Positions 1 to 64,000 of a stretch of DNA of 64,000 nt are shown piece after piece. Numbering within the stretch: the first letter of the stretch is position 1; each line of letters starts with the position of its first letter. The notes beneath the pieces are model-generated. The model searched no databases. It was given only the letters and a program-made list of their open reading frames with translations, and was not told where the DNA came from. The stretch is from Trypanosoma brucei (taxonomy: Eukaryota), in NCBI GenBank assembly GCA_000002445.1, contig CH464491.1, positions 2,880,001-2,944,000 of the forward strand, read 5' to 3'. Position numbers and translations under genes: made by a program.

Positions 1-300
1 AGGTCCGACGGAAGTGCAGCGCTATTGTTCTGTTCATTTAACATGGTGTGCTTCCTCACTCGATGGTGATACCACGGGGCCTTACTGGCGGTATCTCAAA
101 GATCGCAAGTCGTCCAGGTTACTTGGAGGTCTGTGTTTGCAGGAGTACCTCTGAGACTGGAGGTCAATTGCGTAAATCTAAACTTCTCGTGGTCCTTTGA
201 GTCGCTTGAACAAACACGAATATACTTGGGCAACCGATCTGCCTGGGCTCCTGTGCACTCTCGTACAATCACTCTGTTTTTCCTCTTACTTGTGTGTGTG

Positions 301-313
301 GGGGGGGGGGGGC
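301..313 (+). repeat. (GT)n followed by a G13 homopolymer tract
   Basis: The sequence tgtgtgtgtggggggggggggg sits in a 5' intergenic or UTR region. Confidence 0.5.
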
Positions 314-435
314 AGGCACAGATAAGGTAAAGTGCATCTATATCGCCTCCACCACGCGCTGTGTCGGTGGAAATAAGCATAACTAAACAGATACATATAT
401 ATATATATAGGTGAAGTACAAGAAAGGCGTTGACG

Positions 436-957
436 ATGTCGAAGTACGTGAATTTAGACTCTCTGATGGGAAAAACGACGAGCGTACCTATGACAAACTT
501 TGAGATTAGTGGAATGGTCCAAATGGAACAAGAGGGCGTGATGGAAGACAACAGTTTGTTTCCCTCTTTGTCCTTCAAGGAACGAGTGTCCGGCTACATC
601 ATAGCGTTCATAGTTAGTTTTCTTCTCTCTACCATGTCTTGGATTGCCCTCCCACACTCGCTGCGGAAATATGCTGCATTGAACACTATGGCGAATATTG
701 TGTCCGTAGGTGGAACAATGTTCCTCTGTGGCCCTTCTGCACAGCTCAAGCGTATGTTTGATGAAACTCGCAGGGGGGCCACCACCGTGTACCTCACGTC
801 ACTGCTAATGACATTAATCTCCGCGCTGATTCTGAAATTTGTATTGTTGACAGTGCTACTCATGTTGGCGCAGTATCTAGCTATGATATGGTACACGCTC
901 AGCTACGTACCATTCGGTCGCTCTGCAGTCCTAAAGGTGCTTTCACGTTTTACGTGA
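436..957 (+). CDS. SFT2-family vesicle transport protein (four transmembrane segments)
   Basis: The track ORF 430..957 starts at TTG; the first ATG is at 436. Translation matches SFT2D proteins along their whole length, including the motifs SGYIIAFIVSFLLS, NIVSVGGTMFLCGP..QLKRMFDETRRGAT and WYTLSYVPFGRSAV. It has a hydrophilic N-terminus followed by four hydrophobic segments. Confidence 0.8.
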   Translation: MSKYVNLDSLMGKTTSVPMTNFEISGMVQMEQEGVMEDNSLFPSLSFKERVSGYIIAFIVSFLLSTMSWIALPHSLRKYAALNTMANIVSVGGTMFLCGPSAQLKRMFDETRRGATTVYLTSLLMTLISALILKFVLLTVLLMLAQYLAMIWYTLSYVPFGRSAVLKVLSRFT

Positions 958-1146
958 GCAGGGCGTCAAGATTTGTGAGCTGAGGGGGGGGACTGGAGGT
1001 GCATCATCTTTCTTCCCAACGTCGTGTATCTGAGGAGAATGGAGCAAATGAGGAACCACGACGGGGGGGGGCGGGCACCCGTGTCCAACTGCAGCGTTTG
1101 AAACTACTGTTAATAATCTGGTGGGGCAAGCGCTTCTGGAAGCTCA

Positions 1147-1200
1147 GTGATGGTTGTGTGCTTCATTTTCTTTGTTTTTGCTTGCTTTGAGCGCGTGGTG
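1147..1200 (+). promoter_or_regulatory. polypyrimidine tract between the SFT2 gene and the M1P-isomerase gene
   Basis: The sequence tgcttcattttctttgtttttgcttgctttg lies about 180 bp 5' of the ATG at 1372. Confidence 0.3.
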
Positions 1201-1371
1201 TGCGCTAATAATGTCGTCATCCTTTGGTCCTATTACCCTCCCGTTGGTGAGGGGTGGCCCGCTACCCTTAACAACACTAGTTTCCAAATTGTGCTCCACC
1301 ACACATTGCACATTCCAGTGGATATCACAAAAGCTACCGTGCCTTTTTGTTCGTAGGGGTCGATAGAGGCG

Positions 1372-2532
1372 ATGAGCAGTGCGCACAACACTCTGGAGTC
1401 AATCAAGTATCGTCGGGGAGTGCTACAGCTGCTCGACCAGCGTCGACTTCCACTGGAAACAGTATACTGCGACATAACCAGTATTGACGACATATGTTGC
1501 GCCATTAAGGAGATGCGTGTTCGTGGTGCGCCCGCCATAGCTGTCAGCGCCGCCCTTGCACTTGCTGTGGTAGCAGAGCGGGAACTAAAGGAGCAGCGGC
1601 AAAACTCGGTGTGGAAAACCGCTGACGATATGCGGCAGTTTTTGCTGATGAGCTGTGACAAAATGATGTCTGCCCGTCCTACTGCGGTTAATCTATCAAA
1701 GGTGCTCATTCAATTGAAGAAAGATATTGAAACGGACAAGGCTAATACGATGGAAGCCGTGTTAGAGACTTGTGTTCAACTTGCCGAAAAAATATACGCC
1801 GCCGATGTTTCCTTCAATGAGAGAATTATGCGCCACGGTGCTGCCCACCTGTTGAAACTGGCGTCAAAAGAACGGGTGAACATTTTAACCATATGCAACA
1901 CGGGGGCCCTTGCCACATCCCGCTATGGGACCGCTCTTGGCATTGTGCGGCAGCTCTTCTACGAGGGTCACCTGCAGCATCTGTATGCCTGCGAGACGCG
2001 GCCGTGGAATCAGGGGGCGAGGCTCACCGTCTACGAATGCGTACAAGAAAATATTCCATGCACACTCATCTGCGACAGCGCCGTTTCGGCCGTCATGAAA
2101 ACGCACGACATCGACGCTGTTGTTGTGGGAGCCGACCGCATATGCAAAAACGGCGATACAGCAAATAAGATTGGCACGTACAACCTTGCGGTAGCGGCAG
2201 CATATCACAAGGTGCCCTTTTTTGTCGCAGCGCCTTCTACAACACTCGATCCGCTAACACCAGATGGTGAAGGGGTTGTCATCGAGGAGCGGGAAGCGAC
2301 GGAAATAACACATATCGCCAGCGGTGGCGGGGGCCTACAGAGTGACAAAAGCAATTCCGATTACGGGAGGAAGCGTGTGGTGGCAGACGGGCCCCATCTG
2401 AAAGTGTGGAATCCCGTGTTTGACATCACCCCCGCCTCTCTCATCACTGGAGGTATTATCACAGAGCACGGTGTCTTTCCCCCTGCCACAGCGGGTCCGC
2501 TCTTTGACATATCCCGTATTGTTGAGCCTTGA
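1372..2532 (+). CDS. methylthioribose-1-phosphate isomerase (eIF-2B alpha/beta/delta-like family, methionine salvage)
   Basis: 386 aa with an ATG start. The N-terminus [15 protein letters not shown] and the central block [21 protein letters not shown], followed by CETRP and [21 protein letters not shown], match the M1Pi/MtnA family. Confidence 0.85.
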
Positions 2533-3271
2533 GTTTTGGTGCTTGTGAGATGACGTTTGTGCGGTGGAGGAGTCAACTTGGGGCCAAATGGTGCGGTAAA
2601 TTAACCATCAAAGGACACGTATTATTTAGTGGTAACTGGGACCGGGCAAGACGTATGTCGTGGCGCCCACTGCGCCCCGCAGTTTTGGTCGTCGCGCCTG
2701 CGAAAAGATCGTTAGTGGAGTGTGTGTGATGCGGACACCTCAGTCAGGAAGAGGTGTATTGGAAAGGGGTGGAAAGATGCCGCAAAGCCTGCTGCGTCAG
2801 GGAACGCACTCATTCTTCACCTTTATTTGTCTTGGAGTATTAATAATTCTAAAGTTCCGATTTTTTAAAGTTTTTTCTGCGCGGTTAGCTGCAGAGAATG
2901 GGGGGTTGGGAAAGGTTTGCCTTTACACCACCCGCCAGTGCTAGCTAGGACAAAACTGGTGGTGTGTGTTCTCGCATAATGTATTTTCGGGGTTTGTTAT
3001 TCTCCCCTCTCACCCAACTCTACGGCCTCAATCTTCCACACTCTCCACCCCGTGACAAAACATTCCATGCTCTTCTCAACAGGTGTTCTTCAAGCGCGAC
3101 AAAGTGGGGGAAAACGTGTCGCCTGCTCAGAGAAATACATACACGCACAAGGAAGAAGAATCTCTCTCACAGTGCCTGCAGGTGTCGCGTGGCGGTGAGC
3201 TCACGGGAACCCCTGCCTCCAGAAGGGAAAAGCCACCGCAAGGACGGTGATATTTTACTAAAGTTCTTCCA

Positions 3272-4753
3272 ATGACTCTTGAACACAATGATGAGTTCGC
3301 TACAGAAGGAGCAATGCATTCTGTTGACGATCCAGCGACGACTTCCAGTAACGGCAACACACATAGGAAACCTGTGGAGCTGAGTAGCAACGCCGTTCAC
3401 GGAAAAGCGAGCGGCGCCGACGTTTTGGATGGCAATGCAAGCGCTTCGACTGACGGTAGGACCAAGCCGCTCAACTCAGGACCCACGCGTGAGGCAGTAG
3501 ATGACGTCATGATGGACGAGTGTCGCCGATGGGTCGCGGACGTTGTGGGCGATGCGTACAATGCCGAAGTGCTCCAGAAGGAAAATTTTGTGGATTCCCT
3601 GCGAAGTGGAGTGGTGTTGCTGGTGTTGCTGCAGAAGCTTGACGACCCCCCAGTACCCGATTCGGAGCTCCGCGTACCGAAGCGAGTTGATGGTTTTTTT
3701 GCCCGTGACAATGTCGCGAAGTTCCTGCGGCAGGCCGCAAAGAAGTTCAACCTAACGGAAATAGAGTTGTTCACTGATTCAGACCTGTGTGATGGGAAGA
3801 ACGACCGGGCTGTTATTACGTGTCTCCTTTCAATCGCGCGCACAGCCTACAGTCGCGGTAATATGGAGGTCGCTCCGGCGAGCATAGTCCAACAACAGGA
3901 GTTGAGCGTAAGAATAAAGCAGGCGGCGCTGAATCAGCTAAGGAAACATCTGGCAGAAGAAGGGGAAGAGGATGGCAAGGGTGAGATTTCAAAAAAGTTG
4001 GAACCTGTGGCACAGGAAGAAGTGTCTCACACACCGTGCGAAAACATACCAGAAAGTGGTGAGCCCATGAAGGAAATTAAAAACGAGGTGGACGTGGAGG
4101 CAGTGGTCAACGAGTCACTTGCTGATACAGAAGATTATCGGTCGGTGGAGGAAAGTGAAGAGGCAGACTTGCCCGATGTGCCCCAGCACGGGGAACAAAT
4201 GAGAGTTGGTGAAGTGGCGGACGATGACAAAAGTAGGCCCTCAGGTACATACGAAACGACAACAAGACATGCACCAGTTCGCGTACGGATTGAGGGCAGG
4301 GCCTCAGACACTATAAAGCTGCCACAACACCGCACGATTCGCGCCACAAAAGAGTCACAAGGCGTTGCGATAACCCCCGTGCCCCATCAGGTGGAACAAG
4401 AAGTGAATGCCCCGCAACCCAGGGGAATGGAGACCCAGAGGCACGGTCCCACAGCACCCCCGGCATATCGGCCGCGGCGTTGGGACAAAGTAGATATACT
4501 TCTAAGTGTAGTTGTCAATGCCCACTTCACTCAGCATCCGGATACCAACATTCGCTTCCGCAGACTCTCAGGGAACACCGGTGAGTATATGGTCTTCCAC
4601 AAGGTCACAGGCGGAAAAAAACTTTTACACGCACGTACAGAGCTTGGGAAGGTTGTGGTTGGTGAGCAGAGGAAAAAAGGTAATATAGAAGATCTCGTGT
4701 GGACGGATCTTTCGCACTGGTTGGAGCGGCATGAGCGTGACTTCTCTAACTGA
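3272..4753 (+). CDS. hypothetical protein with an N-terminal calponin-homology (CH)-like domain and an acidic C-terminal half
   Basis: 493 aa with an ATG start. The segment ECRRWVADVVGDAY..ENFVDSLRSGVVLLVLLQKL..RDNVAKFLRQAAKKFNLTEIELFTDSDL..AVITCLLSIA resembles a CH domain. The remainder is charged and low-complexity. Confidence 0.5.
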   Translation: MTLEHNDEFATEGAMHSVDDPATTSSNGNTHRKPVELSSNAVHGKASGADVLDGNASASTDGRTKPLNSGPTREAVDDVMMDECRRWVADVVGDAYNAEVLQKENFVDSLRSGVVLLVLLQKLDDPPVPDSELRVPKRVDGFFARDNVAKFLRQAAKKFNLTEIELFTDSDLCDGKNDRAVITCLLSIARTAYSRGNMEVAPASIVQQQELSVRIKQAALNQLRKHLAEEGEEDGKGEISKKLEPVAQEEVSHTPCENIPESGEPMKEIKNEVDVEAVVNESLADTEDYRSVEESEEADLPDVPQHGEQMRVGEVADDDKSRPSGTYETTTRHAPVRVRIEGRASDTIKLPQHRTIRATKESQGVAITPVPHQVEQEVNAPQPRGMETQRHGPTAPPAYRPRRWDKVDILLSVVVNAHFTQHPDTNIRFRRLSGNTGEYMVFHKVTGGKKLLHARTELGKVVVGEQRKKGNIEDLVWTDLSHWLERHERDFSN

Positions 4754-5860
4754 TGACGTGTCGATAGGTAAAGAGGTGTGCACTTCCCCGTACACACGAG
4801 AGGCCGCCGCACACGGGTTGTATGTTGGATGGGTTAGATACTTACAGATATGTGTGTGTATGAACAGGCTTGTGACCGCACCTTTTCTCCTTTTGGTTTT
4901 CCACACTCAATGTCAGTGTGAAAAATTTGGGCATACTTGCGTCCTAGCTTGTCACCGCACTGCATCCGGGTTAATATGGTGCATGCACAAACATTCATAA
5001 AAGCTCAGTAGCGATCTCACAACTGCGGTCTACGCGACTAACTATTCGATGCATCCAGTACGATTCGTCATCGTTCATTGTATGTCAGTACAATATAGTA
5101 CAAAAGAGGGAACGGGAGGTAATGAAGGGGGGGAGGAGTGTAACCCCTTGAGAACTTTTGCTATTCGACTTGGTTGAGTCTGGCGAGCAGAAGGAAGAAA
5201 GAAAAGATTGTGTATTAACTGCAAGTTGGCGCGGCGTAAATTGTTGGCAAGTTAGGGAGAGGAGGGATAATTTCAAGTGCTGCCACAGGTTTTGAGTTCA
5301 CTCTTCTTTTTACTCCGGTTTCTTCCCCGGGGACATCCCTTAATTTTCGTTTCTGTTTATTCGTTCGAGTCGTTTTAACGTAGGAACTTGTGGGAACGAA
5401 CTGGCGTCAGCAGGGAGGTGGCGACATGCTCCTGTGGTTCCTTCGCCTGTCGCGAAAAAAGAAAAATGGCTGGGTGGGGTGACAAAATCAGCAGCGAAGG
5501 GAAAGGGGAACAGGTAGTTTTCTTACGGTGCGGCTCTCACCGTAAAATCTTAGACTATTTTCCATTTTCTCCTTGCTTTTTTTATGTCTTTGATAACATA
5601 ATCCGGCTAGTGCTCTCACAGCGAGGATATCTGAGTAGTTTCTCCGGCTTACATTAGTATGTATGTGGACATGTGCACATTTTTTCTGGTTGTTTCTTAC
5701 CCCATTTCCCTGTTTTTCCCATCGTGTACGGACGTAAATATTATTGGCTGAGGGTCGAAAAGGCTGTTTACGATATTTCAGAAGTAGCACCGGTTGTAGC
5801 GGTTAGCATCGCCACACGCGCAGTTAATATACATCCATATTCAAAAAGGGAAGGGAAAAA

Positions 5861-6907
5861 ATGCCTTTACCGCCTGTTGAGGACGCCCCGAACTCAATGG
5901 CACGCCGCCATTACCTCGTGGAACGCAATCGTCTACGCGTAAAGAAGTACGAGCCTACGCGACAGGCGTTTGAGGAGGAGACCGTTAAGCTTTCAAAGCA
6001 GAGGGTGGAGCAAAGGGTGGCAATGCTGAACAGCTGGAAGAGTTCCGTTCCTCTCCACACCGACACGACCCGCCCACTTCCTGGTGCCGCACGGCGCCAG
6101 AAAGAGAAGGATGAGCCGGCGGCGAAGCACATAAACCTCCAAATTTTGGATGAGGATGCAGCACTGAAGCGGGAGCGCAGGGCTTTGCTGAGGGCCGATA
6201 TTTTGCAGCAGAAGAAGGACCGGGAGGAATACCTCGCCAAGTGGAGAGCAAACGAAAAGGCGTACGACAGCGCGCTCCTAGCAACCAACGCTGAGTTCGC
6301 CCGCCAGATGCAGGAGCAGGAGCGCCAAGCTGCGGTGGCCACGAAACAATACATGGACATGATGCGTGCCAGCAACCTGAAGGAGCTGGAAGCGAAAAGG
6401 GCAAAGCAAAGAGAAAAAGAAGAGGCTGATGTCGCTGCTCTTCGCACAATGCAGGAGAATCTAAGGCTGAAGATGGAGGCCGACGAACGCAGGGCTAAGG
6501 ATATGAAGCGCCTTATGCAAATAGAAAACGAGGAGAATCACTCGCTCTTCAAGAAAAAGCAGGCGGAGGACAAAGCACGTGAGGATGCTTGGATCCGGAC
6601 CATGATGGAGCACAACGCTGCCCTTGCGGAGCGCGAAAGGCGGGAGGCCGAACAGAAGCGTCAACAGTTCAAGGCGGACTTTGAGGACACCATCGCAAAG
6701 CAGAAGGAGTTCCGCCGCACCCATGACTACGACGAGCCGCAAGAGTTAATCCGCAAGCGAAACGAAGAAGCCGCAGCCTCTGCGGTACTCATCAGGCAGG
6801 AAGAGCGCCTCCGCAACAACGAGCAGCGGAAGCAATACCGTGAAGAGCTCATGAAGCAAATGCGCGAGAAATACGAATGGCAACTGAGCCACTTAGATGG
6901 TGTGTGA
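5861..6907 (+). CDS. charged coiled-coil protein (hypothetical)
   Basis: 348-aa ORF with an ATG start, preceded by a polypyrimidine tract. It is very rich in E/K/R/Q with heptad-like spacing, for example ERRAKDMKRLMQIENEENHSLFKKKQAEDKARED. No enzymatic motif was seen. Confidence 0.45.
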   Translation: MPLPPVEDAPNSMARRHYLVERNRLRVKKYEPTRQAFEEETVKLSKQRVEQRVAMLNSWKSSVPLHTDTTRPLPGAARRQKEKDEPAAKHINLQILDEDAALKRERRALLRADILQQKKDREEYLAKWRANEKAYDSALLATNAEFARQMQEQERQAAVATKQYMDMMRASNLKELEAKRAKQREKEEADVAALRTMQENLRLKMEADERRAKDMKRLMQIENEENHSLFKKKQAEDKAREDAWIRTMMEHNAALAERERREAEQKRQQFKADFEDTIAKQKEFRRTHDYDEPQELIRKRNEEAAASAVLIRQEERLRNNEQRKQYREELMKQMREKYEWQLSHLDGV

Positions 6908-7870
6908 GTGAGCCCGGAGGGGCACATGCAGATGTACTGCCCTGGCCAAGCCTCCCACGCGCGTGTTCCCCTTACGTTGTGGTCCCAGTGACCCCTTGTT
7001 TTCACTCACTTCCCCCCTCTGATGTTTGTTCTTTTTTCGTTTGTTTGGTGTACTTTTCGTTCACACATATGTATTTACTATAACACAGGTGCGGAAACCC
7101 CCAAAGGAGGGGAAGGGGTTGATTCTCGGGGCTTCGTGCAACTACGCAAACTAACGACGTGTCACCTCCTGCTCAATTCCTTCGCAACTTTTCACTCGAC
7201 AAGGAAAGACGGGCACGGTAACGCTTTTTTGATGGGCGAGACGTGTGGGCTAAAACTTGAAGATTGAAAGGGGAAAGCAAGTTTATCTCCCAACTAAATG
7301 CAACTTGCCCCCAATGAATGCGTATGTAGAAATTGGAGAAAGTGGCTAGAGGAAGAGTGAGAAAGGGGAATGAAGCAAAAGAAAAGAGGGGCAAGGGGAA
7401 ATTGTCACACGTTGGGGTTGCGTATATGTAATCAGACGCGTTGTAGAAGTCATAGCCTTGAAATAGTTGTGTATGTACTTAAATCTCGCTAGAAAAGGAG
7501 CTTAATTTTTTTTCAGAAAAGAAAAAAAAGGGACTGCAGCAGCGCTAGTCACCGTAGCAAATTGTTTCCCGGGCACGAGAGCGGTCCGACAGCTGTCATT
7601 GTTTTCCCTTGTGTGTATATACCTTTTCCAAGCGTCTCTGATCGACTGGCGCTTCACCATCATGAACCCTACTTTCCGCTTTCCTTCTTGGATTCGCATT
7701 CACTGTCTCGTCTGGGTGTGAGAGCAGAGAGCGCATCTGAAAGAGAATAAAATACATAAGCCGCGTCACCTAAAGGTCCGCGGCAGAACATTTTATGCGT
7801 AACACCCTTAGGAGTGAAATCAGAAGAGAAGGAAAGGGGCATTAACCAGTTTACCAAGCAAAAGGAAGCG

Positions 7871-10800
7871 ATGGAGACAGATGACGACTTGTTCGCCGAA
7901 CTGCTCGCCGCCGAAATGGAAAGGACGAACGTACTCGCAGTTGAGAACTGTGGGTTTGTCCTCCAAAGCGGGGCAATGAATTCTGCTCCCGATCCGGCAG
8001 ACACGAATAGGATTGGAGGAACTGGTCAACTGGTGCCCCAACGGTTGAGAGTGGACTTATCGTCTCCCCCTCACGGTGCGTTGTCGCGGGTTACGAGATC
8101 TGGTGGGAAGGACAGTAATGTCGGCACGAGGCAGTGGGAAGCAAAGGATACAAACGAACTGTTGTCCTCGTACACCACGAAGGGAAGCGGTTGCCACAAA
8201 GAGACGTGCGCGTGGAGAAGGGCGACGTACCTTTCAGACACAGGAGGAAACGAAGACGAGTTGCTCATAGAAACCCTACTACAGCTTGCGAATGAAAAGA
8301 TCTCATCATCTGCTGAACGGGAAAGTGGGGTGCAACCGCCTTCGGTCTTTATGGGTGTCACCTCTGCGGCAAGTACGAAGGGCAGCGGCCAAGTGGTCCC
8401 GGCGTCCTCTGCAGACCCGCTGGATGACGCAGTGTTTTGGGCTGCGCTTCCAAGCGGGCCGCCCGCAACTACTGCCGGAGTTGCATCAACCTCTGCGCAA
8501 TCAATCGGAATGGGTGCAGGACCAAGGAGCGCCTCGTCTATCGCACCTCAAAATGGACATTGTCAAGAAAACGACGCACAAGTGCTTACCGCTGTATTGG
8601 ATGCCCTCGCCGATGGCCAGTCCAGCGTTAGCGGTGACTTTCTAAGTGAAGAGGACTGCAACATGGATGAATTGCTGGAGCGCGCAGAGCACGTCGCTGC
8701 CTCGGCAATCCGTGTAGAAGGGAAAAAGGGAGTCCGCCTGGTGCGTATCCACGAGCACGTGGGTATGCGGGAGGAGCTTCATGGAAACAGAGAAATCGTG
8801 GGATGGCCTTCCTGCGTGTGCGCTCGCCCCTCTCCTTTCGACAAAAACGCCCAGGAGTGCACCAAAACCGTCTCGCCACCTGCACCGAGAAGAGTGACAC
8901 TGTGTGTTGGAACTACGCTAGGCTTTGTTTTGCTTTTCGACGAAAGGCGCCGACCCATCGGTAAATTCGGTCCGCCAAACTCCATACTTACCACTCTATC
9001 AAAACCACTAGGGGCTGTCGTCTCAATTTCGTTGTCTCACGAGGCGTCGACGATGGCAGTGGGCTATCAGCATGGCACCGTTAAGATGGTAGAAGCGAGC
9101 TCGCTATCTACGCTTCGTGAAGTTACCGATGAATTCACCACTCCAATCATCCGATTACGTCATTGCCAGGAGGAGGCCTTTCGGATTCTTGCGTTGGGAA
9201 GTTGTGGCAGTATCAAACTGCTCTCCTTCTCGCGCGTTTTGGGCATGATGAGTCACCGTGTGGTGAAAGTTGCTTCTCCCGGAGGAAGCGCACCTTTCAG
9301 CGATGTGGACCTTGTATTTATGAAGGAGGACAGAGTTCACGTCGTGGCTGCAGCTTCATTTGAAGTATTAGTTGTCCTTGCAGTGGACTGCGGAGCACAA
9401 GGTGTCGTTACGCCACTATATAAACGAAAGCAACAAACAAAAGGCACTAGGCACCATTTACAACTTCAGTTTGTACCAGTGCCACTGGAGCACGAGCTTC
9501 TTCTTTGCCTCGTGCAGAACACGGATGTGGAAGTGTTTAGGGTGGCGAATGGTGGCGTTGTGACAGACGTGCAGAAAATCACAGGCGCGCGTCTTGAAAG
9601 GTCACTGCGCGCAATGACTCACATGGATAGTTGTTGTCTTTTCCTTGATGAAGACAACTTCCTACACCTTTTTGACGTCAGCGCAGGTGTCGTTGTGGAG
9701 TCCCAGCAAATGCACGAATTGGAACCAGCGTATTTTTCCACCGATGGCCGTACGAATCGCTGCAATGCAGCACTTACGTGTAGCGGAAGAAATGCCCTCA
9801 TTTTGGGGCGGACCACCGCCTTCAGCTGCACGTTGATGTCATGGTGGGAGCGCCTAGACGACTTAGTTAGCAAAAATAGGTTCCTCGAAGCACTGGATCA
9901 GCTAAAGGACTTCGCTCTCAATGTCGCCCTTGCCGTCTCGGGTCTGGAAAGTGACCCAGTGGCGCGTCGCACTAGCATTCATGCCTACCTTTCCATACTT
10001 GCTAATAAGTTCCTCGCGTACATCTTGAAGACAGCGAATTCCACGTCTTTTATTGTTGGGAGTATCACTTGCCTTATTAAAGCCTGTGCAGATGTTGATG
10101 CAATGCATGTGTTTTTTGACTCCTCAATGGTGTACCTGCGTGATGCCAAAGGCAGCGGTGCGCTCGCACTCTACGCTCTTGGGCACTGCATCAATTCGGG
10201 GGTGGTGACCTTCCTGCCGGAAGCCTACGTAGAGCCTCTTTTTACTCTTCTCGCGGACGATGAATCGGATATTGCGTTGGAGGTATTGCACACACTAACC
10301 ACACAGGGGGAGGGGGAACCCCTTCATGGAGTGTCGCGAGCGGAACGGGTGCTGATGAAGCTGGAAGGGGGTCACGAGTGTCTTTTGCCCCTCTCCGAGA
10401 AGTACAACTTGGTTCGTCTAAAGGTTTTCATTCTCTGTCGCTGGCACCATGGATATGCAGATGCGCTCCAGTACGCCCTGAGAGAGTGGCGCCGCGTGAA
10501 CAAAGTTAACGGAAGGGACAATGAGGTAGCAGTTGACCTTTTTGAGTGCACTATGAGAGGGGCCACCGTCATGGATGGCGTTCATATTCCCGAGCAGTGC
10601 TGGCGTGAGGCAAAGGGGCAAATGTGGAGGCACCTGCTTAACACACCAGGTGAGTTCGAAACGCTTCTTCGTGTAAATGCTGAGCGTGTTGTGATGGTTA
10701 CGCTGCCCATTTTGCAGGAAAGTGGACCATATTCGCCATGGAGTAATCCAGAGGAGCGAGACGACTGCGCCGCCCAGCTTCTTTTACACCTCGCTGGGGT

Positions 10801-12988
10801 GGACTTTGCATCTGGGAAACCGTTTAGGCCATGGGAACTGGTGCAGCGCGACTGGCCGCCGTACTCGGTTGTGCAACAACTTTTCGCAGGGATCATACAC
10901 CTCGTTTTGGGTGGTGCAGTGGTGCTGACTCCAGTGCAGTTATTCTTTGATCACGCCTGTACGCATCTAATATATCAGTTCCAAATGGCCAGGGACAATG
11001 TGCAGAGGCGCAGTGCGCAGACGGACGTGATAGCACTTCTTACCAGCCCACACATGGAAGGACTTAACTTCGCATTTGTCGAGGCAGCGCTACATCAGCA
11101 ACGAATGGGCCGTGCCTTGGCAGAACTTCATTACATTCGTGGGGAGTTGGCCGAGGCCATCGAGTGCTACCTTTGTAAAGAATACAACCGTTTTGACGCT
11201 ACACTTGCCAAAGACGTGTTCAACTTTATCTGGAGGGTAAGCCGCATAGAAGGTGAAGGAAAGAGGGAACGGAGCAGGCGGCTCCGCGATGCCGTGATGC
11301 ATCACATTGCTGCACTAGCTGACGCAGACCCCACAGCACTAGCGCGGTTTGTGTTTGAGCACCTTCGTGATGACCACGAGGAGGTGATGAGCATTATCCG
11401 CAAGTCTAGTAAGACATTTCTCCGCTATATTGACGAGTTGGTTGCGAAAGCAGAGCCAAAAGTTCTGGGGGATGTAATGCTGCAAAACGCGTATATTGGC
11501 CTTCTTTGCTCTGAAGATCCGGAGCGGGTGTATCCGTACATGCGGGCATACGAGGCCGCGTTGGCTTACGACTGCGACACTGTCTTATGCTCCATGAAGA
11601 AGTACAAGGTGATTGACGCCGCCGTTTACTTGCTCGAAAAGAGGTTCCGCGTTGAGGAAGCCGTTGAAGTGTTGATGGACGCCATTACAAGTAAACTTCA
11701 TGAGGTGCAGTTGGAGCTTATACGCGAGGTCCAGTCTCCAGAGATGAGAAACGGAAGTTTTGTATCAGGTTCCGCACAACGCAAGCATTCGTCTCCACAG
11801 CGCCAAACCATAAGAGCAGCTCAATCGGGGTCCTGTGAGGAGGCTCTTCAACACGTGGTGAGGCACGCAGTTGATCTATGCGCTAGGCATTACGCCGCGG
11901 AGGAAGCTCGGTCGTATAAGGTGTGGATGACATTGTTTGGTCATTTCGCAAGTCCGCAAAGAAGTCTAGGCGACTGTCTAGAACGGGAGGGAGCGCTGCA
12001 AGAATCAGGTTCCATCTCCGAAGCTCTTGACGAAAGAAACGGAGGCCCCGCGGAGTTCGGGGGCTCAACGAAGAAGTCTGGTACACCGTTAAGCCTTACG
12101 CCCGAAGAGCGTTCCATTGTGGTTAAGAGATTGCTTCCCTTATTCACCGATTACGCGTCATACATCTTGATGTGTATGATCAAGGTGCTCAACCTTGCCG
12201 ACGTTATTACATTCATCGTGGGAAGTTGCAAGAGGGAGGGTTTAAAAACTCTTGAGTCGATAATTTCCCGTACGGTGGGTTCGCTGCGATTTGAGTGCGA
12301 AGTTAACGAAATTTGCAATGATTCCCTTCAGCAGGATGCTATAAATTTAAGCAGGGAACATTACCGCCGCTTAAATATGGGTGTGATGCCCGTGGCCAAC
12401 ATGTGTTATGTGTGCGGTGGGGACCTTAACTTTGCTCGTGGCGTGGGGGCCGAAACAGCCGTGAGGATATACGCATGCGGTCACGCGTATCATGAGAAAT
12501 GTATTGTGGGTGGTGCTAGTGAACACCTAGGCAATACGTGTATCCAGTGCAGCAGGTCGCGATCAGGTGTTGTTAATTCATCAGCGCTGAATATGGGAGT
12601 AGTCCAACTGGGCGAGGGCATCCCTGGAAATGTTGGACCCAACCAACGCGGCTGTCACTTAGAGGAGGAAGAAGAAGAGGGTGGGGAAGCCGCGGAAGTT
12701 GACAACCCACAGATGATTTTGCGGAGGTTAAGGCAAACACGAGCGAAGATGAGCTGGTCTCGGGAATGCAGAAACAGGATACAAAGTTTCCTCCGCAAGA
12801 AATGTGGTGAACAGGAAACTCTTTCCATGGCTCCAACGGTGGAGAGGCCTCTTGTAGTGTTACCGGGCGTCACTGGCACAACCTCAGCGGCCGCATCGGA
12901 AGAAGGGCCAGAAGCCTTGCCAGAAGTGGACAACGCGCTTCCAATGACACTGACTGATGAGGAGGTTCTCGAGTTATTCGACACCTGA
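7871..12988 (+). CDS. large Vps8/Vps41-like (HOPS/CORVET class C Vps family) protein with a C-terminal RING-H2 zinc finger
   Basis: The track ORF starts at GTG 7814; the first in-frame ATG is at 7871, giving about 1705 aa. Near the C-terminus is a RING-H2 finger, CYVCGG-x19-CGHAYHEKC-x12-CIQC (pattern C-x2-C..C-x-H-x2-H-x2-C..C-x2-C), which is characteristic of Vps8/Vps11/Vps18/Vps41. A long alpha-solenoid middle follows an N-terminal beta-rich region. The exact orthologue was not resolved. Confidence 0.5.
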   Translation: METDDDLFAELLAAEMERTNVLAVENCGFVLQSGAMNSAPDPADTNRIGGTGQLVPQRLRVDLSSPPHGALSRVTRSGGKDSNVGTRQWEAKDTNELLSSYTTKGSGCHKETCAWRRATYLSDTGGNEDELLIETLLQLANEKISSSAERESGVQPPSVFMGVTSAASTKGSGQVVPASSADPLDDAVFWAALPSGPPATTAGVASTSAQSIGMGAGPRSASSIAPQNGHCQENDAQVLTAVLDALADGQSSVSGDFLSEEDCNMDELLERAEHVAASAIRVEGKKGVRLVRIHEHVGMREELHGNREIVGWPSCVCARPSPFDKNAQECTKTVSPPAPRRVTLCVGTTLGFVLLFDERRRPIGKFGPPNSILTTLSKPLGAVVSISLSHEASTMAVGYQHGTVKMVEASSLSTLREVTDEFTTPIIRLRHCQEEAFRILALGSCGSIKLLSFSRVLGMMSHRVVKVASPGGSAPFSDVDLVFMKEDRVHVVAAASFEVLVVLAVDCGAQGVVTPLYKRKQQTKGTRHHLQLQFVPVPLEHELLLCLVQNTDVEVFRVANGGVVTDVQKITGARLERSLRAMTHMDSCCLFLDEDNFLHLFDVSAGVVVESQQMHELEPAYFSTDGRTNRCNAALTCSGRNALILGRTTAFSCTLMSWWERLDDLVSKNRFLEALDQLKDFALNVALAVSGLESDPVARRTSIHAYLSILANKFLAYILKTANSTSFIVGSITCLIKACADVDAMHVFFDSSMVYLRDAKGSGALALYALGHCINSGVVTFLPEAYVEPLFTLLADDESDIALEVLHTLTTQGEGEPLHGVSRAERVLMKLEGGHECLLPLSEKYNLVRLKVFILCRWHHGYADALQYALREWRRVNKVNGRDNEVAVDLFECTMRGATVMDGVHIPEQCWREAKGQMWRHLLNTPGEFETLLRVNAERVVMVTLPILQESGPYSPWSNPEERDDCAAQLLLHLAGVDFASGKPFRPWELVQRDWPPYSVVQQLFAGIIHLVLGGAVVLTPVQLFFDHACTHLIYQFQMARDNVQRRSAQTDVIALLTSPHMEGLNFAFVEAALHQQRMGRALAELHYIRGELAEAIECYLCKEYNRFDATLAKDVFNFIWRVSRIEGEGKRERSRRLRDAVMHHIAALADADPTALARFVFEHLRDDHEEVMSIIRKSSKTFLRYIDELVAKAEPKVLGDVMLQNAYIGLLCSEDPERVYPYMRAYEAALAYDCDTVLCSMKKYKVIDAAVYLLEKRFRVEEAVEVLMDAITSKLHEVQLELIREVQSPEMRNGSFVSGSAQRKHSSPQRQTIRAAQSGSCEEALQHVVRHAVDLCARHYAAEEARSYKVWMTLFGHFASPQRSLGDCLEREGALQESGSISEALDERNGGPAEFGGSTKKSGTPLSLTPEERSIVVKRLLPLFTDYASYILMCMIKVLNLADVITFIVGSCKREGLKTLESIISRTVGSLRFECEVNEICNDSLQQDAINLSREHYRRLNMGVMPVANMCYVCGGDLNFARGVGAETAVRIYACGHAYHEKCIVGGASEHLGNTCIQCSRSRSGVVNSSALNMGVVQLGEGIPGNVGPNQRGCHLEEEEEEGGEAAEVDNPQMILRRLRQTRAKMSWSRECRNRIQSFLRKKCGEQETLSMAPTVERPLVVLPGVTGTTSAAASEEGPEALPEVDNALPMTLTDEEVLELFDT

Positions 12989-13572
12989 TGATAGCATTGG
13001 AGAAATGGTATGAAGAAGAGGAATGTGCCAGAGGAGATGTTGCGCAGGTCGCTACCACCTTCGTGACGCCGCCGAAAATTCGGTTATAACGTTTCATGGC
13101 TACTGAAGTACAAAAGGGTCCGGGTTTGGGCCAACGGTTAGCGTATGGGAAAAGTGAGTGAACCCATGAGTGGTTTCCCATCTTGTATAGCACGTACTCA
13201 AATCGCACATGGGGGGGGCACCAGTAAATGCTGTTTATGGGGTCTCTAGCACTATCTTACATGCATTGTATAGTGCCCTGGAAAATTGAGTGTTTTTTGT
13301 TGCTGTTGGTGTTGGTGGTGCTTGCTTTGTTGCTCTCTTTCATGATCGTTCACAGAATGGTCAACTGCAGTAACGAGTACGGTGGATTATTGTATGGAAG
13401 TCCGTCATCAAGGGCGCTATCACTTGCTTTCGCCTTTTTCCCCACCCCACCTCAAAAATAATAATAATAATCCTCTGTTCCTCCCCTTCTGCTCCTTTCA
13501 TAACAAACTGATAAACACGTGTAATCATTCGGAACTTCACACACGCACAAAAAAAAAGGACTTGAGGTTTAA

Positions 13573-14271
13573 ATGGGGGTGCCAACAATGGAACGAAGCC
13601 ACGGTCGTCGCTCACCCGACGAGGTCCGTTACCCTCACATTGTGCTCAACGTGCTTGGACAGAGTTACAGTAGCGCATGCATCGAAGTCGGAAGCACGCG
13701 GGTCGTTTGCGCCGTACATCACCCACAACAACTAATTGATGAGTACCGCGGGAGTCGAGGACGTGTTGCCTGTACAGTGCGAAGGTCCTCTCGCGCGCAA
13801 AAGCATGAATTAGCATTTCGAGCAGACGTCACACCAGAAAAAGACCTGGCCTTGGCGTTAGAAGGTGTAGTTGAGCAGGCAGTTGTGTTGGAGAAAATAC
13901 CGCAGCTGTTGGTGGAGGTTGCGGTAGAGATCCTCGCAGAGGATGGCGGGCTTTGGGACGCGATAGCCACGGGTGTGTGTGCCGCACTGGCGAGTGGGGG
14001 ATTTGAAATGTACGACACTTTTTCCGCCTGCGGTGCCGCGCTCCTGCCCGACGGCTCCATCGTGACCGATCCCAGCGCCACCGAGTGGAACACTGCTAAG
14101 GCCACGGCGGTCACGTGTGCCATGTTGAACTCAGGAAATATGTGCTTCACCGCGCAGCGGGGGTCGTGTGAGCCGACCACTGCACTCGACCTTGTGATGG
14201 CTGCTTTGAAGGGAACCTTGGCGCGTAAGAATGTCATCTCATCTCAGTTGTGCGAACAGTTTGCATTTTAG
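13573..14271 (+). CDS. RNase PH-like exosome subunit (RRP41/RRP46-type fold)
   Basis: 232 aa with an ATG at 13573 and an alternative ATG at 13588. The RNase-PH signature R-x-DE-x-R..G..AcIEvGsTrVvCaV-hP appears as RRSPDEVRYPHIVLNVLGQSYSSACIEVGSTRVVCAVHHP, followed by a second alpha/beta half. Confidence 0.6.
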   Translation: MGVPTMERSHGRRSPDEVRYPHIVLNVLGQSYSSACIEVGSTRVVCAVHHPQQLIDEYRGSRGRVACTVRRSSRAQKHELAFRADVTPEKDLALALEGVVEQAVVLEKIPQLLVEVAVEILAEDGGLWDAIATGVCAALASGGFEMYDTFSACGAALLPDGSIVTDPSATEWNTAKATAVTCAMLNSGNMCFTAQRGSCEPTTALDLVMAALKGTLARKNVISSQLCEQFAF

Positions 14272-14512
14272 GAGATAAGTGTTTCGCTATAACGATAAAA
14301 ATTTTCCATTCCACCTTTCATTTGCAGGACCAGTAAAAGCATGAGTGCGGTGCGGGGGGGAGAAGTTGCGCCCGCACGAATAAATTTGGTTGCAGACCTC
14401 AGCACTCACTCGTTTTTTTTTGCCAGAGGTGCCGCTTCACGATGGCTGTTCTTTACTTCTGACTATGTCTATCCTTTCCCCCACGCCCCTCCCTTTTCCA
14501 TAGCTGAGGCAT

Positions 14513-15373
14513 ATGGCAACGTCGGAATCTGACGGGCTTCTCATGACGGAAGAAGTAGTTATACAACAATGTAAGAAACATCACGGGTATTCCACACCGG
14601 AACTCAACCGAAATATATACCTTAACCACTTGGGACTTATGAACATCTCATCCCTTAACGCATTCCACCAATGCAGGGTGTTGTACCTCAACAATAATGC
14701 CATCGATAACTTGGAGGGGCTTCACCCACTTCAAAATTTGCACGCGCTTTATATTGGTAATAACGCTATTCGAAACTGTAAAAGCTTTCCGATGTTGCCT
14801 TCGCTGCGACTTGTAGACATTTCCTCAAATTTTATTGAAAGCTTGGAAGGCCTTTCGAGCATCCCCAACTTAGAGACTTTACTTGCCTCACGGAATCGGG
14901 TGAGGAACCTTAGGGGAGTAGAGGGGAACAGAAAGCTAATGACGATCGATGTTTCAAAGAATGCTATTGAACGTGAGGAAGACATCGTGCCGTGGATTCT
15001 CGAAATGGAAGGACTTCGCAGTTGCATGTTTCAAGGCAACCGCTTTGTAACTTCAATGCAAAGCTATAGAAAAAAGATAATTGCGTGGGTGCCGTCGCTG
15101 CGCTTCATGGACCAATGCCCTGTGTTCCCCGAGGAGCGGAGCTGCGCTGAAGCGTATGCTCAAGGAGGAACAAGGGCAGAAAAAGCGCAGCGTGACGAAA
15201 ACAGACGTCAGGAGGAGCAGGAAAGGCAGAGACAGTTTGAGTTCTTCGGCAGCCAACGTCAGGAGGCTCGTGAAAGTCGAGACACCAAGGGCCCAACATG
15301 CACCAATACCGCCTATTATGACGATAACGATTTGCAGTGTATATATGTGCCAAACAGTGTGGGACGTGTGTAA
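14513..15373 (+). CDS. leucine-rich repeat protein (SDS22-like 22-residue LRRs) with a charged C-terminus
   Basis: 286 aa with an ATG start. It carries tandem LxxLxxLxxLxLxxNxIxxI units, for example LYLNNNAIDNLEGLHPLQNLHALYIGNNAIRN..LRLVDISSNFIESLEGL. The C-terminus is E/R/Q-rich. Confidence 0.6.
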   Translation: MATSESDGLLMTEEVVIQQCKKHHGYSTPELNRNIYLNHLGLMNISSLNAFHQCRVLYLNNNAIDNLEGLHPLQNLHALYIGNNAIRNCKSFPMLPSLRLVDISSNFIESLEGLSSIPNLETLLASRNRVRNLRGVEGNRKLMTIDVSKNAIEREEDIVPWILEMEGLRSCMFQGNRFVTSMQSYRKKIIAWVPSLRFMDQCPVFPEERSCAEAYAQGGTRAEKAQRDENRRQEEQERQRQFEFFGSQRQEARESRDTKGPTCTNTAYYDDNDLQCIYVPNSVGRV

Positions 15374-15741
15374 GAAACTCGATACCTCGGTGGGTTCAGT
15401 AGCCCCTTGTCGCACAACCGCAGAAAAGCAGCCGGTTGCCCATGCGCGTGCCCGATAGGTCGCGTTGACGCGCGTGCAGAGCCTATCTTGAGGACGGTCT
15501 GGGGCTTCGGCTGCTGAGACATGCTTGCGAAAACGAAAAACAGGCAAGTCCCCTCAACCAATGGGCCAGAGGCGAGTATGTTTTGTGCTAAATCACTTTT
15601 CCTACCACCACCCCAAACAAGCACGCGAGGTGCACTACTTTCTTCGTATCGGTTGTTGGTGGCTTCTTTAGTCAGATACACCAGGCACAAGGGACATAGA
15701 AAGTTAGTGGGGAAGAAAGGGGCATTCTTTGGAGAAGAAAA

Positions 15742-16746
15742 ATGACGATTGTTGCGGACTGTGGAAACTCACAGGCAGTGACATCCGTGTGCACAATGGG
15801 AACGCCTGAGTGCGATGAGGAGCTCAGACTCTTTCTGCGTTGTTTGCGCGCCCTTCATCCGCATGTGCAAGTGGTAGTGGGATGCACATCTGGCATGATC
15901 AGCCCTGGTCGAAGTGCGAGCAGTGCCTTCGCTGACTTCGGTATGGATGAAAAAATCGAGTGGGTTCCCTGTCTCGATCCTTACCTACCCATCAACAGGG
16001 GCACAATGGAACAGCAGCACGGGGTGTGGTACCCCTCGCGCCATGCAGACTTCATGATGGAAAAGGCAAACTTGATGGAGCGCGCGATGATGCTGCACAG
16101 TCCGCAGAAGCCTTGCGGGGGCGGTCCAGAATGCGTTGTGGCGTTCCTCGACTGTGACGTCGTCTTGCTGGGAGAGCTTCCGTGCATCCCATTTGGCACG
16201 CAAGTGGCGTTGTCACCGCATCAACTGCGTACTCGAGACGAAGCTCTCTTCGGCAAGTATAACGGTGGATATGTTGTTGCTACCACCCCTTCTGTTATCT
16301 ATGAGTGGAGGCGCGCAACACAGTACTCGAGGTACTTTGACCAAGCCTCGCTAGAGTGCGTGGCCAACAGTTTCTCATCCACTCTATACGAGTTGCCACC
16401 GCAACACAATTACGGATACTGGCGGCTCTTCCAGACTTACCGAGTAGATCCACTTGCTGAAGCGAAGCAGTTTTCTATTAAGCCAATGGGCAGCCCCCGC
16501 CAATGGACCCTCTGCTACGAGGGAGCCCCGCTCAGATCCATTCACACGCACCTTCTCACATCAACATGCCGGCAAGGGCGGGACGTTCAGGCATTTAACA
16601 CGCTCATAAGAAGATGGATACAAAGGTGCGTTCAACCTCCACACCGGGTGACAACCGCAGCAGTTGCGGCCAACCGGCTCTATGAGGTGTGTCTCGGTCC
16701 TTACCTGAAAGTGGCTGGTCAAAAGTTGTCCAAAGCGCCGCCATGA
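15742..16746 (+). CDS. hypothetical protein, possibly a DxD-type nucleotide-sugar transferase-like protein
   Basis: 334-aa ORF with an ATG start at the spacing expected in the gene array. A VVAFLDCDVVLLGE block resembles a DxD motif. The assignment is weak. Confidence 0.4.
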   Translation: MTIVADCGNSQAVTSVCTMGTPECDEELRLFLRCLRALHPHVQVVVGCTSGMISPGRSASSAFADFGMDEKIEWVPCLDPYLPINRGTMEQQHGVWYPSRHADFMMEKANLMERAMMLHSPQKPCGGGPECVVAFLDCDVVLLGELPCIPFGTQVALSPHQLRTRDEALFGKYNGGYVVATTPSVIYEWRRATQYSRYFDQASLECVANSFSSTLYELPPQHNYGYWRLFQTYRVDPLAEAKQFSIKPMGSPRQWTLCYEGAPLRSIHTHLLTSTCRQGRDVQAFNTLIRRWIQRCVQPPHRVTTAAVAANRLYEVCLGPYLKVAGQKLSKAPP

Positions 16747-19700
16747 GGTTTCTACGACACTTTGCTCGGGTATCGTTACTGCGTTGTAGCTGTGTTCTTT
16801 TTCGTTCCTTTACTTCATCTGCAGTCCTTTCAACGCCGTAGATTGCACGGCACATTTTTACATCCCCAACGATGGAGTGTGACATGACCCTTTTACAAAA
16901 GTGTAAGGCCTCTGCAGAGCGGCATGCTCAGCTTCGTAAGGGACCCTAATGGTCCCCTAGAAAGGTTAGCGTCAAAACTCACAAAAAAAACAAGTAGGGG
17001 TTTCGGCTGCTTCCCTTTTTTGACACGGAAACCCTGATGGCCCTCTCCTCCCCATTATCCCCCTTAAGTTGAGTATGCATTGTGGCTGCAACGATGCCAC
17101 ACTTCTTTCCACTAGCTGTCTATTTTTCCCCTTGTCTTTGCCCCAAACGGGTGCGCGCATACACAACCGTACGAGTCGCCACCCGAGGAAACTGCTGACC
17201 TCTATGGCACTCTTGCATCCGACAACGGTACAATGTTTGCATGTGAAAAATGGAAAATGAGGGGAGAGAAATAGAAAAGGAAGTGATGTCATACAACCAA
17301 AGCACCCGCCGACGCAACGAGAGCGGTGAGTACGGTTGAGGCAGGGGTACTCACAATTGGCTCGAAATAACAAAGCCCACAAAATCCCACCCCAGTTTGC
17401 TTTGATGCCCATTAGCCCAAACACTGGACAGATCTCTTTATATATACGACGGGCACGAGACGATTAGTCAAAAACGTCTGTTCCGTCAAACGGAGAATAC
17501 ACTCGCTCCCCCCCCCCTCCCTTTAACACGAGTGTCCTCCGAAACTCAGTAACGTGAGAGTGTCGAGAGTTGAGGCAGCAACCTCGTAGGGATCTTCCGG
17601 TTGGAGGGGAGGCGCACCAAAACACTCTTTGCGTCATCGCACTGAAAGGTCAGATTTCGGCGTAAACGCTGCGGAAGTTGCCAATACATACATACGGTCC
17701 ACAGCACAGGACCTTCTATTTTGCGTCGGAACCACCAAAACACAGCTGCACCACCAACGACTCAGGTCAATGAGAGGTGCGACGTCGGAGCCGTTGATTC
17801 TAAACACGGGAGTACCTTTTTTCCACAGCACAAAGCTGGGACCTTTCCACATCTGGGGGCACCGAACTCTTTGGAAATATATTGGTTTATCCCCTCACGT
17901 TGTGCGTGCCACGCGCCGTTACTCCTAGGATCGGCCAGAGACCTGCACTCCCCCCCTTCCCCGCCCTCCAGCAAACTTCACGACAAGGACGTACTTTCCA
18001 TCCCTCCTTTGAACCAAGGAGACGCTTGAACCGCCGTGGTGTGGGACGCCCGACTGCCCGTTTCTCATCCATTCTGGACAGTCAGCGCCACACTTGCCCC
18101 TTCAAGGTTGGGCACCCACGCACACACCTCACGTTGGGATGTTTATTATCCCTGCCTCCGTCACCGCCATATGCGGCACCATGCGCTCCCTCTCCTGCAA
18201 CGTGCTCCCCACCCACCCCCCCCCCAAAAAAAAAAGCCACGCAACACACCAACTTTAGGTTTAAGGAAGAGCGCAGCGCCGCCTCCGCTATCGGTGGTGG
18301 GCAGCGTCTGACCCCGGCGCCGGAGGGGACCCGCCATCCATTCCATTCCGACTTTACCCAAGTGTATGGAACCGCTGCGCCACAACCCCAAACCGGTTAA
18401 CCTCAGGGGAACCGAGTAGAGAGGCGGGTCCGTTTCCCCTCGCAATCCTTGAGGTCACTTCACGAGTCGTTGCGCAGGAAAAAATAAAAGGAACTTTGTG
18501 AACCGGTGAGCCTTTGAATGCATGTGGAGACGCGGTGTTTCCTTTGGACCCAGTGCTAAGTGGGGAAAGGCTAATACCGTCAGAAGGGGGAAATATCAGC
18601 CCGCTCCGCATTCTTGCCGTGGCGCCGGGCGCCCTTGGTTAAGGCCATGTCTCACTTCGACCGTCTGAACGGCATCGGCAGCAACCCCCTTGGTTTGAGG
18701 TCTGGGAAGAGCTGTCCCCTACAAAGTGCCTTTCCACCTCGTTTACTTCCCCAACTTTTGCGACATCGGGAATTTAAACAGCCAACTGCGACCCCCGATA
18801 TTCCGATTTCGACCGAATGCGGGTATCCTTTGATTCCTAAACCCTGTAGCTGGCGAGGCCAACCTCCTTGACGTAGTGCTTGGGTTATGACGAATGGTTG
18901 CTGCACTCCTTTGTCACGTTCAACTTCTCCGACTCTCCACATGGAAACTTTCTAACAACCCCGCCACTGACAGGATGATTCCGCCTGCCGCATCCGTGTC
19001 AGCCGCTTCGCCCTATAGGGTTAACCTTGTCCACTGCGCTTTGCGGGGCTTGCTGGGAGGGTGTCTGGGAGTGTCATCGCTGACTCTCCATTTTGTAACC
19101 ACTTCGGTTGTTTTTTTCCCCTCTCCTTGTATCCGCACTTGCTGCGCGGATGGTCAGCCACACGTTTGTTCACGCTGTGTGGCACAGGGACCGCGCCTCT
19201 CATTAGATGCTCCTCGAAGTTTCCAGTTGGCAAGCGTCCCGCAACAAGTCCCCTCCCGCGTGTCAGATTCGCCATCCTTGCAACGGCAATACTTCCTATC
19301 TGACAGACTTTTCTCGCGTCTGCCTGTTTTGTGTCTTCCTATTCCTCCACGGGCTCCCTCCTTAACTTTCTTCGCCAGTTTTCAACCCTATTCCCCCTTT
19401 TCAAATGGGCACGGGGTAAGTCCTCTCTCGAAAATGCGCGGTTGCAAGCAAAGCGCCTTCGAGCCTCACCACCACAGGTTATGGGTTCGCTTTGCCCTCT
19501 CCTTTTCTCTGTCTAGGAGTTTGTGGCCTTCGATCCCACCCATTGCCTCGAGGCGATGCGAGTATTTTTCATATCCTCATCACCATCTGGGGTCCCGAAC
19601 AGGGTAATTGAATATTGCCGCAGGGTGCTGACTTCCCACTTTTAGCCAAATGCACACCCCCATTTCGCAATGTTCGCGCGGCCAACCTACAAAATTTTCC

Positions 19701-20041
19701 CTTTCTCTTAGTCGCGATCTACGCTTTAGCGCCGTTGTCAACCCCCCTTCCCCGAAGAAACCGTGGGCTCAGGTATGCACACGCTAAGATTGTTGTCTTT
19801 TGTCCTGTTTTCCATTCCCCGCAGCAAGGAGTTCACGTTTTCAGCGTTTCGTCCGCCACTGCCCCAGGGGAAGATGCGGTTGGGCACCGTACAAACCACC
19901 AGATTGCAGTGTCCTAGCCCCAGTTTCAGTAAGTGGAAACGGTGTGCCTAATCCGCTGGTTGGCGCCACTAAGCTTTGCTTTTGCCGTTTCTGCCTTCGA
20001 AAGCACTCCTATTTACACTCATTCCCGCATTTGTTTGTTTG

Positions 20042-20062
20042 GGGGGGGAAGGGAAGGGAAGT
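20042..20062 (+). other. G-quadruplex-forming motif (GGGGGGGG AA GGG AA GGG AAG)
   Basis: Four G-runs of at least 3 are separated by 2-nt loops, inside the ORF-free interval. This is a sequence-level observation only. Confidence 0.3.
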
Positions 20063-23000
20063 GCCACGCAGTGTCACCAAGAGTTTTTCAAGGTTTTGGC
20101 ATAGACATGAACAAAGATGGCATCCCTCACCCGTGGTGGGCGGTTCTTCTTTGCAACGAACCGAATACCGACGGGAAGGTCACTCGTGCGTGTATCTGCC
20201 TAGCCTTGAGCAAACCCCCATACACAGCACATTCCTCGTCACACCCCCGCTCAGTGGGACCGGCCGAAAAACCAACGATACATGCTCAGTAAGCTGGCGG
20301 CTGATTATTTCCCTCATCATAATATCGTGCACCAACTCATTCATCTATGCGGAGGTTGATGCGTGCATAACGCGTCGGGATCAGGTCATCTTCATGACCA
20401 AACGAACGAAGCACGCTCTGCGCACGGTAAAAGATTTCATATTCCACCCGAGTGTGGTCGGTCACGTTTTTCCTGGAAAGAAGATGAAATTGAGTAACCG
20501 CCTCAATCTGGATCTGCCCTCCCCTTTGTGTTTTATCATTTTTAGGAACCGTTTGACCACAACATCCTCAGTAGTTTTTGACACCCGTCAGCTGCTGGCA
20601 CGGCCTTTCGCTCAGAATACCATAGCCGCTATGACGCTGCTTGGCTCAATCCTATTTTTTTTTTGGAATTTTCTTCGTGCCTTCGTGAGAGTTTCCCCCC
20701 ACTGGCGCGGCTATCAGCCATCACCGTAGAGCCCTGAGATGCTATCGGTCTGGCGATTGTGGCAGAGTCTCCCTTTTTCATTCATCCTAACACACCCTCT
20801 ATAATTTTTTGTTGTAGCTCCGCAGATGAACGGAATACAGCAGATGGGGCGAGAAGCCCCCCACCCCAGACTCTCCCAAAGATGTCAATTGGCCATCCTT
20901 TTTTGGAGTTCCACATCACCGGACAGCAGCATCTTAGTGCGGATGATACTGCTGATGGCACGCTGGCACGTGCCCAGGGACCGACAAATGAAAAACGGTG
21001 TCCCAGCAAGACGCTGCTGATCCCTGTGCTGTATGATGCCGTAGCCGGAGCACAGCAGTGTTCCCCATGAAAGGAACTCTGCTGGCTCTTGGCTTCCCCC
21101 GATGATACGGGGTACTGGACCATGGCACCACGTTGAAGTGTCTGGCATCGCCAGGGGGCTCAATCCTAAGCCCCCCGCGCGAAGACACACGCCTCACCGC
21201 GACGCCCGGGGAAGCCATATCATGTTTTGATGGAAGCCAAAAATCGGCGGCGCTACCATCAAAGAAACCCTTATAACTGGCGTGCTTCTGCTAAACGTCG
21301 TACTTTGGAGTTCACCGCCAACATCGATATGATGGGTTGTGGCACATTTTTTTTTCCGAAAACTCCTTTTAGAGGCTCTGTTTTTCGACAGTATTTCCCA
21401 AACCTTTAATTTCCCCGTCTTCCCGACGGGCGAAACCACCAACTACTCAATACTTTGTGTCAGGGCGCCCTTCTCGAAAAGTTCCGGAAGGGGAAAAATG
21501 ACGGTGAAACGGGCATCCGAACCAGTGACATGAATGAAAAGGCGAACAGAGCACATTAGCGCCCTCGCCGCTGACAAAACTTTTTCTGTGCCAAGAATAT
21601 TTTGTGTTCATACTTTTTTTTTAGTAGTTTGGAGAAGAAAGCGCGGCTGGGGCGCGTGTATTTTCGCGCTGGTGGCCAAGCGGATTGTGTGTCCGTCCGC
21701 CCTTTTCCGACCTTTGCGGAAACAACATGCTTTACTAAACGCCCATTATCCTGCACTATAATTCCAGTTTTCAAGCCTTCGCCCGCATGGGAATCGAACG
21801 CTGAAATCTTGCTTTTAATAGGGAGCAACGACTGTTGTGTCACGGCAGATGGCACGAGCGGCCTCGCGCCACACCAGTGGTGTTCCGAAAGAGGGTTCAG
21901 CTGTTTAACGCGCGGCGTTCGAGAGCAAACCTATATTTTCACTCCGCACCTGCTAACACCTGAGTTTCACAATTGTCCTGGACATTCACTAAGGGAGAAA
22001 TACATGCGTACGGCTGGAAAATGTAGAGAAGGTAAGTAAAGAAGAGCTTTCACCTCACGGGCCCCTCTCCCATTGTCCTTACTTTAACAGCGCACGTCGG
22101 GAAAGGAGAGGTTCCGTGCCCCCCGCCCGTTTTAGTTTCCTTTAGCTTAAAGACCTCAAATAAATTACTCCCACGTAAACGCTCTCGATGAATAATCTAC
22201 GGGCGGCTCTCTTTTCTACGAATTCCCCGTGGGCCCCGTCGGATTATAACGTTTAGTAGGCCTCCGGGGTTGGGAAGCCCAATCAAAGGTTACATTTTCC
22301 CACTACCCGTTTTAGAAGGGGTGGCGTCGCTCCACACACCGCCATCGACTGAAGAAACCCTTGTGTGTTGGCGAGAACTTTGATGAGCACAACTGGAAAG
22401 TGTTCTCTCTGCTTTCTTGGCTACATTTTATACGGCAGCCCGACCTCGACTTTATAAGGTTGTCGGAGACCCTTCGAGTCCACCAGCGGTGTTGCGCGTA
22501 CGTGGTGTGGATTCACGCCGACCCCCATTGCCATGTGTTCCTTCCCTTACTGAGGAGGTTCTGAGTTTCACCGTTTTGTGTGTCCAGAGCCGTATTGTGG
22601 AGCAGAACCCCTCCCTACATTTGGAGCCCCCAAAGTGTATCCGGACAGTCTCACTCGCGAGGGTGTTCCGCGGCAAGTTTGTCACGGCATTTGGCTAAAC
22701 GGTAAAGGTCGCGCGTCTATGTTGGTCTTTTAAACCCAAAATATTAGCGCTCTTGCGGCATAATCGCATCCATTCTCCAAGTTCCCAATTTGTGTTCTCC
22801 CATTGCCGATGGGCTGTGCTCTGTTCCACTGCCGCTGCTCATGTAGAGGCCGTTGTGTAACTTTTCCCAGTGCGTGGAGAGTAAGGTCCCTTTTCGGTTC
22901 GGCCATGGGTCCGCAGTACGGGAAACGAGGTATTTGAGATGCTGCAGTCTTGGCTGCGTCTGGGGGCTCCCAGTGTGTTGCTGTGCTCGAGCTTTTGTGC

Positions 23001-26000
23001 TTCGTTCTTTTTGTATCCCTCCAGAACGGGCTGTCCTTTACTTCACCGAAACAGCGTTTTGGAGACACAACCACGTCACAAACGGCAAGAGTCCGTTTCG
23101 TGGGAGACCGAAACCCAGAGATTTCACACTTCAGATTTTTTTTTTGAGTGTGAACAAGGGGTAATGGTTTTGTCGGCGGAGGGAAACGCCTCTGGTTTCA
23201 GTATAGGGTTCCCCCACCATCCTTACCGATGGCAAACCGCTGGCAGTTTTTACCCCGTAGGAATGCAGCACGAACCCGCGTCCCCTTAACACACATTCTT
23301 CACCCTGTGCTGCAGCCTGCATGCTCCCTATTCGTCTCTAAGGGTGTCTTCTGGCGACTTTTGTCGACGCATTGTATGGGATATTCCTCGAGGTCACTGG
23401 GAACGTTCCATGGGCGCGGCTTTGATACGCGAGGAGGGGTCGCGGGTGCGACTTGAGTTGTGTTCCCGAGTTGTGTGCAGTACTTAAACTGTCGCGGCGC
23501 CCTCCCACAGGACTCGCCGCGCGTCCGGGCTTGACGGCACTCTCGCGCTACTTCCTTACGAATGGTTGTAGATTGCTGTTGCAGCTGTTATATTCTTGCA
23601 AAGGAAAACAAGCACCAACCGCACCTGTTTTGAAGTTCCTTTTTCAATTCTTCAGAGCGGTTGCTCATGAAAAATAAAATCTCCCTCGTGGGGCTGTGGA
23701 GTCACGCCGTCTCTCTTGCTGAGGTTGTGCAATGTGGAAAGCAGGCTCGATGACTCTTGAAGTCAAATCAGGATGGAAGCACCTGCTCTCAAGGACGACC
23801 GGGTGTTAAGGAAGGCTCGCCTCAGCACTTGGGGTCTCGTTTGAACCGTTGTAGTCGGGCGCATCGTCGTTCCGCCAGAAGTCGGATGCTTGTAAGTTGG
23901 AGGAAGGGCTGTGGACAGGCAACGTGCGCGCGGCACCAATATATATCGATCCGTGTCCACCGATTGCTACTTGGCAAACTTGTTGTACGTGTGTGTGTGG
24001 CAGGAAGGCGAGGGAGGTGTCGCAGCCCCAGAAAAACCTGAAGCATCCTCACGCCTCTCCAAAGTGGGAGTTCACAGTTTCGTTCTCGACTGTTGTCTTG
24101 CCGCCATGATCTTACATTTGATGGGGGACAGAGATTTCAGTGGAACAAACTGCGGGTCTTCTGCGAATGAAGGACGCCTGGGAGCCCGGCTCCACTGCAC
24201 TGCCGCCTTTATGCAGTGGTGCGGTGTCTCGTCGCGGCCCTAAGGGTTGGCAGTTGCGGTGTCTGAGCCCGCTGCAAGGGGGGGGGTCTTGACATTAATA
24301 GCGCAATACTCCTTGGCGATTTGGGCCGCTTGAATGTGACGGGGGTATTCACTGCCTCGTGCTTTCGGGGGAGGCCGGAGCCAAGCGGCGTCCCCGGCCC
24401 GGCAAGCCTTGTGGCGTCCACTAAGATTGAGGTGACTCAAAACGGGATGATGCGCCGTTTTCACTTGAGCCGCCGTCTCTTTTCCCGGGTGGCGTATAAA
24501 CGCGCGCCGACGTACCGTGGAGTATCACGCTAACCGGGATACTGCCGCTGTGGTCCGTGCTTCTAGGTGTATTCCGCACTGATGCAGGGGATGGGTGGGG
24601 ATGAGGGTTGTCTCACATGAAGGAGCGAAGAAAATTAGAAGAATTCAGAGGTCTTCGACAAGCGGGGTTGCACATGGGCGCGGTGCACAAACTATGAGGT
24701 TCCTGCTACGTTACCTGTAGTTTCACACGTTCCGCCATGCGAGCAGTGTTACCATTCGAATGAAGGACGGTGCGGTGTTTGAGGCTCTGTTTACTTTAAA
24801 TACGAATATAAGGACATGAAGGAGAGTGCATTTGTTGCGGAACCTGGTGGAAGGCACCACTGTTTCAACAAAGTGACCAAGCATTTAAAGTTGAGTGTTG
24901 ACCGCATAAAACGTAAAGGCAGGGAGCCGTGCGCCGGGCGGACGTCCATCGTTTCAACTGTAAAGGATGAGTGAGTATACTATTTTGCTTCGATATGCAT
25001 GATTAAAGAAAGTGCTTATTGTGTTGATGTTGCTGTCATGAATGTTCAGGTGGTGTGATGATAGTGATCCACAAAATTTTAATTCATCGCATCCCCATAG
25101 TATTCGGGAGTTCTGGTGAACCGGAGCGTATGGCTAACGCCTTCCCCCTTTTTGGGTGAGTTGATCAAGTCAGTCTTGCGTTTATTTTGCTTAGTTTGCG
25201 GTAGGGAATATGTATTTTCCGGGCACCAGAAGTACTCGGGTGCTTTTAGCGCTTCGTGGCGTATGAGGGTTATTGGAGAAGGGCGGTAACTCTTCTGAAA
25301 TAAATAAGTGGTTGAATGTGTTTAAGTGATGCCTGCCACCACAATTGAAACTCAGCCGATGCGAATCATGTGTGATTTTTGTTTATATGCCTTATGTATT
25401 TTGTACTGATGTGTCTGCGTTTGCTGTACTAAATTTCCCCGCTGATGCTGCACTTGCTGCAGAAGGGGTGGTAGATAGGGCGATGGCTTATGTGATGTTG
25501 CTCCTGAGAGCGGTGGGTCATGATGCGGTTTAAGCCCATTTTGACGGAAAAGAGCGACGGGATTTTCAGTTGGAAAAGTTATGATATTTAATTGTGCATG
25601 TGCTGCATCTCGTGGGAACGGCTCATTCATTATCCTTCGTGGCGTTGTACTGGATGTTTTATCTATGACGGAATGGATAAGGGAAATAAATCATCTGCCT
25701 TTTCCCCCTTTTCGCTTTGCAGCTACAAATCTAGAGGTAGTGCACCTGAAGTGTTGAAATATTGTTTAAAGAGCGGTTTTAGCATAAGTTTGCGTCGAAG
25801 CAATTTGCTTTTGTGGCACCGAGATCTCTTCATCTTATTTTTGGTCCCACGCTCTTTAATAAACATTCGAACTTACAGTTGCTTGAAGAGAGGCAAAAAG
25901 GATGCTGAGAGCAAAACCTATTTACAGACTTGGTACCAATGCTCATAATCACTTATAATATTACCTAACACGCAGGGAAGGAGATGAACTGTGATTATTT

Positions 26001-28511
26001 TGTTTTGCAATGCTGTGCTTTGTGAAGGCAGATGCTTTTCGCTTTCGGTGGCGTCTAAGAAAAGTAATGCAACTGGACAACAGGTATGATTTTGTTCTTT
26101 AATACCCAACGAGTGCTTGCTCGTGTGCTAATGCGTGGTGTCCCGTGATGCTTTCTTAATGTGACCTCAGAGGGGTTGCTGTAGGGAGCAGGGTTTCTCC
26201 TCTTTGCTGGTCCATATCGCACTGTACGCATTGGTTTCAGCTAAGGTGCGTACCTGGAGTAAACAATGCACATCAAAGTGGCTGACGCGGTGCGTGCATA
26301 TATGTGTGTGATGAGGCGGCATCCCTACTGCCTTTGTCCGGAGGTGTTTCCGCGATTCGAATACATGGTCATAATTCTTGGAGGAGGTATGGGAGAGTTT
26401 TTCAAATATTACAAACCCCCATTGCACGTAGAATGTCTGCATATCGTTCTTTTGTAGCAACCGGGGTTCCTTTTTTCTTTTTTTTTTTTGTAAATTTCCC
26501 TGACAGGTCTTGCGTCAGGTTGGGTGGAGACACTGACCCTCCGTTGGACGGGATTTGCCTTCCACCAGCCAAAGGGCGACTCCGTAACCGTTTTGTCGTT
26601 TTTTTTTTTCCAAGAGTGCAATGTTGCACCCTTGTCACCCAGTTTTGTGTGCACTGGAGCGCTCCTTCTTTTGAATGAATAAGCGGCGTACGTCTTGTGA
26701 TTTCTTTGACACAGATGAAAATCACATACCTTAGCTTCTACCATAAACTTCAAGTGGTCTTTTACACTTTCCAACTGTCAGCATTTCCTCTTTTAGTTAT
26801 TACCCGCGTGTCGCACCGTACCGTTACAAAAAAAATAATTGCTGTTTGCTTCAACATCAAGGCATGGTTGTTCGGTTCTTTTATTAGTTACCGAGTGTCA
26901 TCATTGAAAAAACATTAAGTTTTTCATGATGTTTCGTGAGAGAAGGTAGCGTGGCTTATTACTGTGTACGACATGTTTTTTTTTGAGATGGATTGATCTC
27001 ATAGTAAGGGGCACTGTTCCCTGGTTTACGGATGTTATCCCTCCTGAAATATTGTCAGCAACCTGAATTTTTCTTGCGAAGTTATCTCCAGGTGTGTTTC
27101 TGCTGTTGTCATCATTAAAAAAAATTATCCATCGTGAACCCACCGCGCGAATGAAATTACCTCCGGTGGTCATTTTTTTTTTGTACTTCTACCCATTTTC
27201 AGCATTCTATGCGATGGGAGGGCTTACAAACTGAGATGGTACGTTGACAAAATGGATCCAACGAATGTGCTCCTCACGTTTCGTTCAGCGGATATCTTGC
27301 ACGTGTGTTTGTAAAGGTGCACAACCGCATGCCCGTATAGTTAACGTTCACTGACTGCCACGCATCTACATGGCGTTAACAGTGCGCGAACATTGGACTC
27401 CAATATATGCAACTGCATAATAACATGCGTGTTCTTGGTCTTTAAAAGAAAAACTACACTTTTCTGTGCAAGATGTTCTGAGCTGCGGTGTCGGGCGTGG
27501 CCCTTAACTTATTTCTAAAGGGGCATCTCTACCTCCATTTTTTAACCTTAAAAATAACGCGGCCCACCTGCGGCTCCATCGAACAAGCGTTTATTTGTAT
27601 CTGTTTTGCGTTGGAAGACTTCTACTTTAAATATTTTCGGCAAGTGCCATTATTGACTTGACACGTGTTTTTTTGTCCGCGCACTGGGTCACATCCATAC
27701 ATACCTAGGTGGCTGCGTTTTTATGAATGACCATTGTTGTGGTAGTTGCTGACGTGAAAGTGTTGGTAATTGTGGAGGTCGGTATCTGTGTAATATAGAT
27801 GCTGGACGCCGTCGTTGTTATCAAGCATTATATTTCTCTCGTTTTGTTAGTAGCTAAATACCGTTGCGTAGGCCTTACCGAATGTTAAAAATTTTGTTTG
27901 AGTGTATTCAGCGATCCCTCCCTTTACGTTTCCTGTTGTTTTGACATGCTTACCACTGGGTGGTTCGGTGCATCTAGTTGTGTGCTACCTCTGTTCAACC
28001 TTATTGGGATGTATTTTGTACTCTTCGTTCCAGCGCGTGAGGAGCAAGTGGAGAAGGGATTGTAACCGTTCGCTCTCACCAAGGTGGCACAGATTTTGTC
28101 CGGCCAATGTAGTGGGTACGCTAGGGTTTACTGTCTTTTGCACATGTGCGCGGTTTTATTGAGAAACTAAGGGATGCAGACTCGTCAAGTATGTGAATGC
28201 TTTCTTGCAACGCGGGGTGTATTACTGCATTCGTATGGGGTTCCTCTCCACACAGCTTGATGTCTCTAACGTTCTTTTTTGCTTTTGACCCGAAATACCT
28301 GGGTAGCTGTTCTTCCTCTCCAGAGATTTGGGTTAAATAACGAGTTTGGCGGAGATGCGACCATATGCATCCGTACATGGTTCTGTACGTACGCAATGTC
28401 GCTACTGCGTTTAACCAAATAGCATTCACTTGCCCATGCTTACTTTCTTTGCGATGAGAACCACGAAAGCGACCTGTTACTTTTCTATTTAAAAAAAAAA
28501 TATGAAGAGCA

Positions 28512-28904
28512 ATGCCTCACCGCTCCACTGTGAGTAAAAAGAGGTCTAACAGTGTAAGTAGACCGACTGCTGCACAAAAATGCGCTGCACAGCCTCGTCC
28601 AACAGCCACCGCAAGCGAAGGGAGATTCCCAATATACGGAAGAAAGCCAGCTGTCACCGAGCCCCACCAACCGCAGGCAATTTGGAACAACACTTCTACG
28701 CGTGAAGATGTTGGAGGACGTGCATTGTATGATAAAGAACTTGCCCATATTGCACAACGACTACACGAGGAGCTGTGCTCTTTTCGACAGAGAACTCAAC
28801 GGGCGCGGATGCGGGAGTGCCTGGCTTACAGTCGGCTCCGACAAATCCTGACCACCCGACTCAGTGTACGAAATATAGTTGAAGAACAATCAGAGGGACG
28901 GTAG
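28512..28904 (+). CDS. hypothetical small basic protein (130 aa)
   Basis: ORF with an ATG start, preceded by a poly(A)/pyrimidine tract at 28489-28510 at the downstream end of the long ORF-free interval. It is basic and Q/R-rich with no recognisable domain. Confidence 0.25.
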   Translation: MPHRSTVSKKRSNSVSRPTAAQKCAAQPRPTATASEGRFPIYGRKPAVTEPHQPQAIWNNTSTREDVGGRALYDKELAHIAQRLHEELCSFRQRTQRARMRECLAYSRLRQILTTRLSVRNIVEEQSEGR

Positions 28905-29285
28905 ATAATGGAGCAGGTACAAGTGCAAGAACCCACACACAATAACAGCAGCAAAGAACACAATAATCCTTAGGCTAATAAAGTACCAAAGTTAAGCCAT
29001 GAGAACTTGCACTTTTCATTATTAACAATTTTTTAACCTTTCCATTTCTCATATATAAATATACACGTATAAAAAAAAGAAAGAGGAGAGCCAACGACGG
29101 CAGCAGCCGCACCGAACAAAAGACGCCTACAACCAAGCACAATCAAACAATAGACGACAAAATACCGGCATCACCACTAGAGAGTATACTAGTGGAAGCA
29201 GCAGAGTGTGGAGGCCAAAGCACCACCGTTGGATTTCTGTGATTTCGTTAACAGCGTTGATACTAAGCAAACTCGTGCTGCAATC

Positions 29286-32200
29286 ATGTCTGAAATAGCT
29301 CACTCTGCGGTGGGTGACGTGCCGATTGACTCTTTTAAAGCAGACAGTCACAATGGTGGAAAAGATGCATGGGTGTGCACCCGATGTGGTAAGGTGAAGG
29401 ATCTTCGGGGTGATCATCTTCGAGGCAAGATGGAGGTCCGTTCTGATTGTTGGCCCTGTGGAAAGAAGGCGACATTCAAGTTGCAAAGCAGGCTCTCGGA
29501 TGACGGTAGTAATAACAACGTCCCTGCAGCTAGCACTGTCGATGATACGCATCAACCAAAAGGCGTCGGGAACGCAACAATAGTTGGAGGATTTCGTGCT
29601 CCTGTCGTTCCTTCAACCGGTGACGAGCACCAGTTTCTTTTCCCTGCTCCCGTACTCCAGTGCTCAACCCCAAGCTTATCAGCAGACTGCTCCTCTGTAT
29701 GGAAATGCTCTATCTGTGGAAAGGTGAAGCCACTTTCTGGTGATCATTTGCGGGGGAAAACAGAGGTGCGAAGCGATTGCTGGCCTTGTGGCTGCAAGAG
29801 AACGTTTGTGTTGAGTCCTGTTGACGGTGAATACGGATGCTCCGCGTTGCCGAAGGAGGATGCATCGAAGACTATTTCAAAGGCCAGCGAGAACGTTAAG
29901 GAGCAAGCTACCACTGGCGCACAAATACCAGTACAACCCGCAGCAATACCATTTAAGAGTGTATTTGATACACAGAGCAGTGGAGATGCGAAACCACCCG
30001 CAGCAACACCATTTAAGAGTGTATTTGATACACAGAGCAGTGGAGATGCGAAACCACCTGCAGCAACGCCATTTAAGAGTGTGTTTGGTACACAGAGCAG
30101 TGGAGATGCGAAACCACCTGCAGCAACACCATTTAAGAGTGTGTTTGGTACACAGAGCAGTGGAGATGCGAAACCACCCGCAGCAACACCATTTAAGAGT
30201 GTATTTGATACACAGAGCAGTGGAGATGCGAAACCACCTGCAGCAACGCCATTTAAGAGTGTATTTGATACACAGAGCAGTGGAGATGCGAAACCACCTG
30301 CAGCAACGCCATTTAAGAGTGTGTTTGGTACACAGAGCAGTGGAGATGCGAAACCACCCGCAGCAACACCATTTAAGAGTGTATTTGATACACAGAGCAG
30401 TGGAGATGCGAAACCACCCGCAGCAACGCCATTTAAGAGTGTGTTTGGTACACAGAGCAGTGGAGATGCGAAACCACCCGCAGCAACACCATTTAAGAGT
30501 GTATTTGATACACAGAGCAGTGGAGATGCGAAACCACCTGCAGCAACACCATTTAAGAGTGATTCCATTAATGGCTTTTTTATTAAGCAAACTCGTGCTG
30601 GAATCATGTCTGAAATAGCTCACTCTGCGGTGGGTGACGTGCCGATTGACTCTTTTAAAGCAGACAGTCACAATGGTGGAAAAGATGCATGGGTGTGCAC
30701 CCGATGTGGTAAGGTGAAGGATCTTCGGGGTGATCATCTTCGAGGCAAGATGGAGGTCCGTTCTGATTGTTGGCCCTGTGGAAAGAAGGCGACATTCAAG
30801 TTGCAAAGCAGGCTCTCGGATGACGGTAGTAATAACAACGTCCCTGCAGCTAGCACTGTCGATGATACGCATCAACCAAAAGGCGTCGGGAACGCAACAA
30901 TAGTTGGAGGATTTCGTGCTCCTGTCGTTCCTTCAACCGGTGACGAGCACCAGTTTCTTTTCCCTGCTCCCGTACTCCAGTGCTCAACCCCAAGCTTATC
31001 AGCAGACTGCTCCTCTGTATGGAAATGCTCTACCTGTGGAAAGGTGAAGCCACTTTCTGGTGATCATTTGCGGGGGAAAACAGAGGTGCGAAGCGATTGC
31101 TGGCCTTGTGGCTGCAAGAGAACGTTTGTGTTGAGTCCTGTTGACGGTGAATACGGATGCTCCGCGTTGCCGAAGGAGGATGCATCGAAGACTATTTCAA
31201 AGGCCAGCGAGAACGTTAAGGAGCAAGCTACCACTGGCGCACAAATACCAGTACAACCCGCAGCAATACCATTTAAGAGTGTATTTGATACACAGAGCAG
31301 TGGAGATGCGAAACCACCTGCAGCAACACCATTTAAGAGTGTGTTTGGTACACAGAGCAGTGGAGATGCGAAACCACCTGCAGCAACACCATTTAAGAGT
31401 GTGTTTGGTACACAGAGCAGTGGAGATGCGAAACCACCCGCAGCAACACCATTTAAGAGTGTATTTGGTACACAGAGCAGTGGAGATGCGAAACCACCCG
31501 CAGCAACACCATTTAAGAGTGATTCCATTAATGGCTTTTTTATTAAGCAAACTCGTGCTGGAATCATGTCTGAAATAGCTCACTCTGCGGTGGGTGACGT
31601 GCCGATTGACTCTTTTAAAGCAGACAGTCACAATGGTGGAAAAGATGCATGGGTGTGCACCCGATGTGGTAAGGTGAAGGATCTTCGGGGTGATCATCTT
31701 CGAGGCAAGATGGAGGTCCGTTCTGATTGTTGGCCCTGTGGAAAGAAGGCGACATTCAAGTTGCAAAGCAGGCTCTCGGATGACGGTAGTAATAACAACG
31801 TCCCTGCAGCTAGCACTGTCGATGATACGCATCAACCAAAAGGCGTCGGGAACGCAACAATAGTTGGAGGATTTCGTGCTCCTGTCGTTCCTTCAACCGG
31901 TGACGAGCACCAGTTTCTTTTCCCTGCTCCCGTACTCCAGTGCTCAACCCCAAGCTTATCAGCAGACTGCTCCTCTGTATGGAAATGCTCTACCTGTGGA
32001 AAGGTGAAGCCACTTTCTGGTGATCATTTGCGGGGGAAAACAGAGGTGCGAAGCGATTGCTGGCCTTGTGGCTGCAAGAGAACGTTTGTGTTGAGTCCTG
32101 TTGACGGTGAATACGGATGCTCCGCGTTGCCGAAGGAGGATGCATCGAAGACTATTTCAAAGGCCAGCGAGAACGTTAAGGAGCAAGCTACCACTGGCGC

Positions 32201-33605
32201 ACAAATACCAGTACAACCCGCAGCAACACCATTTAAGAGTGTATTTGATACACAGAGCAGTGGAGATGCGAAACCACCTGCAGCAACACCATTTAAGAGT
32301 GTGTTTGGTACACAGAGCAGTGGAGATGCGAAACCACCTGCAGCAACACCATTTAAGAGTGTGTTTGGTACACAGAGCAGTGGAGATGCGAAACCACCTG
32401 CAGCAACACCATTTAAGAGTGTATTTGATACACAGAGCAGTGGAGATGCGAAACCACCTGCAGCAACACCATTTAAGAGTGTATTTGGTACACAGAGCAG
32501 TGGAGATGCGAAACCACCTGCAGCAACACCATTTAAGAGTGTATTTGATACACAGAGCAGTGGAGATGCGAAACCACCTGCAGCAACACCATTTAAGAGT
32601 GTGTTTGGTACACAGAGCAGTGGAGATGCGAAACCACCTGCAGCAACACCATTTAAGAGTGTGTTTGGTACACAGAGCAGTGGAGATGCGAAACCACCTG
32701 CAGCAACACCATTTAAGAGTGTATTTGGTACACAGAGCAGTGGAGATGCGAAACCACCTGCAGCAACACCATTTAAGAGTGTATTTGATACACAGAGCAG
32801 TGGAGATGCGAAACCACCTGCAGCAACACCATTTAAGAGTGTATTTGATACACAGAGCAGTGGAGATGCGAAACCACCTGCAGCAACGCCATTTAAGAGT
32901 GTGTTTGGTACACAGAGCAGTGGAGATGCGAAACCACCTGCAGCAACACCATTTAAGAGTGTGTTTGGTACACAGAGCAGTGGAGATGCGAAACCACCCG
33001 CAGCAACACCATTTAAGAGTGTGTTTGGTACACAGAGCAGTGGAGATGCGAAACCACCCGCAGCAACACCATTTAAGAGTGTATTTGGTACACAGAGCAG
33101 TGGAGATGCGAAACCACCCGCAGCAACACCATTTAAGAGTGTATTTGGTACACAGAGCAGTGGAGATGCGAATTGTCGAGGGGGTGTTGTTTCCATTTGT
33201 TTAGATGGTGAAAGTTCTGTGACTAATTCTGCTTCTTCCAGTTGTCGCTCCACAGTTCAGGCTAATATTTTACATGATAGTGTTGGTGGGGGAGTTGTTT
33301 GTGTGGCTGATGATTTGAGTGGATACCAGAGCAATTCTCTTGATGAGGCTCTGAACGTTACGGGCCTCTCTCCCCTTTTTTCTGCTTTTGAGAGGATGAT
33401 GAATGACGCGAAGGAAAAGGTGTTGTCAGCCTTGAAGGAGGAGTTGAATCAAATGGTTTCCTGTGTTGGTGGCCGTGATTGCTGTAAGTGCGGAAGGGCA
33501 ATCCAAAGTGGTAGGGAAGTAAAGGAGAATTATAGGGGTAGAAATAAGTCCGGTGATAAAATAATGTGGGCTCATTTGGAGAATGCTTTCACTAAACCCT
33601 ATTGA
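29286..33605 (+). CDS. zinc-finger FG-repeat protein, candidate kinetoplastid FG-nucleoporin (TbNup149-like): three ZnF modules, each followed by 20-aa SVF[G/D] repeats
   Basis: The track ORF starts at GTG 29208; the first ATG is at 29286, giving about 1439 aa. Each of three modules has two W-x-C-x2-C-x20-C-x2-C fingers: WVCTRCGKVKDLRGDHLRGKMEVRSDCWPCG and WKCS[I/T]CGKVKPLSGDHLRGKTEVRSDCWPCG. These are followed by 60-bp (20-aa) repeats PFKSVF[G/D]TQSSGDAKPPAAT, then a unique C-terminus. The size and composition are consistent with a ~150-kDa FG-Nup. Confidence 0.75.
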   Translation: MSEIAHSAVGDVPIDSFKADSHNGGKDAWVCTRCGKVKDLRGDHLRGKMEVRSDCWPCGKKATFKLQSRLSDDGSNNNVPAASTVDDTHQPKGVGNATIVGGFRAPVVPSTGDEHQFLFPAPVLQCSTPSLSADCSSVWKCSICGKVKPLSGDHLRGKTEVRSDCWPCGCKRTFVLSPVDGEYGCSALPKEDASKTISKASENVKEQATTGAQIPVQPAAIPFKSVFDTQSSGDAKPPAATPFKSVFDTQSSGDAKPPAATPFKSVFGTQSSGDAKPPAATPFKSVFGTQSSGDAKPPAATPFKSVFDTQSSGDAKPPAATPFKSVFDTQSSGDAKPPAATPFKSVFGTQSSGDAKPPAATPFKSVFDTQSSGDAKPPAATPFKSVFGTQSSGDAKPPAATPFKSVFDTQSSGDAKPPAATPFKSDSINGFFIKQTRAGIMSEIAHSAVGDVPIDSFKADSHNGGKDAWVCTRCGKVKDLRGDHLRGKMEVRSDCWPCGKKATFKLQSRLSDDGSNNNVPAASTVDDTHQPKGVGNATIVGGFRAPVVPSTGDEHQFLFPAPVLQCSTPSLSADCSSVWKCSTCGKVKPLSGDHLRGKTEVRSDCWPCGCKRTFVLSPVDGEYGCSALPKEDASKTISKASENVKEQATTGAQIPVQPAAIPFKSVFDTQSSGDAKPPAATPFKSVFGTQSSGDAKPPAATPFKSVFGTQSSGDAKPPAATPFKSVFGTQSSGDAKPPAATPFKSDSINGFFIKQTRAGIMSEIAHSAVGDVPIDSFKADSHNGGKDAWVCTRCGKVKDLRGDHLRGKMEVRSDCWPCGKKATFKLQSRLSDDGSNNNVPAASTVDDTHQPKGVGNATIVGGFRAPVVPSTGDEHQFLFPAPVLQCSTPSLSADCSSVWKCSTCGKVKPLSGDHLRGKTEVRSDCWPCGCKRTFVLSPVDGEYGCSALPKEDASKTISKASENVKEQATTGAQIPVQPAATPFKSVFDTQSSGDAKPPAATPFKSVFGTQSSGDAKPPAATPFKSVFGTQSSGDAKPPAATPFKSVFDTQSSGDAKPPAATPFKSVFGTQSSGDAKPPAATPFKSVFDTQSSGDAKPPAATPFKSVFGTQSSGDAKPPAATPFKSVFGTQSSGDAKPPAATPFKSVFGTQSSGDAKPPAATPFKSVFDTQSSGDAKPPAATPFKSVFDTQSSGDAKPPAATPFKSVFGTQSSGDAKPPAATPFKSVFGTQSSGDAKPPAATPFKSVFGTQSSGDAKPPAATPFKSVFGTQSSGDAKPPAATPFKSVFGTQSSGDANCRGGVVSICLDGESSVTNSASSSCRSTVQANILHDSVGGGVVCVADDLSGYQSNSLDEALNVTGLSPLFSAFERMMNDAKEKVLSALKEELNQMVSCVGGRDCCKCGRAIQSGREVKENYRGRNKSGDKIMWAHLENAFTKPY
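29938..30565 (+). repeat. 60-bp tandem repeat array 1 (about 10.5 copies), in-frame coding
   Basis: The unit ccgcagcaacaccatttaagagtgtatttg[a/g]tacacagagcagtggagatgcgaaaccac recurs with period 60. Copies differ only at a few silent or D/G positions. Confidence 0.9.
31258..31525 (+). repeat. 60-bp tandem repeat array 2 (about 4.5 copies)
   Basis: This is the same 60-bp unit as array 1. Confidence 0.9.
32218..33170 (+). repeat. 60-bp tandem repeat array 3 (about 16 copies)
   Basis: This is the same 60-bp unit; the last copy degenerates into the unique C-terminal sequence at about 33170. Confidence 0.9.
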
Positions 33606-33757
33606 ATTTATTGAAGTGTTACTTTGATGCTAATCACCTTCTGTTGCAAGCGCTGGTGATATAAATTGTTAGTGGGTTTGTTGCGTGTTGACCTTTCTGC
33701 TCCTTCCAAATAATCACTTACTCTACCTGCAGTTCGTGTAACAGATAAAAGGTGTAG

Positions 33758-36700
33758 ATGTCCCTGGACCCCCGTTCCTGTGACGCCATTTGTGAAGAAC
33801 TTCATGCAGAATCGTGCATCTGTGACGGAGCTGGCATTCTCAATTTATGTCGACAGGTAAAAGAACTTCGAGTTGGAATTCGCCGTCTGCTTACTGAAGA
33901 CATACCGACTCTTGGAGACATCATCACAGAATTTCAAGAGCCACACCTGAGGGAGTTTAGGGACTTCCACCGTGGTGCCAGAAGAGATAATGTTGTCAGA
34001 ACTCCAACCGATATAGTTTTTGCCACAACATCACTCCTGCGTTGTTGCAACGAACTGAGTTCCAATGTTACGAGAGGATTCAACCGCCTAGCCAATAAGG
34101 AAACTGTTAAACTTAATACCCATGCAATCGGTTACGCACCTATATTTTCCAGAGAGAAATATAGCAGTTATCCACCCGCAACTGTGGAGACAGAGAAAAA
34201 CGAAAACAGAACAAAAGATAAGAAATTAAACAGTAATCATTGCGCAGCGCCACAGGTAAAAGCGGGTGGCGAGAAAGAGGGAAAAGCTAACCCGCAAGCA
34301 AGACACGAAACAAGTAGATCACTGGTGTCACAAAAAGAAATTTTGACATCTCGGCTAACTACTGTAGACAAGTATCCTGCATTTGGTCAAGCAATTACTG
34401 AAGATAAGCCTCTCGCATTTGGTCAAGGTGCGACTGCAGATAAGCCTCCCGCATTTGGTCAAGGAGTGACTGCAGATAAGCCTCCCGCATTTGGTCAAGG
34501 TGCGGCTGCAGGCACAACTCCCGCATTTGGTCAAGGAGTGACTGCAGGCACAACTCCCGCATTTGGTCAAGGAGTGACTGCAGATAAGCCTCCCGCATTT
34601 GGTCAAGGTGCGGCTGCAGATAAGCCTCCCGCATTTGGTCAAGGAGTGAATGCAGATAAGCCTCCCGCATTTGGTCAAGGAGTGAATGCAGATAAGCCTC
34701 CCGCATTTGGTCAAGGAGTGACTGCAGATAAGCCTCCCGCATTTGGTCAAGGAGTGACTGCAGATAAGCCTCCCGCATTTGGTCAAGGTGCGGCTGCAGA
34801 TAAGCCTCTCGCATTTGGTCAAGGTGCGACTGCAGATAAGCCTCCCGCATTTGGTCAAGGAGTGACTGCAGATAAGCCTCCCGCATTTGGTCAAGGTGCG
34901 GCTGCAGATAAGCCTCCCGCATTTGGTCAAGGAGTGACTGCAGGCACAACTCCCGCATTTGGTCAAGGAGTGACTGCAGATAAGCCTCCCGCATTTGGTC
35001 AAGGAGTGAATGCAGATAAGCCTCCCGCATTTGGTCAAGGAGTGAATGCAGGCACAACTCCCGCATTTGGTCAAGGAGTGACTGCAGGCACAACTCCCGC
35101 ATTTGGTCAAGGAGTGACTGCAGGCACAACTCCCGCATTTGGTCAAGGTGCGGCTGCAGATAAGCCTCCCGCATTTGGTCAAGGAGTGAATGCAGATAAG
35201 CCTCCCGCATTTGGTCAAGGAGTGACTGCAGGCACAACTCCCGCATTTGGTCAAGGAGTGAATGCAGATAAGCCTCCCGCATTTGGTCAAGGAGTGACTG
35301 CAGGCACAACTCCCGCATTTGGTCAAGGAGCGGCTGCAGATAAGACTCCCGCATTTGGTCAAGGAGTGACTGCAGATAAACCTCCCGCATTTGGTCAAGG
35401 AGTGACTGCAGGCACAACTCCCGCATTTGGTCAAGGAGTGACTGCAGGCACAACTCCCGCATTTGGTCAAGGAGTGACTGCAGATAAGCCTCCCGCATTT
35501 GGTCAAGGAGTGAATGCAGATAAGCCTCCCGCATTTGGTCAAGGAGTGACTGCAGGCACAACTCCCGCATTTGGTCAAGGAGCGGCTGCAGGCACAACTC
35601 CCGCATTTGGTCAAGGAGTGAATGCAGATAAGCCTCCCGCATTTGGTCAAGGAGTGACTGCAGATAAGCCTCCTGCATTTGGTCAAGGTGCGGCTGCAGG
35701 CACAACTCCCGCATTTGGTCAAGGAGTGAATGCAGATAAGCCTCCCGCATTTGGTCAAGGAGCGGCTGCAGGCACAACTCCCGCATTTGGTCAAGGAGTG
35801 AATGCAGATAAGCCTCCCGCATTTGGTCAAGGAGCGGCTGCAGATAAGCCTCCTGCATTTGGTCAAGGTGCGGCTGCAGATAAGCCTCCTGCATTTGGTC
35901 AAGGTGCGGCTGCAGGCACAACTCCCGCATTTGGTCAAGGAGTGAATGCAGATAAGCCTCCTGCATTTGGTCAAGGTGCGGCTGCAGGCACAACTCCCGC
36001 ATTTGGTCAAGGAGTGACTGCAGATAAGACTCCCGCATTTGGTCAAGGTGTGGCTGCAGATAAGCCTCCCGCATTTGGTCAAGGTGTGGCTGCAGATAAG
36101 CCTCCCGCATTTGGTCAAGGTGCGGCTGCGAATAAAGCTTCTGTATTTGGTCAAGGAGTGACTGCAGGCACAACTCCCGCATTTGGTCAAGGAGTGGCTG
36201 CAGATAAGCCTCCCGCATTTGGTCAAGGTGTGGCTGCAGATAAGCCTCCCGCATTTGGTCAAGGTGCGGCTGCGAATAAAGCTTCAGCATTTGGTCAAGG
36301 AGTGACTGCAGGCACAACTCCCGCATTTGGTCAAGGAGTGGCTGCAGATAAGCCTCCCGTATTTGGTCAAGGTGTGGCTGCAGATAAGCCTCCCGCATTT
36401 GGTCAAGGTGCGGCTGCGAATAAAGCTTCTGTATTTGGTCAAGGAGTGACTGCAGGCACAACTCCCGCATTTGGTCAAGGAGTGGCTGCAGATAAGCCTC
36501 CCGTATTTGGTCAAGGAGTGACTGCAGATAAGCCTCCCGCATTTGGTCAAGGAGTGACTGCAGATAAGCCTCCCGCATTTGGTCAAGGAGTGGCTGCAGA
36601 TAAGCCTCCCGTATTTGGTCAAGGAGTGGCTGCAGATAAGCCTCCCGCATTTGGTCAAGGTGCGGCTGCGAATAAAGCTTCAGCATTTGGTCAAGGAGTG

Positions 36701-38152
36701 ACTGCAGGCACAACTCCCGCATTTGGTCAAGGAGTGGCTGCAGATAAGCCTCCCGCATTTGGTCAAGGTGCGGCTGCAGGCACAACTCCCGCATTTGGTC
36801 AAGGAGTGACTGCAGGCACAACTCCCGCATTTGGTCAAGGAGTGACTGCAGGCACAACTCCCGCATTTGGTCAAGGTGCGGCTGCGAATAAAGCTTCAGT
36901 ATTTGGTCAAGGAGTGACTGCAGGCACAACTCCCGCATTTGGTCAAGGAGTAACTGCAGGCACAACTCCCGCATTTGGTCAAGGTGCGACTGCAGGCACA
37001 ACTCCCGCATTTGGTCAAGGAGTGACTGCAGGCACAACTCCCGCATTTGGTCAAGGAGTAACTGCAGGCACAACTCCCGCATTTGGTCAAGGTGCTGCTG
37101 CGAATAAAGCTTCAGTATTTGGTCAAGGTGTGGCTGCAGATAAGCCTCCCGCATTTGGTCAAGGTGTGGCTGCAGATAAGCCTCCCGCATTTGGTCAAGG
37201 TGCTGCTGCGAATAAAGCTTCAGTATTTGGTCAAGGTGCTGCTGCGAATAAAGCTTCAGTATTTGGTCAAGGAGTGGCTGCAGATAAGCCTCCCGCATTT
37301 GGTCAAGGTGCTGCTGCGAATAAAGCTTCAGTATTTGGTCAAGGTGCGGCTGCAGGCACAACTCCCGCATTTGGTCAAGGTGCGGCTGCAGATAAGCCTC
37401 CTGCATTTGGTCAAGGTGCGGCTGCAGGCACAACTCCCGCATTTGGTCAAGGAGTGACTGCAGGCACAACTCCCGCATTTGGTCAAGGAGCTGCTGCGAA
37501 TAAAGCTTCAGTATTTGGTCAAGGTGCGGCTGCAGGCACAACTCCCGCATTTGGTCAAGGTGCGGCTGCAGGCACAACTCCCGCATTTGGTCAAGGTGCG
37601 GCTGCAGGCACAACGCCCGCATTTGGTCAAGGTGCGGCTGCAGGCACAACTCCCGCATTTGGTCAAGGTGCGGCTGCAGGCACAACTCCCGCATTTGGTC
37701 AAGGAGTGACTGCAGGCACAACTCCCGCATTTGGTCAAGGTGCGGCTGCAGGCACAACTCCCGCATTTGGTCAAGGTGCGGCTGCGAATAAAGCTTCAGT
37801 ATTTGGTCAAGGAGTGACTGCAGGCACAACTCCCGCATTTGGTCAAGGTGCTGGTGGGTGTGTATCCAACTCTGTCTTTGGGACGACTCCGGCAAGCGGT
37901 GGATGTGAATTGGGTACAATATGTGGATTCGGCTCTGACCCGAGTGGAGTGAAGTCGTTGCGTGTTAACCTTGGTGCTAATTGCGGTGTAGGGACTCCTT
38001 CTGTTTTTGGTGTGCCCGGTCATGTTTCGAGTCCGCAAGTTGCTCCCTTTGGTTCCGCTGCTACGTCTCATGTTTTTCAGTCTTCTTCTTTTTCTAGTAT
38101 TGCCGGCAATTATAAGGCCACACCTGATTTTAAAAGTGTCTTTTCGCAGTAG
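33758..38152 (+). CDS. FG-repeat protein with about 90 tandem 13-aa PAFGQG repeats, candidate kinetoplastid FG-nucleoporin (TbNup140-like)
   Basis: 1464 aa with an ATG start. A unique ~200-aa N-terminal domain is followed by 39-bp repeats encoding AFGQG[V/A][T/N/A]A[D/G][K/T][P/T]P. Three subtypes occur: ..ADKPP, ..AGTTP and ..AANKAS[V/A]. A unique G/S/V-rich C-terminus ends ..DFKSVFSQ. It lies immediately downstream of the zinc-finger FG gene. Confidence 0.75.
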   Translation: MSLDPRSCDAICEELHAESCICDGAGILNLCRQVKELRVGIRRLLTEDIPTLGDIITEFQEPHLREFRDFHRGARRDNVVRTPTDIVFATTSLLRCCNELSSNVTRGFNRLANKETVKLNTHAIGYAPIFSREKYSSYPPATVETEKNENRTKDKKLNSNHCAAPQVKAGGEKEGKANPQARHETSRSLVSQKEILTSRLTTVDKYPAFGQAITEDKPLAFGQGATADKPPAFGQGVTADKPPAFGQGAAAGTTPAFGQGVTAGTTPAFGQGVTADKPPAFGQGAAADKPPAFGQGVNADKPPAFGQGVNADKPPAFGQGVTADKPPAFGQGVTADKPPAFGQGAAADKPLAFGQGATADKPPAFGQGVTADKPPAFGQGAAADKPPAFGQGVTAGTTPAFGQGVTADKPPAFGQGVNADKPPAFGQGVNAGTTPAFGQGVTAGTTPAFGQGVTAGTTPAFGQGAAADKPPAFGQGVNADKPPAFGQGVTAGTTPAFGQGVNADKPPAFGQGVTAGTTPAFGQGAAADKTPAFGQGVTADKPPAFGQGVTAGTTPAFGQGVTAGTTPAFGQGVTADKPPAFGQGVNADKPPAFGQGVTAGTTPAFGQGAAAGTTPAFGQGVNADKPPAFGQGVTADKPPAFGQGAAAGTTPAFGQGVNADKPPAFGQGAAAGTTPAFGQGVNADKPPAFGQGAAADKPPAFGQGAAADKPPAFGQGAAAGTTPAFGQGVNADKPPAFGQGAAAGTTPAFGQGVTADKTPAFGQGVAADKPPAFGQGVAADKPPAFGQGAAANKASVFGQGVTAGTTPAFGQGVAADKPPAFGQGVAADKPPAFGQGAAANKASAFGQGVTAGTTPAFGQGVAADKPPVFGQGVAADKPPAFGQGAAANKASVFGQGVTAGTTPAFGQGVAADKPPVFGQGVTADKPPAFGQGVTADKPPAFGQGVAADKPPVFGQGVAADKPPAFGQGAAANKASAFGQGVTAGTTPAFGQGVAADKPPAFGQGAAAGTTPAFGQGVTAGTTPAFGQGVTAGTTPAFGQGAAANKASVFGQGVTAGTTPAFGQGVTAGTTPAFGQGATAGTTPAFGQGVTAGTTPAFGQGVTAGTTPAFGQGAAANKASVFGQGVAADKPPAFGQGVAADKPPAFGQGAAANKASVFGQGAAANKASVFGQGVAADKPPAFGQGAAANKASVFGQGAAAGTTPAFGQGAAADKPPAFGQGAAAGTTPAFGQGVTAGTTPAFGQGAAANKASVFGQGAAAGTTPAFGQGAAAGTTPAFGQGAAAGTTPAFGQGAAAGTTPAFGQGAAAGTTPAFGQGVTAGTTPAFGQGAAAGTTPAFGQGAAANKASVFGQGVTAGTTPAFGQGAGGCVSNSVFGTTPASGGCELGTICGFGSDPSGVKSLRVNLGANCGVGTPSVFGVPGHVSSPQVAPFGSAATSHVFQSSSFSSIAGNYKATPDFKSVFSQ
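34374..37850 (+). repeat. 39-bp tandem repeat array (about 89 copies), in-frame coding
   Basis: The unit gcatttggtcaaggagtgactgcagataagcctccc and its variants ggcacaactccc and gcgaataaagcttcagt recur with period 39 throughout. Confidence 0.9.
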
Positions 38153-38335
38153 AAGTTTATGGTTATGGGAGGTAACTAAAAAATCATGTGAATGAGGTGC
38201 TTAAATATTTTTGTTATTATACTTAAATTTCGTTAGATGATGTTCTTTGTGAAGGCGCTTTCGTTTGTTGTTTTGATGTGTAGTTCTTAGAGGTTATTCT
38301 TGCTAGCATCAGGACGAAAGTTGTGAAGCTATACA

Positions 38336-38779
38336 ATGACCGATATAGTGGACCTGGAACTTAGGGTGTTGGAGGAGAGTGACTTGTCCAGTCACTTGGA
38401 GCTGTTGGGGCATCTGACTGAGGCACCACCGTTGAGCGGGGTCGAACTCGCGAACATCGCGGACATGCGGAGGAGAGCTGGAATTGTAACTAAAGTGTTC
38501 TGTCACCAACCAACTGGAGGGATTGTGGGGTCAGCATCTCTAATGATTCAACCGAAATTCACTCGTGGCGGTAGGGCTGTAGGACACATTGAAGATGTCG
38601 TTGTAGACCCCTCGTACAGAGGGGCTGGACTTGGCAAAGCACTTATCATGGACCTTTGCGAAATATCTAGGTCGAAAGGTTGCTACAAAGTGATACTCGA
38701 CAGTTCTGAAAAGTCGCTTCCGTTCTACGAAAAGTTGGGGTTTCGAGCACATGAGAGACAAATGAGGCTGGATTTGTAG
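38336..38779 (+). CDS. GNA1: glucosamine-6-phosphate N-acetyltransferase (GNAT superfamily, GNA1-type)
   Basis: 147 aa with an ATG start. The GNAT core GHIEDVVVDPSYRGAGLGKALI and the C-terminal CYKVILDSSEKSLPFYEKLGF are typical of eukaryotic GNA1. The size matches small GNA1 enzymes. Confidence 0.7.
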   Translation: MTDIVDLELRVLEESDLSSHLELLGHLTEAPPLSGVELANIADMRRRAGIVTKVFCHQPTGGIVGSASLMIQPKFTRGGRAVGHIEDVVVDPSYRGAGLGKALIMDLCEISRSKGCYKVILDSSEKSLPFYEKLGFRAHERQMRLDL

Positions 38780-39020
38780 TTTTTTTTGTCTGCATTTTCG
38801 ATTTAACATGAGTATTCACTTATCTACTTTCAGCAAAGTGGTGGGGGTTACTGATGAAACGTAATGGGGAGAGACTGAGGTTATAGAGCGGCAAGTCAAC
38901 ATTGCATCCTGCCTTCGCATGTGTGCTCGTTCTATTATATCTGTGCTTGTGCGCTGTTTCTATTCTTCTGCTTTCTCACTCTTTACCATCAGTGTGTTTA
39001 CGTAGGATATCAACATTTTC

Positions 39021-40127
39021 ATGCACCGGGGGAGCCAACTTGACGTAGATCGGTACAGTGTTGTAAAGCACCTTGGAAGTGGGGGATTTGGTGATGCATT
39101 CCTTGTAAAGGATGCTAACGATGGCATGGAGTATGTGCTGAAGTGTTCAAAAACTGTTGGCAGTAATGACACACTGTTGTCCGAGGCACAGAATCTCTTG
39201 CTCACAACATGTGACCATGTTGTGCACTGTTTTGGTGTTTGGTTGGAACCTATGGGTAACAGGTGCTGTATGCTACTTGAATACTGTGATGGGGGGGACT
39301 TGGAGGATTACCTAAGTTACTCCTTTCCCCTGACAGAATCGGAGCTTGTTTCAATATTTGCGCAGCTGCTATTGGGTCTGGATCACATCCATCTTAAGCA
39401 TCTTATACATAGGGATATCAAATTGCAGAACTTGATGCTACACCGTTCTACGGGAGTTGTGAAGATTGGTGATTTCGGCATGAGCAAAGCTCTTCGCTTT
39501 ACGGACGAGGTCTCTTCCACAAGGCTTGGCACCCCTCTTTACACTTCACCAGAGGTTCTAAAAGGCCTTGGATATACAAGAAAAACAGATGTATGGAGCA
39601 TGGGTGTGGCGTTCTACCGTTTGATGACCAACAGACTTCCGTTCCCAGCTTCCAATGTGGAGGAGATGTATGAAAGCTATAGGACCACCCGGCCCGTGCA
39701 CCCTTGCCGAGTGCACAACGAATATTCCGAACCGCTTGGTGATTTGGTAATGAAGATGCTGACTAAGAGTAGAAGGAAACGGCCGAATGCGCGTGAGCTG
39801 CTTGCTCTTCCACTGTTTACGGAAACACTTAGTGCGCGTCCATGGCATCCGCCCCATCTTCGCGGATCAAACTACTTGTTTTCGTGTCGTCCAATGACCA
39901 ACATCAATATCCGGAGTCTTCCTTCCTTGGCTGCTGAGCGGGTTGGCGAGGTTTCGTATGGTGATCAGGTTCTTGTAAGTGAAGAAGAGGTGAGCAGTGA
40001 GGGTATGATGTGGTACAGGGTTCTTTATCCCCTGGAAGGATACTGCATTACAACTACAGATGGTCATCAGTTATTTCAGCGGGTTAGTGACCCTGCGCGT
40101 TTTCCCCCGATTTCGTCCCTAGAGTGA
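39021..40127 (+). CDS. serine/threonine protein kinase, NEK (NIMA-related) family-like
   Basis: 368 aa with an ATG start. It has the glycine loop LGSGGFGDAF, VLK for the conserved lysine, HRDIKLQNLML, DFGMSKAL and GTPLYTSPE, all in the canonical order. A ~90-aa non-kinase C-terminal extension follows. Confidence 0.8.
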   Translation: MHRGSQLDVDRYSVVKHLGSGGFGDAFLVKDANDGMEYVLKCSKTVGSNDTLLSEAQNLLLTTCDHVVHCFGVWLEPMGNRCCMLLEYCDGGDLEDYLSYSFPLTESELVSIFAQLLLGLDHIHLKHLIHRDIKLQNLMLHRSTGVVKIGDFGMSKALRFTDEVSSTRLGTPLYTSPEVLKGLGYTRKTDVWSMGVAFYRLMTNRLPFPASNVEEMYESYRTTRPVHPCRVHNEYSEPLGDLVMKMLTKSRRKRPNARELLALPLFTETLSARPWHPPHLRGSNYLFSCRPMTNINIRSLPSLAAERVGEVSYGDQVLVSEEEVSSEGMMWYRVLYPLEGYCITTTDGHQLFQRVSDPARFPPISSLE

Positions 40128-40617
40128 TATTTATCCTCTTGCTTCATTTTCTGGTGATATAGTGATGGTACATTCAATGTATTATCCCTCATGTTATTTT
40201 TTAAAACTTCCTTTCCTCAACTATTTGTTTTACATCTCTAAGTAAATTGTTGGTTTATTTTGTTCTTCTTAGCTTTCATTGAACTTGTTATTATTTTATC
40301 CTGGAGAGTTGACACAGTTCTGTTGGTAACAATATTTCGTTGTAGTGTCTCTTCACTAGCGGCTGCGACATGCTTTCTTCTCCCCACCTGTTCTGTGGTC
40401 AGGGAAGAGACTGTATGAATCGGGTCGAGAAGACATTCGGCGGAAATAGTTTTTTTTTCTTTTTAAAGCTCTGCTTTTTATCGCAGGCGCAGTGCTTCCG
40501 ATCTTCTTGTTAGAGAAAGGATCCGGGCTCGACAGTCGCGTTGCATCACCACCAGCGATGTCCTTCTTATCTCTGCTCGTTAATCCTTTCTACCCCTCAC
40601 CTTAACAAATACATGGC

Positions 40618-40638
40618 TCTCTTTTTTTCCTTTTAGGC
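40618..40638 (+). promoter_or_regulatory. polypyrimidine tract plus AG, probable spliced-leader trans-splice acceptor for the downstream gene
   Basis: The sequence ctctttttttccttttag lies immediately 5' of the ATG at 40653. This is the canonical kinetoplastid polyY-AG signal. Confidence 0.4.
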
Positions 40639-40652
40639 GCAAAGTTTTGGAA

Positions 40653-41249
40653 ATGCGTTGTGTGAGACGATCTGTTTTGGGCTCACGCGGCTTGAAGCGG
40701 CCCATGTTTAATTACACCCGTATTTTTAGCATGGGGATCACACAGCACACATTTACTGGTGCTCTGCTGGAGGACTTAAGGGCCGGGGGGTGCTGCGGGG
40801 ATCAAACAGAAGACAACCCTGGGAGCTCCCTTCGACATGGGGAGCTCGACCACTTTGAAAGTCCGGAAGCCGAGGCTGCGCACGTTGAGAAGGTGAATAC
40901 CGTAGTTGATGATTTATTTTCCCGGATGCCCTTGCCCGAAGATCCAATGGGGGCTGCGTTGGCCCCAACCAAAGAAGAAATGGAGGAAAAGGCCGAATGG
41001 GATGTGTTAAAGGAGGTTGTGCGTGAGCGATACCAACGCAAGATTGCACTCAAAGAGGCTGAGAGAGTCAGGATTGATAAGGCGATGCAGCATTACCGAG
41101 TGGATAAGGATATTGAGGGGGGAGTCTCAGGTGTAACTGGTGCCACCGGCGATTCTGAAAAAATTCGAAAGAAAATTGAGCGGATGAAACAGGAAATCGT
41201 TGAACTTGAGCGGCGCCTTGAAGCAGCGAACCACGATGATAATTTGTAG
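40653..41249 (+). CDS. hypothetical protein with a C-terminal coiled-coil
   Basis: The track ORF starts at TTG 40647; the first ATG is at 40653, immediately after a polypyrimidine tract and AG at 40618-40638. It has an acidic middle, and KIRKKIERMKQEIVELERRLE at the C-terminus. Confidence 0.4.
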   Translation: MRCVRRSVLGSRGLKRPMFNYTRIFSMGITQHTFTGALLEDLRAGGCCGDQTEDNPGSSLRHGELDHFESPEAEAAHVEKVNTVVDDLFSRMPLPEDPMGAALAPTKEEMEEKAEWDVLKEVVRERYQRKIALKEAERVRIDKAMQHYRVDKDIEGGVSGVTGATGDSEKIRKKIERMKQEIVELERRLEAANHDDNL

Positions 41250-41845
41250 TGTCTGCGGAGGTGTGAGGCTTCTTTTTTTTTTTTTTTTGCCAGATAGTTG
41301 TTCTTTGCCTGTATTCACTGGTGCGTACCCTCATTTCTTATAGTGACCCCCCTGTGGTATGGCCGTTGTGCTGACGGTACCGCAAAACGAATTTGAAACG
41401 GCGTCACATAAAAGATACCGGGGACTGGGGTGTTGTTGAGGTCCGGTGTTGGCTTAAGAGGGATCCGACCAATGGCGTCCTCTTTTTTTTTTTTCTTTAT
41501 TCATGGAGGAGATTACGTTCTGGTGTGCCGGTTGACGGTGTTTTGATGTGGTGCTGTAGGTGGCGCACAGCGCTGCGTAGTTAGCGTTCGGTGGGTTGTA
41601 AGTAGTCCATGGATAAACTGTTGCGGTGTAGCATTGGGAAATGGAGGGCCTAAGCAGATGGCACCCTCTAGGACTCATTAGTCCGTGGCCTTAACCGCTC
41701 TTCTTGCTCTCGTAAACTCTTTGGCTGTTTTTCTTTCTGCATGTTTACCCCGGATAATCTCAACGGGGAAATCAGTGCCTGGCGTACCGTCCCTTTACCG
41801 TATTTGTTTGTAGGTATTTAACCTTGTGGTTGTTTCTGTAGGACG

Positions 41846-42355
41846 ATGTTCCACAGGGCATTCGTCAGTTCAAGTGATTTAACGGGCTGTACGATAGCGC
41901 TTTCAAGCGTTTGCACGCAGAAGAGGTACTGGGCTAAGCCCAAAAAAAGACCGAAAGTCGGTCAAGGTTTTCACGAGAAGGCTCAGAAGTGGCGCGAAGA
42001 ATATCTTCTTGATAGGCATCGTGCCCTTGCCGACAGTCTTCGCGCTTATGTAGAGTTTAGTACCTCTAAGCGCGTGGAACCTTGGGATGCGCGCTTTAAA
42101 CCATTTGACCGTATCGAGAAGGATGGTGTTTATGTGCTTATGCGTTACATGATGGAGGAGAAACTGCAGCTGTGCAACTACCATCATCGCCCCGTCAAGC
42201 GTTTGTTTTGTAACATTGGACTCATGGGACCCCAGATAACGACGAAGGCCCGCTGGAAACCGTATCGCTTTGCAACTAACCCTGCCGGCACCTCGAAGGC
42301 CGAGCGAATGTATCAGAGAGACAAGACTGTGTACACACATGGGCACAACGATTAA
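41846..42355 (+). CDS. hypothetical basic protein (169 aa)
   Basis: ORF with an ATG start and a position consistent with the gene array. It is rich in K/R/W/Y with no domain recognised by eye. Confidence 0.4.
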   Translation: MFHRAFVSSSDLTGCTIALSSVCTQKRYWAKPKKRPKVGQGFHEKAQKWREEYLLDRHRALADSLRAYVEFSTSKRVEPWDARFKPFDRIEKDGVYVLMRYMMEEKLQLCNYHHRPVKRLFCNIGLMGPQITTKARWKPYRFATNPAGTSKAERMYQRDKTVYTHGHND

Positions 42356-42527
42356 GAAAGAAAGGGTGTCGCTGACGCAACCTTCAGTTGCGTGGTACTG
42401 ATGATGGTTTAATGCTGTTGAACTAATTTATCACCTTAGTGACTCATGTTTGGTTGCTGTAAACTAATAAGTGAGTTTGTGTTGCATATGCCCCACCCTC
42501 CCCTATAGCTTTTATCTCGCTCGTTAG

Positions 42528-42869
42528 ATGGGTGGGCCACCAAGGAAGAGAGAGCGTGAAGGGGAAGCTCTTAAGCCAAAGTCTAAAGAGGAACAATTGC
42601 CTATAAAAAACGAATGCACCTTGGACAGGCGCGAGGGAAAGCAAATTGTCGCTGAGAAATGGAGTGAGGTGGTTGTTGACGACAATGAAAGTCAGGAACG
42701 CTCAAACGAAAGTGTATCCGAATCTCAGGTGTATGACACTGAGGAGGAGCTACTGGCGGCAGGTGAGGACCTGAGCGGCGATGCTCTAAAAGATTTCCTG
42801 CGTAAGAACTTCGTCGACTTCATCGATGAGAAGGTGGCCCGTGTCGGTGATCTGGATCTAATGAATTGA
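42528..42869 (+). CDS. hypothetical small acidic protein (113 aa)
   Basis: ORF with an ATG start that fills the ~950-bp space between flanking genes. It is strongly acidic at the C-terminus (..DTEEELLAAGEDLSGDALKDFLRKNFVDFIDEK..). It is uncertain whether it is expressed. Confidence 0.3.
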   Translation: MGGPPRKREREGEALKPKSKEEQLPIKNECTLDRREGKQIVAEKWSEVVVDDNESQERSNESVSESQVYDTEEELLAAGEDLSGDALKDFLRKNFVDFIDEKVARVGDLDLMN

Positions 42870-43306
42870 TGAAAGACCTTTTCCTCCTTTCTCCACTCGT
42901 CTTTACTCCTCCCTGACGAGGGCGAGAATGCCACGCAGCTGTGGATGTTAGCAAGATGCAACGCTTGGGGTCGGGAAGAGGTGCCAGCTCTCGGAGTCTC
43001 TTCCGTGTGTTTTGTCTTTACCTCACAATACGGATGAAAAGTGGTTGCAGTGGCTGCTTCGATATGTTTCTTGCCCTGTCTTTTTTCTTTGTGCTACTAT
43101 TCCCATCTATTTCCTTTTTCATACACTATTTGTGGCGATTTGAAACCCCAGCTGGTGAGCCCGCTTCTTGGTAGACGAAACCCTGATCACGTGTTTGTGT
43201 TTGTGTGTGTGTGTTTGAGACTTCCCCGCGCTCCCTTGGGATCATCCACCTTTACAGAGACATACTTTTTACTTTCGCGTTTCCTTATGCAAGTAGTTAT
43301 TGGAGC

Positions 43307-46285
43307 ATGTCAGCTACGAGTTTTCATTTCGCAGCGTCAGGGAAAAGCATTCATCATCTGGATGCCGTTGGTGACGTTAGATACTGCAGTGAGCAAGGGA
43401 TCGTGTCCGATATCCTGAATAATATCGGGAGCGGCACTCTGGTCTTTGCTATAGTAGATAATCGCGGGGATGGAGAGGAGCTACTGAGGATGCTGTTTAC
43501 GAGTTTTGCGGATACGTGGGGGAGTCCGCTTGGCGCCTGGACGCAGTTTGGTGTATCATTTATTGATGAAGCTTCGTGCGAGTTGCTTCAGTACCAGTGT
43601 GATCGCCATTCCGATATTGTAAGTATCATTGAAGATGAAGGCGCTCAGTACCGATGTTGTTCAGTAACCGCCTCCGTGGTAGAACCCACGAGTGATTCCT
43701 TCGATTTTTTGAGAGTCACTCTGACCCTGGTGATTTGGAGTGAGAGAAGTGGTGACAAAGATTTTCTCCGAACAGCAGAAATGGTGACAACAGCGCAAGG
43801 GATAAAGCTGGGGTCTATCTTCTTTTACTTTGCTTCTGAAGATATTTCGTTTGTGGACCGATGTTTGTCCATGGCCAACAAACTTCGGGATGTTTGTCTC
43901 ACTCGCACCCTTGGGTCTAACAAAAAAAGAGACTTTGATACACTTTTGAAACAGGTGAGGGGATGGTCACTCTTCACAAACGAGTTCTATCGTATGGGTC
44001 CGCAGTTGGAGGGTCCGTATTTAATCAATCTCAATCCCCGTTTGGTTGTCGGAGAGAAGCTTGCCCACCTTGTGTCGCGTGGTGTTAGTTGGATTGTGGC
44101 GGATGGGTCTAGTGCGAGTTACAGCGATATTGTTGTACTTCCATTGGGTTGTGGTAGCGATGGGAAAAATCCTGGAAATGTGTTCTCACCTCACTGCAGT
44201 CTTAGTTACGAAGGGGAAACTGTGTTTATCCGCCCAGAGTGCGGTATGACGTACGTTAACGGAAAATTTTTATCATGCGAGACAGAGTTACAGCATGACG
44301 ATCGTATTTTGCTGGGGAGTGGAATGGCCTTTCGCTTCGTCTTGGTAACTGCAAAGGAGCAGCAAGAACAATCGCCAAGAGTCGTTGATTGGGAATCTAC
44401 TTTCAAAGAGTTCGAGATGGCGGCAGTGAACGTTACCAAGGAGGCCGAGCTACGCCAGCTCAATGATGAGGTTGCAGACTTACGCGAGGAGTGCGACCAA
44501 CTTCGGCTTCAGCTCCAACAGGGAAGCCAAAGGAGTAACAAGGCGTGGTTGGTTCTCAGTAATCCTTCGGACACCCACGCAGGGCCTTGTGTTTGGGACT
44601 TGTGTTGGATGGTTGACGGTGATTCTGTAACCCTTGGGCCAGGGGGTGACATCTCTCCCCATTTAACCGAATCTGCTGCAATTTTACGAACGGCGGAGGG
44701 CTTCGTATGCCGTTCGGACTCTGGGGACACGGAGCTGGCTCATCTACAGCCATTTACTATAGGAGGAGGCGTATTTTCATTATGCCTACAGAGTGCTCTG
44801 GTGAACGCGAAGAGCAGCGCGGCACAGAGCGGCTCGAGTTCCGAGCTGGCTAGGTTGGAGCGCGAGCGAGGGGATGATGTAAACGAAGTTAAGAGAACTC
44901 TTTATACGCTGCAGTGGACAATCGCTCATTTGTTGGACTTCGCTTTTCCAAAAGGAAAGGGGGCTGCCGACGACTTGAATGATGTTGCAGATCCGCCAAT
45001 CAGGGCGCTGGTAACAGACTACAGCATATACACAGATGGCGAGTTTACGCTGCAGGGGCTGGCAGCGCAGGCAAGGACCATGATTGAAGCGATACAAATG
45101 TCTATGTCCAGAATGGCAGGGGAAATCAGTGGCGTCCTTACGCCGGTGAAACGTGCTGGTGGTGACGTTCGACTCCCCGAGACTCTGAGAGAAGGAACCC
45201 TTGGACGAGTTAAGAGGGAAAAATATCTTTCGTGTGAGACAAACGAAAAAGTGGCAAATTCAGCACGGAGAGCACTAACCGATCTTAATTCGAGGTCAAA
45301 GAGACCCCACAAGTCTACCATTTCTCAACTAAGTGAAGAGGAGTTACATGCACGTACGCTTGACCACCTTAGCGCCCAGGTGATGATTTTAAAAGCCAAG
45401 TGTTTCGTTGCTGCTCCCTTAGTTGTGAGGCAGATGAGCGTAGCCCTGCAAGTTCTTTCCTATGCCTGTGATTCTAAAATACAATTGAAACGGTACATCA
45501 GGGAGCTGGACTTGATATTGGAGAAGGACCCAAACGTGGTGGAGCTCAATGAGTGCAAGAAGCGGAACATCGCACTCGCTCTCGTTGACGTGCTTGTCTC
45601 TTTGAATTATGTAATGAGAAACTGTCACTTTACTCTTGCTGATAGGGAAACCGTGGATAGCCGACTGAAGCAATGGACATCCATTGCCGACATTTGTATT
45701 CCCGTTATCAGCAATGCCGAATCGTGGAGGCACAAGCCAAACATGGATCCAAGTCTCATGGCTCGGCAACGGCGTGCGCCTGCTGCTGTACACAATACTG
45801 CCCTTGCAAGTGCTGCCACTGTAAACGCTACTACCACCATTTTGAACACGCGGAGGACGCGTTTGCAGCCGACCACACCGCGTGAGGTGGGGCAGACGCT
45901 GCGCAGTGCGCCGCCGGGTGGACAGGAGCATGTTGCGGCTTCGTACACAGTGCATCAAAGACGGCAGATGCTGAGCGGCACACCGGCTTCAACGTTAAGA
46001 AAGGCCCCAGCCGCCGACTCAGTTAATCGGGGAGTGAGCAAGTCATCGTTTCCCAAGCACATTCCTGTTTCCCCCCGGTTGGGCGCGCACGCTAAGGCAT
46101 CTGGAAAGGTGACACCATTGCGACTCAACCTTGCCACGCCATACCAATGCGCAGTAAGCAGCCCAAGGATCAACTCGGCCGCAAGGTCCGTGCCGCCTGA
46201 TGTATCTAATTTTAATTCCTCAAGAACAGCGACGATGGGACGGTCTGCGACCACTGGGACACCTCTCAAAGCAAGAAAGGCGTGA
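43307..46285 (+). CDS. FHA-domain protein with coiled-coil and a Ser/Thr/Ala-rich basic C-terminal tail
   Basis: The track ORF starts at GTG 43205; the first ATG is at 43307, giving about 992 aa. FHA-like core GETVFIRPECGMTYVNGKFLSCETELQHDDRILLGSGMAFRFVLV is followed by coiled-coil EAELRQLNDEVADLREECDQLRLQLQQ. The tail is low-complexity. Confidence 0.5.
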   Translation: MSATSFHFAASGKSIHHLDAVGDVRYCSEQGIVSDILNNIGSGTLVFAIVDNRGDGEELLRMLFTSFADTWGSPLGAWTQFGVSFIDEASCELLQYQCDRHSDIVSIIEDEGAQYRCCSVTASVVEPTSDSFDFLRVTLTLVIWSERSGDKDFLRTAEMVTTAQGIKLGSIFFYFASEDISFVDRCLSMANKLRDVCLTRTLGSNKKRDFDTLLKQVRGWSLFTNEFYRMGPQLEGPYLINLNPRLVVGEKLAHLVSRGVSWIVADGSSASYSDIVVLPLGCGSDGKNPGNVFSPHCSLSYEGETVFIRPECGMTYVNGKFLSCETELQHDDRILLGSGMAFRFVLVTAKEQQEQSPRVVDWESTFKEFEMAAVNVTKEAELRQLNDEVADLREECDQLRLQLQQGSQRSNKAWLVLSNPSDTHAGPCVWDLCWMVDGDSVTLGPGGDISPHLTESAAILRTAEGFVCRSDSGDTELAHLQPFTIGGGVFSLCLQSALVNAKSSAAQSGSSSELARLERERGDDVNEVKRTLYTLQWTIAHLLDFAFPKGKGAADDLNDVADPPIRALVTDYSIYTDGEFTLQGLAAQARTMIEAIQMSMSRMAGEISGVLTPVKRAGGDVRLPETLREGTLGRVKREKYLSCETNEKVANSARRALTDLNSRSKRPHKSTISQLSEEELHARTLDHLSAQVMILKAKCFVAAPLVVRQMSVALQVLSYACDSKIQLKRYIRELDLILEKDPNVVELNECKKRNIALALVDVLVSLNYVMRNCHFTLADRETVDSRLKQWTSIADICIPVISNAESWRHKPNMDPSLMARQRRAPAAVHNTALASAATVNATTTILNTRRTRLQPTTPREVGQTLRSAPPGGQEHVAASYTVHQRRQMLSGTPASTLRKAPAADSVNRGVSKSSFPKHIPVSPRLGAHAKASGKVTPLRLNLATPYQCAVSSPRINSAARSVPPDVSNFNSSRTATMGRSATTGTPLKARKA

Positions 46286-47504
46286 GGTGGCAATGTGATT
46301 TGTTTCGTTTTCTCTCACTGTCCCCCCTTTTCCCTAACCCCTTTTATCTATTTTTTTTTTGCCTGTGTGGGGATAACGAAGAAAACGACAGCAATAAAAT
46401 CGCTTTGCTCCCTGCTTAGGTGTGTTCATGCTTTGTCGGTACGTTTTGTGGAAGAACTGAATGCAGAACTCCTCTCTTTTTTTTAAAACACTTTCATTAT
46501 TCGCGCTGAAACCTGGTTGGCCACCTATGTTCCCAATCGTGCGCCGCAGTTGTGAGCAAGGTGCTCGCACACATCTTTCCTTGTTCATTTCCCCTCGTTG
46601 TAATCGATCTTTTTGGCATTCAATGTTACTTTTCTCGACACTTCAACGTTTGAGTACCACTCACGCTGCGTGACCAGACCCTCAGAGTGACGCGTTTGTG
46701 TTTCGCAACAGTCAGTTGACTGTGTGCGCGTATGCATTTGTATGTCCTTGGCAGCAGGGGCTCCACATAATTTAAGTCTTTGCCTTCGCAAGGCGTACCT
46801 TTTCTTTCCCTTTCGCCAAACACCTGTCAGGATGGAGTGATCTACAACGATTAGATACCCCAGGTTCCCGGATCGTTTCCGTACTGCTCTGTGTTTCAAA
46901 ACTTGTCTTAGGAGGCGGAAGACCTATATGTTGCGGTGGAGTTTACTACGAAGAGATCAAGTAGTCACGCATTTATTTATAAAAATGCTATACATATATG
47001 CCTATATGTATGTATATCGGGATGGAAGGCAGGGTTAGCGACTTCTTGATGTAGGGGGTTTGGACCTTAGTGGAACTCGGTTTAACTTCCCGTGTTTGCT
47101 AATGGAAAACCCACCTGAAGGAAACGCTAAGATACTTATTGCCTTTTCATGTTTATGCGGACGCAGGGGGGTGGATTGAACGTTCAGTTTTCTGAAGTTG
47201 ACGATCCAACTAGAGGGGATGGGGTGGGAATCTGCTTGTGGTTTGAACCTAGGTGTAAAATGTAGTGGCAGCCAACAACTTTCTCTTTGCTACCCTGGAT
47301 AACAACGTTGAACATGTTCCGTTAATTACGTTTTTAGGTACTGTACAGTTTCGCCTTTCACGTGCAACCAGCTTTCCAGATGCAACTAAAATGTGGGGAC
47401 GCTTGCATTAGATTCTGTTATTTTTTCTATTTTCCTATTTAAATTTCTTTCCTGGAATGCGCACCGAACCGCCCGCAATTCCGAACGTACACCACGTAGG
47501 ATAG

Positions 47505-48485
47505 ATGGAAAGGATGTCTCTCGCGGTGGTGAGACAGCTTGACGCTGACCACGAAAGGGGGGGAATCTGGTATCTTTCCGGACACCGGGACCATGTGCTT
47601 TCGATTGCTGCTAGCAGTCATGGTGTGTTCGCGACGTGCGACGCAAAAGGATTGGGTCTGTTATGGAAACACGATACTTCCCATTCTAACAGTGATCCCT
47701 CTCATGTCAGCAGGATATCTAGTGAGGGACCGGCTATCGTTGCGGCCTGTTTCCCTTCCAGCACGCGACTTTGTACGGCTCAAGGTAATGGACGGGTTGG
47801 CGTATGGGATATCGAAGCCTCCACGGAAGTGCAGTCACTTTCGCGTCTCCCCAGTCGTGGCAAGTCGGTAAATTGGCCGGTTATTAACGCACTTTCGGCG
47901 TGGGAGAGCGATCTTGTTGCCTACGGTGGCGATGATGGCTATTTGGTTCTTAGCAGTCTTGCGGTAAGGAATCCTGTTGTGTCAGTGAACCTGCGGGTTC
48001 CCATTACATCTGTTGCCGCAGCGGCCACTTCATTGCTTGTTGGTGATGTTCTTGGGAACATTCGTTGCTTTGATACGCGGACATTTAAAAGCCTCTATTG
48101 TTTTCAGGGACACCGTGGTGTCGTGACCTCTGTATCGGTGAAGGAAGATGCTTCCTTGGCGGTGTCGTACGGCATGGATGACTCCCTTGCTTTGTGGAAT
48201 GCGCTGCCCTTTTCACTCACCACAGAGGACCGTTTGATTCACAGGGGAGAATTCCACCAAGGCGACACAAAGACTCTTTTACGCTGTGATTGGGCAACTA
48301 GCGGTGCAGCTCTAGTTCCCGTGAGCGATGGTCGTGTTGTGTATCTTAGTGCCCCGACGCTTGATGGTATCAGAACAATACTCCCTGGGCGTCACCGACG
48401 GGAGCCGGCACAGTGTGCCGCATTCATTGGGGATGGCTATGCTGTAAGCTCGGCTGAGACCGAGGTAATATTACAGCGAATTTAA
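47505..48485 (+). CDS. WD40-repeat protein
   Basis: 326 aa with an ATG start. It shows repeated GH..xV..x(6)..D/WD-like units, for example GHRDHVLSIAAS..CDAKGLGLLWK and GHRGVVTSVSV..SYGMDDSLALWN. Confidence 0.6.
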   Translation: MERMSLAVVRQLDADHERGGIWYLSGHRDHVLSIAASSHGVFATCDAKGLGLLWKHDTSHSNSDPSHVSRISSEGPAIVAACFPSSTRLCTAQGNGRVGVWDIEASTEVQSLSRLPSRGKSVNWPVINALSAWESDLVAYGGDDGYLVLSSLAVRNPVVSVNLRVPITSVAAAATSLLVGDVLGNIRCFDTRTFKSLYCFQGHRGVVTSVSVKEDASLAVSYGMDDSLALWNALPFSLTTEDRLIHRGEFHQGDTKTLLRCDWATSGAALVPVSDGRVVYLSAPTLDGIRTILPGRHRREPAQCAAFIGDGYAVSSAETEVILQRI

Positions 48486-48625
48486 TAAAACCATTCTGTA
48501 CCGGCCCTTCGTTCACTGTGAACTATATTGCTGTGCATGCATATTGACTTTAGGTCCTCTTGGTACCTTTCCCTCTGCTCTTCCTGTTCCCTTCTTATTT
48601 TTAGTCCCGACAGTGCAGGCACGCC

Positions 48626-50812
48626 ATGAAGTTCGGAAAGCGGCTTATAGAGGAGGAGGTGGAGCAGTGGAAGGATTTCTATGTAAATTACAAACGGCTG
48701 AAAAAGTTCATACACAGTTCCCCGTTGACAGGAGTCGAGTTTAGCGAAGAACTGTTTCGAATTATAGGTGAGGAACTTGAACGCGCCGGGGGGCTGTTTA
48801 AAGAGCTTCTGGAAGAACTTCATCGGTGCCATGATGAGCTCCTTGAACAGGATCCTCAACTTCCCGCTGTGCCATCCAAGCTACCCTGGATGTTCAACAG
48901 GAAGCGTGTGCATCGTGAGAAACTAAACTCGCCAAGGGAGGGGCTCTCTATCGCCTTCGAGAGTTCAACTGAGAACTCAATGATGAATGAGATAGTGGTG
49001 GAACAGCGTGAGGGCTTTGTCTCCAAGTTTAAGAAATGTTTCTTGAAGCTCATTGGTGATTCGCAGAAGCAGGAAATTGAAGAGGATACACCAAGGGCTA
49101 GGTTTCTTGAGTGGCACTCGAGTGCGCACATGCTGCAACATTTTGCCGAGTTGAACCTGGAAGCAATACGTAAATCAGCGAAGAAGCTTCGAAAGTACCG
49201 TCGAAATGAGGGGGACTTCACCATCTCCATTGAAGCAGAGATTAGCCGTTCGCAGATTGGTAGATCACTTCCTCGCCTTCATGTTTTTATGACTGATGTT
49301 GATGCTGACTACGAGCGTAAGTTTGGAGAGGCTCTGGTCCAATTTAAAAACATTACCATAAACCAGACCTACCATGCGAAGTGGCGTTTTGTCTTTCTCT
49401 CGGCTGCTCTCTTCTGGATTCTGATGTTTTTCCCAATATTAGAGAGTCACCCGTCGGCACATAATTGTGTGGCACTGTTTGGTGTTATAATCTCGTTGTG
49501 GATAACGGAGGCTATTCCTTTCTTCTGCACTGCCATGCTCATTCCCATTATAGCCGTACCGCTTGGAATAATTACTGACCCGGCAACACATCGAGTCGCC
49601 AGCACAACTGTTGCATCCCGCATTATCCTTAGCAGAATGATGGATCACGTTCAGATACTTGTGCTTGGCGGTCTAACTATTGGAAAGGCACTGGGCCGCA
49701 CACACTTGGAGGTTTACGCCGCCGGCGCACTTTACCGTCTCACTGCTCACCGTCCTTCGATGTATTTGCTGGGTGTAATGCTGTGTAGCAGCGTCTTGTG
49801 TGCATTCGTATCTAATATCGCCGCTCCTCTTTTGGTTCTTGGTGTGATACGACCAACGCTGTGGGAATTTCCAGAAGATACGGAGGCCCCGCATGCCATC
49901 TTACTTGGTTTAGCTTTCGCCTGCGACATTGGTGGGATGCTGTCGCCCATAGCCTCGCCTCAAAATGCTGTAGCGCTGTCCGTGCTAAGTTTCCATGATG
50001 TGTCCTTTTTGTCGTGGGTCACCGTTGCGCTCCCTCTCGTGTTGGTTGGTGTGGTTGCATCGTGGGCTATCATTTTGCTCGTGTGGAAACCCTTCAAGAA
50101 CGTGTCGAGCATTCCTCTGCAAGTGGTTAACACAGAGGGGAACAAGGAAGTGAGACTTGCGGATCAAGTTGTTGTGGTAATGGTGTCACTCATTACTGTC
50201 GTACTGTGGGTGCTGCCGCCTAATTTGCTGTTTGGAGACACTGGTGTGGTTGCCTTAATACCCATCGTAGTTTTTTTTGGGATTGGTATATTGGCTAAGG
50301 AGGATTTTAACACACTCTCATGGCATCTCATGTTTCTGTTGGCTGGAGGAAACATGCTTGGCCTTTGCGCAAGGGATTCGAAGATGCTAGACATCATTGC
50401 CGACAGTTTGCACGACACGCTGGTATCACAGCCACCGTACACAACACTAGTGTCTCTGATTCTTGTGGTAGGGGTCGTGACGACATTCGTTTCTCATACC
50501 GTGGCAGCTATGATACTTCTCCCGATGATTCTTAAGATTGGCTTGGTGCTACCCAAGGAGGAGGGAGTTTTTGCGGTGTCTCCTTTCACCCTTGTGTTTC
50601 TTAGTGCACTCATGTGTTCTGGTGCCATGGCATTTCCCATCAGCTCCTTTCCCAATGTCAACTCGCTGCTTGCGGAGGACTCGCGCGGCCGCCCGTATCT
50701 CAAAGCGAAAGACTTCCTCTTCTGTGGAACCATCATTACATTCTTGCTGTTCATCTGTTTTGTCACATGGATGGTTCCATTTACATATGTTGTGTTTGAA
50801 GGCAAACCGTAG
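48626..50812 (+). CDS. SPX-domain Na+/phosphate transporter of the DASS/SLC13-like family (Pho91/Pho87-like vacuolar/acidocalcisome phosphate transporter)
   Basis: 728 aa with an ATG start. N-terminal SPX signature MKFGKRLIEEEVEQWKDFYVNYKRLKK, about 300 aa of cytosolic region, then 12 or more hydrophobic helices with the duplicated anion-permease architecture. Confidence 0.85.
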   Translation: MKFGKRLIEEEVEQWKDFYVNYKRLKKFIHSSPLTGVEFSEELFRIIGEELERAGGLFKELLEELHRCHDELLEQDPQLPAVPSKLPWMFNRKRVHREKLNSPREGLSIAFESSTENSMMNEIVVEQREGFVSKFKKCFLKLIGDSQKQEIEEDTPRARFLEWHSSAHMLQHFAELNLEAIRKSAKKLRKYRRNEGDFTISIEAEISRSQIGRSLPRLHVFMTDVDADYERKFGEALVQFKNITINQTYHAKWRFVFLSAALFWILMFFPILESHPSAHNCVALFGVIISLWITEAIPFFCTAMLIPIIAVPLGIITDPATHRVASTTVASRIILSRMMDHVQILVLGGLTIGKALGRTHLEVYAAGALYRLTAHRPSMYLLGVMLCSSVLCAFVSNIAAPLLVLGVIRPTLWEFPEDTEAPHAILLGLAFACDIGGMLSPIASPQNAVALSVLSFHDVSFLSWVTVALPLVLVGVVASWAIILLVWKPFKNVSSIPLQVVNTEGNKEVRLADQVVVVMVSLITVVLWVLPPNLLFGDTGVVALIPIVVFFGIGILAKEDFNTLSWHLMFLLAGGNMLGLCARDSKMLDIIADSLHDTLVSQPPYTTLVSLILVVGVVTTFVSHTVAAMILLPMILKIGLVLPKEEGVFAVSPFTLVFLSALMCSGAMAFPISSFPNVNSLLAEDSRGRPYLKAKDFLFCGTIITFLLFICFVTWMVPFTYVVFEGKP

Positions 50813-51979
50813 CTGTGGTCGTGGTGGTTTATTGGGGTATTGTTTGGTTGCCAGTTGTCTTGTTCCGTTCGCATCGACAGAAGGGTACAGGAGCTGGACT
50901 GCGGTTTCGTCGTGCTGTCATTATTGTTATTATCTCTACGTCCTCCGTGCTTTTTGTGCCGTTTTCGTTTTCGTTGCCTTTTTTTTTTACATATATCGAG
51001 AAACCTAATCTTTCAACTTCCCAGTTTTGGCAGAGGGATGTCTCCTTCCAGGTAGCGCCCAGTGCCGCAGTCAGGGGGGGGGGACGGGGAGAGAAGTCTG
51101 GTGGATATTGGTCATGGTATGCACAGGGAGGCAGGGCAAGAGGTCGAAACGTTAAATACCATATGAGCGCTTGTGCGTAGCGTGTGTGGGTTTAGGAAGG
51201 TATGTGATGGGAACAGGAAAATGAAACTGCGGGAAATCGGCAAGTATATGGCGGATGCCAACACTTTCCACTGGGGTGGACGATGTACATGCTCATGCTG
51301 ACGCAAGTTCATGGTTCTTACGTGTGCGTTTATGTTTTTCGTGGTGAATAAGAGGTTGTTTTCGCTTCGTTACAGAGCGGTAGAGAAAGGGAGTGGGGTT
51401 GGCGCAATGGTAGGGAGGGTGGGGGAGGAACGGTCACAGTGCAGTCCATGCCCTGAGCTTATTCGTATCGTGTTGCTAATCACTACCGCATTCCCCTTTT
51501 TGTGTACTTTGTCGCGCGGTTCAGGTATTATTTATTGGTAGGCACACTTGCTCCATTACGTTTTACCCTCGTTGGTTTTTGTTATTTCTCAACCACAAAG
51601 ATTTTGCGGTGCGGAGAGAAACCGAAAGCAAGTCTCGTATTGTCTCCACTTGTACCTTGTATACCTCCACCCTGTGGCATCATCCTCCGCTTTCTTTCCA
51701 CTTATTTTCCTGCTTTCGTACAAGGTTTTTGTTGCGCTTGCCCGTCCACCCACCTTTCCACCGTGTTCTTGCCTCAAGTGTTTTTTTTCTGGAATCATAA
51801 CGTTATTGTCGCTATCACGTGCTATTCGGCCGCTTTGATTCTTTCTACTGCGGCTCCCCTCTCGTTCCAGTGGTTTCACGTCTAGCAGACCCTTTCTAGG
51901 ATTCGGTGCTTTGAGTGTAGAAGGCCAACGTCGGGGGGCAAAAGGGCGGTGGGTTGTGTTGAGCGCTGCCACCGTCTAC

Positions 51980-52495
51980 ATGAACCTAGAGCTGTATGTA
52001 ACACTCGCTGATTTGTCGAGGCTGCCGCGTGGAGAGCCTCACGATGTTAAGACGCTTATATGCCGTGCGGACACGGTACGGGCTCCAAGGCCTAGGGAAC
52101 TTCTTTCCGGGCGTGTGTTTGACATTAGTGGGCAGCTGCTTGATACAGAGTACAAGGGGATGCCAGGCGAGACGTGCGTGCACGTTTTTTTCTACGATGA
52201 GTGGGCCTCCGCTGCTTCTTTCATCGAAAGGGATGATATTGTAATTCTTAAGGGATTTACTGTGTACGACACCCCACGCGTTGGAGACCATGATGTCGAG
52301 TTCCCATTTTTTGTTACACCGATTCCTCATATGGCCGCGTTGCGTGCCTTGCAGAAGGGGCACAAAGATGACATCATGGAGGTGACGGTGACGGCCGATG
52401 CGCTGGAGACGCCGAACATTCGTGTCATGCCTAAAAGGCTCTGGGGCTCGTACATCGCTAACGACATGCAGTGTCCACGCACAAACAACGACTGA
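51980..52495 (+). CDS. hypothetical protein (171 aa)
   Basis: The track ORF starts at TTG 51911; the first ATG is at 51980. It is a mixed alpha/beta sequence with no recognisable motif. Confidence 0.35.
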   Translation: MNLELYVTLADLSRLPRGEPHDVKTLICRADTVRAPRPRELLSGRVFDISGQLLDTEYKGMPGETCVHVFFYDEWASAASFIERDDIVILKGFTVYDTPRVGDHDVEFPFFVTPIPHMAALRALQKGHKDDIMEVTVTADALETPNIRVMPKRLWGSYIANDMQCPRTNND

Positions 52496-52825
52496 AAATT
52501 CCTCTAATTGACTCCCTTTCCGCGGAAGTACCCGGCGGAAAGGCGGGAAATTAGCTAAGCTACAAAGGGTGTGTTTAGATCGTAAAGTGTTGACAGCTAC
52601 CGACACTGCGGACCGCACGCCCCCGCCTTTGTCTGAGAGGAAGGAAGCCCGTCTTTCCCTTTTTTGGAATTACAAGCTGACGGAGTCACTATGTAATTTG
52701 CATTTGTATTGTCCTTTCAGTGGTTTCTTCTCTATGTTTGTATATGGTTTCTGGGCGACTATTGCACCGCTTCTTGTATTCAATTTTGCCACGAATGATT
52801 ATGTAGAAGACTTTGCTCTTTTCCT

Positions 52826-53359
52826 ATGTCGGTGAAGGTTTGGGTAAAATGCAGTGGGATGACAGACGACGAGGCACTTGGAATCCAAGTTCTGTCGGAT
52901 GGGACGGCATTGGACGTCGTTGAGGCCTGCAAAGGGGTGTTCCGGTGGCCGAAGTTATCTACCGCAGCGTTGTGCACTGAAGGCGGTGAGATCGTTCCAC
53001 CTTCCTCGGCAGCGGCATCCCTCACAAATCTCACACTCCAAATCGTTCAGTTTCCGCCGCTGGCGTCGGTTCTGAAGCGCAATGCGTCCCATAGACCGCT
53101 CTCAACTGGTCACAGAAAGGACCAAGTGCCAACGACTAGTACACCCTCCATCCTTTGTTTCCAAAATGTTACTATTCCCCGTCGTGGGAAAAGGAGGATG
53201 AACCCCAATGCTAAAAAACGAGAAGCAGTGGGTACCCCGACAAGGATTGCCCGACTATGGGATAGTTTGCCTGTGGCGGAGCTTGCATTTGTCAGTGGGA
53301 GCGACCCGCGCCCCGCGCAAGCACTTTGCGCCTGGAGCTGCCGGAGTACTATCTTTTGA
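52826..53359 (+). CDS. hypothetical protein; may continue into the overlapping +1-frame ORF 53326..53829
   Basis: ORF with an ATG start. The following ORF overlaps it by 34 nt in another frame and has no ATG near its start, since the track begins it at TTG. Confidence 0.3.
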   Translation: MSVKVWVKCSGMTDDEALGIQVLSDGTALDVVEACKGVFRWPKLSTAALCTEGGEIVPPSSAAASLTNLTLQIVQFPPLASVLKRNASHRPLSTGHRKDQVPTTSTPSILCFQNVTIPRRGKRRMNPNAKKREAVGTPTRIARLWDSLPVAELAFVSGSDPRPAQALCAWSCRSTIF

Positions 53360-54634
53360 GGCACCCCCGAGAGGGTATTTCCGCAGGAAATGGAGAAGAG
53401 TCCACTTACTGCTGTGCAAGCTCAACCATTGACGGGACGAAGGTACAACACGTGTCTGAAAATGTTACCTTGCCCCCTGACTGTGGACGTCAAGTGCCTC
53501 TGCGGTCGTGTCGGTTACCGTACGTATGCGTTGGTGTGAGAGAAGAGCCAAGTCCCAGCTTCAGAAGTACTGCCACCGACGCCTTAACTGTCTTTGAGCA
53601 GGCAATTCCTGAAGTGTTGAGTCCCGTGGAAGGGCCGTCGAAGGGGATGCCGTTGCTGGGGCCACCGGTCGGTGCCGGTGGCGGAGGTGCCTCGTGTGCG
53701 TGCAATAAAGATATTAAAGTGGCTAAAGTGGAAGCTGACATGAGGAATCAGGTTGCTGAATGCGGGCTCACAACTACGTTTCCCGTTCCGTGTATGGACC
53801 ACATCAGTGGGTGGTGTTGTGTAATATAGCTCTGTTTTTTTTTGATATTTATTGTTTGCATCTTTCCTTTTTTGTTTTTTCATGCCGTGCCTTGTACTCT
53901 ACATTCACTGTAATTATTTATTTTCAGTTCTCGGCCTACGGGGTGGCGCTTGCGGCCGCGGGGTAGTCAGATCTTCCTGGCTTTTATTTCATTGTTTTTC
54001 CTTTGAGGCGTACACAAATATGAAAAAAAGCAAACAAACAGACGGTCCGTGGAATGAAATCCTGCATCATCGCCACCACCGTTATTTTCCTCCTTCTCTT
54101 TTTACACTTCTCCCTCTTCCTTCAGTGTGACGCCTGTTTGCACAATGCGGTGAAAGCCCGTATTTACATCACTGTACGGCTGCACCTGTGACGGCTGTGC
54201 ATGCTGGATTGTGGGGAGGGGGTAGTATTTTTTGATTAATCACACCAGCGTGCGGTGAAGCACTGGGTCGGCGTTTTCTGTTCGTCGGTCCGACTTATGT
54301 GTGTTTCCTCGTTCTCTCCGCAACTTCTTAATTTATACTTGTTGGATCTGTTGCCTCTTGCTGGACGAGCTCTCGCCGTTTTTTTTGTTTTGCACAAATT
54401 CGACGTGCAAGCATCCTTCACCGGGGGAGCGGATGGGTATGGTTGTGCACAGGGTCACTGGTGGTGCCATCATACCGTTTCGGTATTGCGCAGTTTCTTG
54501 TTATATAAGCACGCTCTGTTGCAGGCGCTCAAGCACTTACTTAGTGGCGTGGATTTTCTTTTTCCTGTGCGTTTGTCCTGTTGCTATTCAAGTAGAAGGT
54601 TTCGGCTAGGAAAAAAAAAAGGCCACTGGCTCCA

Positions 54635-56200
54635 ATGGAACTTGAGGTGAGTGAGGAGTCACGCATCCGCAGTAGCATTGTTGAGGCAATGGTACAAAAC
54701 TACCCGCTGATGTCGTGCACACAAGAGGTGAACGTCAAGGTTGCCACCGCTTCAGATGCTGCGCTTTCGTGCGCGACGCGCCTCGGCGACTCTCTCACGA
54801 AGTTGCAGGCGCTTAGTCAGGCCATGAGCCGCGTAGGGCAATTATGGCGCAAGGAGAGGCAAGTGGCCCTGGGCACTGTGGAGCAGCACCAAAAGTTGTT
54901 AGCTTTCTTGGAGGCCCCTTCAGTTTTACAGGAGTGCATTCGGAATGAGATGTATCACGAAGCACTGGTGGTGTTGGAGCACGTTAGGCGGTCTTCTCAG
55001 CCCATCGAAAATGTGGAGTTCCTTCACTGCGTTGAGGCTGAAGTGCTCATCGCGCTCCAACAGGCCTTAGAGGAGCAAATTCTTCCTCGACTAGCGGAGC
55101 AGTTGACAGTTGCCTCCGCACTAAAGTTGACCACTTTTCTCCGGAGGCTCGGTGTGGAAGAGACGTACATCCGGCAACTGTTCTTGCTAAAAAGGGGAGA
55201 GTACATCGACGGTCACATGCACGAAGCTGAGCGTAGCGGTGCCCCGTACTCGCGTATATTTCGCTATCTAACAACATTCAAGGTCCACGTTGCTGAGGTG
55301 GTCCTTCAGTATACTGCCTGCTTCTCTGGCGAGGTAGATGGAGGCTCATGTAGTGAGTTGGTCGGGTGGTGCCACGCGAGGTCTTTTGTGTTCCTCGAGC
55401 GCCTCCGCGCCTGTCTGGAGAGGATTGCCAACGGCTCCGAGCTTGCATCTGTTATTGAGCAGTACAATAACTGCGCGAGTGCTGCAGCGCTGGTGCACAT
55501 GGACATGTTTGGCCTCATTAGCGAGGCAGTTTCGAGCCGAGTGAAGTCTCTTTTCGCCGAGCAGCTTTCCCTTGCCACACAGTCCTACTCCGCATCCATG
55601 GCAACGTTCTCTTGGCGGCCTCCAACAGACGCCCAGCGACAAGCGTTGCAGATAAATAGTGAGGTGGAAGTGGTGCCGGGTATCACGTCGTCACCACCTG
55701 TGGTCCTTTTGCAGTGGCTGCCACTTGCATATGCACTGAATGGGATACTGACTGCGTTCAATTCGATTCGTAAATGTGTTGTGCCTGGCGTAGAGTCTTT
55801 TTGTGTCGCAAAGGTGGAGGAGTTAATGCAGATTATAGCGAGGGACTTGTCACGTGACAGAGACATCCTTATGGCAGTGGAGGGAGCTGAGAAGCATGCA
55901 TATTTACTTTTTGTCCATGCGTTTGTGCACGAATTTTATACACACGTCCTGGTCTGTGTCCGAGAGCTTCTGGGTGACGAGGCGCAGCAGCAGTTGGCCA
56001 TGACTATGCAATATAGCGTGGAGGGCCTGCGTGGTTTGCTTTCCCATGAAAATAAACCGTCACGAGATGCGACCCGGCACGTACCTCATTGCTGTCCGTC
56101 CCCGGACATCACTCTCTCGCAGAATGCACCCCCAATCAACGATGTTGGTGTCGCTCACGGTAGCGAGCAGTTCCTTGAAACGAGGGAGAAACATTCGTGA
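54635..56200 (+). CDS. COG8: conserved oligomeric Golgi complex subunit 8 (COG8/Dor1)-like protein
   Basis: 521 aa with an ATG start. It is collinear with metazoan COG8: NEMYHEALVVLEHVRR aligns with NSYYEEALELAAYVRR, LKLTTFLRRLGVEETYIRQLFLLKR with [26 protein letters not shown], and VVLLQWLPLAYALNGILTAFNSIRKC with MVLLDFPPLACFLNNILVAFNDLRLC. Confidence 0.65.
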   Translation: MELEVSEESRIRSSIVEAMVQNYPLMSCTQEVNVKVATASDAALSCATRLGDSLTKLQALSQAMSRVGQLWRKERQVALGTVEQHQKLLAFLEAPSVLQECIRNEMYHEALVVLEHVRRSSQPIENVEFLHCVEAEVLIALQQALEEQILPRLAEQLTVASALKLTTFLRRLGVEETYIRQLFLLKRGEYIDGHMHEAERSGAPYSRIFRYLTTFKVHVAEVVLQYTACFSGEVDGGSCSELVGWCHARSFVFLERLRACLERIANGSELASVIEQYNNCASAAALVHMDMFGLISEAVSSRVKSLFAEQLSLATQSYSASMATFSWRPPTDAQRQALQINSEVEVVPGITSSPPVVLLQWLPLAYALNGILTAFNSIRKCVVPGVESFCVAKVEELMQIIARDLSRDRDILMAVEGAEKHAYLLFVHAFVHEFYTHVLVCVRELLGDEAQQQLAMTMQYSVEGLRGLLSHENKPSRDATRHVPHCCPSPDITLSQNAPPINDVGVAHGSEQFLETREKHS

Positions 56201-56509
56201 ACGGTCGGTTGAATGCGTGTGCGCACACCCGGAGGGGGCTTGTTGATTTGATATTTCCTTCTTTCCCTTTATCTGTGTGGTATTCTTTGCCGTTGAAGGC
56301 GTCTGACCGTCCCTTTGGCAAGGGAGCACAGACGTTGGCGGGCCGTGAGTCCACATAACCACACGTATACAAGCATGCAATTCTATACACTTCTCCTTTC
56401 GTAAAAGGCATACTAGCCTTAAGGGAATTCTCTCCTTTAGTCGCCTAAGGATCAACAGTTACAAGCAGCAATCAGTCGAAAAACAGAATATATATATTTA
56501 TAACAGAAG

Positions 56510-57592
56510 ATGAAGACTAAGTTCTATACATATAAGAACAAACCCAGTAGTTATGCCCAGGTGAGCACTATTCTCACCATGTCGCATGAGGTTGTGGATC
56601 GTGTTTCTGTGGAGCGTGCTGAAGATGGGCAGTTCGCGTACTACATGGCAAAATGTGAGTACAACGCCGTAAAAAACCGTATATCTGGGCGTTTGCCGCC
56701 AATTGTCCCGCTCGTATACGATTTTGACGAAGATGACCTCAGTAACTACTGCAGCAGTACCGCCGACAGTAGATCTGCCACTCTAAGGAGGGGAGAAGAC
56801 ATGGATTTGGACTGCACGGAAATCGATGGGGAACTTCTTAAACTTTCTGCGGCGCACCGCGAGCGGGATATTGAATCGAGGGGCATGCGTAAAATGAAGC
56901 CGTCCCCACTTGAGCTTATTCTGCATCGTGAGACACTCGCTCGGGGAGACATTAACCACGTTGAATCTTTGTTCTTTCGCCGCATGGTTGCACCTTTTCG
57001 AGACAACCCGATGTTCAAAGTGCTTGACTTCTTTCGACAGGAGCAACTGGGTCGAAAGCAGGTTGAGGACGAGTGGGCGAGTGAGTCGATGCCCTTTCTT
57101 GAGATGTGCAGAATGGAACAAACGGATTACATGGAGGACTTCTTAATCCGTGCGATTAGGGGGAAAAATAAGTACAGGGGTCCATCTGCTGGAGAGAGCA
57201 TGACATTCGAAAAGGTTCCGTTGGATGTTCGTTTGTATGCTCCACTAAAGCACCGATGCGACATTATACGAAGTGAAACAGAATCGGAGCAGGAAATAGC
57301 TTTCTATTACCTGATGTTGGGTCAGGCCGCGCAGCGTGACCTTGTTGAGAAGAACGTTATCTGCCGTAACCCGACATCAGGTCTTATGGACTCAGTTCAA
57401 CATCCCATCGACGTATCTAATTACGAGGCTGTGGATCTTGCCTTCAGCGCGGAGTGCCGGTATCTCCAACAGCGTGAGGAAACAGGTCGTATGGAGGTTA
57501 TAAACTTGGAGTTTGACGAAAAGGAAGCGATACTTGCCGCAGAAGAGGAGAAAAAGGCTAGGGCCATCTCAGAGCGCAGAAACAGAAGGTGA
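56510..57592 (+). CDS. hypothetical protein (360 aa)
   Basis: ORF with an ATG start, a length and position typical for the array, and an acidic, charged C-terminus. No domain was recognised. Confidence 0.45.
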   Translation: MKTKFYTYKNKPSSYAQVSTILTMSHEVVDRVSVERAEDGQFAYYMAKCEYNAVKNRISGRLPPIVPLVYDFDEDDLSNYCSSTADSRSATLRRGEDMDLDCTEIDGELLKLSAAHRERDIESRGMRKMKPSPLELILHRETLARGDINHVESLFFRRMVAPFRDNPMFKVLDFFRQEQLGRKQVEDEWASESMPFLEMCRMEQTDYMEDFLIRAIRGKNKYRGPSAGESMTFEKVPLDVRLYAPLKHRCDIIRSETESEQEIAFYYLMLGQAAQRDLVEKNVICRNPTSGLMDSVQHPIDVSNYEAVDLAFSAECRYLQQREETGRMEVINLEFDEKEAILAAEEEKKARAISERRNRR

Positions 57593-57983
57593 CCTGTGAA
57601 CCCACTAATTTTTCCCCTCCACGAAAGAAAGCTAGAACAAAAAAAAGTAGCCTCGGTTTTGGAGTCAAGCATGTGTAAGCAAATGTACAAATTGGCATGT
57701 CTCGTCACTTGTGTGAGTTGCTTGGTGAAGGCCGTCGCGTGGAACGTGGAGGCATATGTATTGCGGGGCCTGATCTGGATATCCTTGCCATTGCAATTCT
57801 TTTCCACAGCCAAAGCGTGAGAGCGTGCTTCCATCACTGTCTCTGTATCCCTTTTTTTTTTCCTGAATCTCTTCCTTGCACGTAGAAGCGGTGGCCCTCT
57901 CGGCTTTTGCATGTATATATGAGTCTTATGTGCGTCGGAATTTATGTGTGCGTATCCGTTTGTATGTTTGATTACAATCAGCC

Positions 57984-58080
57984 TTGATGTTTTTTTTTTT
58001 AAATTATGTTAGGCGTGTTTGTTTGACTTTTCCTCCACTAGTTTTCTTTTTTTTTTGCTTGTGTGCCTCTTTGACAATGT
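57984..58080 (+). promoter_or_regulatory. long polypyrimidine tract (trans-splicing and polyadenylation signal region) upstream of the dynein heavy chain gene
   Basis: A run of T11 is followed by tttcctccactagttttcttttttttttgcttgtgtgcctctttg, about 370 bp 5' of the ATG at 58451. Confidence 0.35.
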
Positions 58081-58450
58081 GCAACAACGCTGTTGTGGCC
58101 ACTCGCACACTTCATATGCAATCTGTTGGTTCTACAGGGTTTGTTTTCTTCGTGCCGTTTTCCAAGTTTCAACCGACTGTCACCACTCCTCCCGACGACG
58201 CCGTATTCTTTTTTGTCCCCTTGTGCCTCTTACGGCACATATTACCCATATACCTGTGCCAAGTAAATTTGCTGTTCCCGTTGGGCAAACAGCTCAAACA
58301 AGACTGAAAAAAGGGCCGGAGGCGCTGGATTAGTCACAAAGGTTCAAGGGAGCTTCGAAAGAGAGAGAGAGAGCGTAAGGACAAAGGAAGATTGAAAGCT
58401 TTAAAAAACACAATAGAAGTGAAGTGGCCGAAGGGGCGATAAACTCGGCT

Positions 58451-61400
58451 ATGGGCACCGGTGCAGACGACGGGAAGGCGGGGCGGCATCAGCCAATGCC
58501 GCAAGTACAGAAGAAAGAAATCGTACACCGCAATCCAAACCATGTTGCACGGGATGTGTTTGATTTGCGTGGGACCAGTAACCCACTAGCTATGCAATTG
58601 TACAGCGACGGCATATCAAGTGGACCACTACTTGGCATTCCCAATCGTCTTGTGCGTGATCTTCAACCGCTTTCCACCAACGCACGTAAACGGTGTCACA
58701 GTGATGCCGCCTTCTCCCACCACAGTGGCGATGGCGCAGGCCATGACGGACGGACGACGAAGCACGGCACACTGCAGCTATACCGCCCCCCGGTATGTGG
58801 TGAAGAAGAGCTGAAGGAGCATTTCGCCGCCGTGGCGCTTGAGGGGAAAGAGGTGAGGGTACCGACGAAGCGGCACCGCTCTCGACCTGGGCGGCTTGAT
58901 CCACTAAAGGGTACTTTGCAATCATCAACCTCGGGTTCGCCATCATACGGCGAAAATGAGGGTAATGAAGGCAGAGAGGGGCAAAAAAATATAGGAGATG
59001 CAAATAATTCCGCGCCAAATGAGAACGTGGGGCCGATTCCACGGTTTACGAAGTTGCGATCAAACGCACCGAATGAGTTCACATATCTTGTGATGCGCCC
59101 TCGTGGGATACGCAGTCCCTACAATCCCTACGATTTGCAGGTAGTGTCGCATAGGGATGTTGACCCGTCTCATTATTACACAGTTTCCGCAGCCGGTGTG
59201 ACTAAATTCTCTGGCCATGAGGCTGAGTTTATTGAGTTACACACATGGGAACGGGATTGCCGTGTTTTCAATCAACTGAGGGAACTAGACGTTTTCCGTG
59301 AATACAAGAAGTGGAAGAGTTTTCTGTTGTGGCGTGGCCTTGTGCGCAACCACGCTATGTCGAACTGCAAAACTTTTCTCACGAAGAACCTTTTTCACGT
59401 CCATCCTCAACTGTCTGCTGCCCTACAAACTGTGCAGCGTATCTGTCTTAATTTTGTCAACAGCAGCAGAATCCACCCTCCCGCGACAGAGACGCGCACG
59501 TTGGAGGCTCTGTGCGCAACACTTGCAGCGCACCTCAACTTTCAGCGCAACCGACTTGACAAAATGATTAAAAACATTCGCGACACCGTTGAGCGCGCCG
59601 CGAAGGCGGCGATGTTGGCAGCACAAATAGAGCGGGAGAGTATTAGTGCCCTCCACGCAGAGGATGAAAAGAAAAAGAAGAAACTCATTGACGTGCGGGA
59701 ATTGGGAACACAACAGAAGCCTACTTACATTGAAATGTCACAGAAGAAGGCTGTCTGTCAGCGCATCACTGCGTTTATTCGTCTTTGTGATTACATAATC
59801 GTGAACTGTCTAACAAAGCTTGCCGCAACAGCGGTTGAGGATGTAGATCGCGACTTTCAGTACCCGAGGCCAGACAAACAGCAAGATTCGGTAACATCAC
59901 CTCTTAACAAGAATTCCTGGAGGGGAAAGCGGCAGGAAGGACACAAGGCTGAGGCACCAAAGCCGACAGGACCATTTACCGGCCCTATTCTTAGCCTCAA
60001 TGTTGTTTACAGGGAGGACAGCCAATCCATTGAGATTACACCGTCACTTGCCCACATAACTGAATGTGTGGAGGACGTGGTGGAAGATTACATAAAAACA
60101 CTGAGTGCTGTACCCCGGCTCTTGACGATGGATGCGTTCAAGGTATTCACTGAAAACGCCGCTCATGACTCCCAAAAGGAGGTCCTCTCTGGCCCTGCCG
60201 TTGGTGAAATGATCGTCTCAGAGGAGGCATATAAACAGCACATGACATCCGTTCGTTATGGAATCACAAGGGCGTTCGGCGACGTGGAGGAATATGTGAA
60301 TAGCTTCCAGTGCTTCAGAGATATGTACGTGGAGAATAGCAGTCTGGACGCTGATAGCATCCAGAAACGTACCCAGAACCTGGAGTTCTTCCGTGAGCGC
60401 CTGGCTCTCTACAAGTCGCAGAGCGACGCCATATCAACGAAGATACCAAGCTCGAAGGACGTGGCACTGTTTACAGTCTACACCGAGGAGTTACGGGACT
60501 TCTTTACACCGAGCCCCGTCGTTTGCCTGGAGACATTTCACCGTCTTCTTCCTGTCATTGCGCACCAACAGAACGAATTGCTGCTTGCGGATCTGCAAAG
60601 TTGCAATACCTATCTGGCAGCCCAGCCAAAGACAGTGGAGCATTACGTGGAATATCTTGCATACAACAAGGCACTTGAAGCCCGTTTTGATACTCTGGCA
60701 GCGTCTTACGACTTCGTCCGCGAGTTTTTCACTTTGCTGCAGGATGAAAAGGTTGAAATTGAGGAGGACCTTGAGGAGACATACCGAAGCGGGACTCGTC
60801 CGCAGTTTGAGAAGTTGCGTACGCAGATGCAAATCGTAGAGGACGCAAAAGATTCTCAACAGCGGTACTTCATTCGGAATGTGGATGAGCAGCTTGATGA
60901 GCTTCGACGGTCCATTGAGGACGTGTATAATCGAGCTGGGCAGCCTGTTATTGCCGATGCAAACGCGGATATGGATGAGGTGATTCATTTTATTACCGAT
61001 TTGCAGGCTGAGGCCGAAAGAATTGCCGCAAGGGAGAAAAAGCTTCGGCAATACCAAATTGCAATTGGGGCCGAAGAGACAGTCGTAGAGACAATGTCAG
61101 ATATGTTGAATGATGTGAATATCAAGGCGCGGTTATGGGTCGGGATGCGAGAGTGGGATGAGTTCGTGGAATCGTACGGGCCAATACCGTTCGATCAGCT
61201 CAATGTGCAGGAGGTGCAGGAAACTGTTCAAAAGTATGTGATGACTGTCAAGCAGGTGTCTACAAAGTTACCTGGAAATAGTGCGGTAAACAAATTAAAA
61301 TCAAAAGTGGAAGCATGGCGCATTCTTTTACCCATTTTACAGGCCCTGACGAACCCAAAGATGAAGTTGGAGCATATCACAAAAGTATCCAATGCCGTAG

Positions 61401-64000
61401 GACCGTTGAAGGACGATAATGGTGTCTCAAAGACCATTGCTGATTGGAACAATCAGTTCACCCTTGGCATGCTCCACTCGAATGAAGTCGTTAAGTTCAA
61501 GGATGAGATCGTCGCGATTAGCGCGGCTGCAACTGAGGAGGACAAACTGCAGCAACAGATCGACAAGGTCAATGCTCTCTGGAATGGCGGGGGCCCGAAG
61601 CCACCTGTAGAATTTCAGTTTCACAATCATAAAGAGCTTAAGGACGTCTACGTTCTTGTCGGTTCTTCGGTTGAGGATGTGATGGCTCTGCTGGATGACT
61701 CAGTTATTGCGATGTCAAGTATAGGCTCGAGTAGGTGCTGTCAGGGTGTTCTCCGCGCACAGGTGGACCGTTGGGAAAATCGACTTCGGTACATGCAGGA
61801 GACGTTGGACCGTTGGGTGGAGCTGCAGCGGCACTGGATCTACCTAGAAAACATTTTTTCCTCCGCAGAAATTCGTTCGCAGTGGAAGGACGATGCCAAA
61901 CGTTTCGAAAAAGTTGACCGCTTTTACCGCGACCTAATGCGGAAGGCGCATGATATGCCCACCGCCTATCGCGGGCTCCTCATCAATGCCCCAGTGGAGA
62001 CCGGTGAGCAACAGAATACGAAAACGCTCAAGTACGATCTCGAAGGGAATATTAAGGAATTAGAGAAAGTTTTGGCAAGTCTAGAGCGAAAGCTGGAAGA
62101 AAAACGCTGTGCATTCCCTCGGTTCTACTTCCTAAGCAACGACGATATGCTCGACATTTTTGCTAAGGTCAAGTCGCCTGAGTTGATCATGCCACATATG
62201 CTGAAGATGTTTGACGGTATTAAAACATTATCCTTCACGGAGACGAATGATATCACTCATCTTGTGTCGATGGAGGGGGAGCGTGTTGAGTTAGTGAACA
62301 AGAGCATCAAGGCGCGTGGGCCAGTGGAGGTGTGGATCGATATGTTGGAGCGGGAGATGTTCTCTACACTTCGCAAGCATGCTAACACCTGTCTCACTGA
62401 CTACGAGCAGCGTGGTGACCGCGAGTCATGGATGTTTCAGCATGCAGTGCAGCTTGTTCTGATCATGGAACAATTGCTGTGGACGCGTGGGGTGGAAGAG
62501 GCACTCACAAGTGAAAACCCTGCGGAGGCGATGAGTCGTTTCAAGGAAGCAAACTACAAAGCTTTGGAGAGCCTTGCCGGTCTCACAGCGAGGAAATTGT
62601 CGAAGGTGCAGCGTATTCTTCTTTCCACACTTATTACGATTGATGTTCATGGACGCGACTTGGTGGACGAGATGTATGAAAGCAATGTGCTAGACGTCAA
62701 AGAATTTGGGTGGACGAAGCAACTCCGCGTGTATTGGGAGCAAGATACGGACGGGTATGGTAATTGCTTTATAAGGCAGAACAACTCACGTTTTGTTTAC
62801 GGGTACGAATACCTGGGAGCTCAGGGGCGTCTAGTCATTACCCCTCTTACGGATCGCATTTACATGACTGTAACAGGTGCACTCAAGCTGCAGTTGGGAG
62901 CAGCTCCTGCGGGCCCCGCTGGCACAGGGAAAACAGAGACTGTGAAGGACTTAGCAAAGAATTTGGCACGCCAGTGTATCGTGTACAACTGCTCCGATGG
63001 TGTAACGTACAAGATGATGGAAAAATTCTTCTCAGGCCTCATTCAGACGGGAGCATGGACGTGCCTTGATGAGTTTAATCGAATCAATATAGAGGTGCTA
63101 TCCGTGATTGCCTCACAGCTATTTGAAATCAAGCTTGCGCTGCAGAATGGACTGGAGACATTCACGTTCCAGGGTACACCGAATGTTCGTGTGCGCCCCA
63201 CCTATGGTGCTTTTGTTACCATGAACCCCGGTTATGCAGGACGTACTGAGCTTCCTGATAACCTGAAGATACTCTTCCGTCCAGTGGCCGTCATGACACC
63301 TGACTTCCGCATGATCGCAGAAGTGATCCTGTATTCGGAAGGCTTCAAAAATGCGAAGGATCTTTCTCTTAAAATTACGCAACTGTACAAGCTTAGTTCG
63401 GAGCAACTGTCTCCCCAAGACCACTACGATTTCGGTATGCGTGCGCTCAAGTCCATTCTTGTAATGGCCGGTGACCTGAAGAGGTCGCAGCCGGATGTGG
63501 AGGAGGATCTTACTTTGATTGTTGCCTGTAATGATTCAAACGTCCCGAAGTTTGTCGCGGAAGATCTCCCGCTGTTTCGTGGTATTATGCAAGATCTTTT
63601 CCCTGGGGTCCACTTCCCCGAACGGCAGTATGAGGAATTGCTACCTGCCATGCAGAAAAGTATTGATGGGAATAAGTTGGTGGCACTCGATACGTGGGTA
63701 ACAAAAGGCATTCAGTTCTATGAAACGTTGATTGTTCGCCATGGTGTTATGTTGGTTGGTGTCACGGGGACAGGGAAGACAGAGATACGCACGTGTATAT
63801 CAGAGGCACTTACGTCAATGTCCGAGGCGGAATCAAGCAACCCCATGGCACGACCAGTGCATCAGTTTATCATGAATCCCAAATCTGTGATGATGCATGA
63901 GCTGTACGGTCTTTTAGACGTAAATACTAACGAGTGGCGAGACGGCGTTCTGTCAGTGATTGCGAAGAACTGTGTCCGTGAGTCTGAGGTTAACAAAGAT
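58451..64000 (+). CDS. axonemal dynein heavy chain, 5' part (tail, linker, AAA1 and start of AAA2), likely a single-headed inner-arm type; truncated by the window end
   Basis: An open frame with no stop runs from the ATG at 58451 to 64000 and is absent from the track because it has no stop. Linker motif WVELQRHWIYLENIFSSAEIRSQWKDDAKRFEKVDRFYR. AAA1 Walker A and B in LITPLTDRIYMTVTGALKLQLGAAPAGPAGTGKTETVKDLAKNL..VYNCSD..WTCLDEFNRI, with GKT at about codon 1490. The second P-loop is VMLVGVTGTGKTEI. The short tail before AAA1 suggests an inner-arm class. Confidence 0.85.
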   Translation, partial: MGTGADDGKAGRHQPMPQVQKKEIVHRNPNHVARDVFDLRGTSNPLAMQLYSDGISSGPLLGIPNRLVRDLQPLSTNARKRCHSDAAFSHHSGDGAGHDGRTTKHGTLQLYRPPVCGEEELKEHFAAVALEGKEVRVPTKRHRSRPGRLDPLKGTLQSSTSGSPSYGENEGNEGREGQKNIGDANNSAPNENVGPIPRFTKLRSNAPNEFTYLVMRPRGIRSPYNPYDLQVVSHRDVDPSHYYTVSAAGVTKFSGHEAEFIELHTWERDCRVFNQLRELDVFREYKKWKSFLLWRGLVRNHAMSNCKTFLTKNLFHVHPQLSAALQTVQRICLNFVNSSRIHPPATETRTLEALCATLAAHLNFQRNRLDKMIKNIRDTVERAAKAAMLAAQIERESISALHAEDEKKKKKLIDVRELGTQQKPTYIEMSQKKAVCQRITAFIRLCDYIIVNCLTKLAATAVEDVDRDFQYPRPDKQQDSVTSPLNKNSWRGKRQEGHKAEAPKPTGPFTGPILSLNVVYREDSQSIEITPSLAHITECVEDVVEDYIKTLSAVPRLLTMDAFKVFTENAAHDSQKEVLSGPAVGEMIVSEEAYKQHMTSVRYGITRAFGDVEEYVNSFQCFRDMYVENSSLDADSIQKRTQNLEFFRERLALYKSQSDAISTKIPSSKDVALFTVYTEELRDFFTPSPVVCLETFHRLLPVIAHQQNELLLADLQSCNTYLAAQPKTVEHYVEYLAYNKALEARFDTLAASYDFVREFFTLLQDEKVEIEEDLEETYRSGTRPQFEKLRTQMQIVEDAKDSQQRYFIRNVDEQLDELRRSIEDVYNRAGQPVIADANADMDEVIHFITDLQAEAERIAAREKKLRQYQIAIGAEETVVETMSDMLNDVNIKARLWVGMREWDEFVESYGPIPFDQLNVQEVQETVQKYVMTVKQVSTKLPGNSAVNKLKSKVEAWRILLPILQALTNPKMKLEHITKVSNAVGPLKDDNGVSKTIADWNNQFTLGMLHSNEVVKFKDEIVAISAAATEEDKLQQQIDKVNALWNGGGPKPPVEFQFHNHKELKDVYVLVGSSVEDVMALLDDSVIAMSSIGSSRCCQGVLRAQVDRWENRLRYMQETLDRWVELQRHWIYLENIFSSAEIRSQWKDDAKRFEKVDRFYRDLMRKAHDMPTAYRGLLINAPVETGEQQNTKTLKYDLEGNIKELEKVLASLERKLEEKRCAFPRFYFLSNDDMLDIFAKVKSPELIMPHMLKMFDGIKTLSFTETNDITHLVSMEGERVELVNKSIKARGPVEVWIDMLEREMFSTLRKHANTCLTDYEQRGDRESWMFQHAVQLVLIMEQLLWTRGVEEALTSENPAEAMSRFKEANYKALESLAGLTARKLSKVQRILLSTLITIDVHGRDLVDEMYESNVLDVKEFGWTKQLRVYWEQDTDGYGNCFIRQNNSRFVYGYEYLGAQGRLVITPLTDRIYMTVTGALKLQLGAAPAGPAGTGKTETVKDLAKNLARQCIVYNCSDGVTYKMMEKFFSGLIQTGAWTCLDEFNRINIEVLSVIASQLFEIKLALQNGLETFTFQGTPNVRVRPTYGAFVTMNPGYAGRTELPDNLKILFRPVAVMTPDFRMIAEVILYSEGFKNAKDLSLKITQLYKLSSEQLSPQDHYDFGMRALKSILVMAGDLKRSQPDVEEDLTLIVACNDSNVPKFVAEDLPLFRGIMQDLFPGVHFPERQYEELLPAMQKSIDGNKLVALDTWVTKGIQFYETLIVRHGVMLVGVTGTGKTEIRTCISEALTSMSEAESSNPMARPVHQFIMNPKSVMMHELYGLLDVNTNEWRDGVLSVIAKNCVRESEVNKD

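What the first reader, a model, noticed from the sequence alone, without database searches (positions are those of the whole stretch)
16747..28511. About 11.7 kb with no convincing ORF inside a same-strand gene array
Flanking genes are all on the + strand and typically 0.3-1.2 kb apart. This interval has only short, low-complexity ORFs of at most about 300 aa in mixed frames, with no ATG context or domain. It shifts from G+C-rich with many C- and G-runs (17.0-24.5 kb) to A+T-rich (24.6-28.5 kb). Possible explanations are a very long 3' UTR; ncRNA loci such as a snoRNA cluster or pol III genes, although I could not confirm any tRNA A/B boxes by eye; a degenerate retroelement or RHS-type pseudogene; or an internal transcription termination and re-initiation boundary within the transcription unit. 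A G4 motif lies at 20042-20062 and C10A10 at 18212-18231.
Basis: partly seen in the sequence, partly recalled or inferred. Interest (0 to 1): 0.55.

Follow-up and report, generated by a model that had tools for sequence, protein, structure and literature searches.

The report
Known transcription-unit boundary on T. brucei chromosome 11
The 11.7 kb gene-free stretch is the already mapped gap between two same-direction gene arrays on Trypanosoma brucei chromosome 11, where RNA polymerase II stops and restarts; it also holds a 502-bp RIME mobile element, so it is real but ordinary.

Summary
The window is Trypanosoma brucei TREU927 chromosome 11 (Tb927_11_01_v4 2,880,001-2,944,000). Window 16747-28511 has no tRNA, Rfam or Pfam match and no coding-type 3-base periodicity. 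The composition shift, the G4 motif and the C10A10 run are all present.

Published data already explain the interval. Kolev et al. 2010 (Table S14) end one pol II transcription unit at Tb11.01.2840, the gene stopping at 16746. They start the next unit, typed 'Internal', at Tb11.01.2880 (TbNUP149, 29208). Their tables place low-abundance trans-spliced transcripts at 17116-18028, 25723-28338 and 28459-28979. They report no transcript for 18029-25722, and they list the two annotated ORFs there as giving no transcript.

Two things are new here:
- A complete 502-bp RIME retroposon lies on the minus strand at 21156-20655. It has a Pr77-type 5' end, an A10 tail and a perfect 12-bp target-site duplication.
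- A roughly 2-kb segment (18668-20654) recurs just after the last gene of the next transcription unit.

GC skew is reversed only across 16.2-23.3 kb. The long-UTR, ncRNA-cluster, DIRE/RHS, frameshifted-gene and centromere readings are not supported.

Verdict: already known, low interest.

The parts
15742..16746 (+). Tb11.01.2840 / Tb927.11.11050, a glycogenin-like nucleotide-sugar transferase. It is the last annotated ORF of the upstream PTU (Tb11.01.1590 to Tb11.01.2840).
   Evidence: Exact protein match to EAN80058.1. The gene order was fixed from the poly(A) sites of Tb11.01.2790 and Tb11.01.2800 and from EAP4 = Tb927.11.11030. The PTU end is in Kolev Table S14. In L. mexicana the orthologue is the last gene before a convergent strand-switch region that carries two tRNA genes.
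17116..18028 (+). Tb11.NT.123, a published trans-spliced, polyadenylated 912-nt transcript at 1.35 copies per cell. Its longest ATG ORF is 52 aa. It is probably the last processed RNA of the upstream PTU.
   Evidence: Kolev Table S7, coordinates 2897116-2898028 minus the 2,880,000 offset. An AG dinucleotide and a polypyrimidine tract lie immediately upstream of 17116.
18029..25722 (.). A 7.7-kb zone for which Kolev's tables list no processed transcript in procyclic forms. It is the inferred termination zone plus the transcription start region.
   Evidence: Table S7 lists nothing here. Tb11.01.2860 and Tb11.01.2870 are in Table S2, 'ORFs not producing a detectable transcript'. That the zone holds the termination and start sites is inference.
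16176..23338 (.). The only sustained domain of reversed GC skew (C>G on the + strand) in the window. G/T-only 10-mers on the minus strand are concentrated at 15-19 kb.
   Evidence: The cumulative GC skew has its maximum at 16176 and its minimum at 23338. All 19 genes have GC skew >= 0. 52 of the window's 112 minus-strand GT-only 10-mers lie in 15-19 kb.
18216..18235 (+). The C10A10 homopolymer pair. The orthologous T. equiperdum short-read contig ends here.
   Evidence: L002 matches the window from 16747 to 18225 and then the contig ends.
18668..20654 (+). A roughly 2-kb segment that is duplicated 89 kb downstream, next to Tb11.01.3220. There it begins 3.1 kb after the last gene of the next PTU. 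The copies evolve in concert.
   Evidence: L001 positions 9775-11791 match window 18668-20684 at 99.95%. L001 is colinear with the Tb11.01.3200-3220 locus, judged from the ORF of Tb11.NT.128. The two TREU927 protein copies are identical over 223 aa. Both DAL972 copies share S93L, R101H and L146W.
18894..19607 (+). Tb11.01.2860 (Tb927.11.11060 by gene order), annotated 'T. brucei spp.-specific protein', 237 aa. Probably not a functional gene.
   Evidence: listed in Table S2 as giving no transcript. No Pfam domain.
18891..20729 (+). A reading frame with significantly few stops: 4 in 613 codons. It includes Tb11.01.2860 and Tb11.01.2870 (20394-20729, 'hypothetical, unlikely'). Its last 24 codons are antisense RIME sequence. 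Its origin is unresolved.
   Evidence: 0 of 1000 dinucleotide shuffles reach 4 or fewer stops. There is no homologue of the last 309 aa among 1.84 billion representatives, except itself and a VSG-like fragment sharing only the RIME-tail-encoded last 29 residues. There is no 3-base periodicity.
20041..20061 (+). The G-quadruplex-type run GGGGGGGGAAGGGAAGGGAAG.
   Evidence: No function was tested.
20655..21156 (-). A complete RIME-type non-autonomous retroposon of the ingi clade, 502 bp. Its 5' end reads CCCTGGCGATGCC... with CGTG at +25 to +28 (Pr77 hallmark). It carries a relic of the ingi N-terminal region (...SSIIRTKMLLSGDVE). The A10 tail is at 20655-20664.
   Evidence: Sequence and element extraction. 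The Pr77 features were compared with the primer 5'-CCCTGGCTCAGCCGG and the CGTG downstream promoter element described in PMC4748587. The ingi and RIME architecture is in PMC12278014 and PMC3708506. A related T. equiperdum copy reads ...SGDVEENPSPS.
20643..20654 (-). Target-site duplication TAGGATTGAGCC (minus-strand reading), the copy after the A-tail.
   Evidence: Perfect 12/12 match to 21168-21157.
21157..21168 (-). Target-site duplication TAGGATTGAGCC, the copy immediately 5' of the RIME.
22500..28400 (+). The part of the gap that is G+T-rich on the + strand (GT fraction 0.53-0.62). It includes a G9 run at 24278-24286. GC falls to 0.44 from 24.6 kb. It is the inferred sense half of the transcription start region.
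   Evidence: GT-rich coding-strand elements in T. brucei start regions are described in PMC5579346. This enrichment is no stronger than in ordinary intergenic spacers, so it is only consistent with the reading, not diagnostic.
25723..28338 (+). Tb11.NT.124, a published trans-spliced 2615-nt transcript at 1.45 copies per cell. Its longest ATG ORF is 81 aa. It is the first processed RNA of the downstream PTU and looks like a lncRNA.
   Evidence: Kolev Table S7. AG and a polypyrimidine tract lie upstream of 25723.
28459..28979 (+). Tb11.NT.125, a 520-nt transcript at 3.9 copies per cell. It contains the 130-aa ORF 28512-28904, which has homologues only in Trypanozoon.
29208..33605 (+). Tb11.01.2880 / Tb927.11.11080, TbNUP149. 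It is the first annotated ORF of the 'Internal' PTU (Tb11.01.2880 to Tb11.01.3200).
   Evidence: Kolev Table S14. The TbNUP149 and TbNUP140 gene IDs are given. The ORF has FG-type repeats.

Best explanation
The interval is a head-to-tail boundary between two RNA polymerase II polycistronic transcription units (PTUs) on T. brucei chromosome 11.

The upstream PTU ends with the glycogenin-like gene (stop at 16746) and one low-abundance processed RNA (17116-18028). Polymerase then terminates somewhere in a 7.7-kb stretch with no reported processed transcript. That stretch carries two spurious annotated ORFs, a minus-strand RIME retroposon and a roughly 2-kb segment that also sits behind the last gene of the next PTU.

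Transcription re-initiates from a broad, motif-less 'internal' (single, sTSR-type) start region in the right part of the gap. It yields two low-abundance, poorly coding trans-spliced RNAs (25723-28338 and 28459-28979) and then TbNUP149, TbNUP140 and about 30 further genes.

Shown: the PTU assignment, the transcript map, the RIME, the duplication and the skew pattern.

Inferred:
- Termination lies at roughly 18-21 kb.
- The start region is centred near the GC-skew minimum, at about 23 kb.
- The reversed skew of 16.2-23.3 kb reflects antisense transcription from the bidirectional start region and/or from the RIME's Pr77 promoter.
- The usual chromatin marks (H2A.Z, H2B.V and H4K10ac on the right; H3.V, H4.V and base J on the left) are present here.
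For: 1. Identity of the locus. Exact protein matches place the window on T. brucei TREU927 chromosome 11. Tb11.01.2860 at 2898894-2899607 equals window 18894-19607, giving an offset of 2,880,000. All four published splice-acceptor sites that were mapped back are preceded by AG and a polypyrimidine tract.
2. Kolev et al. 2010 Table S14 lists PTU Tb11.01.1590 to Tb11.01.2840 (+), followed by PTU Tb11.01.2880 to Tb11.01.3200 (+, 'Internal'). In that paper, start sites were called from 5'-triphosphate RNA enrichment together with the histone marks of Siegel et al. 2009.
3. Table S7 gives Tb11.NT.123, 124 and 125 at the positions above and lists nothing for 18029-25722. Table S2 lists Tb11.01.2860 and Tb11.01.2870 as giving no transcript.
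4. Nothing coding or RNA-gene-like is present.
5. Strand asymmetry switches only here in 64 kb.
6. The boundary is old on its left side. In L. mexicana the orthologue is the last gene before a 6.6-kb convergent strand-switch region with tRNA-Met and tRNA-Leu. In T. vivax it is followed by 5 kb without a called gene and then a minus-strand gene. None of the other T. brucei window genes is found next to the orthologue in T. theileri, T. rangeli, T. vivax or L. mexicana, so this is a synteny breakpoint.
Start regions are 5-10 kb wide and lack motifs, and hypothetical ORFs are often annotated inside them. Base J marked 10 of 10 head-to-tail regions on chromosome 10. Ingi-clade elements accumulate at PTU boundaries (abstract of PMC4748587).
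Against: - No ChIP, nascent-RNA or 5'-triphosphate track could be read for these coordinates. The exact start and stop positions inside 18-25.7 kb are therefore inferred.
- Kolev's data come from procyclic T. b. rhodesiense YTat 1.1, so other life stages could differ.
- The + strand GT-richness of 22.5-28.4 kb is no greater than in ordinary intergenic spacers. Sequence alone does not single out a promoter.
- The locus was not found in the supplements of three later chromatin and termination papers, possibly because they use other gene IDs.
- The stop-depleted frame at 18891-20729 is not explained by a pure 'boundary spacer' reading.
Confidence: 0.85

Rival explanations
1. The GC-rich half (about 17-24.5 kb) is a large degenerate retroelement (a DIRE or ingi relic) or an RHS-type pseudogene. 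On this reading the gap exists because mobile DNA accumulated there.
For: A bona fide ingi-clade element, the RIME at 20655-21156, is present. The flanking 2-kb segment is a dispersed two-copy repeat. One frame over 18891-20729 is stop-depleted, like a decayed ORF. Retroelements are known to gather at PTU boundaries.
Against: Six-frame Pfam scans at E<=1 find no RVT, Exo_endo_phos, RNase H or RHS domain. The last 309 aa of the open frame have no homologue among 1.84 billion representative proteins, a library that should include ingi, L1Tc and RHS proteins. No second Pr77-like sequence occurs in the window. There is no 3-base periodicity. The T. equiperdum short-read contigs fetched are continuous over 16747-18225 and 21129-30081; apart from an uncovered stretch at 18226-18667, only 18.7-21.2 kb behaves as repeated. 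The RIME has its own target-site duplication, so it is an independent 502-bp insertion.
Confidence: 0.1
2. The interval is one very long 3' UTR of the upstream gene and/or 5' UTR of NUP149, so that the two gene arrays form one uninterrupted transcription unit.
For: Both arrays are on the same strand. T. brucei has some multi-kb UTRs (own knowledge). Low-level processed RNAs exist at both edges of the gap.
Against: A separate spliced-leader acceptor site at 17116 and a poly(A) site at 18028 define an independent RNA. Kolev's tables list no transcript at 18029-25722. The authors, using 5'-triphosphate data, call a new 'Internal' PTU starting at Tb11.01.2880.
Confidence: 0.03
3. The interval hides a functional protein-coding gene (or a very recent pseudogene) broken by a few frameshifts or sequencing errors, namely the 18891-20729 frame.
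For: There are 4 stops in 613 codons in one frame, against 19-27 in the other five frames (p<0.001 by shuffling). The segment is kept in two nearly identical copies.
Against: The same stops are present in T. equiperdum, with only 1 mismatch in 2017 bp. No transcript was detected. There is no domain, no homologue outside Trypanozoon and no codon periodicity. The translated sequence is rich in Ser, Pro, Arg, Cys and Leu and does not look protein-like. The 3' end of the frame runs into antisense RIME sequence.
Confidence: 0.05
4. The interval holds non-coding RNA genes (a snoRNA cluster, tRNAs or other pol III genes), or it is the chromosome 11 centromere.
For: It is gene-free, and other 'Internal' PTU starts in T. 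brucei lie next to tRNA or snRNA genes. Centromeres lie between gene clusters and contain retroelements.
Against: There is no tRNA and no Rfam family even at E<=1. There are no tandem repeats at all, whereas T. brucei centromeres are defined by arrays of about 147-bp AT-rich repeats. Kolev types this start as 'Internal', not as 'next to tRNA', 'next to snRNA' or 'next to rRNA'.
Confidence: 0.02

Closest known systems
Internal (head-to-tail, 'sTSR'-type) RNA pol II transcription-unit boundaries of T. brucei (Siegel et al. 2009; Kolev et al. 2010; Staneva et al. 2022)
   Same: It lies between two same-strand gene arrays. It is listed by name as an 'Internal' PTU start in Kolev Table S14. It is several kb wide, has no defined motif, contains orphan 'hypothetical' ORFs that are not expressed, and has low-abundance non-coding spliced RNAs at the start of the unit.
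   Different: At 11.7 kb (12.5 kb to the first conserved gene) it is about ten times longer than the other intergenic spacers in this window. It contains a 7-kb domain of reversed GC skew, which would be more typical of a divergent strand-switch region. No locus-specific chromatin data could be read here.
TbRIME, the 0.5-kb non-autonomous member of the ingi/L1Tc clade of non-LTR retroposons
   Same: It is 502 bp long. Its 5' end starts CCCTGGC, with CGTG at +25 to +28 (the Pr77 hallmark). The first ~250 bp encode the ingi N-terminal stretch up to ...SGDVE. It has an A10 tail and a perfect 12-bp target-site duplication.
   Different: No reference RIME sequence was available for alignment. The match of ...SSIIRTKMLLSGDVE to the ingi 2A-like sequence rests partly on my own memory of the published 'TSR1' 2A peptide, and the string was not found in the paper library. 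Activity of this copy's Pr77 is untested.
Convergent strand-switch regions with tRNA genes in Leishmania (pol II termination sites)
   Same: The orthologue of the gene left of the gap is the last gene of its PTU in L. mexicana. It is followed by a 6.6-kb convergent strand-switch region with tRNA-Met and tRNA-Leu. The left edge of the gap is therefore an old PTU end.
   Different: In T. brucei the next unit runs in the same direction, there are no tRNA genes, and the neighbouring genes on both sides differ.

Membership tests
T. brucei internal pol II PTU boundary (termination region plus single start region) | Lies between two arrays of genes on the same strand, with an experimentally called new PTU starting downstream | tested here: met
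   Kolev 2010 Table S14 gives Tb11.01.1590 to 2840 (+) and then Tb11.01.2880 to 3200 (+, Internal). These are the genes at 15742-16746 and 29208-33605.
T. brucei internal pol II PTU boundary (termination region plus single start region) | No continuous processed mRNA across the boundary | tested here: met
   Tables S7 and S2 list transcripts only at 17116-18028, 25723-28338 and 28459-28979. Tb11.01.2860 and Tb11.01.2870 give no transcript.
T. brucei internal pol II PTU boundary (termination region plus single start region) | H2A.Z, H2B.V, H4K10ac and SPARC at the start region; H3.V, H4.V and base J at the termination region | not testable with these tools
   No ChIP tracks are available here. 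Siegel 2009 is not held. The locus was not found in the supplements of three later papers.
T. brucei internal pol II PTU boundary (termination region plus single start region) | G/T-rich sequence on the coding strand of the start region | tested here: inconclusive
   The GT fraction is 0.53-0.62 over 22.5-28.4 kb, but this is similar to ordinary spacers. The strongest strand-biased GT 10-mer cluster is on the minus strand at 15-19 kb.
TbRIME (ingi-clade non-autonomous retroposon) | Pr77 hallmark at the 5' end (starts CCCTGGC, CGTG downstream promoter element near +25 to +28) | tested here: met
   The minus strand from 21156 reads CCCTGGCGATGCCAGACACTTCAACGTGG, compared with PMC4748587.
TbRIME (ingi-clade non-autonomous retroposon) | Length of about 0.5 kb, 3' poly(A) tail and a flanking target-site duplication | tested here: met
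   502 bp, A10 tail and a 12/12 TSD TAGGATTGAGCC. The architecture is described in PMC12278014.
TbRIME (ingi-clade non-autonomous retroposon) | Nucleotide identity to a reference RIME or to the ingi ends | not tested
   No reference sequence is reachable. The only support is 95.5% identity over 134 bp to another copy in T. equiperdum scaffold L008, plus a RIME-tail match in P0126.
Autonomous or degenerate ingi (DIRE), or RHS pseudogene | Recognisable APE, RT, RNase H or RHS protein domains in some frame | tested here: not met
   Pfam scans of all six frames at E<=1 gave no such family. The phmmer search of the longest ORF found no relatives.
tRNA, snoRNA or other structured RNA gene cluster | A match to tRNA or Rfam covariance models | tested here: not met
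   ARAGORN found 0 genes. Rfam found 0 at gathering score and 0 at E<=1.
T. brucei centromere | An array of about 147-bp AT-rich tandem repeats | tested here: not met
   TRF and the repeat finder find no array in 16-29.3 kb. The defining feature is described in PMC1868937.

The most novel reading that the evidence does not exclude
The roughly 2-kb segment plus RIME is a functional module rather than junk. It sits 2-3 kb behind the last gene of two consecutive + strand PTUs, in the same orientation, and the two copies are homogenised by gene conversion. It could act as a terminator or insulator. For example, the RIME's Pr77 promoter could fire antisense into the oncoming polymerase and seed dsRNA/siRNA or J/H3.V chromatin. 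Alternatively, the two direct repeats could be recombination substrates able to loop out or amplify the 89-kb NUP149-containing PTU.
Probability: 0.08. Interest if true: 0.55.

Novelty: already known. Interest (0 to 1): 0.15.

Why it matters
It mainly matters as a clean negative. A striking 11.7-kb ORF-free gap inside a same-strand gene array in a trypanosome is explained by a published transcription-unit boundary, not by a hidden gene or a new RNA locus.

Three residual points could interest specialists:
- A reversed-skew domain and an antisense-pointing, Pr77-bearing RIME lie exactly where termination must occur.
- A two-copy, concertedly evolving 2-kb segment brackets one whole PTU.
- An orphan frame is significantly depleted of stops but shows no other sign of coding.

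These could be used to test whether sequence elements contribute to pol II termination at head-to-tail boundaries. Current models attribute termination there to chromatin marks alone.

Tried and rejected
- A concatenated 4678-aa pseudo-protein of all long open stretches was sent to the search for homologous proteins and returned nothing. The known exact match P0015 was also missed, so I treat this as a method failure and not as evidence.
It was redone with stop-free segments of at least 35 aa joined by X. The only hit was a chance-level DAAD match (E = 0.047, below the cut-off).
- tblastx and blastn of the gap against the syntenic loci of T. theileri, T. vivax, T. rangeli and L. mexicana found no conserved non-coding or pseudogene sequence.
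- I first read the minus-strand ingi-like stretch as a 3'-truncated 300-bp fragment starting near 21212. The 12-bp repeat showed that the true element is 21156-20655, a complete RIME, and that the 5'/3' junction at 20909 is simply the RIME structure.
- The left part of T. equiperdum scaffold L008 (1-2608) is not orthologous. It joins at an N-gap inside the RIME and is 95.5% rather than 99.8% identical, so I rejected it as a scaffolding artefact at a high-copy repeat.
- P0017 could not be located on any contig.
- Searches for the locus in the supplements of Kieft 2020, Kim 2021 and Staneva 2022 found nothing. Siegel 2009 is not held. The centromere papers give no chromosome 11 position.
- The bacterial promoter and terminator scan was not used, because it does not apply to this organism.

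Full report
**Where the window comes from.** Exact look-ups of flanking proteins identify Trypanosoma brucei (Trypanozoon) chromosome 11. The flanking genes are exosome-associated protein 4 (13573-14271), an LRR protein (14513-15373) and a glycogenin-like nucleotide-sugar transferase (15742-16746, EAN80058.1). Supplementary Table S2 of Kolev et al. 2010 (PMC2936537) places Tb11.01.2860 at Tb927_11_01_v4:2898894-2899607. This is the ORF at window 18894-19607, so window coordinate = chromosome coordinate minus 2,880,000. The mapping is confirmed in two ways. All four published splice-acceptor sites that were transferred fall directly after an AG preceded by a polypyrimidine tract. The published poly(A) sites of Tb11.01.2790 and Tb11.01.2800 fit the ORFs at 3272-4753 and 5861-6907. 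By order, the gene ending at 16746 is Tb11.01.2840 (Tb927.11.11050). The ORFs at 29208-33605 and 33758-38152 are Tb11.01.2880/Tb927.11.11080 (TbNUP149) and Tb927.11.11090 (TbNUP140).

**Checking the observation.** It holds. The interval 16747-28511 has at most a 313-codon open stretch and a 237-aa ATG ORF. Every other spacer between + strand genes in the window is 0.24-1.3 kb. GC is 0.52-0.55 up to 24.6 kb and 0.44 beyond. The G-run motif is at 20041-20061. The C10A10 run is at 18216-18235, four bases right of the stated position. ARAGORN finds no tRNA. Rfam finds nothing at gathering score or at E<=1. There are no direct, inverted or tandem repeats of note. Pfam finds no domain in any of the six frames. 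Three-base periodicity, which has a median of 7.5 in the window's genes (10th percentile 4.6), has a median of 2.0 and a maximum of 4.2 across the gap.

**What it is.** Kolev et al. sequenced 5'-triphosphate-enriched RNA and combined it with the histone-variant maps of Siegel et al. 2009 to list putative pol II transcription units. Their Table S14 lists Tb11.01.1590 to Tb11.01.2840 (+, Divergent), followed by Tb11.01.2880 to Tb11.01.3200 (+, Internal). The gap is therefore exactly the space between the last ORF of one unit and the first ORF of the next. The restart is of the 'internal' type, with no strand switch and no adjacent tRNA, snRNA or rRNA gene.

Their Table S7 places three new trans-spliced, polyadenylated, low-abundance transcripts in the gap:
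- Tb11.NT.123 at 17116-18028.
- Tb11.NT.124 at 25723-28338.
- Tb11.NT.125 at 28459-28979.

Their longest ATG ORFs are 52, 81 and 130 aa. Table S7 lists nothing for 18029-25722. The two ORFs annotated there, Tb11.01.2860 and Tb11.01.2870 ('hypothetical, unlikely', 20394-20729), are in Table S2 as producing no detectable transcript.

**Comparative context.** Orthologues of the glycogenin-like gene were located in other trypanosomatids, and their neighbourhoods were fetched.
- In L. mexicana the orthologue is the last gene of its array. It is followed by a 6.6-kb convergent strand-switch region containing tRNA-Met and tRNA-Leu.
- In T. vivax it is followed by 5 kb without called genes and then a minus-strand gene.
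- In T. theileri, T. rangeli and L. mexicana the upstream neighbours are TYW3, a prefoldin subunit and an unnamed protein. In T. brucei they are a VPS8-like protein, EAP4 and an LRR protein.
- No other gene of the 64-kb window is found in those loci.

The gap therefore sits at a synteny breakpoint whose left side is an old PTU end. No sequence of the gap is conserved in the other species, at either DNA or translated level.

**Anatomy found here.**

1. *Reversed strand asymmetry.* All 19 genes of the window have GC skew >= 0, and most spacers do too. From 16176 to 23338 the cumulative skew falls; this is the only sustained C>G domain in 64 kb. Of 112 10-mers that are pure G/T on the minus strand, 52 lie in 15-19 kb. 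Wedel et al. 2017 report G/T-rich 10-mers on the coding strand of start regions and a 4:1 sense:antisense initiation ratio. Kolev et al. report bidirectional initiation at all start sites. The pattern is therefore what a start region centred near 23 kb, with an antisense arm pointing left, would leave. This is inference. The + strand GT-richness of 22.5-28.4 kb is no greater than in ordinary spacers.

2. *A complete RIME.* The minus strand from 21156 reads CCCTGGCGATGCCAGACACTTCAACGTGG.... It starts like the Pr77 hallmark (L1Tc primer 5'-CCCTGGCTCAGCCGG) and has the CGTG downstream element at +25 to +28. The first 248 bp encode ...RSLGTCQRAISSIIRTKMLLSGDVE, the N-terminal stretch of ingi up to its 2A-like site. 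A related copy in T. equiperdum continues ...GDVEENPSPS. The link to the published ingi 2A peptide is partly from my own memory. The element ends in A10 at 20664-20655. It is flanked by a perfect 12-bp direct repeat, TAGGATTGAGCC, at 21168-21157 and 20654-20643. At 502 bp, with a poly(A) tail and a target-site duplication, it fits the described TbRIME. Tb11.01.2870 reads antisense through its tail. The only other protein sharing that tail is a VSG-like fragment fused to the same sequence. No second Pr77-like sequence is in the window.

3. *A two-copy segment.* T. equiperdum contig L001 carries window 18668-20684 at 99.95% identity, but behind a different set of genes (AAA, WD40, DUF179, APG12-like and AlkB-like). 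The 97-aa ORF of Tb11.NT.128 fixes L001 as the Tb11.01.3200-3220 locus, 89 kb downstream. There the segment begins 3.1 kb after the last gene of the 'Internal' PTU. In the window it begins 1.9 kb after the last gene of the preceding PTU. Both copies thus lie in termination zones and in the same orientation. L001 includes the target-site duplication, the A-tail and the first 20 nt of the RIME's 3' end before a scaffold gap. The paralogue therefore probably carries the RIME too. The two TREU927 ORF copies are identical over 223 aa. Both T. b. gambiense copies share three substitutions relative to them, which is a sign of gene conversion. The T. equiperdum contigs fetched run continuously over 16747-18225 and 21129-30081. 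No fetched contig covers 18226-18667. Within what is covered, only 18.7-21.2 kb behaves as repeated DNA.

4. *An unexplained frame.* The frame of Tb11.01.2860 has four stops in 613 codons (18891-20729). The other five frames have 19-27, and the minimum over three frames in dinucleotide shuffles averages 12.9. None of 1000 shuffles reaches four or fewer. Against this, the frame shows no periodicity, no domain, no homologue and no transcript. Its end is RIME antisense. I leave it as a possible relic of a lineage-specific ORF.

**Rivals.**
- A large DIRE, ingi or RHS relic is not supported.
- A frameshifted gene is unlikely. The same stops occur in T. equiperdum, and the other evidence against coding applies.
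- RNA gene clusters are not supported.
- A centromere is not supported, because the defining ~147-bp AT-rich arrays are absent.

**Limits.** I could not read any chromatin or nascent-RNA track for the locus. Termination at about 18-21 kb, initiation at about 22-25.7 kb and the presence of H2A.Z or of H3.V and base J are therefore inferred from what is general for such boundaries. One protein search was wasted on a concatenated query that failed for technical reasons.

**Verdict.** It is an internal pol II transcription-unit boundary, with a RIME insertion and a small segmental duplication as ordinary passengers. Interest is low. The only points worth a specialist's second look are the paired, concertedly evolving segment with its antisense Pr77 element at two successive PTU ends, and the orphan stop-depleted frame.

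Noticed in passing
window 18668-20654, and L001 9775-11791: A roughly 2-kb segment is present twice on chromosome 11, 89 kb apart. Each copy lies 2-3 kb behind the last gene of a + strand transcription unit (after Tb11.01.2840 and after Tb11.01.3200). The two copies therefore bracket the whole NUP149-containing PTU as direct repeats. Copies within a strain are more alike than orthologous copies between subspecies, which points to gene conversion.
   Followed up: partly
window 18891-20729 (+): One reading frame has only 4 stops in 613 codons (p<0.001 by dinucleotide shuffling). It shows no periodicity, domain, homologue or transcript. It may be the relic of a Trypanozoon-specific ORF that was cut by the RIME insertion.
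   Followed up: partly
window 29208-33605 and 33758-38152: TbNUP149 consists of three near-identical ~320-aa modules. Each module has two Cys-rich (zinc-finger-like) units followed by 20-aa FG-type repeats (PPAATPFKSVFxTQSSGDAK). TbNUP140 has about 96 tandem 36-nt (12-aa) repeats. T. equiperdum short-read contigs break inside these repeats.
   Followed up: no
L007 16241-16457 (L. mexicana): tRNA-Met and tRNA-Leu genes sit in the convergent strand-switch region just downstream of the Leishmania orthologue of the gene left of the gap. T. brucei has no tRNA gene at its boundary.
   Followed up: partly
L008 1-2618 (T. equiperdum CZPT02000171.1): The scaffold joins a non-orthologous piece to the NUP149 upstream region through a 10-N gap inside the RIME. 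That piece holds a different ingi/RIME-like copy, with ...GDVEENPSPS and an A11 tail, plus a minus-strand gene. It is a likely mis-scaffold at a high-copy repeat.
   Followed up: partly
window 300-312, 984-991 and 1063-1071: Three G-runs (G13, G8, G9) on the + strand cluster in the first 1.1 kb of the window, upstream of the first long + strand ORF. G-runs on the coding strand are reported for T. brucei start regions, but Kolev's table places no PTU start here.
   Followed up: no
window 42509-43185: The published novel transcript Tb11.NT.126 (676 nt) lies in the spacer before the 1026-aa ORF at 43205. An AG and a polypyrimidine tract precede its 5' end.
   Followed up: no
chromosome v4 2,984,600-3,002,500 (outside the window): The next boundary, where the second repeat copy lies, is an even larger gene-poor region of about 18 kb. 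It holds only a single-gene minus-strand PTU (Tb11.01.3240), two ORFs with no detected transcript (Tb11.01.3220 and Tb11.01.3250) and four consecutive novel transcripts (Tb11.NT.129-132).
   Followed up: no

What the first reader, a model, noticed from the sequence alone, without database searches (positions are those of the whole stretch)
29265..33605. Zinc-finger FG gene built from three near-identical ZnF+repeat modules (10.5, 4.5 and 16 copies of a 60-bp repeat)
Three ~650-bp zinc-finger segments are almost base-identical; I could see a single I/T codon difference. Each is followed by a different number of the same 60-bp repeat, joined by the same linker sequence. Divergence this low means either very recent duplication or gene conversion within the gene, or an assembly that has expanded or collapsed one real module. 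The finger itself, W-x-C-x2-C-x20-C-x2-C with a conserved GDHLRGK loop, resembles a RanBP2/Nup153 zinc finger but has a much longer inter-pair loop of 20 residues rather than 10. That would make it a divergent, kinetoplastid-specific zinc-ribbon variant in a putative nuclear-basket-type FG-Nup.
Basis: partly seen in the sequence, partly recalled or inferred. Interest (0 to 1): 0.6.

Follow-up and report, generated by a model that had tools for sequence, protein, structure and literature searches.

The report
Trypanosome nucleoporin NUP149, three-module gene
This is the already described Trypanosoma brucei nuclear-pore gene NUP149, whose three nearly identical zinc-finger-plus-repeat modules are real and are kept alike by recombination, but its fingers are not of the Ran-binding (RanBP2/Nup153) type and published work places the protein on the cytoplasmic side of the pore.

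Summary
The + strand gene 29286-33605 has three modules. Each holds a 650-nt segment with two C-x2-C-x20-C-x2-C fingers, followed by 10.4, 4.4 or 15.9 copies of a 60-bp repeat. The two linkers are identical, and the finger segments differ at one nucleotide (29713, I/T).

The protein is 100% identical to T. b. brucei TREU927 XP_829173.1 and matches the published TbNup149. Its three near-identical repeat domains and putative zinc fingers were published in 2016 (PMC4758718, S7 Fig). So the feature is already known.

What I add:
- Orthologues in Leishmania and Porcisia, and one unnamed relative, have modules 96-100% identical within a protein but 41-89% identical between species. This points to concerted evolution rather than an assembly artefact.
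- The inter-module linker derives from the 47 nt upstream of the start codon.
- The finger is a Pfam-less three-stranded zinc ribbon. Its nearest solved fold is ribosomal protein bL33. It is also found in diplonemids.

The RanBP2/Nup153 reading fails the Pfam, profile-profile and fold tests; only the first W-x-C-x2-C knuckle aligns. The nuclear-basket reading is contradicted by published localisation to the cytoplasmic face (PMC11825100). What the fingers bind, Ran or RNA, is still open.

The parts
29286..33605 (+). Coding sequence of TbNUP149 (1439 aa plus stop), counted from the first in-frame ATG
   Evidence: The product is 149.2 kDa with 18 FG. It is identical to P0001 = XP_829173.1/Q383H0 of T. 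b. brucei TREU927 and matches the sequence in S7 Fig of PMC4758718.
29239..29285 (+). The 47 nt upstream of the start codon, homologous to the two inter-module linkers
   Evidence: 17 of 25 bases match over 29239-29263 (P about 1e-4), then 21 of 22 over 29264-29285. Further upstream the match is at chance level, 12 of 39.
29286..29935 (+). Module 1 finger segment (fingers A1 and B1 plus the disordered spacer)
   Evidence: Differs from modules 2 and 3 at one nucleotide, 29713.
29370..29459 (+). Zinc ribbon A1 (WVCTRCGKVKDLRGDHLRGKMEVRSDCWPC)
   Evidence: Regex match. AlphaFold2 with a 58-sequence alignment gives pLDDT 85 and three strands.
29589..29645 (+). Conserved inter-finger motif GFRAPVVPSTGDEHQFLFP
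   Evidence: Conserved as [GV]F[RK]xPx[VI]PSExxE in most trypanosomatid modules that span fingers A to B.
29700..29789 (+). Zinc ribbon B1 (WKCSICGKVKPLSGDHLRGKTEVRSDCWPC), carrying the Ile variant
29936..30561 (+). 60-bp (20-aa) repeat array 1: 10 full units plus a partial unit
   Evidence: Tandem Repeats Finder gives 10.4 copies. Unit types are abcdbefgfb.
30559..30605 (+). Linker 1 (encodes SDSINGFFIKQTRAGI), derived from the 5' leader
30606..31255 (+). Module 2 finger segment (fingers at 30690-30779 and 31020-31109)
   Evidence: Identical to module 3.
31256..31521 (+). 60-bp repeat array 2: 4 full units plus a partial unit
   Evidence: Tandem Repeats Finder gives 4.4 copies. Unit types are hidj.
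31519..31565 (+). Linker 2, identical to linker 1
31566..32215 (+). Module 3 finger segment (fingers at 31650-31739 and 31980-32069)
32216..33185 (+). 60-bp repeat array 3: 16 units, the last one degenerate
   Evidence: Tandem Repeats Finder gives 15.9 copies. Unit types are biibkbiikbbcddjl.
33186..33602 (+). Unique C-terminal domain ending in ...AHLENAFTKPY
   Evidence: The tail motif RHLxxAFxK is conserved in the Leishmaniinae and Phytomonas orthologues. A short coiled coil has been suggested there in PMC11825100.
33758..38152 (+). Neighbouring gene TbNUP140 (context, partner in the NUP76 complex)
   Evidence: The product is 140.4 kDa. A 36-bp repeat runs for 96.9 copies. Adjacency and the short 152-nt spacer are published in PMC2742445.

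Best explanation
The region is the Trypanosoma brucei TREU927 chromosome 11 gene for the FG-nucleoporin NUP149.

**Architecture.** The gene is a genuine three-module gene. Each module has a pair of zinc ribbons joined by a disordered spacer that carries a conserved short motif. An array of 20-aa PFKSVF(G/D) repeats follows. After the third module comes one unique C-terminal domain.

**Origin of the modules (shown in the sequence).** The modules arose by tandem intragenic duplication of a unit that began 47 nt upstream of the start codon. That leader is now read through as the linker SDSINGFFIKQTRAGI, followed by an internal Met.

**Why the modules stay alike (shown by comparison, mechanism inferred).** They are kept almost base-identical by concerted evolution, meaning unequal crossing-over and gene conversion between modules. 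The same process changes repeat numbers.

**The fingers.** They are classical three-stranded Cys4 zinc ribbons of a family restricted to kinetoplastids and diplonemids. No Pfam model covers them. They are not RanBP2-type fingers.

**Function.** From published work, the protein sits on the cytoplasmic face of the pore with NUP76 and NUP140 and co-purifies with the mRNA export receptor Mex67. I infer that the six basic zinc ribbons, interleaved with FG-like repeats, form a multivalent docking platform for the Ran-dependent Mex67-mRNP export complex. Ran is the ligand I think somewhat more likely, at about 0.4. RNA is the main alternative, at about 0.3.
For: **Identity**
- The protein is 100% identical to XP_829173.1/Q383H0, encoded on a 5.26-Mb contig.
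- It matches the published sequence, mass and FG positions.

**Architecture**
- Established.
- The three near-identical repeat domains with putative zinc fingers are published (PMC4758718 text and S7 Fig).

**Duplication unit**
- The linker is homologous to positions -47 to -1 of copy 1. Identity steps from 68% to about 100% at 29264.

**Concerted evolution**
- Within-protein identity of the finger-pair modules is 0.99-1.0 in T. brucei, 1.0 in L. enriettii, in two L. donovani assemblies and in L. mexicana, 0.99 in P0004 and 0.96 in Porcisia.
- Identity between species is 0.41-0.89. L. donovani against L. mexicana is 0.89.

**Family**
- 60 hits in 1.84 billion representatives.
- W, four Cys and one Lys are invariant, and the loop is 20 residues in nearly all members.

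**Fold**
- AlphaFold2 gives pLDDT 85.
- The finger core carries 8-9 Lys+Arg against 2-4 Asp+Glu in 36 residues.

**Localisation and partners (from PMC4758718 and PMC11825100)**
- NUP149 is cytoplasmic-side only.
- It is part of the NUP76 complex.
- It is captured with Mex67 at high stringency.
Against: - No reads or other T. brucei strains could be examined, so the exact copy numbers 10.4, 4.4 and 15.9 rest on one assembly.
- Module number differs among species: one pair in Novymonas and Angomonas, three identical fingers in Bodo. Some of the within-species identity could therefore come from independent recent amplifications, or from collapsed short-read assemblies, rather than continuing conversion.
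- Nothing here tests what the fingers bind. Ran-TurboID labelling is proximity, not binding.
Confidence: 0.8

Rival explanations
1. Assembly artefact: one real module was expanded, or more modules were collapsed, when the repeats were assembled.
For: - Modules 2 and 3 are identical over about 700 nt. Such repeats are hard to assemble.
- Two L. donovani assemblies differ by 55 aa in the third array.
- No reads were available, and no other assembly encoding this exact protein was found.
Against: - The three arrays have different, non-periodic orders of unit variants: abcdbefgfb, hidj and biibkbiikbbcddjl. Module 1 also carries private differences.
- Two to three modules recur in independently assembled genomes of L. 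enriettii, L. donovani (two assemblies with the same spacing for arrays 1 and 2), L. mexicana and Porcisia.
- The protein was identified and tagged as the 149-kDa TbNup149, and Northern and Western data are reported (PMC2742445).
Confidence: 0.06
2. Very recent, lineage-specific triplication in T. brucei with no continuing homogenisation. On this view the near-identity simply reflects young age.
For: - Modules are virtually identical at the DNA level, so age and conversion cannot be separated within this one sequence.
- Module number varies among species.
Against: - The same pattern appears in at least five other proteins from other species: modules identical within a protein and diverged between species. 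This includes L. donovani against L. mexicana at 89%. Independent recent triplications would have to have occurred in each lineage.
- Identity steps from 68% to about 100% at 29264 inside the homologous leader/linker. This looks like the edge of a conversion tract laid over an older duplication.
Confidence: 0.12
3. The fingers are divergent RanBP2/Nup153-type Ran-binding zinc fingers with an expanded loop, and the protein is a Nup153-like basket nucleoporin.
For: - Both finger types share a W-x-C-x2-C first knuckle. hhalign aligns these 12 columns.
- UniRef labels the L. mexicana orthologue 'RanBP2-type domain-containing protein'.
- NUP149 is strongly labelled by Ran-TurboID (PMC11825100).
Against: - No PF00641 hit for the T. 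brucei protein or for six orthologues or relatives. Only 2 of 58 family fingers score, at E >= 0.016.
- The profile search against PDB gives ZRANB2 at E = 2.7, below the rubredoxin knuckles.
- The invariant Asn of the RanBP2 type is replaced by an invariant Lys. The loop is 20 residues, not 10.
- The predicted fold matches bL33-type ribbons, not RanBP2 or NZF fingers.
- The literature finds no similarity to the NUP153/NUP358 fingers and places the protein at the cytoplasmic side.
Confidence: 0.04
4. The zinc ribbons bind RNA (mRNA or mRNP) directly at the cytoplasmic face, standing in for the missing Dbp5/Gle1 remodelling platform rather than binding Ran.
For: - The finger core is strongly basic and its Lys/Arg positions are conserved.
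- The nearest solved folds are rRNA-binding ribosomal zinc ribbons (bL33, eL40, mL100).
- NUP149 co-purifies with Mex67, and NUP76 depletion blocks mRNA export (PMC4758718 and PMC11825100).
Against: - Zinc ribbons are generic scaffolds, so fold similarity says little about the ligand.
- No RNA-binding data exist.
- The Ran-TurboID signal points elsewhere.
Confidence: 0.3

Closest known systems
TbNup149 / NUP149 (Tb11.01.2880; XP_829173.1; UniProt Q383H0) of Trypanosoma brucei
   Same: The protein sequence is identical. The neighbouring gene is the same, NUP140. The mass, the FG count and the three repeat domains with six putative zinc fingers match those published in PMC2742445, PMC4758718 and PMC11825100.
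   Different: Nothing differs: this is that gene. Three points are not stated in the papers I read. They are the quantified concerted evolution across species, the 5'-leader origin of the linker, and the bL33-like fold assignment with its diplonemid relatives.
RanBP2-type zinc finger (Pfam PF00641; the fingers of Nup153, Nup358/RanBP2 and ZRANB2)
   Same: Both are Cys4 zinc-binding modules that start with W-x-C-x2-C. Both occur in tandem copies in an FG nucleoporin. Nup358 is also on the cytoplasmic face.
   Different: - The loop is 20 residues instead of 10.
- The invariant Asn is replaced by Lys.
- A third strand and a conserved VRSDCWPC second knuckle are present.
- There is no HMM, profile or fold match beyond the first knuckle.
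Classical zinc ribbons, e.g. ribosomal protein bL33
   Different: Sequence identity is only 16-23%. There is no sequence-level relationship and no ribosomal context. The signature K-x-K-D-L-x-G-x-H-L-x-G-K is conserved in the NUP149 family and gives no sequence-level match to any solved zinc ribbon.
Concerted evolution of intragenic or tandem repeats (a general phenomenon, e.g. in repeat-rich surface and FG proteins)
   Same: Paralogous modules are more alike within a genome than orthologous modules are between genomes, and copy number varies.
   Different: Here the homogenised unit is large, 960-1320 nt. It contains folded domains as well as a nested 60-bp repeat array.

Membership tests
TbNUP149 orthologue group | Sequence identity to the described protein | tested here: met
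   100% identity over 1439 aa to P0001 = XP_829173.1/Q383H0. The sequence matches that printed in S7 Fig of PMC4758718.
TbNUP149 orthologue group | Lies immediately upstream of NUP140 with a very short spacer | tested here: met
   The 140.4-kDa PAFGQG-repeat ORF starts 152 nt after the stop codon. This is as published in PMC2742445.
FG nucleoporin | FG repeats in low-complexity, disordered sequence | tested here: met
   18 VFGT motifs fall in 30 units of 20 aa. Outside the fingers the AlphaFold2 pLDDT is below 50.
FG nucleoporin | Physical residence in the nuclear pore complex | not testable with these tools
   Published: proteomics and tagging in PMC2742445, affinity capture in PMC4758718, and expansion microscopy in PMC11825100.
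RanBP2-type zinc finger (PF00641 / PROSITE PS01358) | Spacing W-x-C-x(2,4)-C-x3-N-x6-C-x2-C with an invariant Asn. The pattern is recalled from PROSITE. The spacing and the Asn are confirmed on 19 solved fingers. | tested here: not met
   The spacing here is W-x-C-x2-C-x20-C-x2-C. The position of the Asn holds an invariant Lys.
RanBP2-type zinc finger (PF00641 / PROSITE PS01358) | Match to the family HMM at or above the gathering score | tested here: not met
   No PF00641 hit at E <= 1 for the window protein or for six orthologues or relatives. Only 2 of 58 single fingers hit, with best E 0.016.
RanBP2-type zinc finger (PF00641 / PROSITE PS01358) | Profile-profile similarity over the whole finger | tested here: not met
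   hhalign of A2 against A3 aligns 12 columns, the first knuckle only, at 45% probability.
RanBP2-type zinc finger (PF00641 / PROSITE PS01358) | Fold of about 30 residues made of two beta-hairpins around the zinc | tested here: not met
RanBP2-type zinc finger (PF00641 / PROSITE PS01358) | Binds Ran (the Nup153/Nup358 class) or ssRNA (the ZRANB2 class) | not testable with these tools
   Only proximity labelling by Ran-TurboID is published (PMC11825100).
Nuclear-basket nucleoporin (Nup153-like) | Localisation to the nucleoplasmic face of the pore | not testable with these tools
   Published data contradict it. NUP149 lies 137 +/- 18 nm from the basket marker NUP110 and is found only on the cytoplasmic side (PMC11825100).
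Classical zinc ribbon fold | Two Cys-x2-Cys knuckles on a three-stranded antiparallel sheet | tested here: met
Concerted evolution of repeats | Paralogous units more similar within a species than orthologous units between species | tested here: met
   Within-protein identity is 0.96-1.00. Identity between species is 0.41-0.89.

The most novel reading that the evidence does not exclude
The NUP149 finger may define an uncatalogued zinc-ribbon family with the consensus W-R-C-x2-C-x-K-x-K-D-L-x-G-x-H-L-x-G-K-x2-V-R-S-D-C-W-P-C. It has no Pfam model and is shared by kinetoplastids and diplonemids. On this reading it is the ligand-binding element, for Ran or for RNA, of a Dbp5-independent, Ran-driven mRNA export platform on the cytoplasmic face of the pore. 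Recombination would hold its multivalency (two to seven fingers per protein) constant in sequence while varying it in number. If so, euglenozoans would have arrived independently at a Nup358-like arrangement, tandem zinc fingers on the cytoplasmic filaments, using an unrelated fold.
Probability: 0.3. Interest if true: 0.55.

Novelty: already known. Interest (0 to 1): 0.22.

Why it matters
The gene and its three-module, six-finger architecture are already in the literature, so the finding itself adds nothing new.

The checks do sharpen three points of use to people working on the trypanosome pore:
- The modules evolve in concert across trypanosomatids. Copy number is therefore a fluid character, and strain-to-strain length differences are to be expected.
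- The fingers belong to a conserved family with no Pfam model that reaches back to diplonemids. NUP149 has been described as trypanosome-unique, so this extends its known range.
- The fingers are classical zinc ribbons, not RanBP2-type. Any Ran binding would therefore be convergent.

What the fingers bind is the real open question. It bears on how trypanosomes export mRNA without Dbp5 and Gle1.

Tried and rejected
- **Word-indexed homologue search.** The search for homologous proteins with one module returned nothing, although the exhaustive representative search later found 60 relatives.
- **Other assemblies.** The look-up of encoding contigs found no other assembly encoding exactly this protein. 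Strain-level copy number could therefore not be examined.
- **Whole-module structure.** Single-sequence AlphaFold2 of the 216-aa module was poor, with mean pLDDT 49, and I did not use it for fold searching.
- **AFDB fold search.** The afdb50 library was unavailable.
- **Sequence search of PDB.** phmmer of the module against PDB gave nothing. The profile search gave only short knuckle matches to rubredoxin and eL43.
- **Weak Pfam hits.** zf-UBP, zf-CHY, HalOD2 and DUF7130 all score below their cutoffs. I treat them as generic Cys-knuckle noise.
- **RNA families.** Rfam found none in the window.
- **Antisense and out-of-frame ORFs.** The long ORFs over the repeats, such as 29744-30607 on the - strand and 32024-33253 on the - strand, are by-products of the repeat periodicity and not genes.
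- **Possible seventh finger.** The C-terminal CCKCG cluster is rejected as a finger, because the Cys residues are not conserved in orthologues.
- **Discarded alignment.** I discarded A1 because I had mistyped flank residues in two rows. A2 replaces it.
Full report
**1. The observation**

The + strand carries an ORF from 29208 to 33605, and its first in-frame ATG is at 29286. Tandem Repeats Finder reports three arrays of the same 60-bp unit:
- 29936-30561, 10.4 copies
- 31256-31521, 4.4 copies
- 32216-33172, 15.9 copies

The segments that precede the arrays repeat at offsets of exactly 1320 and 960 nt. A base-by-base comparison gives the following:
- From 29264 onward, module 1 differs from modules 2 and 3 at only two positions in the finger segment.
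- One is 29281 C/G. It lies upstream of the ATG in copy 1.
- The finger segments of modules 2 and 3 are identical, and so are the two linkers.

Six fingers match W-x-C-x2-C-x20-C-x2-C with GDHLRGK in the loop. The observation, including its coordinates and copy numbers, is confirmed.

**2. What the gene is**

From the first ATG the product is 1439 aa and 149.2 kDa. It has 18 FG dipeptides at positions 267-387 and 1007-1287, plus three at 687-727. These values match the published TbNup149: Tb11.01.2880, 149.1 kDa, VFGT at 267-388 and 1007-1288 (PMC2742445), and 18 FGs (PMC4758718).

The exhaustive search of 1.84 billion representative proteins returned a 100% identical 1439-aa protein. Its sources name it XP_829173.1 / Q383H0 of T. 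brucei brucei TREU927, on a 5.26-Mb contig. The next ORF (33758-38152, 140.4 kDa, 96.9 copies of a 36-bp PAFGQG repeat) is TbNup140, 152 nt downstream. PMC2742445 describes this adjacency. Every non-repeat ORF of at least 250 aa in the window is on the + strand.

**3. Already published**

Obado et al. [quoted passage not shown] Their S7 Fig prints the protein, the alignment of the three repeats and the nucleotide comparison (PMC4758718). [quoted passage not shown] A 2025 study gives further detail (PMC11825100):
- It describes six zinc fingers, each predicted as three beta strands with four Cys around a zinc.
- It calls them unrelated to the NUP153/NUP358 fingers (S10 Fig).
- It places NUP76, NUP140 and NUP149 exclusively on the cytoplasmic side of the pore.

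The finding is therefore a correct rediscovery from raw sequence.

**4. Why the modules are so alike**

The representative search found 59 further relatives. Source names identify them as coming from these organisms:
- Leishmania: L. enriettii, L. donovani (two assemblies), L. mexicana
- other trypanosomatids: Porcisia, Lotmaria, Novymonas, Angomonas, Leptomonas, Phytomonas
- Trypanosoma: T. cruzi, T. theileri, T. rangeli, T. conorhini
- other kinetoplastids: Bodo saltans, Perkinsela
- diplonemids: Diplonema papillatum, Flectonema neradi

I extracted the finger-pair module from every protein that has more than one and compared them.

| Comparison | Identity |
|---|---|
| Within T. brucei | 0.99-1.00 |
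| Within L. enriettii, L. donovani (both assemblies), L. mexicana | 1.00 |
| Within P0004 | 0.99 |
| Within Porcisia | 0.96 |
| Between species, overall | 0.41-0.89 |
| L. donovani against L. mexicana | 0.89 |
| L. donovani against L. enriettii | 0.66 |
| T. brucei against any Leishmania | 0.42-0.43 |

Paralogous modules that are identical within each genome but diverged between genomes are the signature of concerted evolution.

The window holds a second hint. The linker between modules is homologous to the 47 nt just upstream of the start codon of copy 1. Identity is 17/25 over 29239-29263 and then essentially 100% from 29264. Further upstream it is at chance level. Two things follow:
- The duplicated unit began in the 5' leader and carried the start codon with it. 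Each internal module still begins with Met.
- The step from about 68% to 100% looks like the edge of a homogenised tract laid over an older duplication.

The two junctions are identical. The third module therefore arose by duplication of a whole module, not by a second independent breakpoint.

**5. Is it an assembly artefact?**

I could not examine reads, and no other assembly encoding exactly this protein is on record. Three points argue against an artefact:
- The three arrays have distinct, non-periodic orders of unit variants: abcdbefgfb, hidj and biibkbiikbbcddjl. These are built from 12 nucleotide types that vary at only five positions.
- Multi-module architecture recurs in independently assembled genomes. 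The two L. donovani assemblies have the same spacing for two arrays and differ by 55 aa in the third.
- The protein has been tagged, blotted and purified as a protein of about 149 kDa (PMC2742445, PMC4758718).

The module count is probably right. The exact repeat numbers may vary between strains or be slightly off.

**6. What kind of finger it is**

*Sequence tests*
- Pfam gives no RanBP2 (PF00641) hit for the window protein at E <= 1. It gives none for six orthologues or relatives either.
- Of 58 non-redundant fingers scanned singly, two touch PF00641, with best E 0.016. More of them touch unrelated Cys-knuckle models.
- A profile of the 58 fingers searched against all PDB sequences finds only 13-15-residue knuckle matches to rubredoxins (best E 4e-4) and eL43. 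ZRANB2 comes at E 2.7.
- I collected 19 solved RanBP2-type fingers from Nup153, human and Xenopus Nup358, ZRANB2, TAF15 and FUS. Their sequences are as printed by the PDB search.
- I compared the two profiles with hhalign. Only the 12 columns of the first knuckle align, at 45% probability, and the invariant Asn of the RanBP2 type faces an invariant Lys.

*Structure tests*
- AlphaFold2 with the 58-sequence alignment gives a confident model, pLDDT 85, with three strands.
- Foldseek has no significant hit, but its top structural matches are again mitoribosomal mL100 and bL33.

*The family signature*

The family consensus is W-R-C-x2-C-x-K-x-K-D-L-x-G-x-H-L-x-G-K-x2-V-R-S-D-C-W-P-C-A-K-K-x-T-F. 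The invariant residues are W, the four Cys and one Lys. The loop is 20 residues in almost every member. The core is strongly basic, with 8-9 K+R against 2-4 D+E.

*Conclusion*

This is a classical zinc ribbon of a family restricted to kinetoplastids and diplonemids and not covered by Pfam. It is not a RanBP2-type finger. One outside label disagrees: UniRef calls the L. mexicana orthologue 'RanBP2-type domain-containing protein'. I could not reproduce any such match.

**7. How it most likely works**

*Shown here*
- The architecture.
- The origin of the linker.
- The concerted-evolution pattern.
- The fold class, which rests on a predicted model.

*Taken from the literature*
- NUP149 is on the cytoplasmic face.
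- It belongs to the NUP76 complex.
- It is captured with Mex67 at high stringency.
- It stays at the pore when NUP76 is depleted.
- It is strongly labelled by Ran-TurboID.

*Inferred*

The six basic ribbons alternate with FG-like repeats and a conserved inter-finger motif. Together they would form a multivalent docking platform for the Ran-dependent Mex67-mRNP export complex. Trypanosomes lack Dbp5 and Gle1. I put Ran as the ligand at about 0.4 and RNA at about 0.3. Neither can be tested with these tools.

**8. Verdict**

The identification as TbNup149 and the gene-conversion option are right. The RanBP2/Nup153, nuclear-basket and kinetoplastid-specific parts are not supported. Novelty: already known. 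Interest is low for the finding itself. The open question of what the fingers bind keeps a moderate upside.

Noticed in passing
window 29239-29285 versus 30559-30605 and 31519-31565: The inter-module linker (SDSINGFFIKQTRAGI) is homologous to the 47 nt upstream of the annotated start codon. Each internal module keeps the ancestral ATG. Identity steps from about 68% to about 100% at 29264. This suggests a duplication unit that included the 5' leader, with the edge of a later conversion tract at that point.
   Followed up: yes
window 29589-29645 (and +1320, +2280): A short motif between fingers A and B, GFRAPVVPSTGDEHQFLFP, is conserved as [GV]F[RK]xPx[VI]PSExxE in most trypanosomatid orthologues, although the rest of the spacer is not conserved. 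It may be a docking motif. I did not see it mentioned in the papers I read.
   Followed up: partly
window 29946-33185: - Only 18 of the 30 full 20-aa units carry FG. The other 12 read FD (GGT versus GAT).
- The 60-bp unit varies at just five nucleotide positions.
- Every FD unit has the GTA valine codon. GTG occurs only in FG units, in 14 of 18.
- The orthologous repeats in Leishmania are also 20 aa long (PFKSAFG).
   Followed up: partly
P0033, P0039, P0041, P0043, P0034, P0056 (sources): Some distant relatives come from diplonemids (Flectonema neradi, Diplonema papillatum). Others come from unnamed ENA contigs of 0.43-0.74 Mb. They carry variant fingers, with loops of 20-22 residues and a second knuckle of C-x2-C or C-x5-C. 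These are interleaved with other FG-like repeats (NPFG, GGFFDQKP). Some also have an N-terminal ERRYDxxGxLYTxEDF motif. NUP149 has been described as trypanosome-unique, so these may be pore proteins of a wider euglenozoan family.
   Followed up: partly
P0005 (L. mexicana E9B0C5): UniRef names this orthologue 'RanBP2-type domain-containing protein'. Pfam gives no PF00641 hit for it. The label probably comes from a permissive automatic profile match to the first knuckle.
   Followed up: partly
P0003 versus P0061 (L. donovani); P0008 versus P0062 (Lotmaria passim): The two L. donovani assemblies give different protein lengths (1960 and 1994 aa). The spacing of two arrays is the same, the third array differs by 55 aa, and one protein has an extra upstream finger. 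The two Lotmaria passim assemblies also differ in length (753 and 780 aa). The cause could be real copy-number polymorphism, or differences in assembly or annotation.
   Followed up: partly
window 33606-33757 and 33758-38152: NUP140 starts only 152 nt after the NUP149 stop codon. It consists almost entirely of a 36-bp repeat in 96.9 copies at 85% matches. [quoted passage not shown]
   Followed up: partly
window 20730-28510: A stretch of about 7.8 kb upstream of the small ORF at 28512-28904 has no ORF longer than 145 aa on either strand. This is unusual within what otherwise looks like a dense one-strand gene array. It could be a long UTR or intergenic region, or a degenerate element.
   Followed up: no
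window 29744-30607 (-), 29877-30875 (-), 32024-33253 (-), 34395-37919 (-): Long antisense and out-of-frame ORFs (up to 1174 aa) overlie the repeat arrays of both nucleoporin genes. They are periodic by-products of stop-free repeat units, not evidence of genes.
   Followed up: yes
window 33480-33530 (C-terminal CCKCG cluster): The T. brucei C-terminal domain has a small Cys cluster (RDCCKCGRAIQSG) that could be mistaken for a seventh finger. In orthologues the aligned stretch reads LLFEVRQAISQG with no Cys, so it is not a conserved metal site. The extreme tail, RHLxxAFxK, is conserved.
   Followed up: yes
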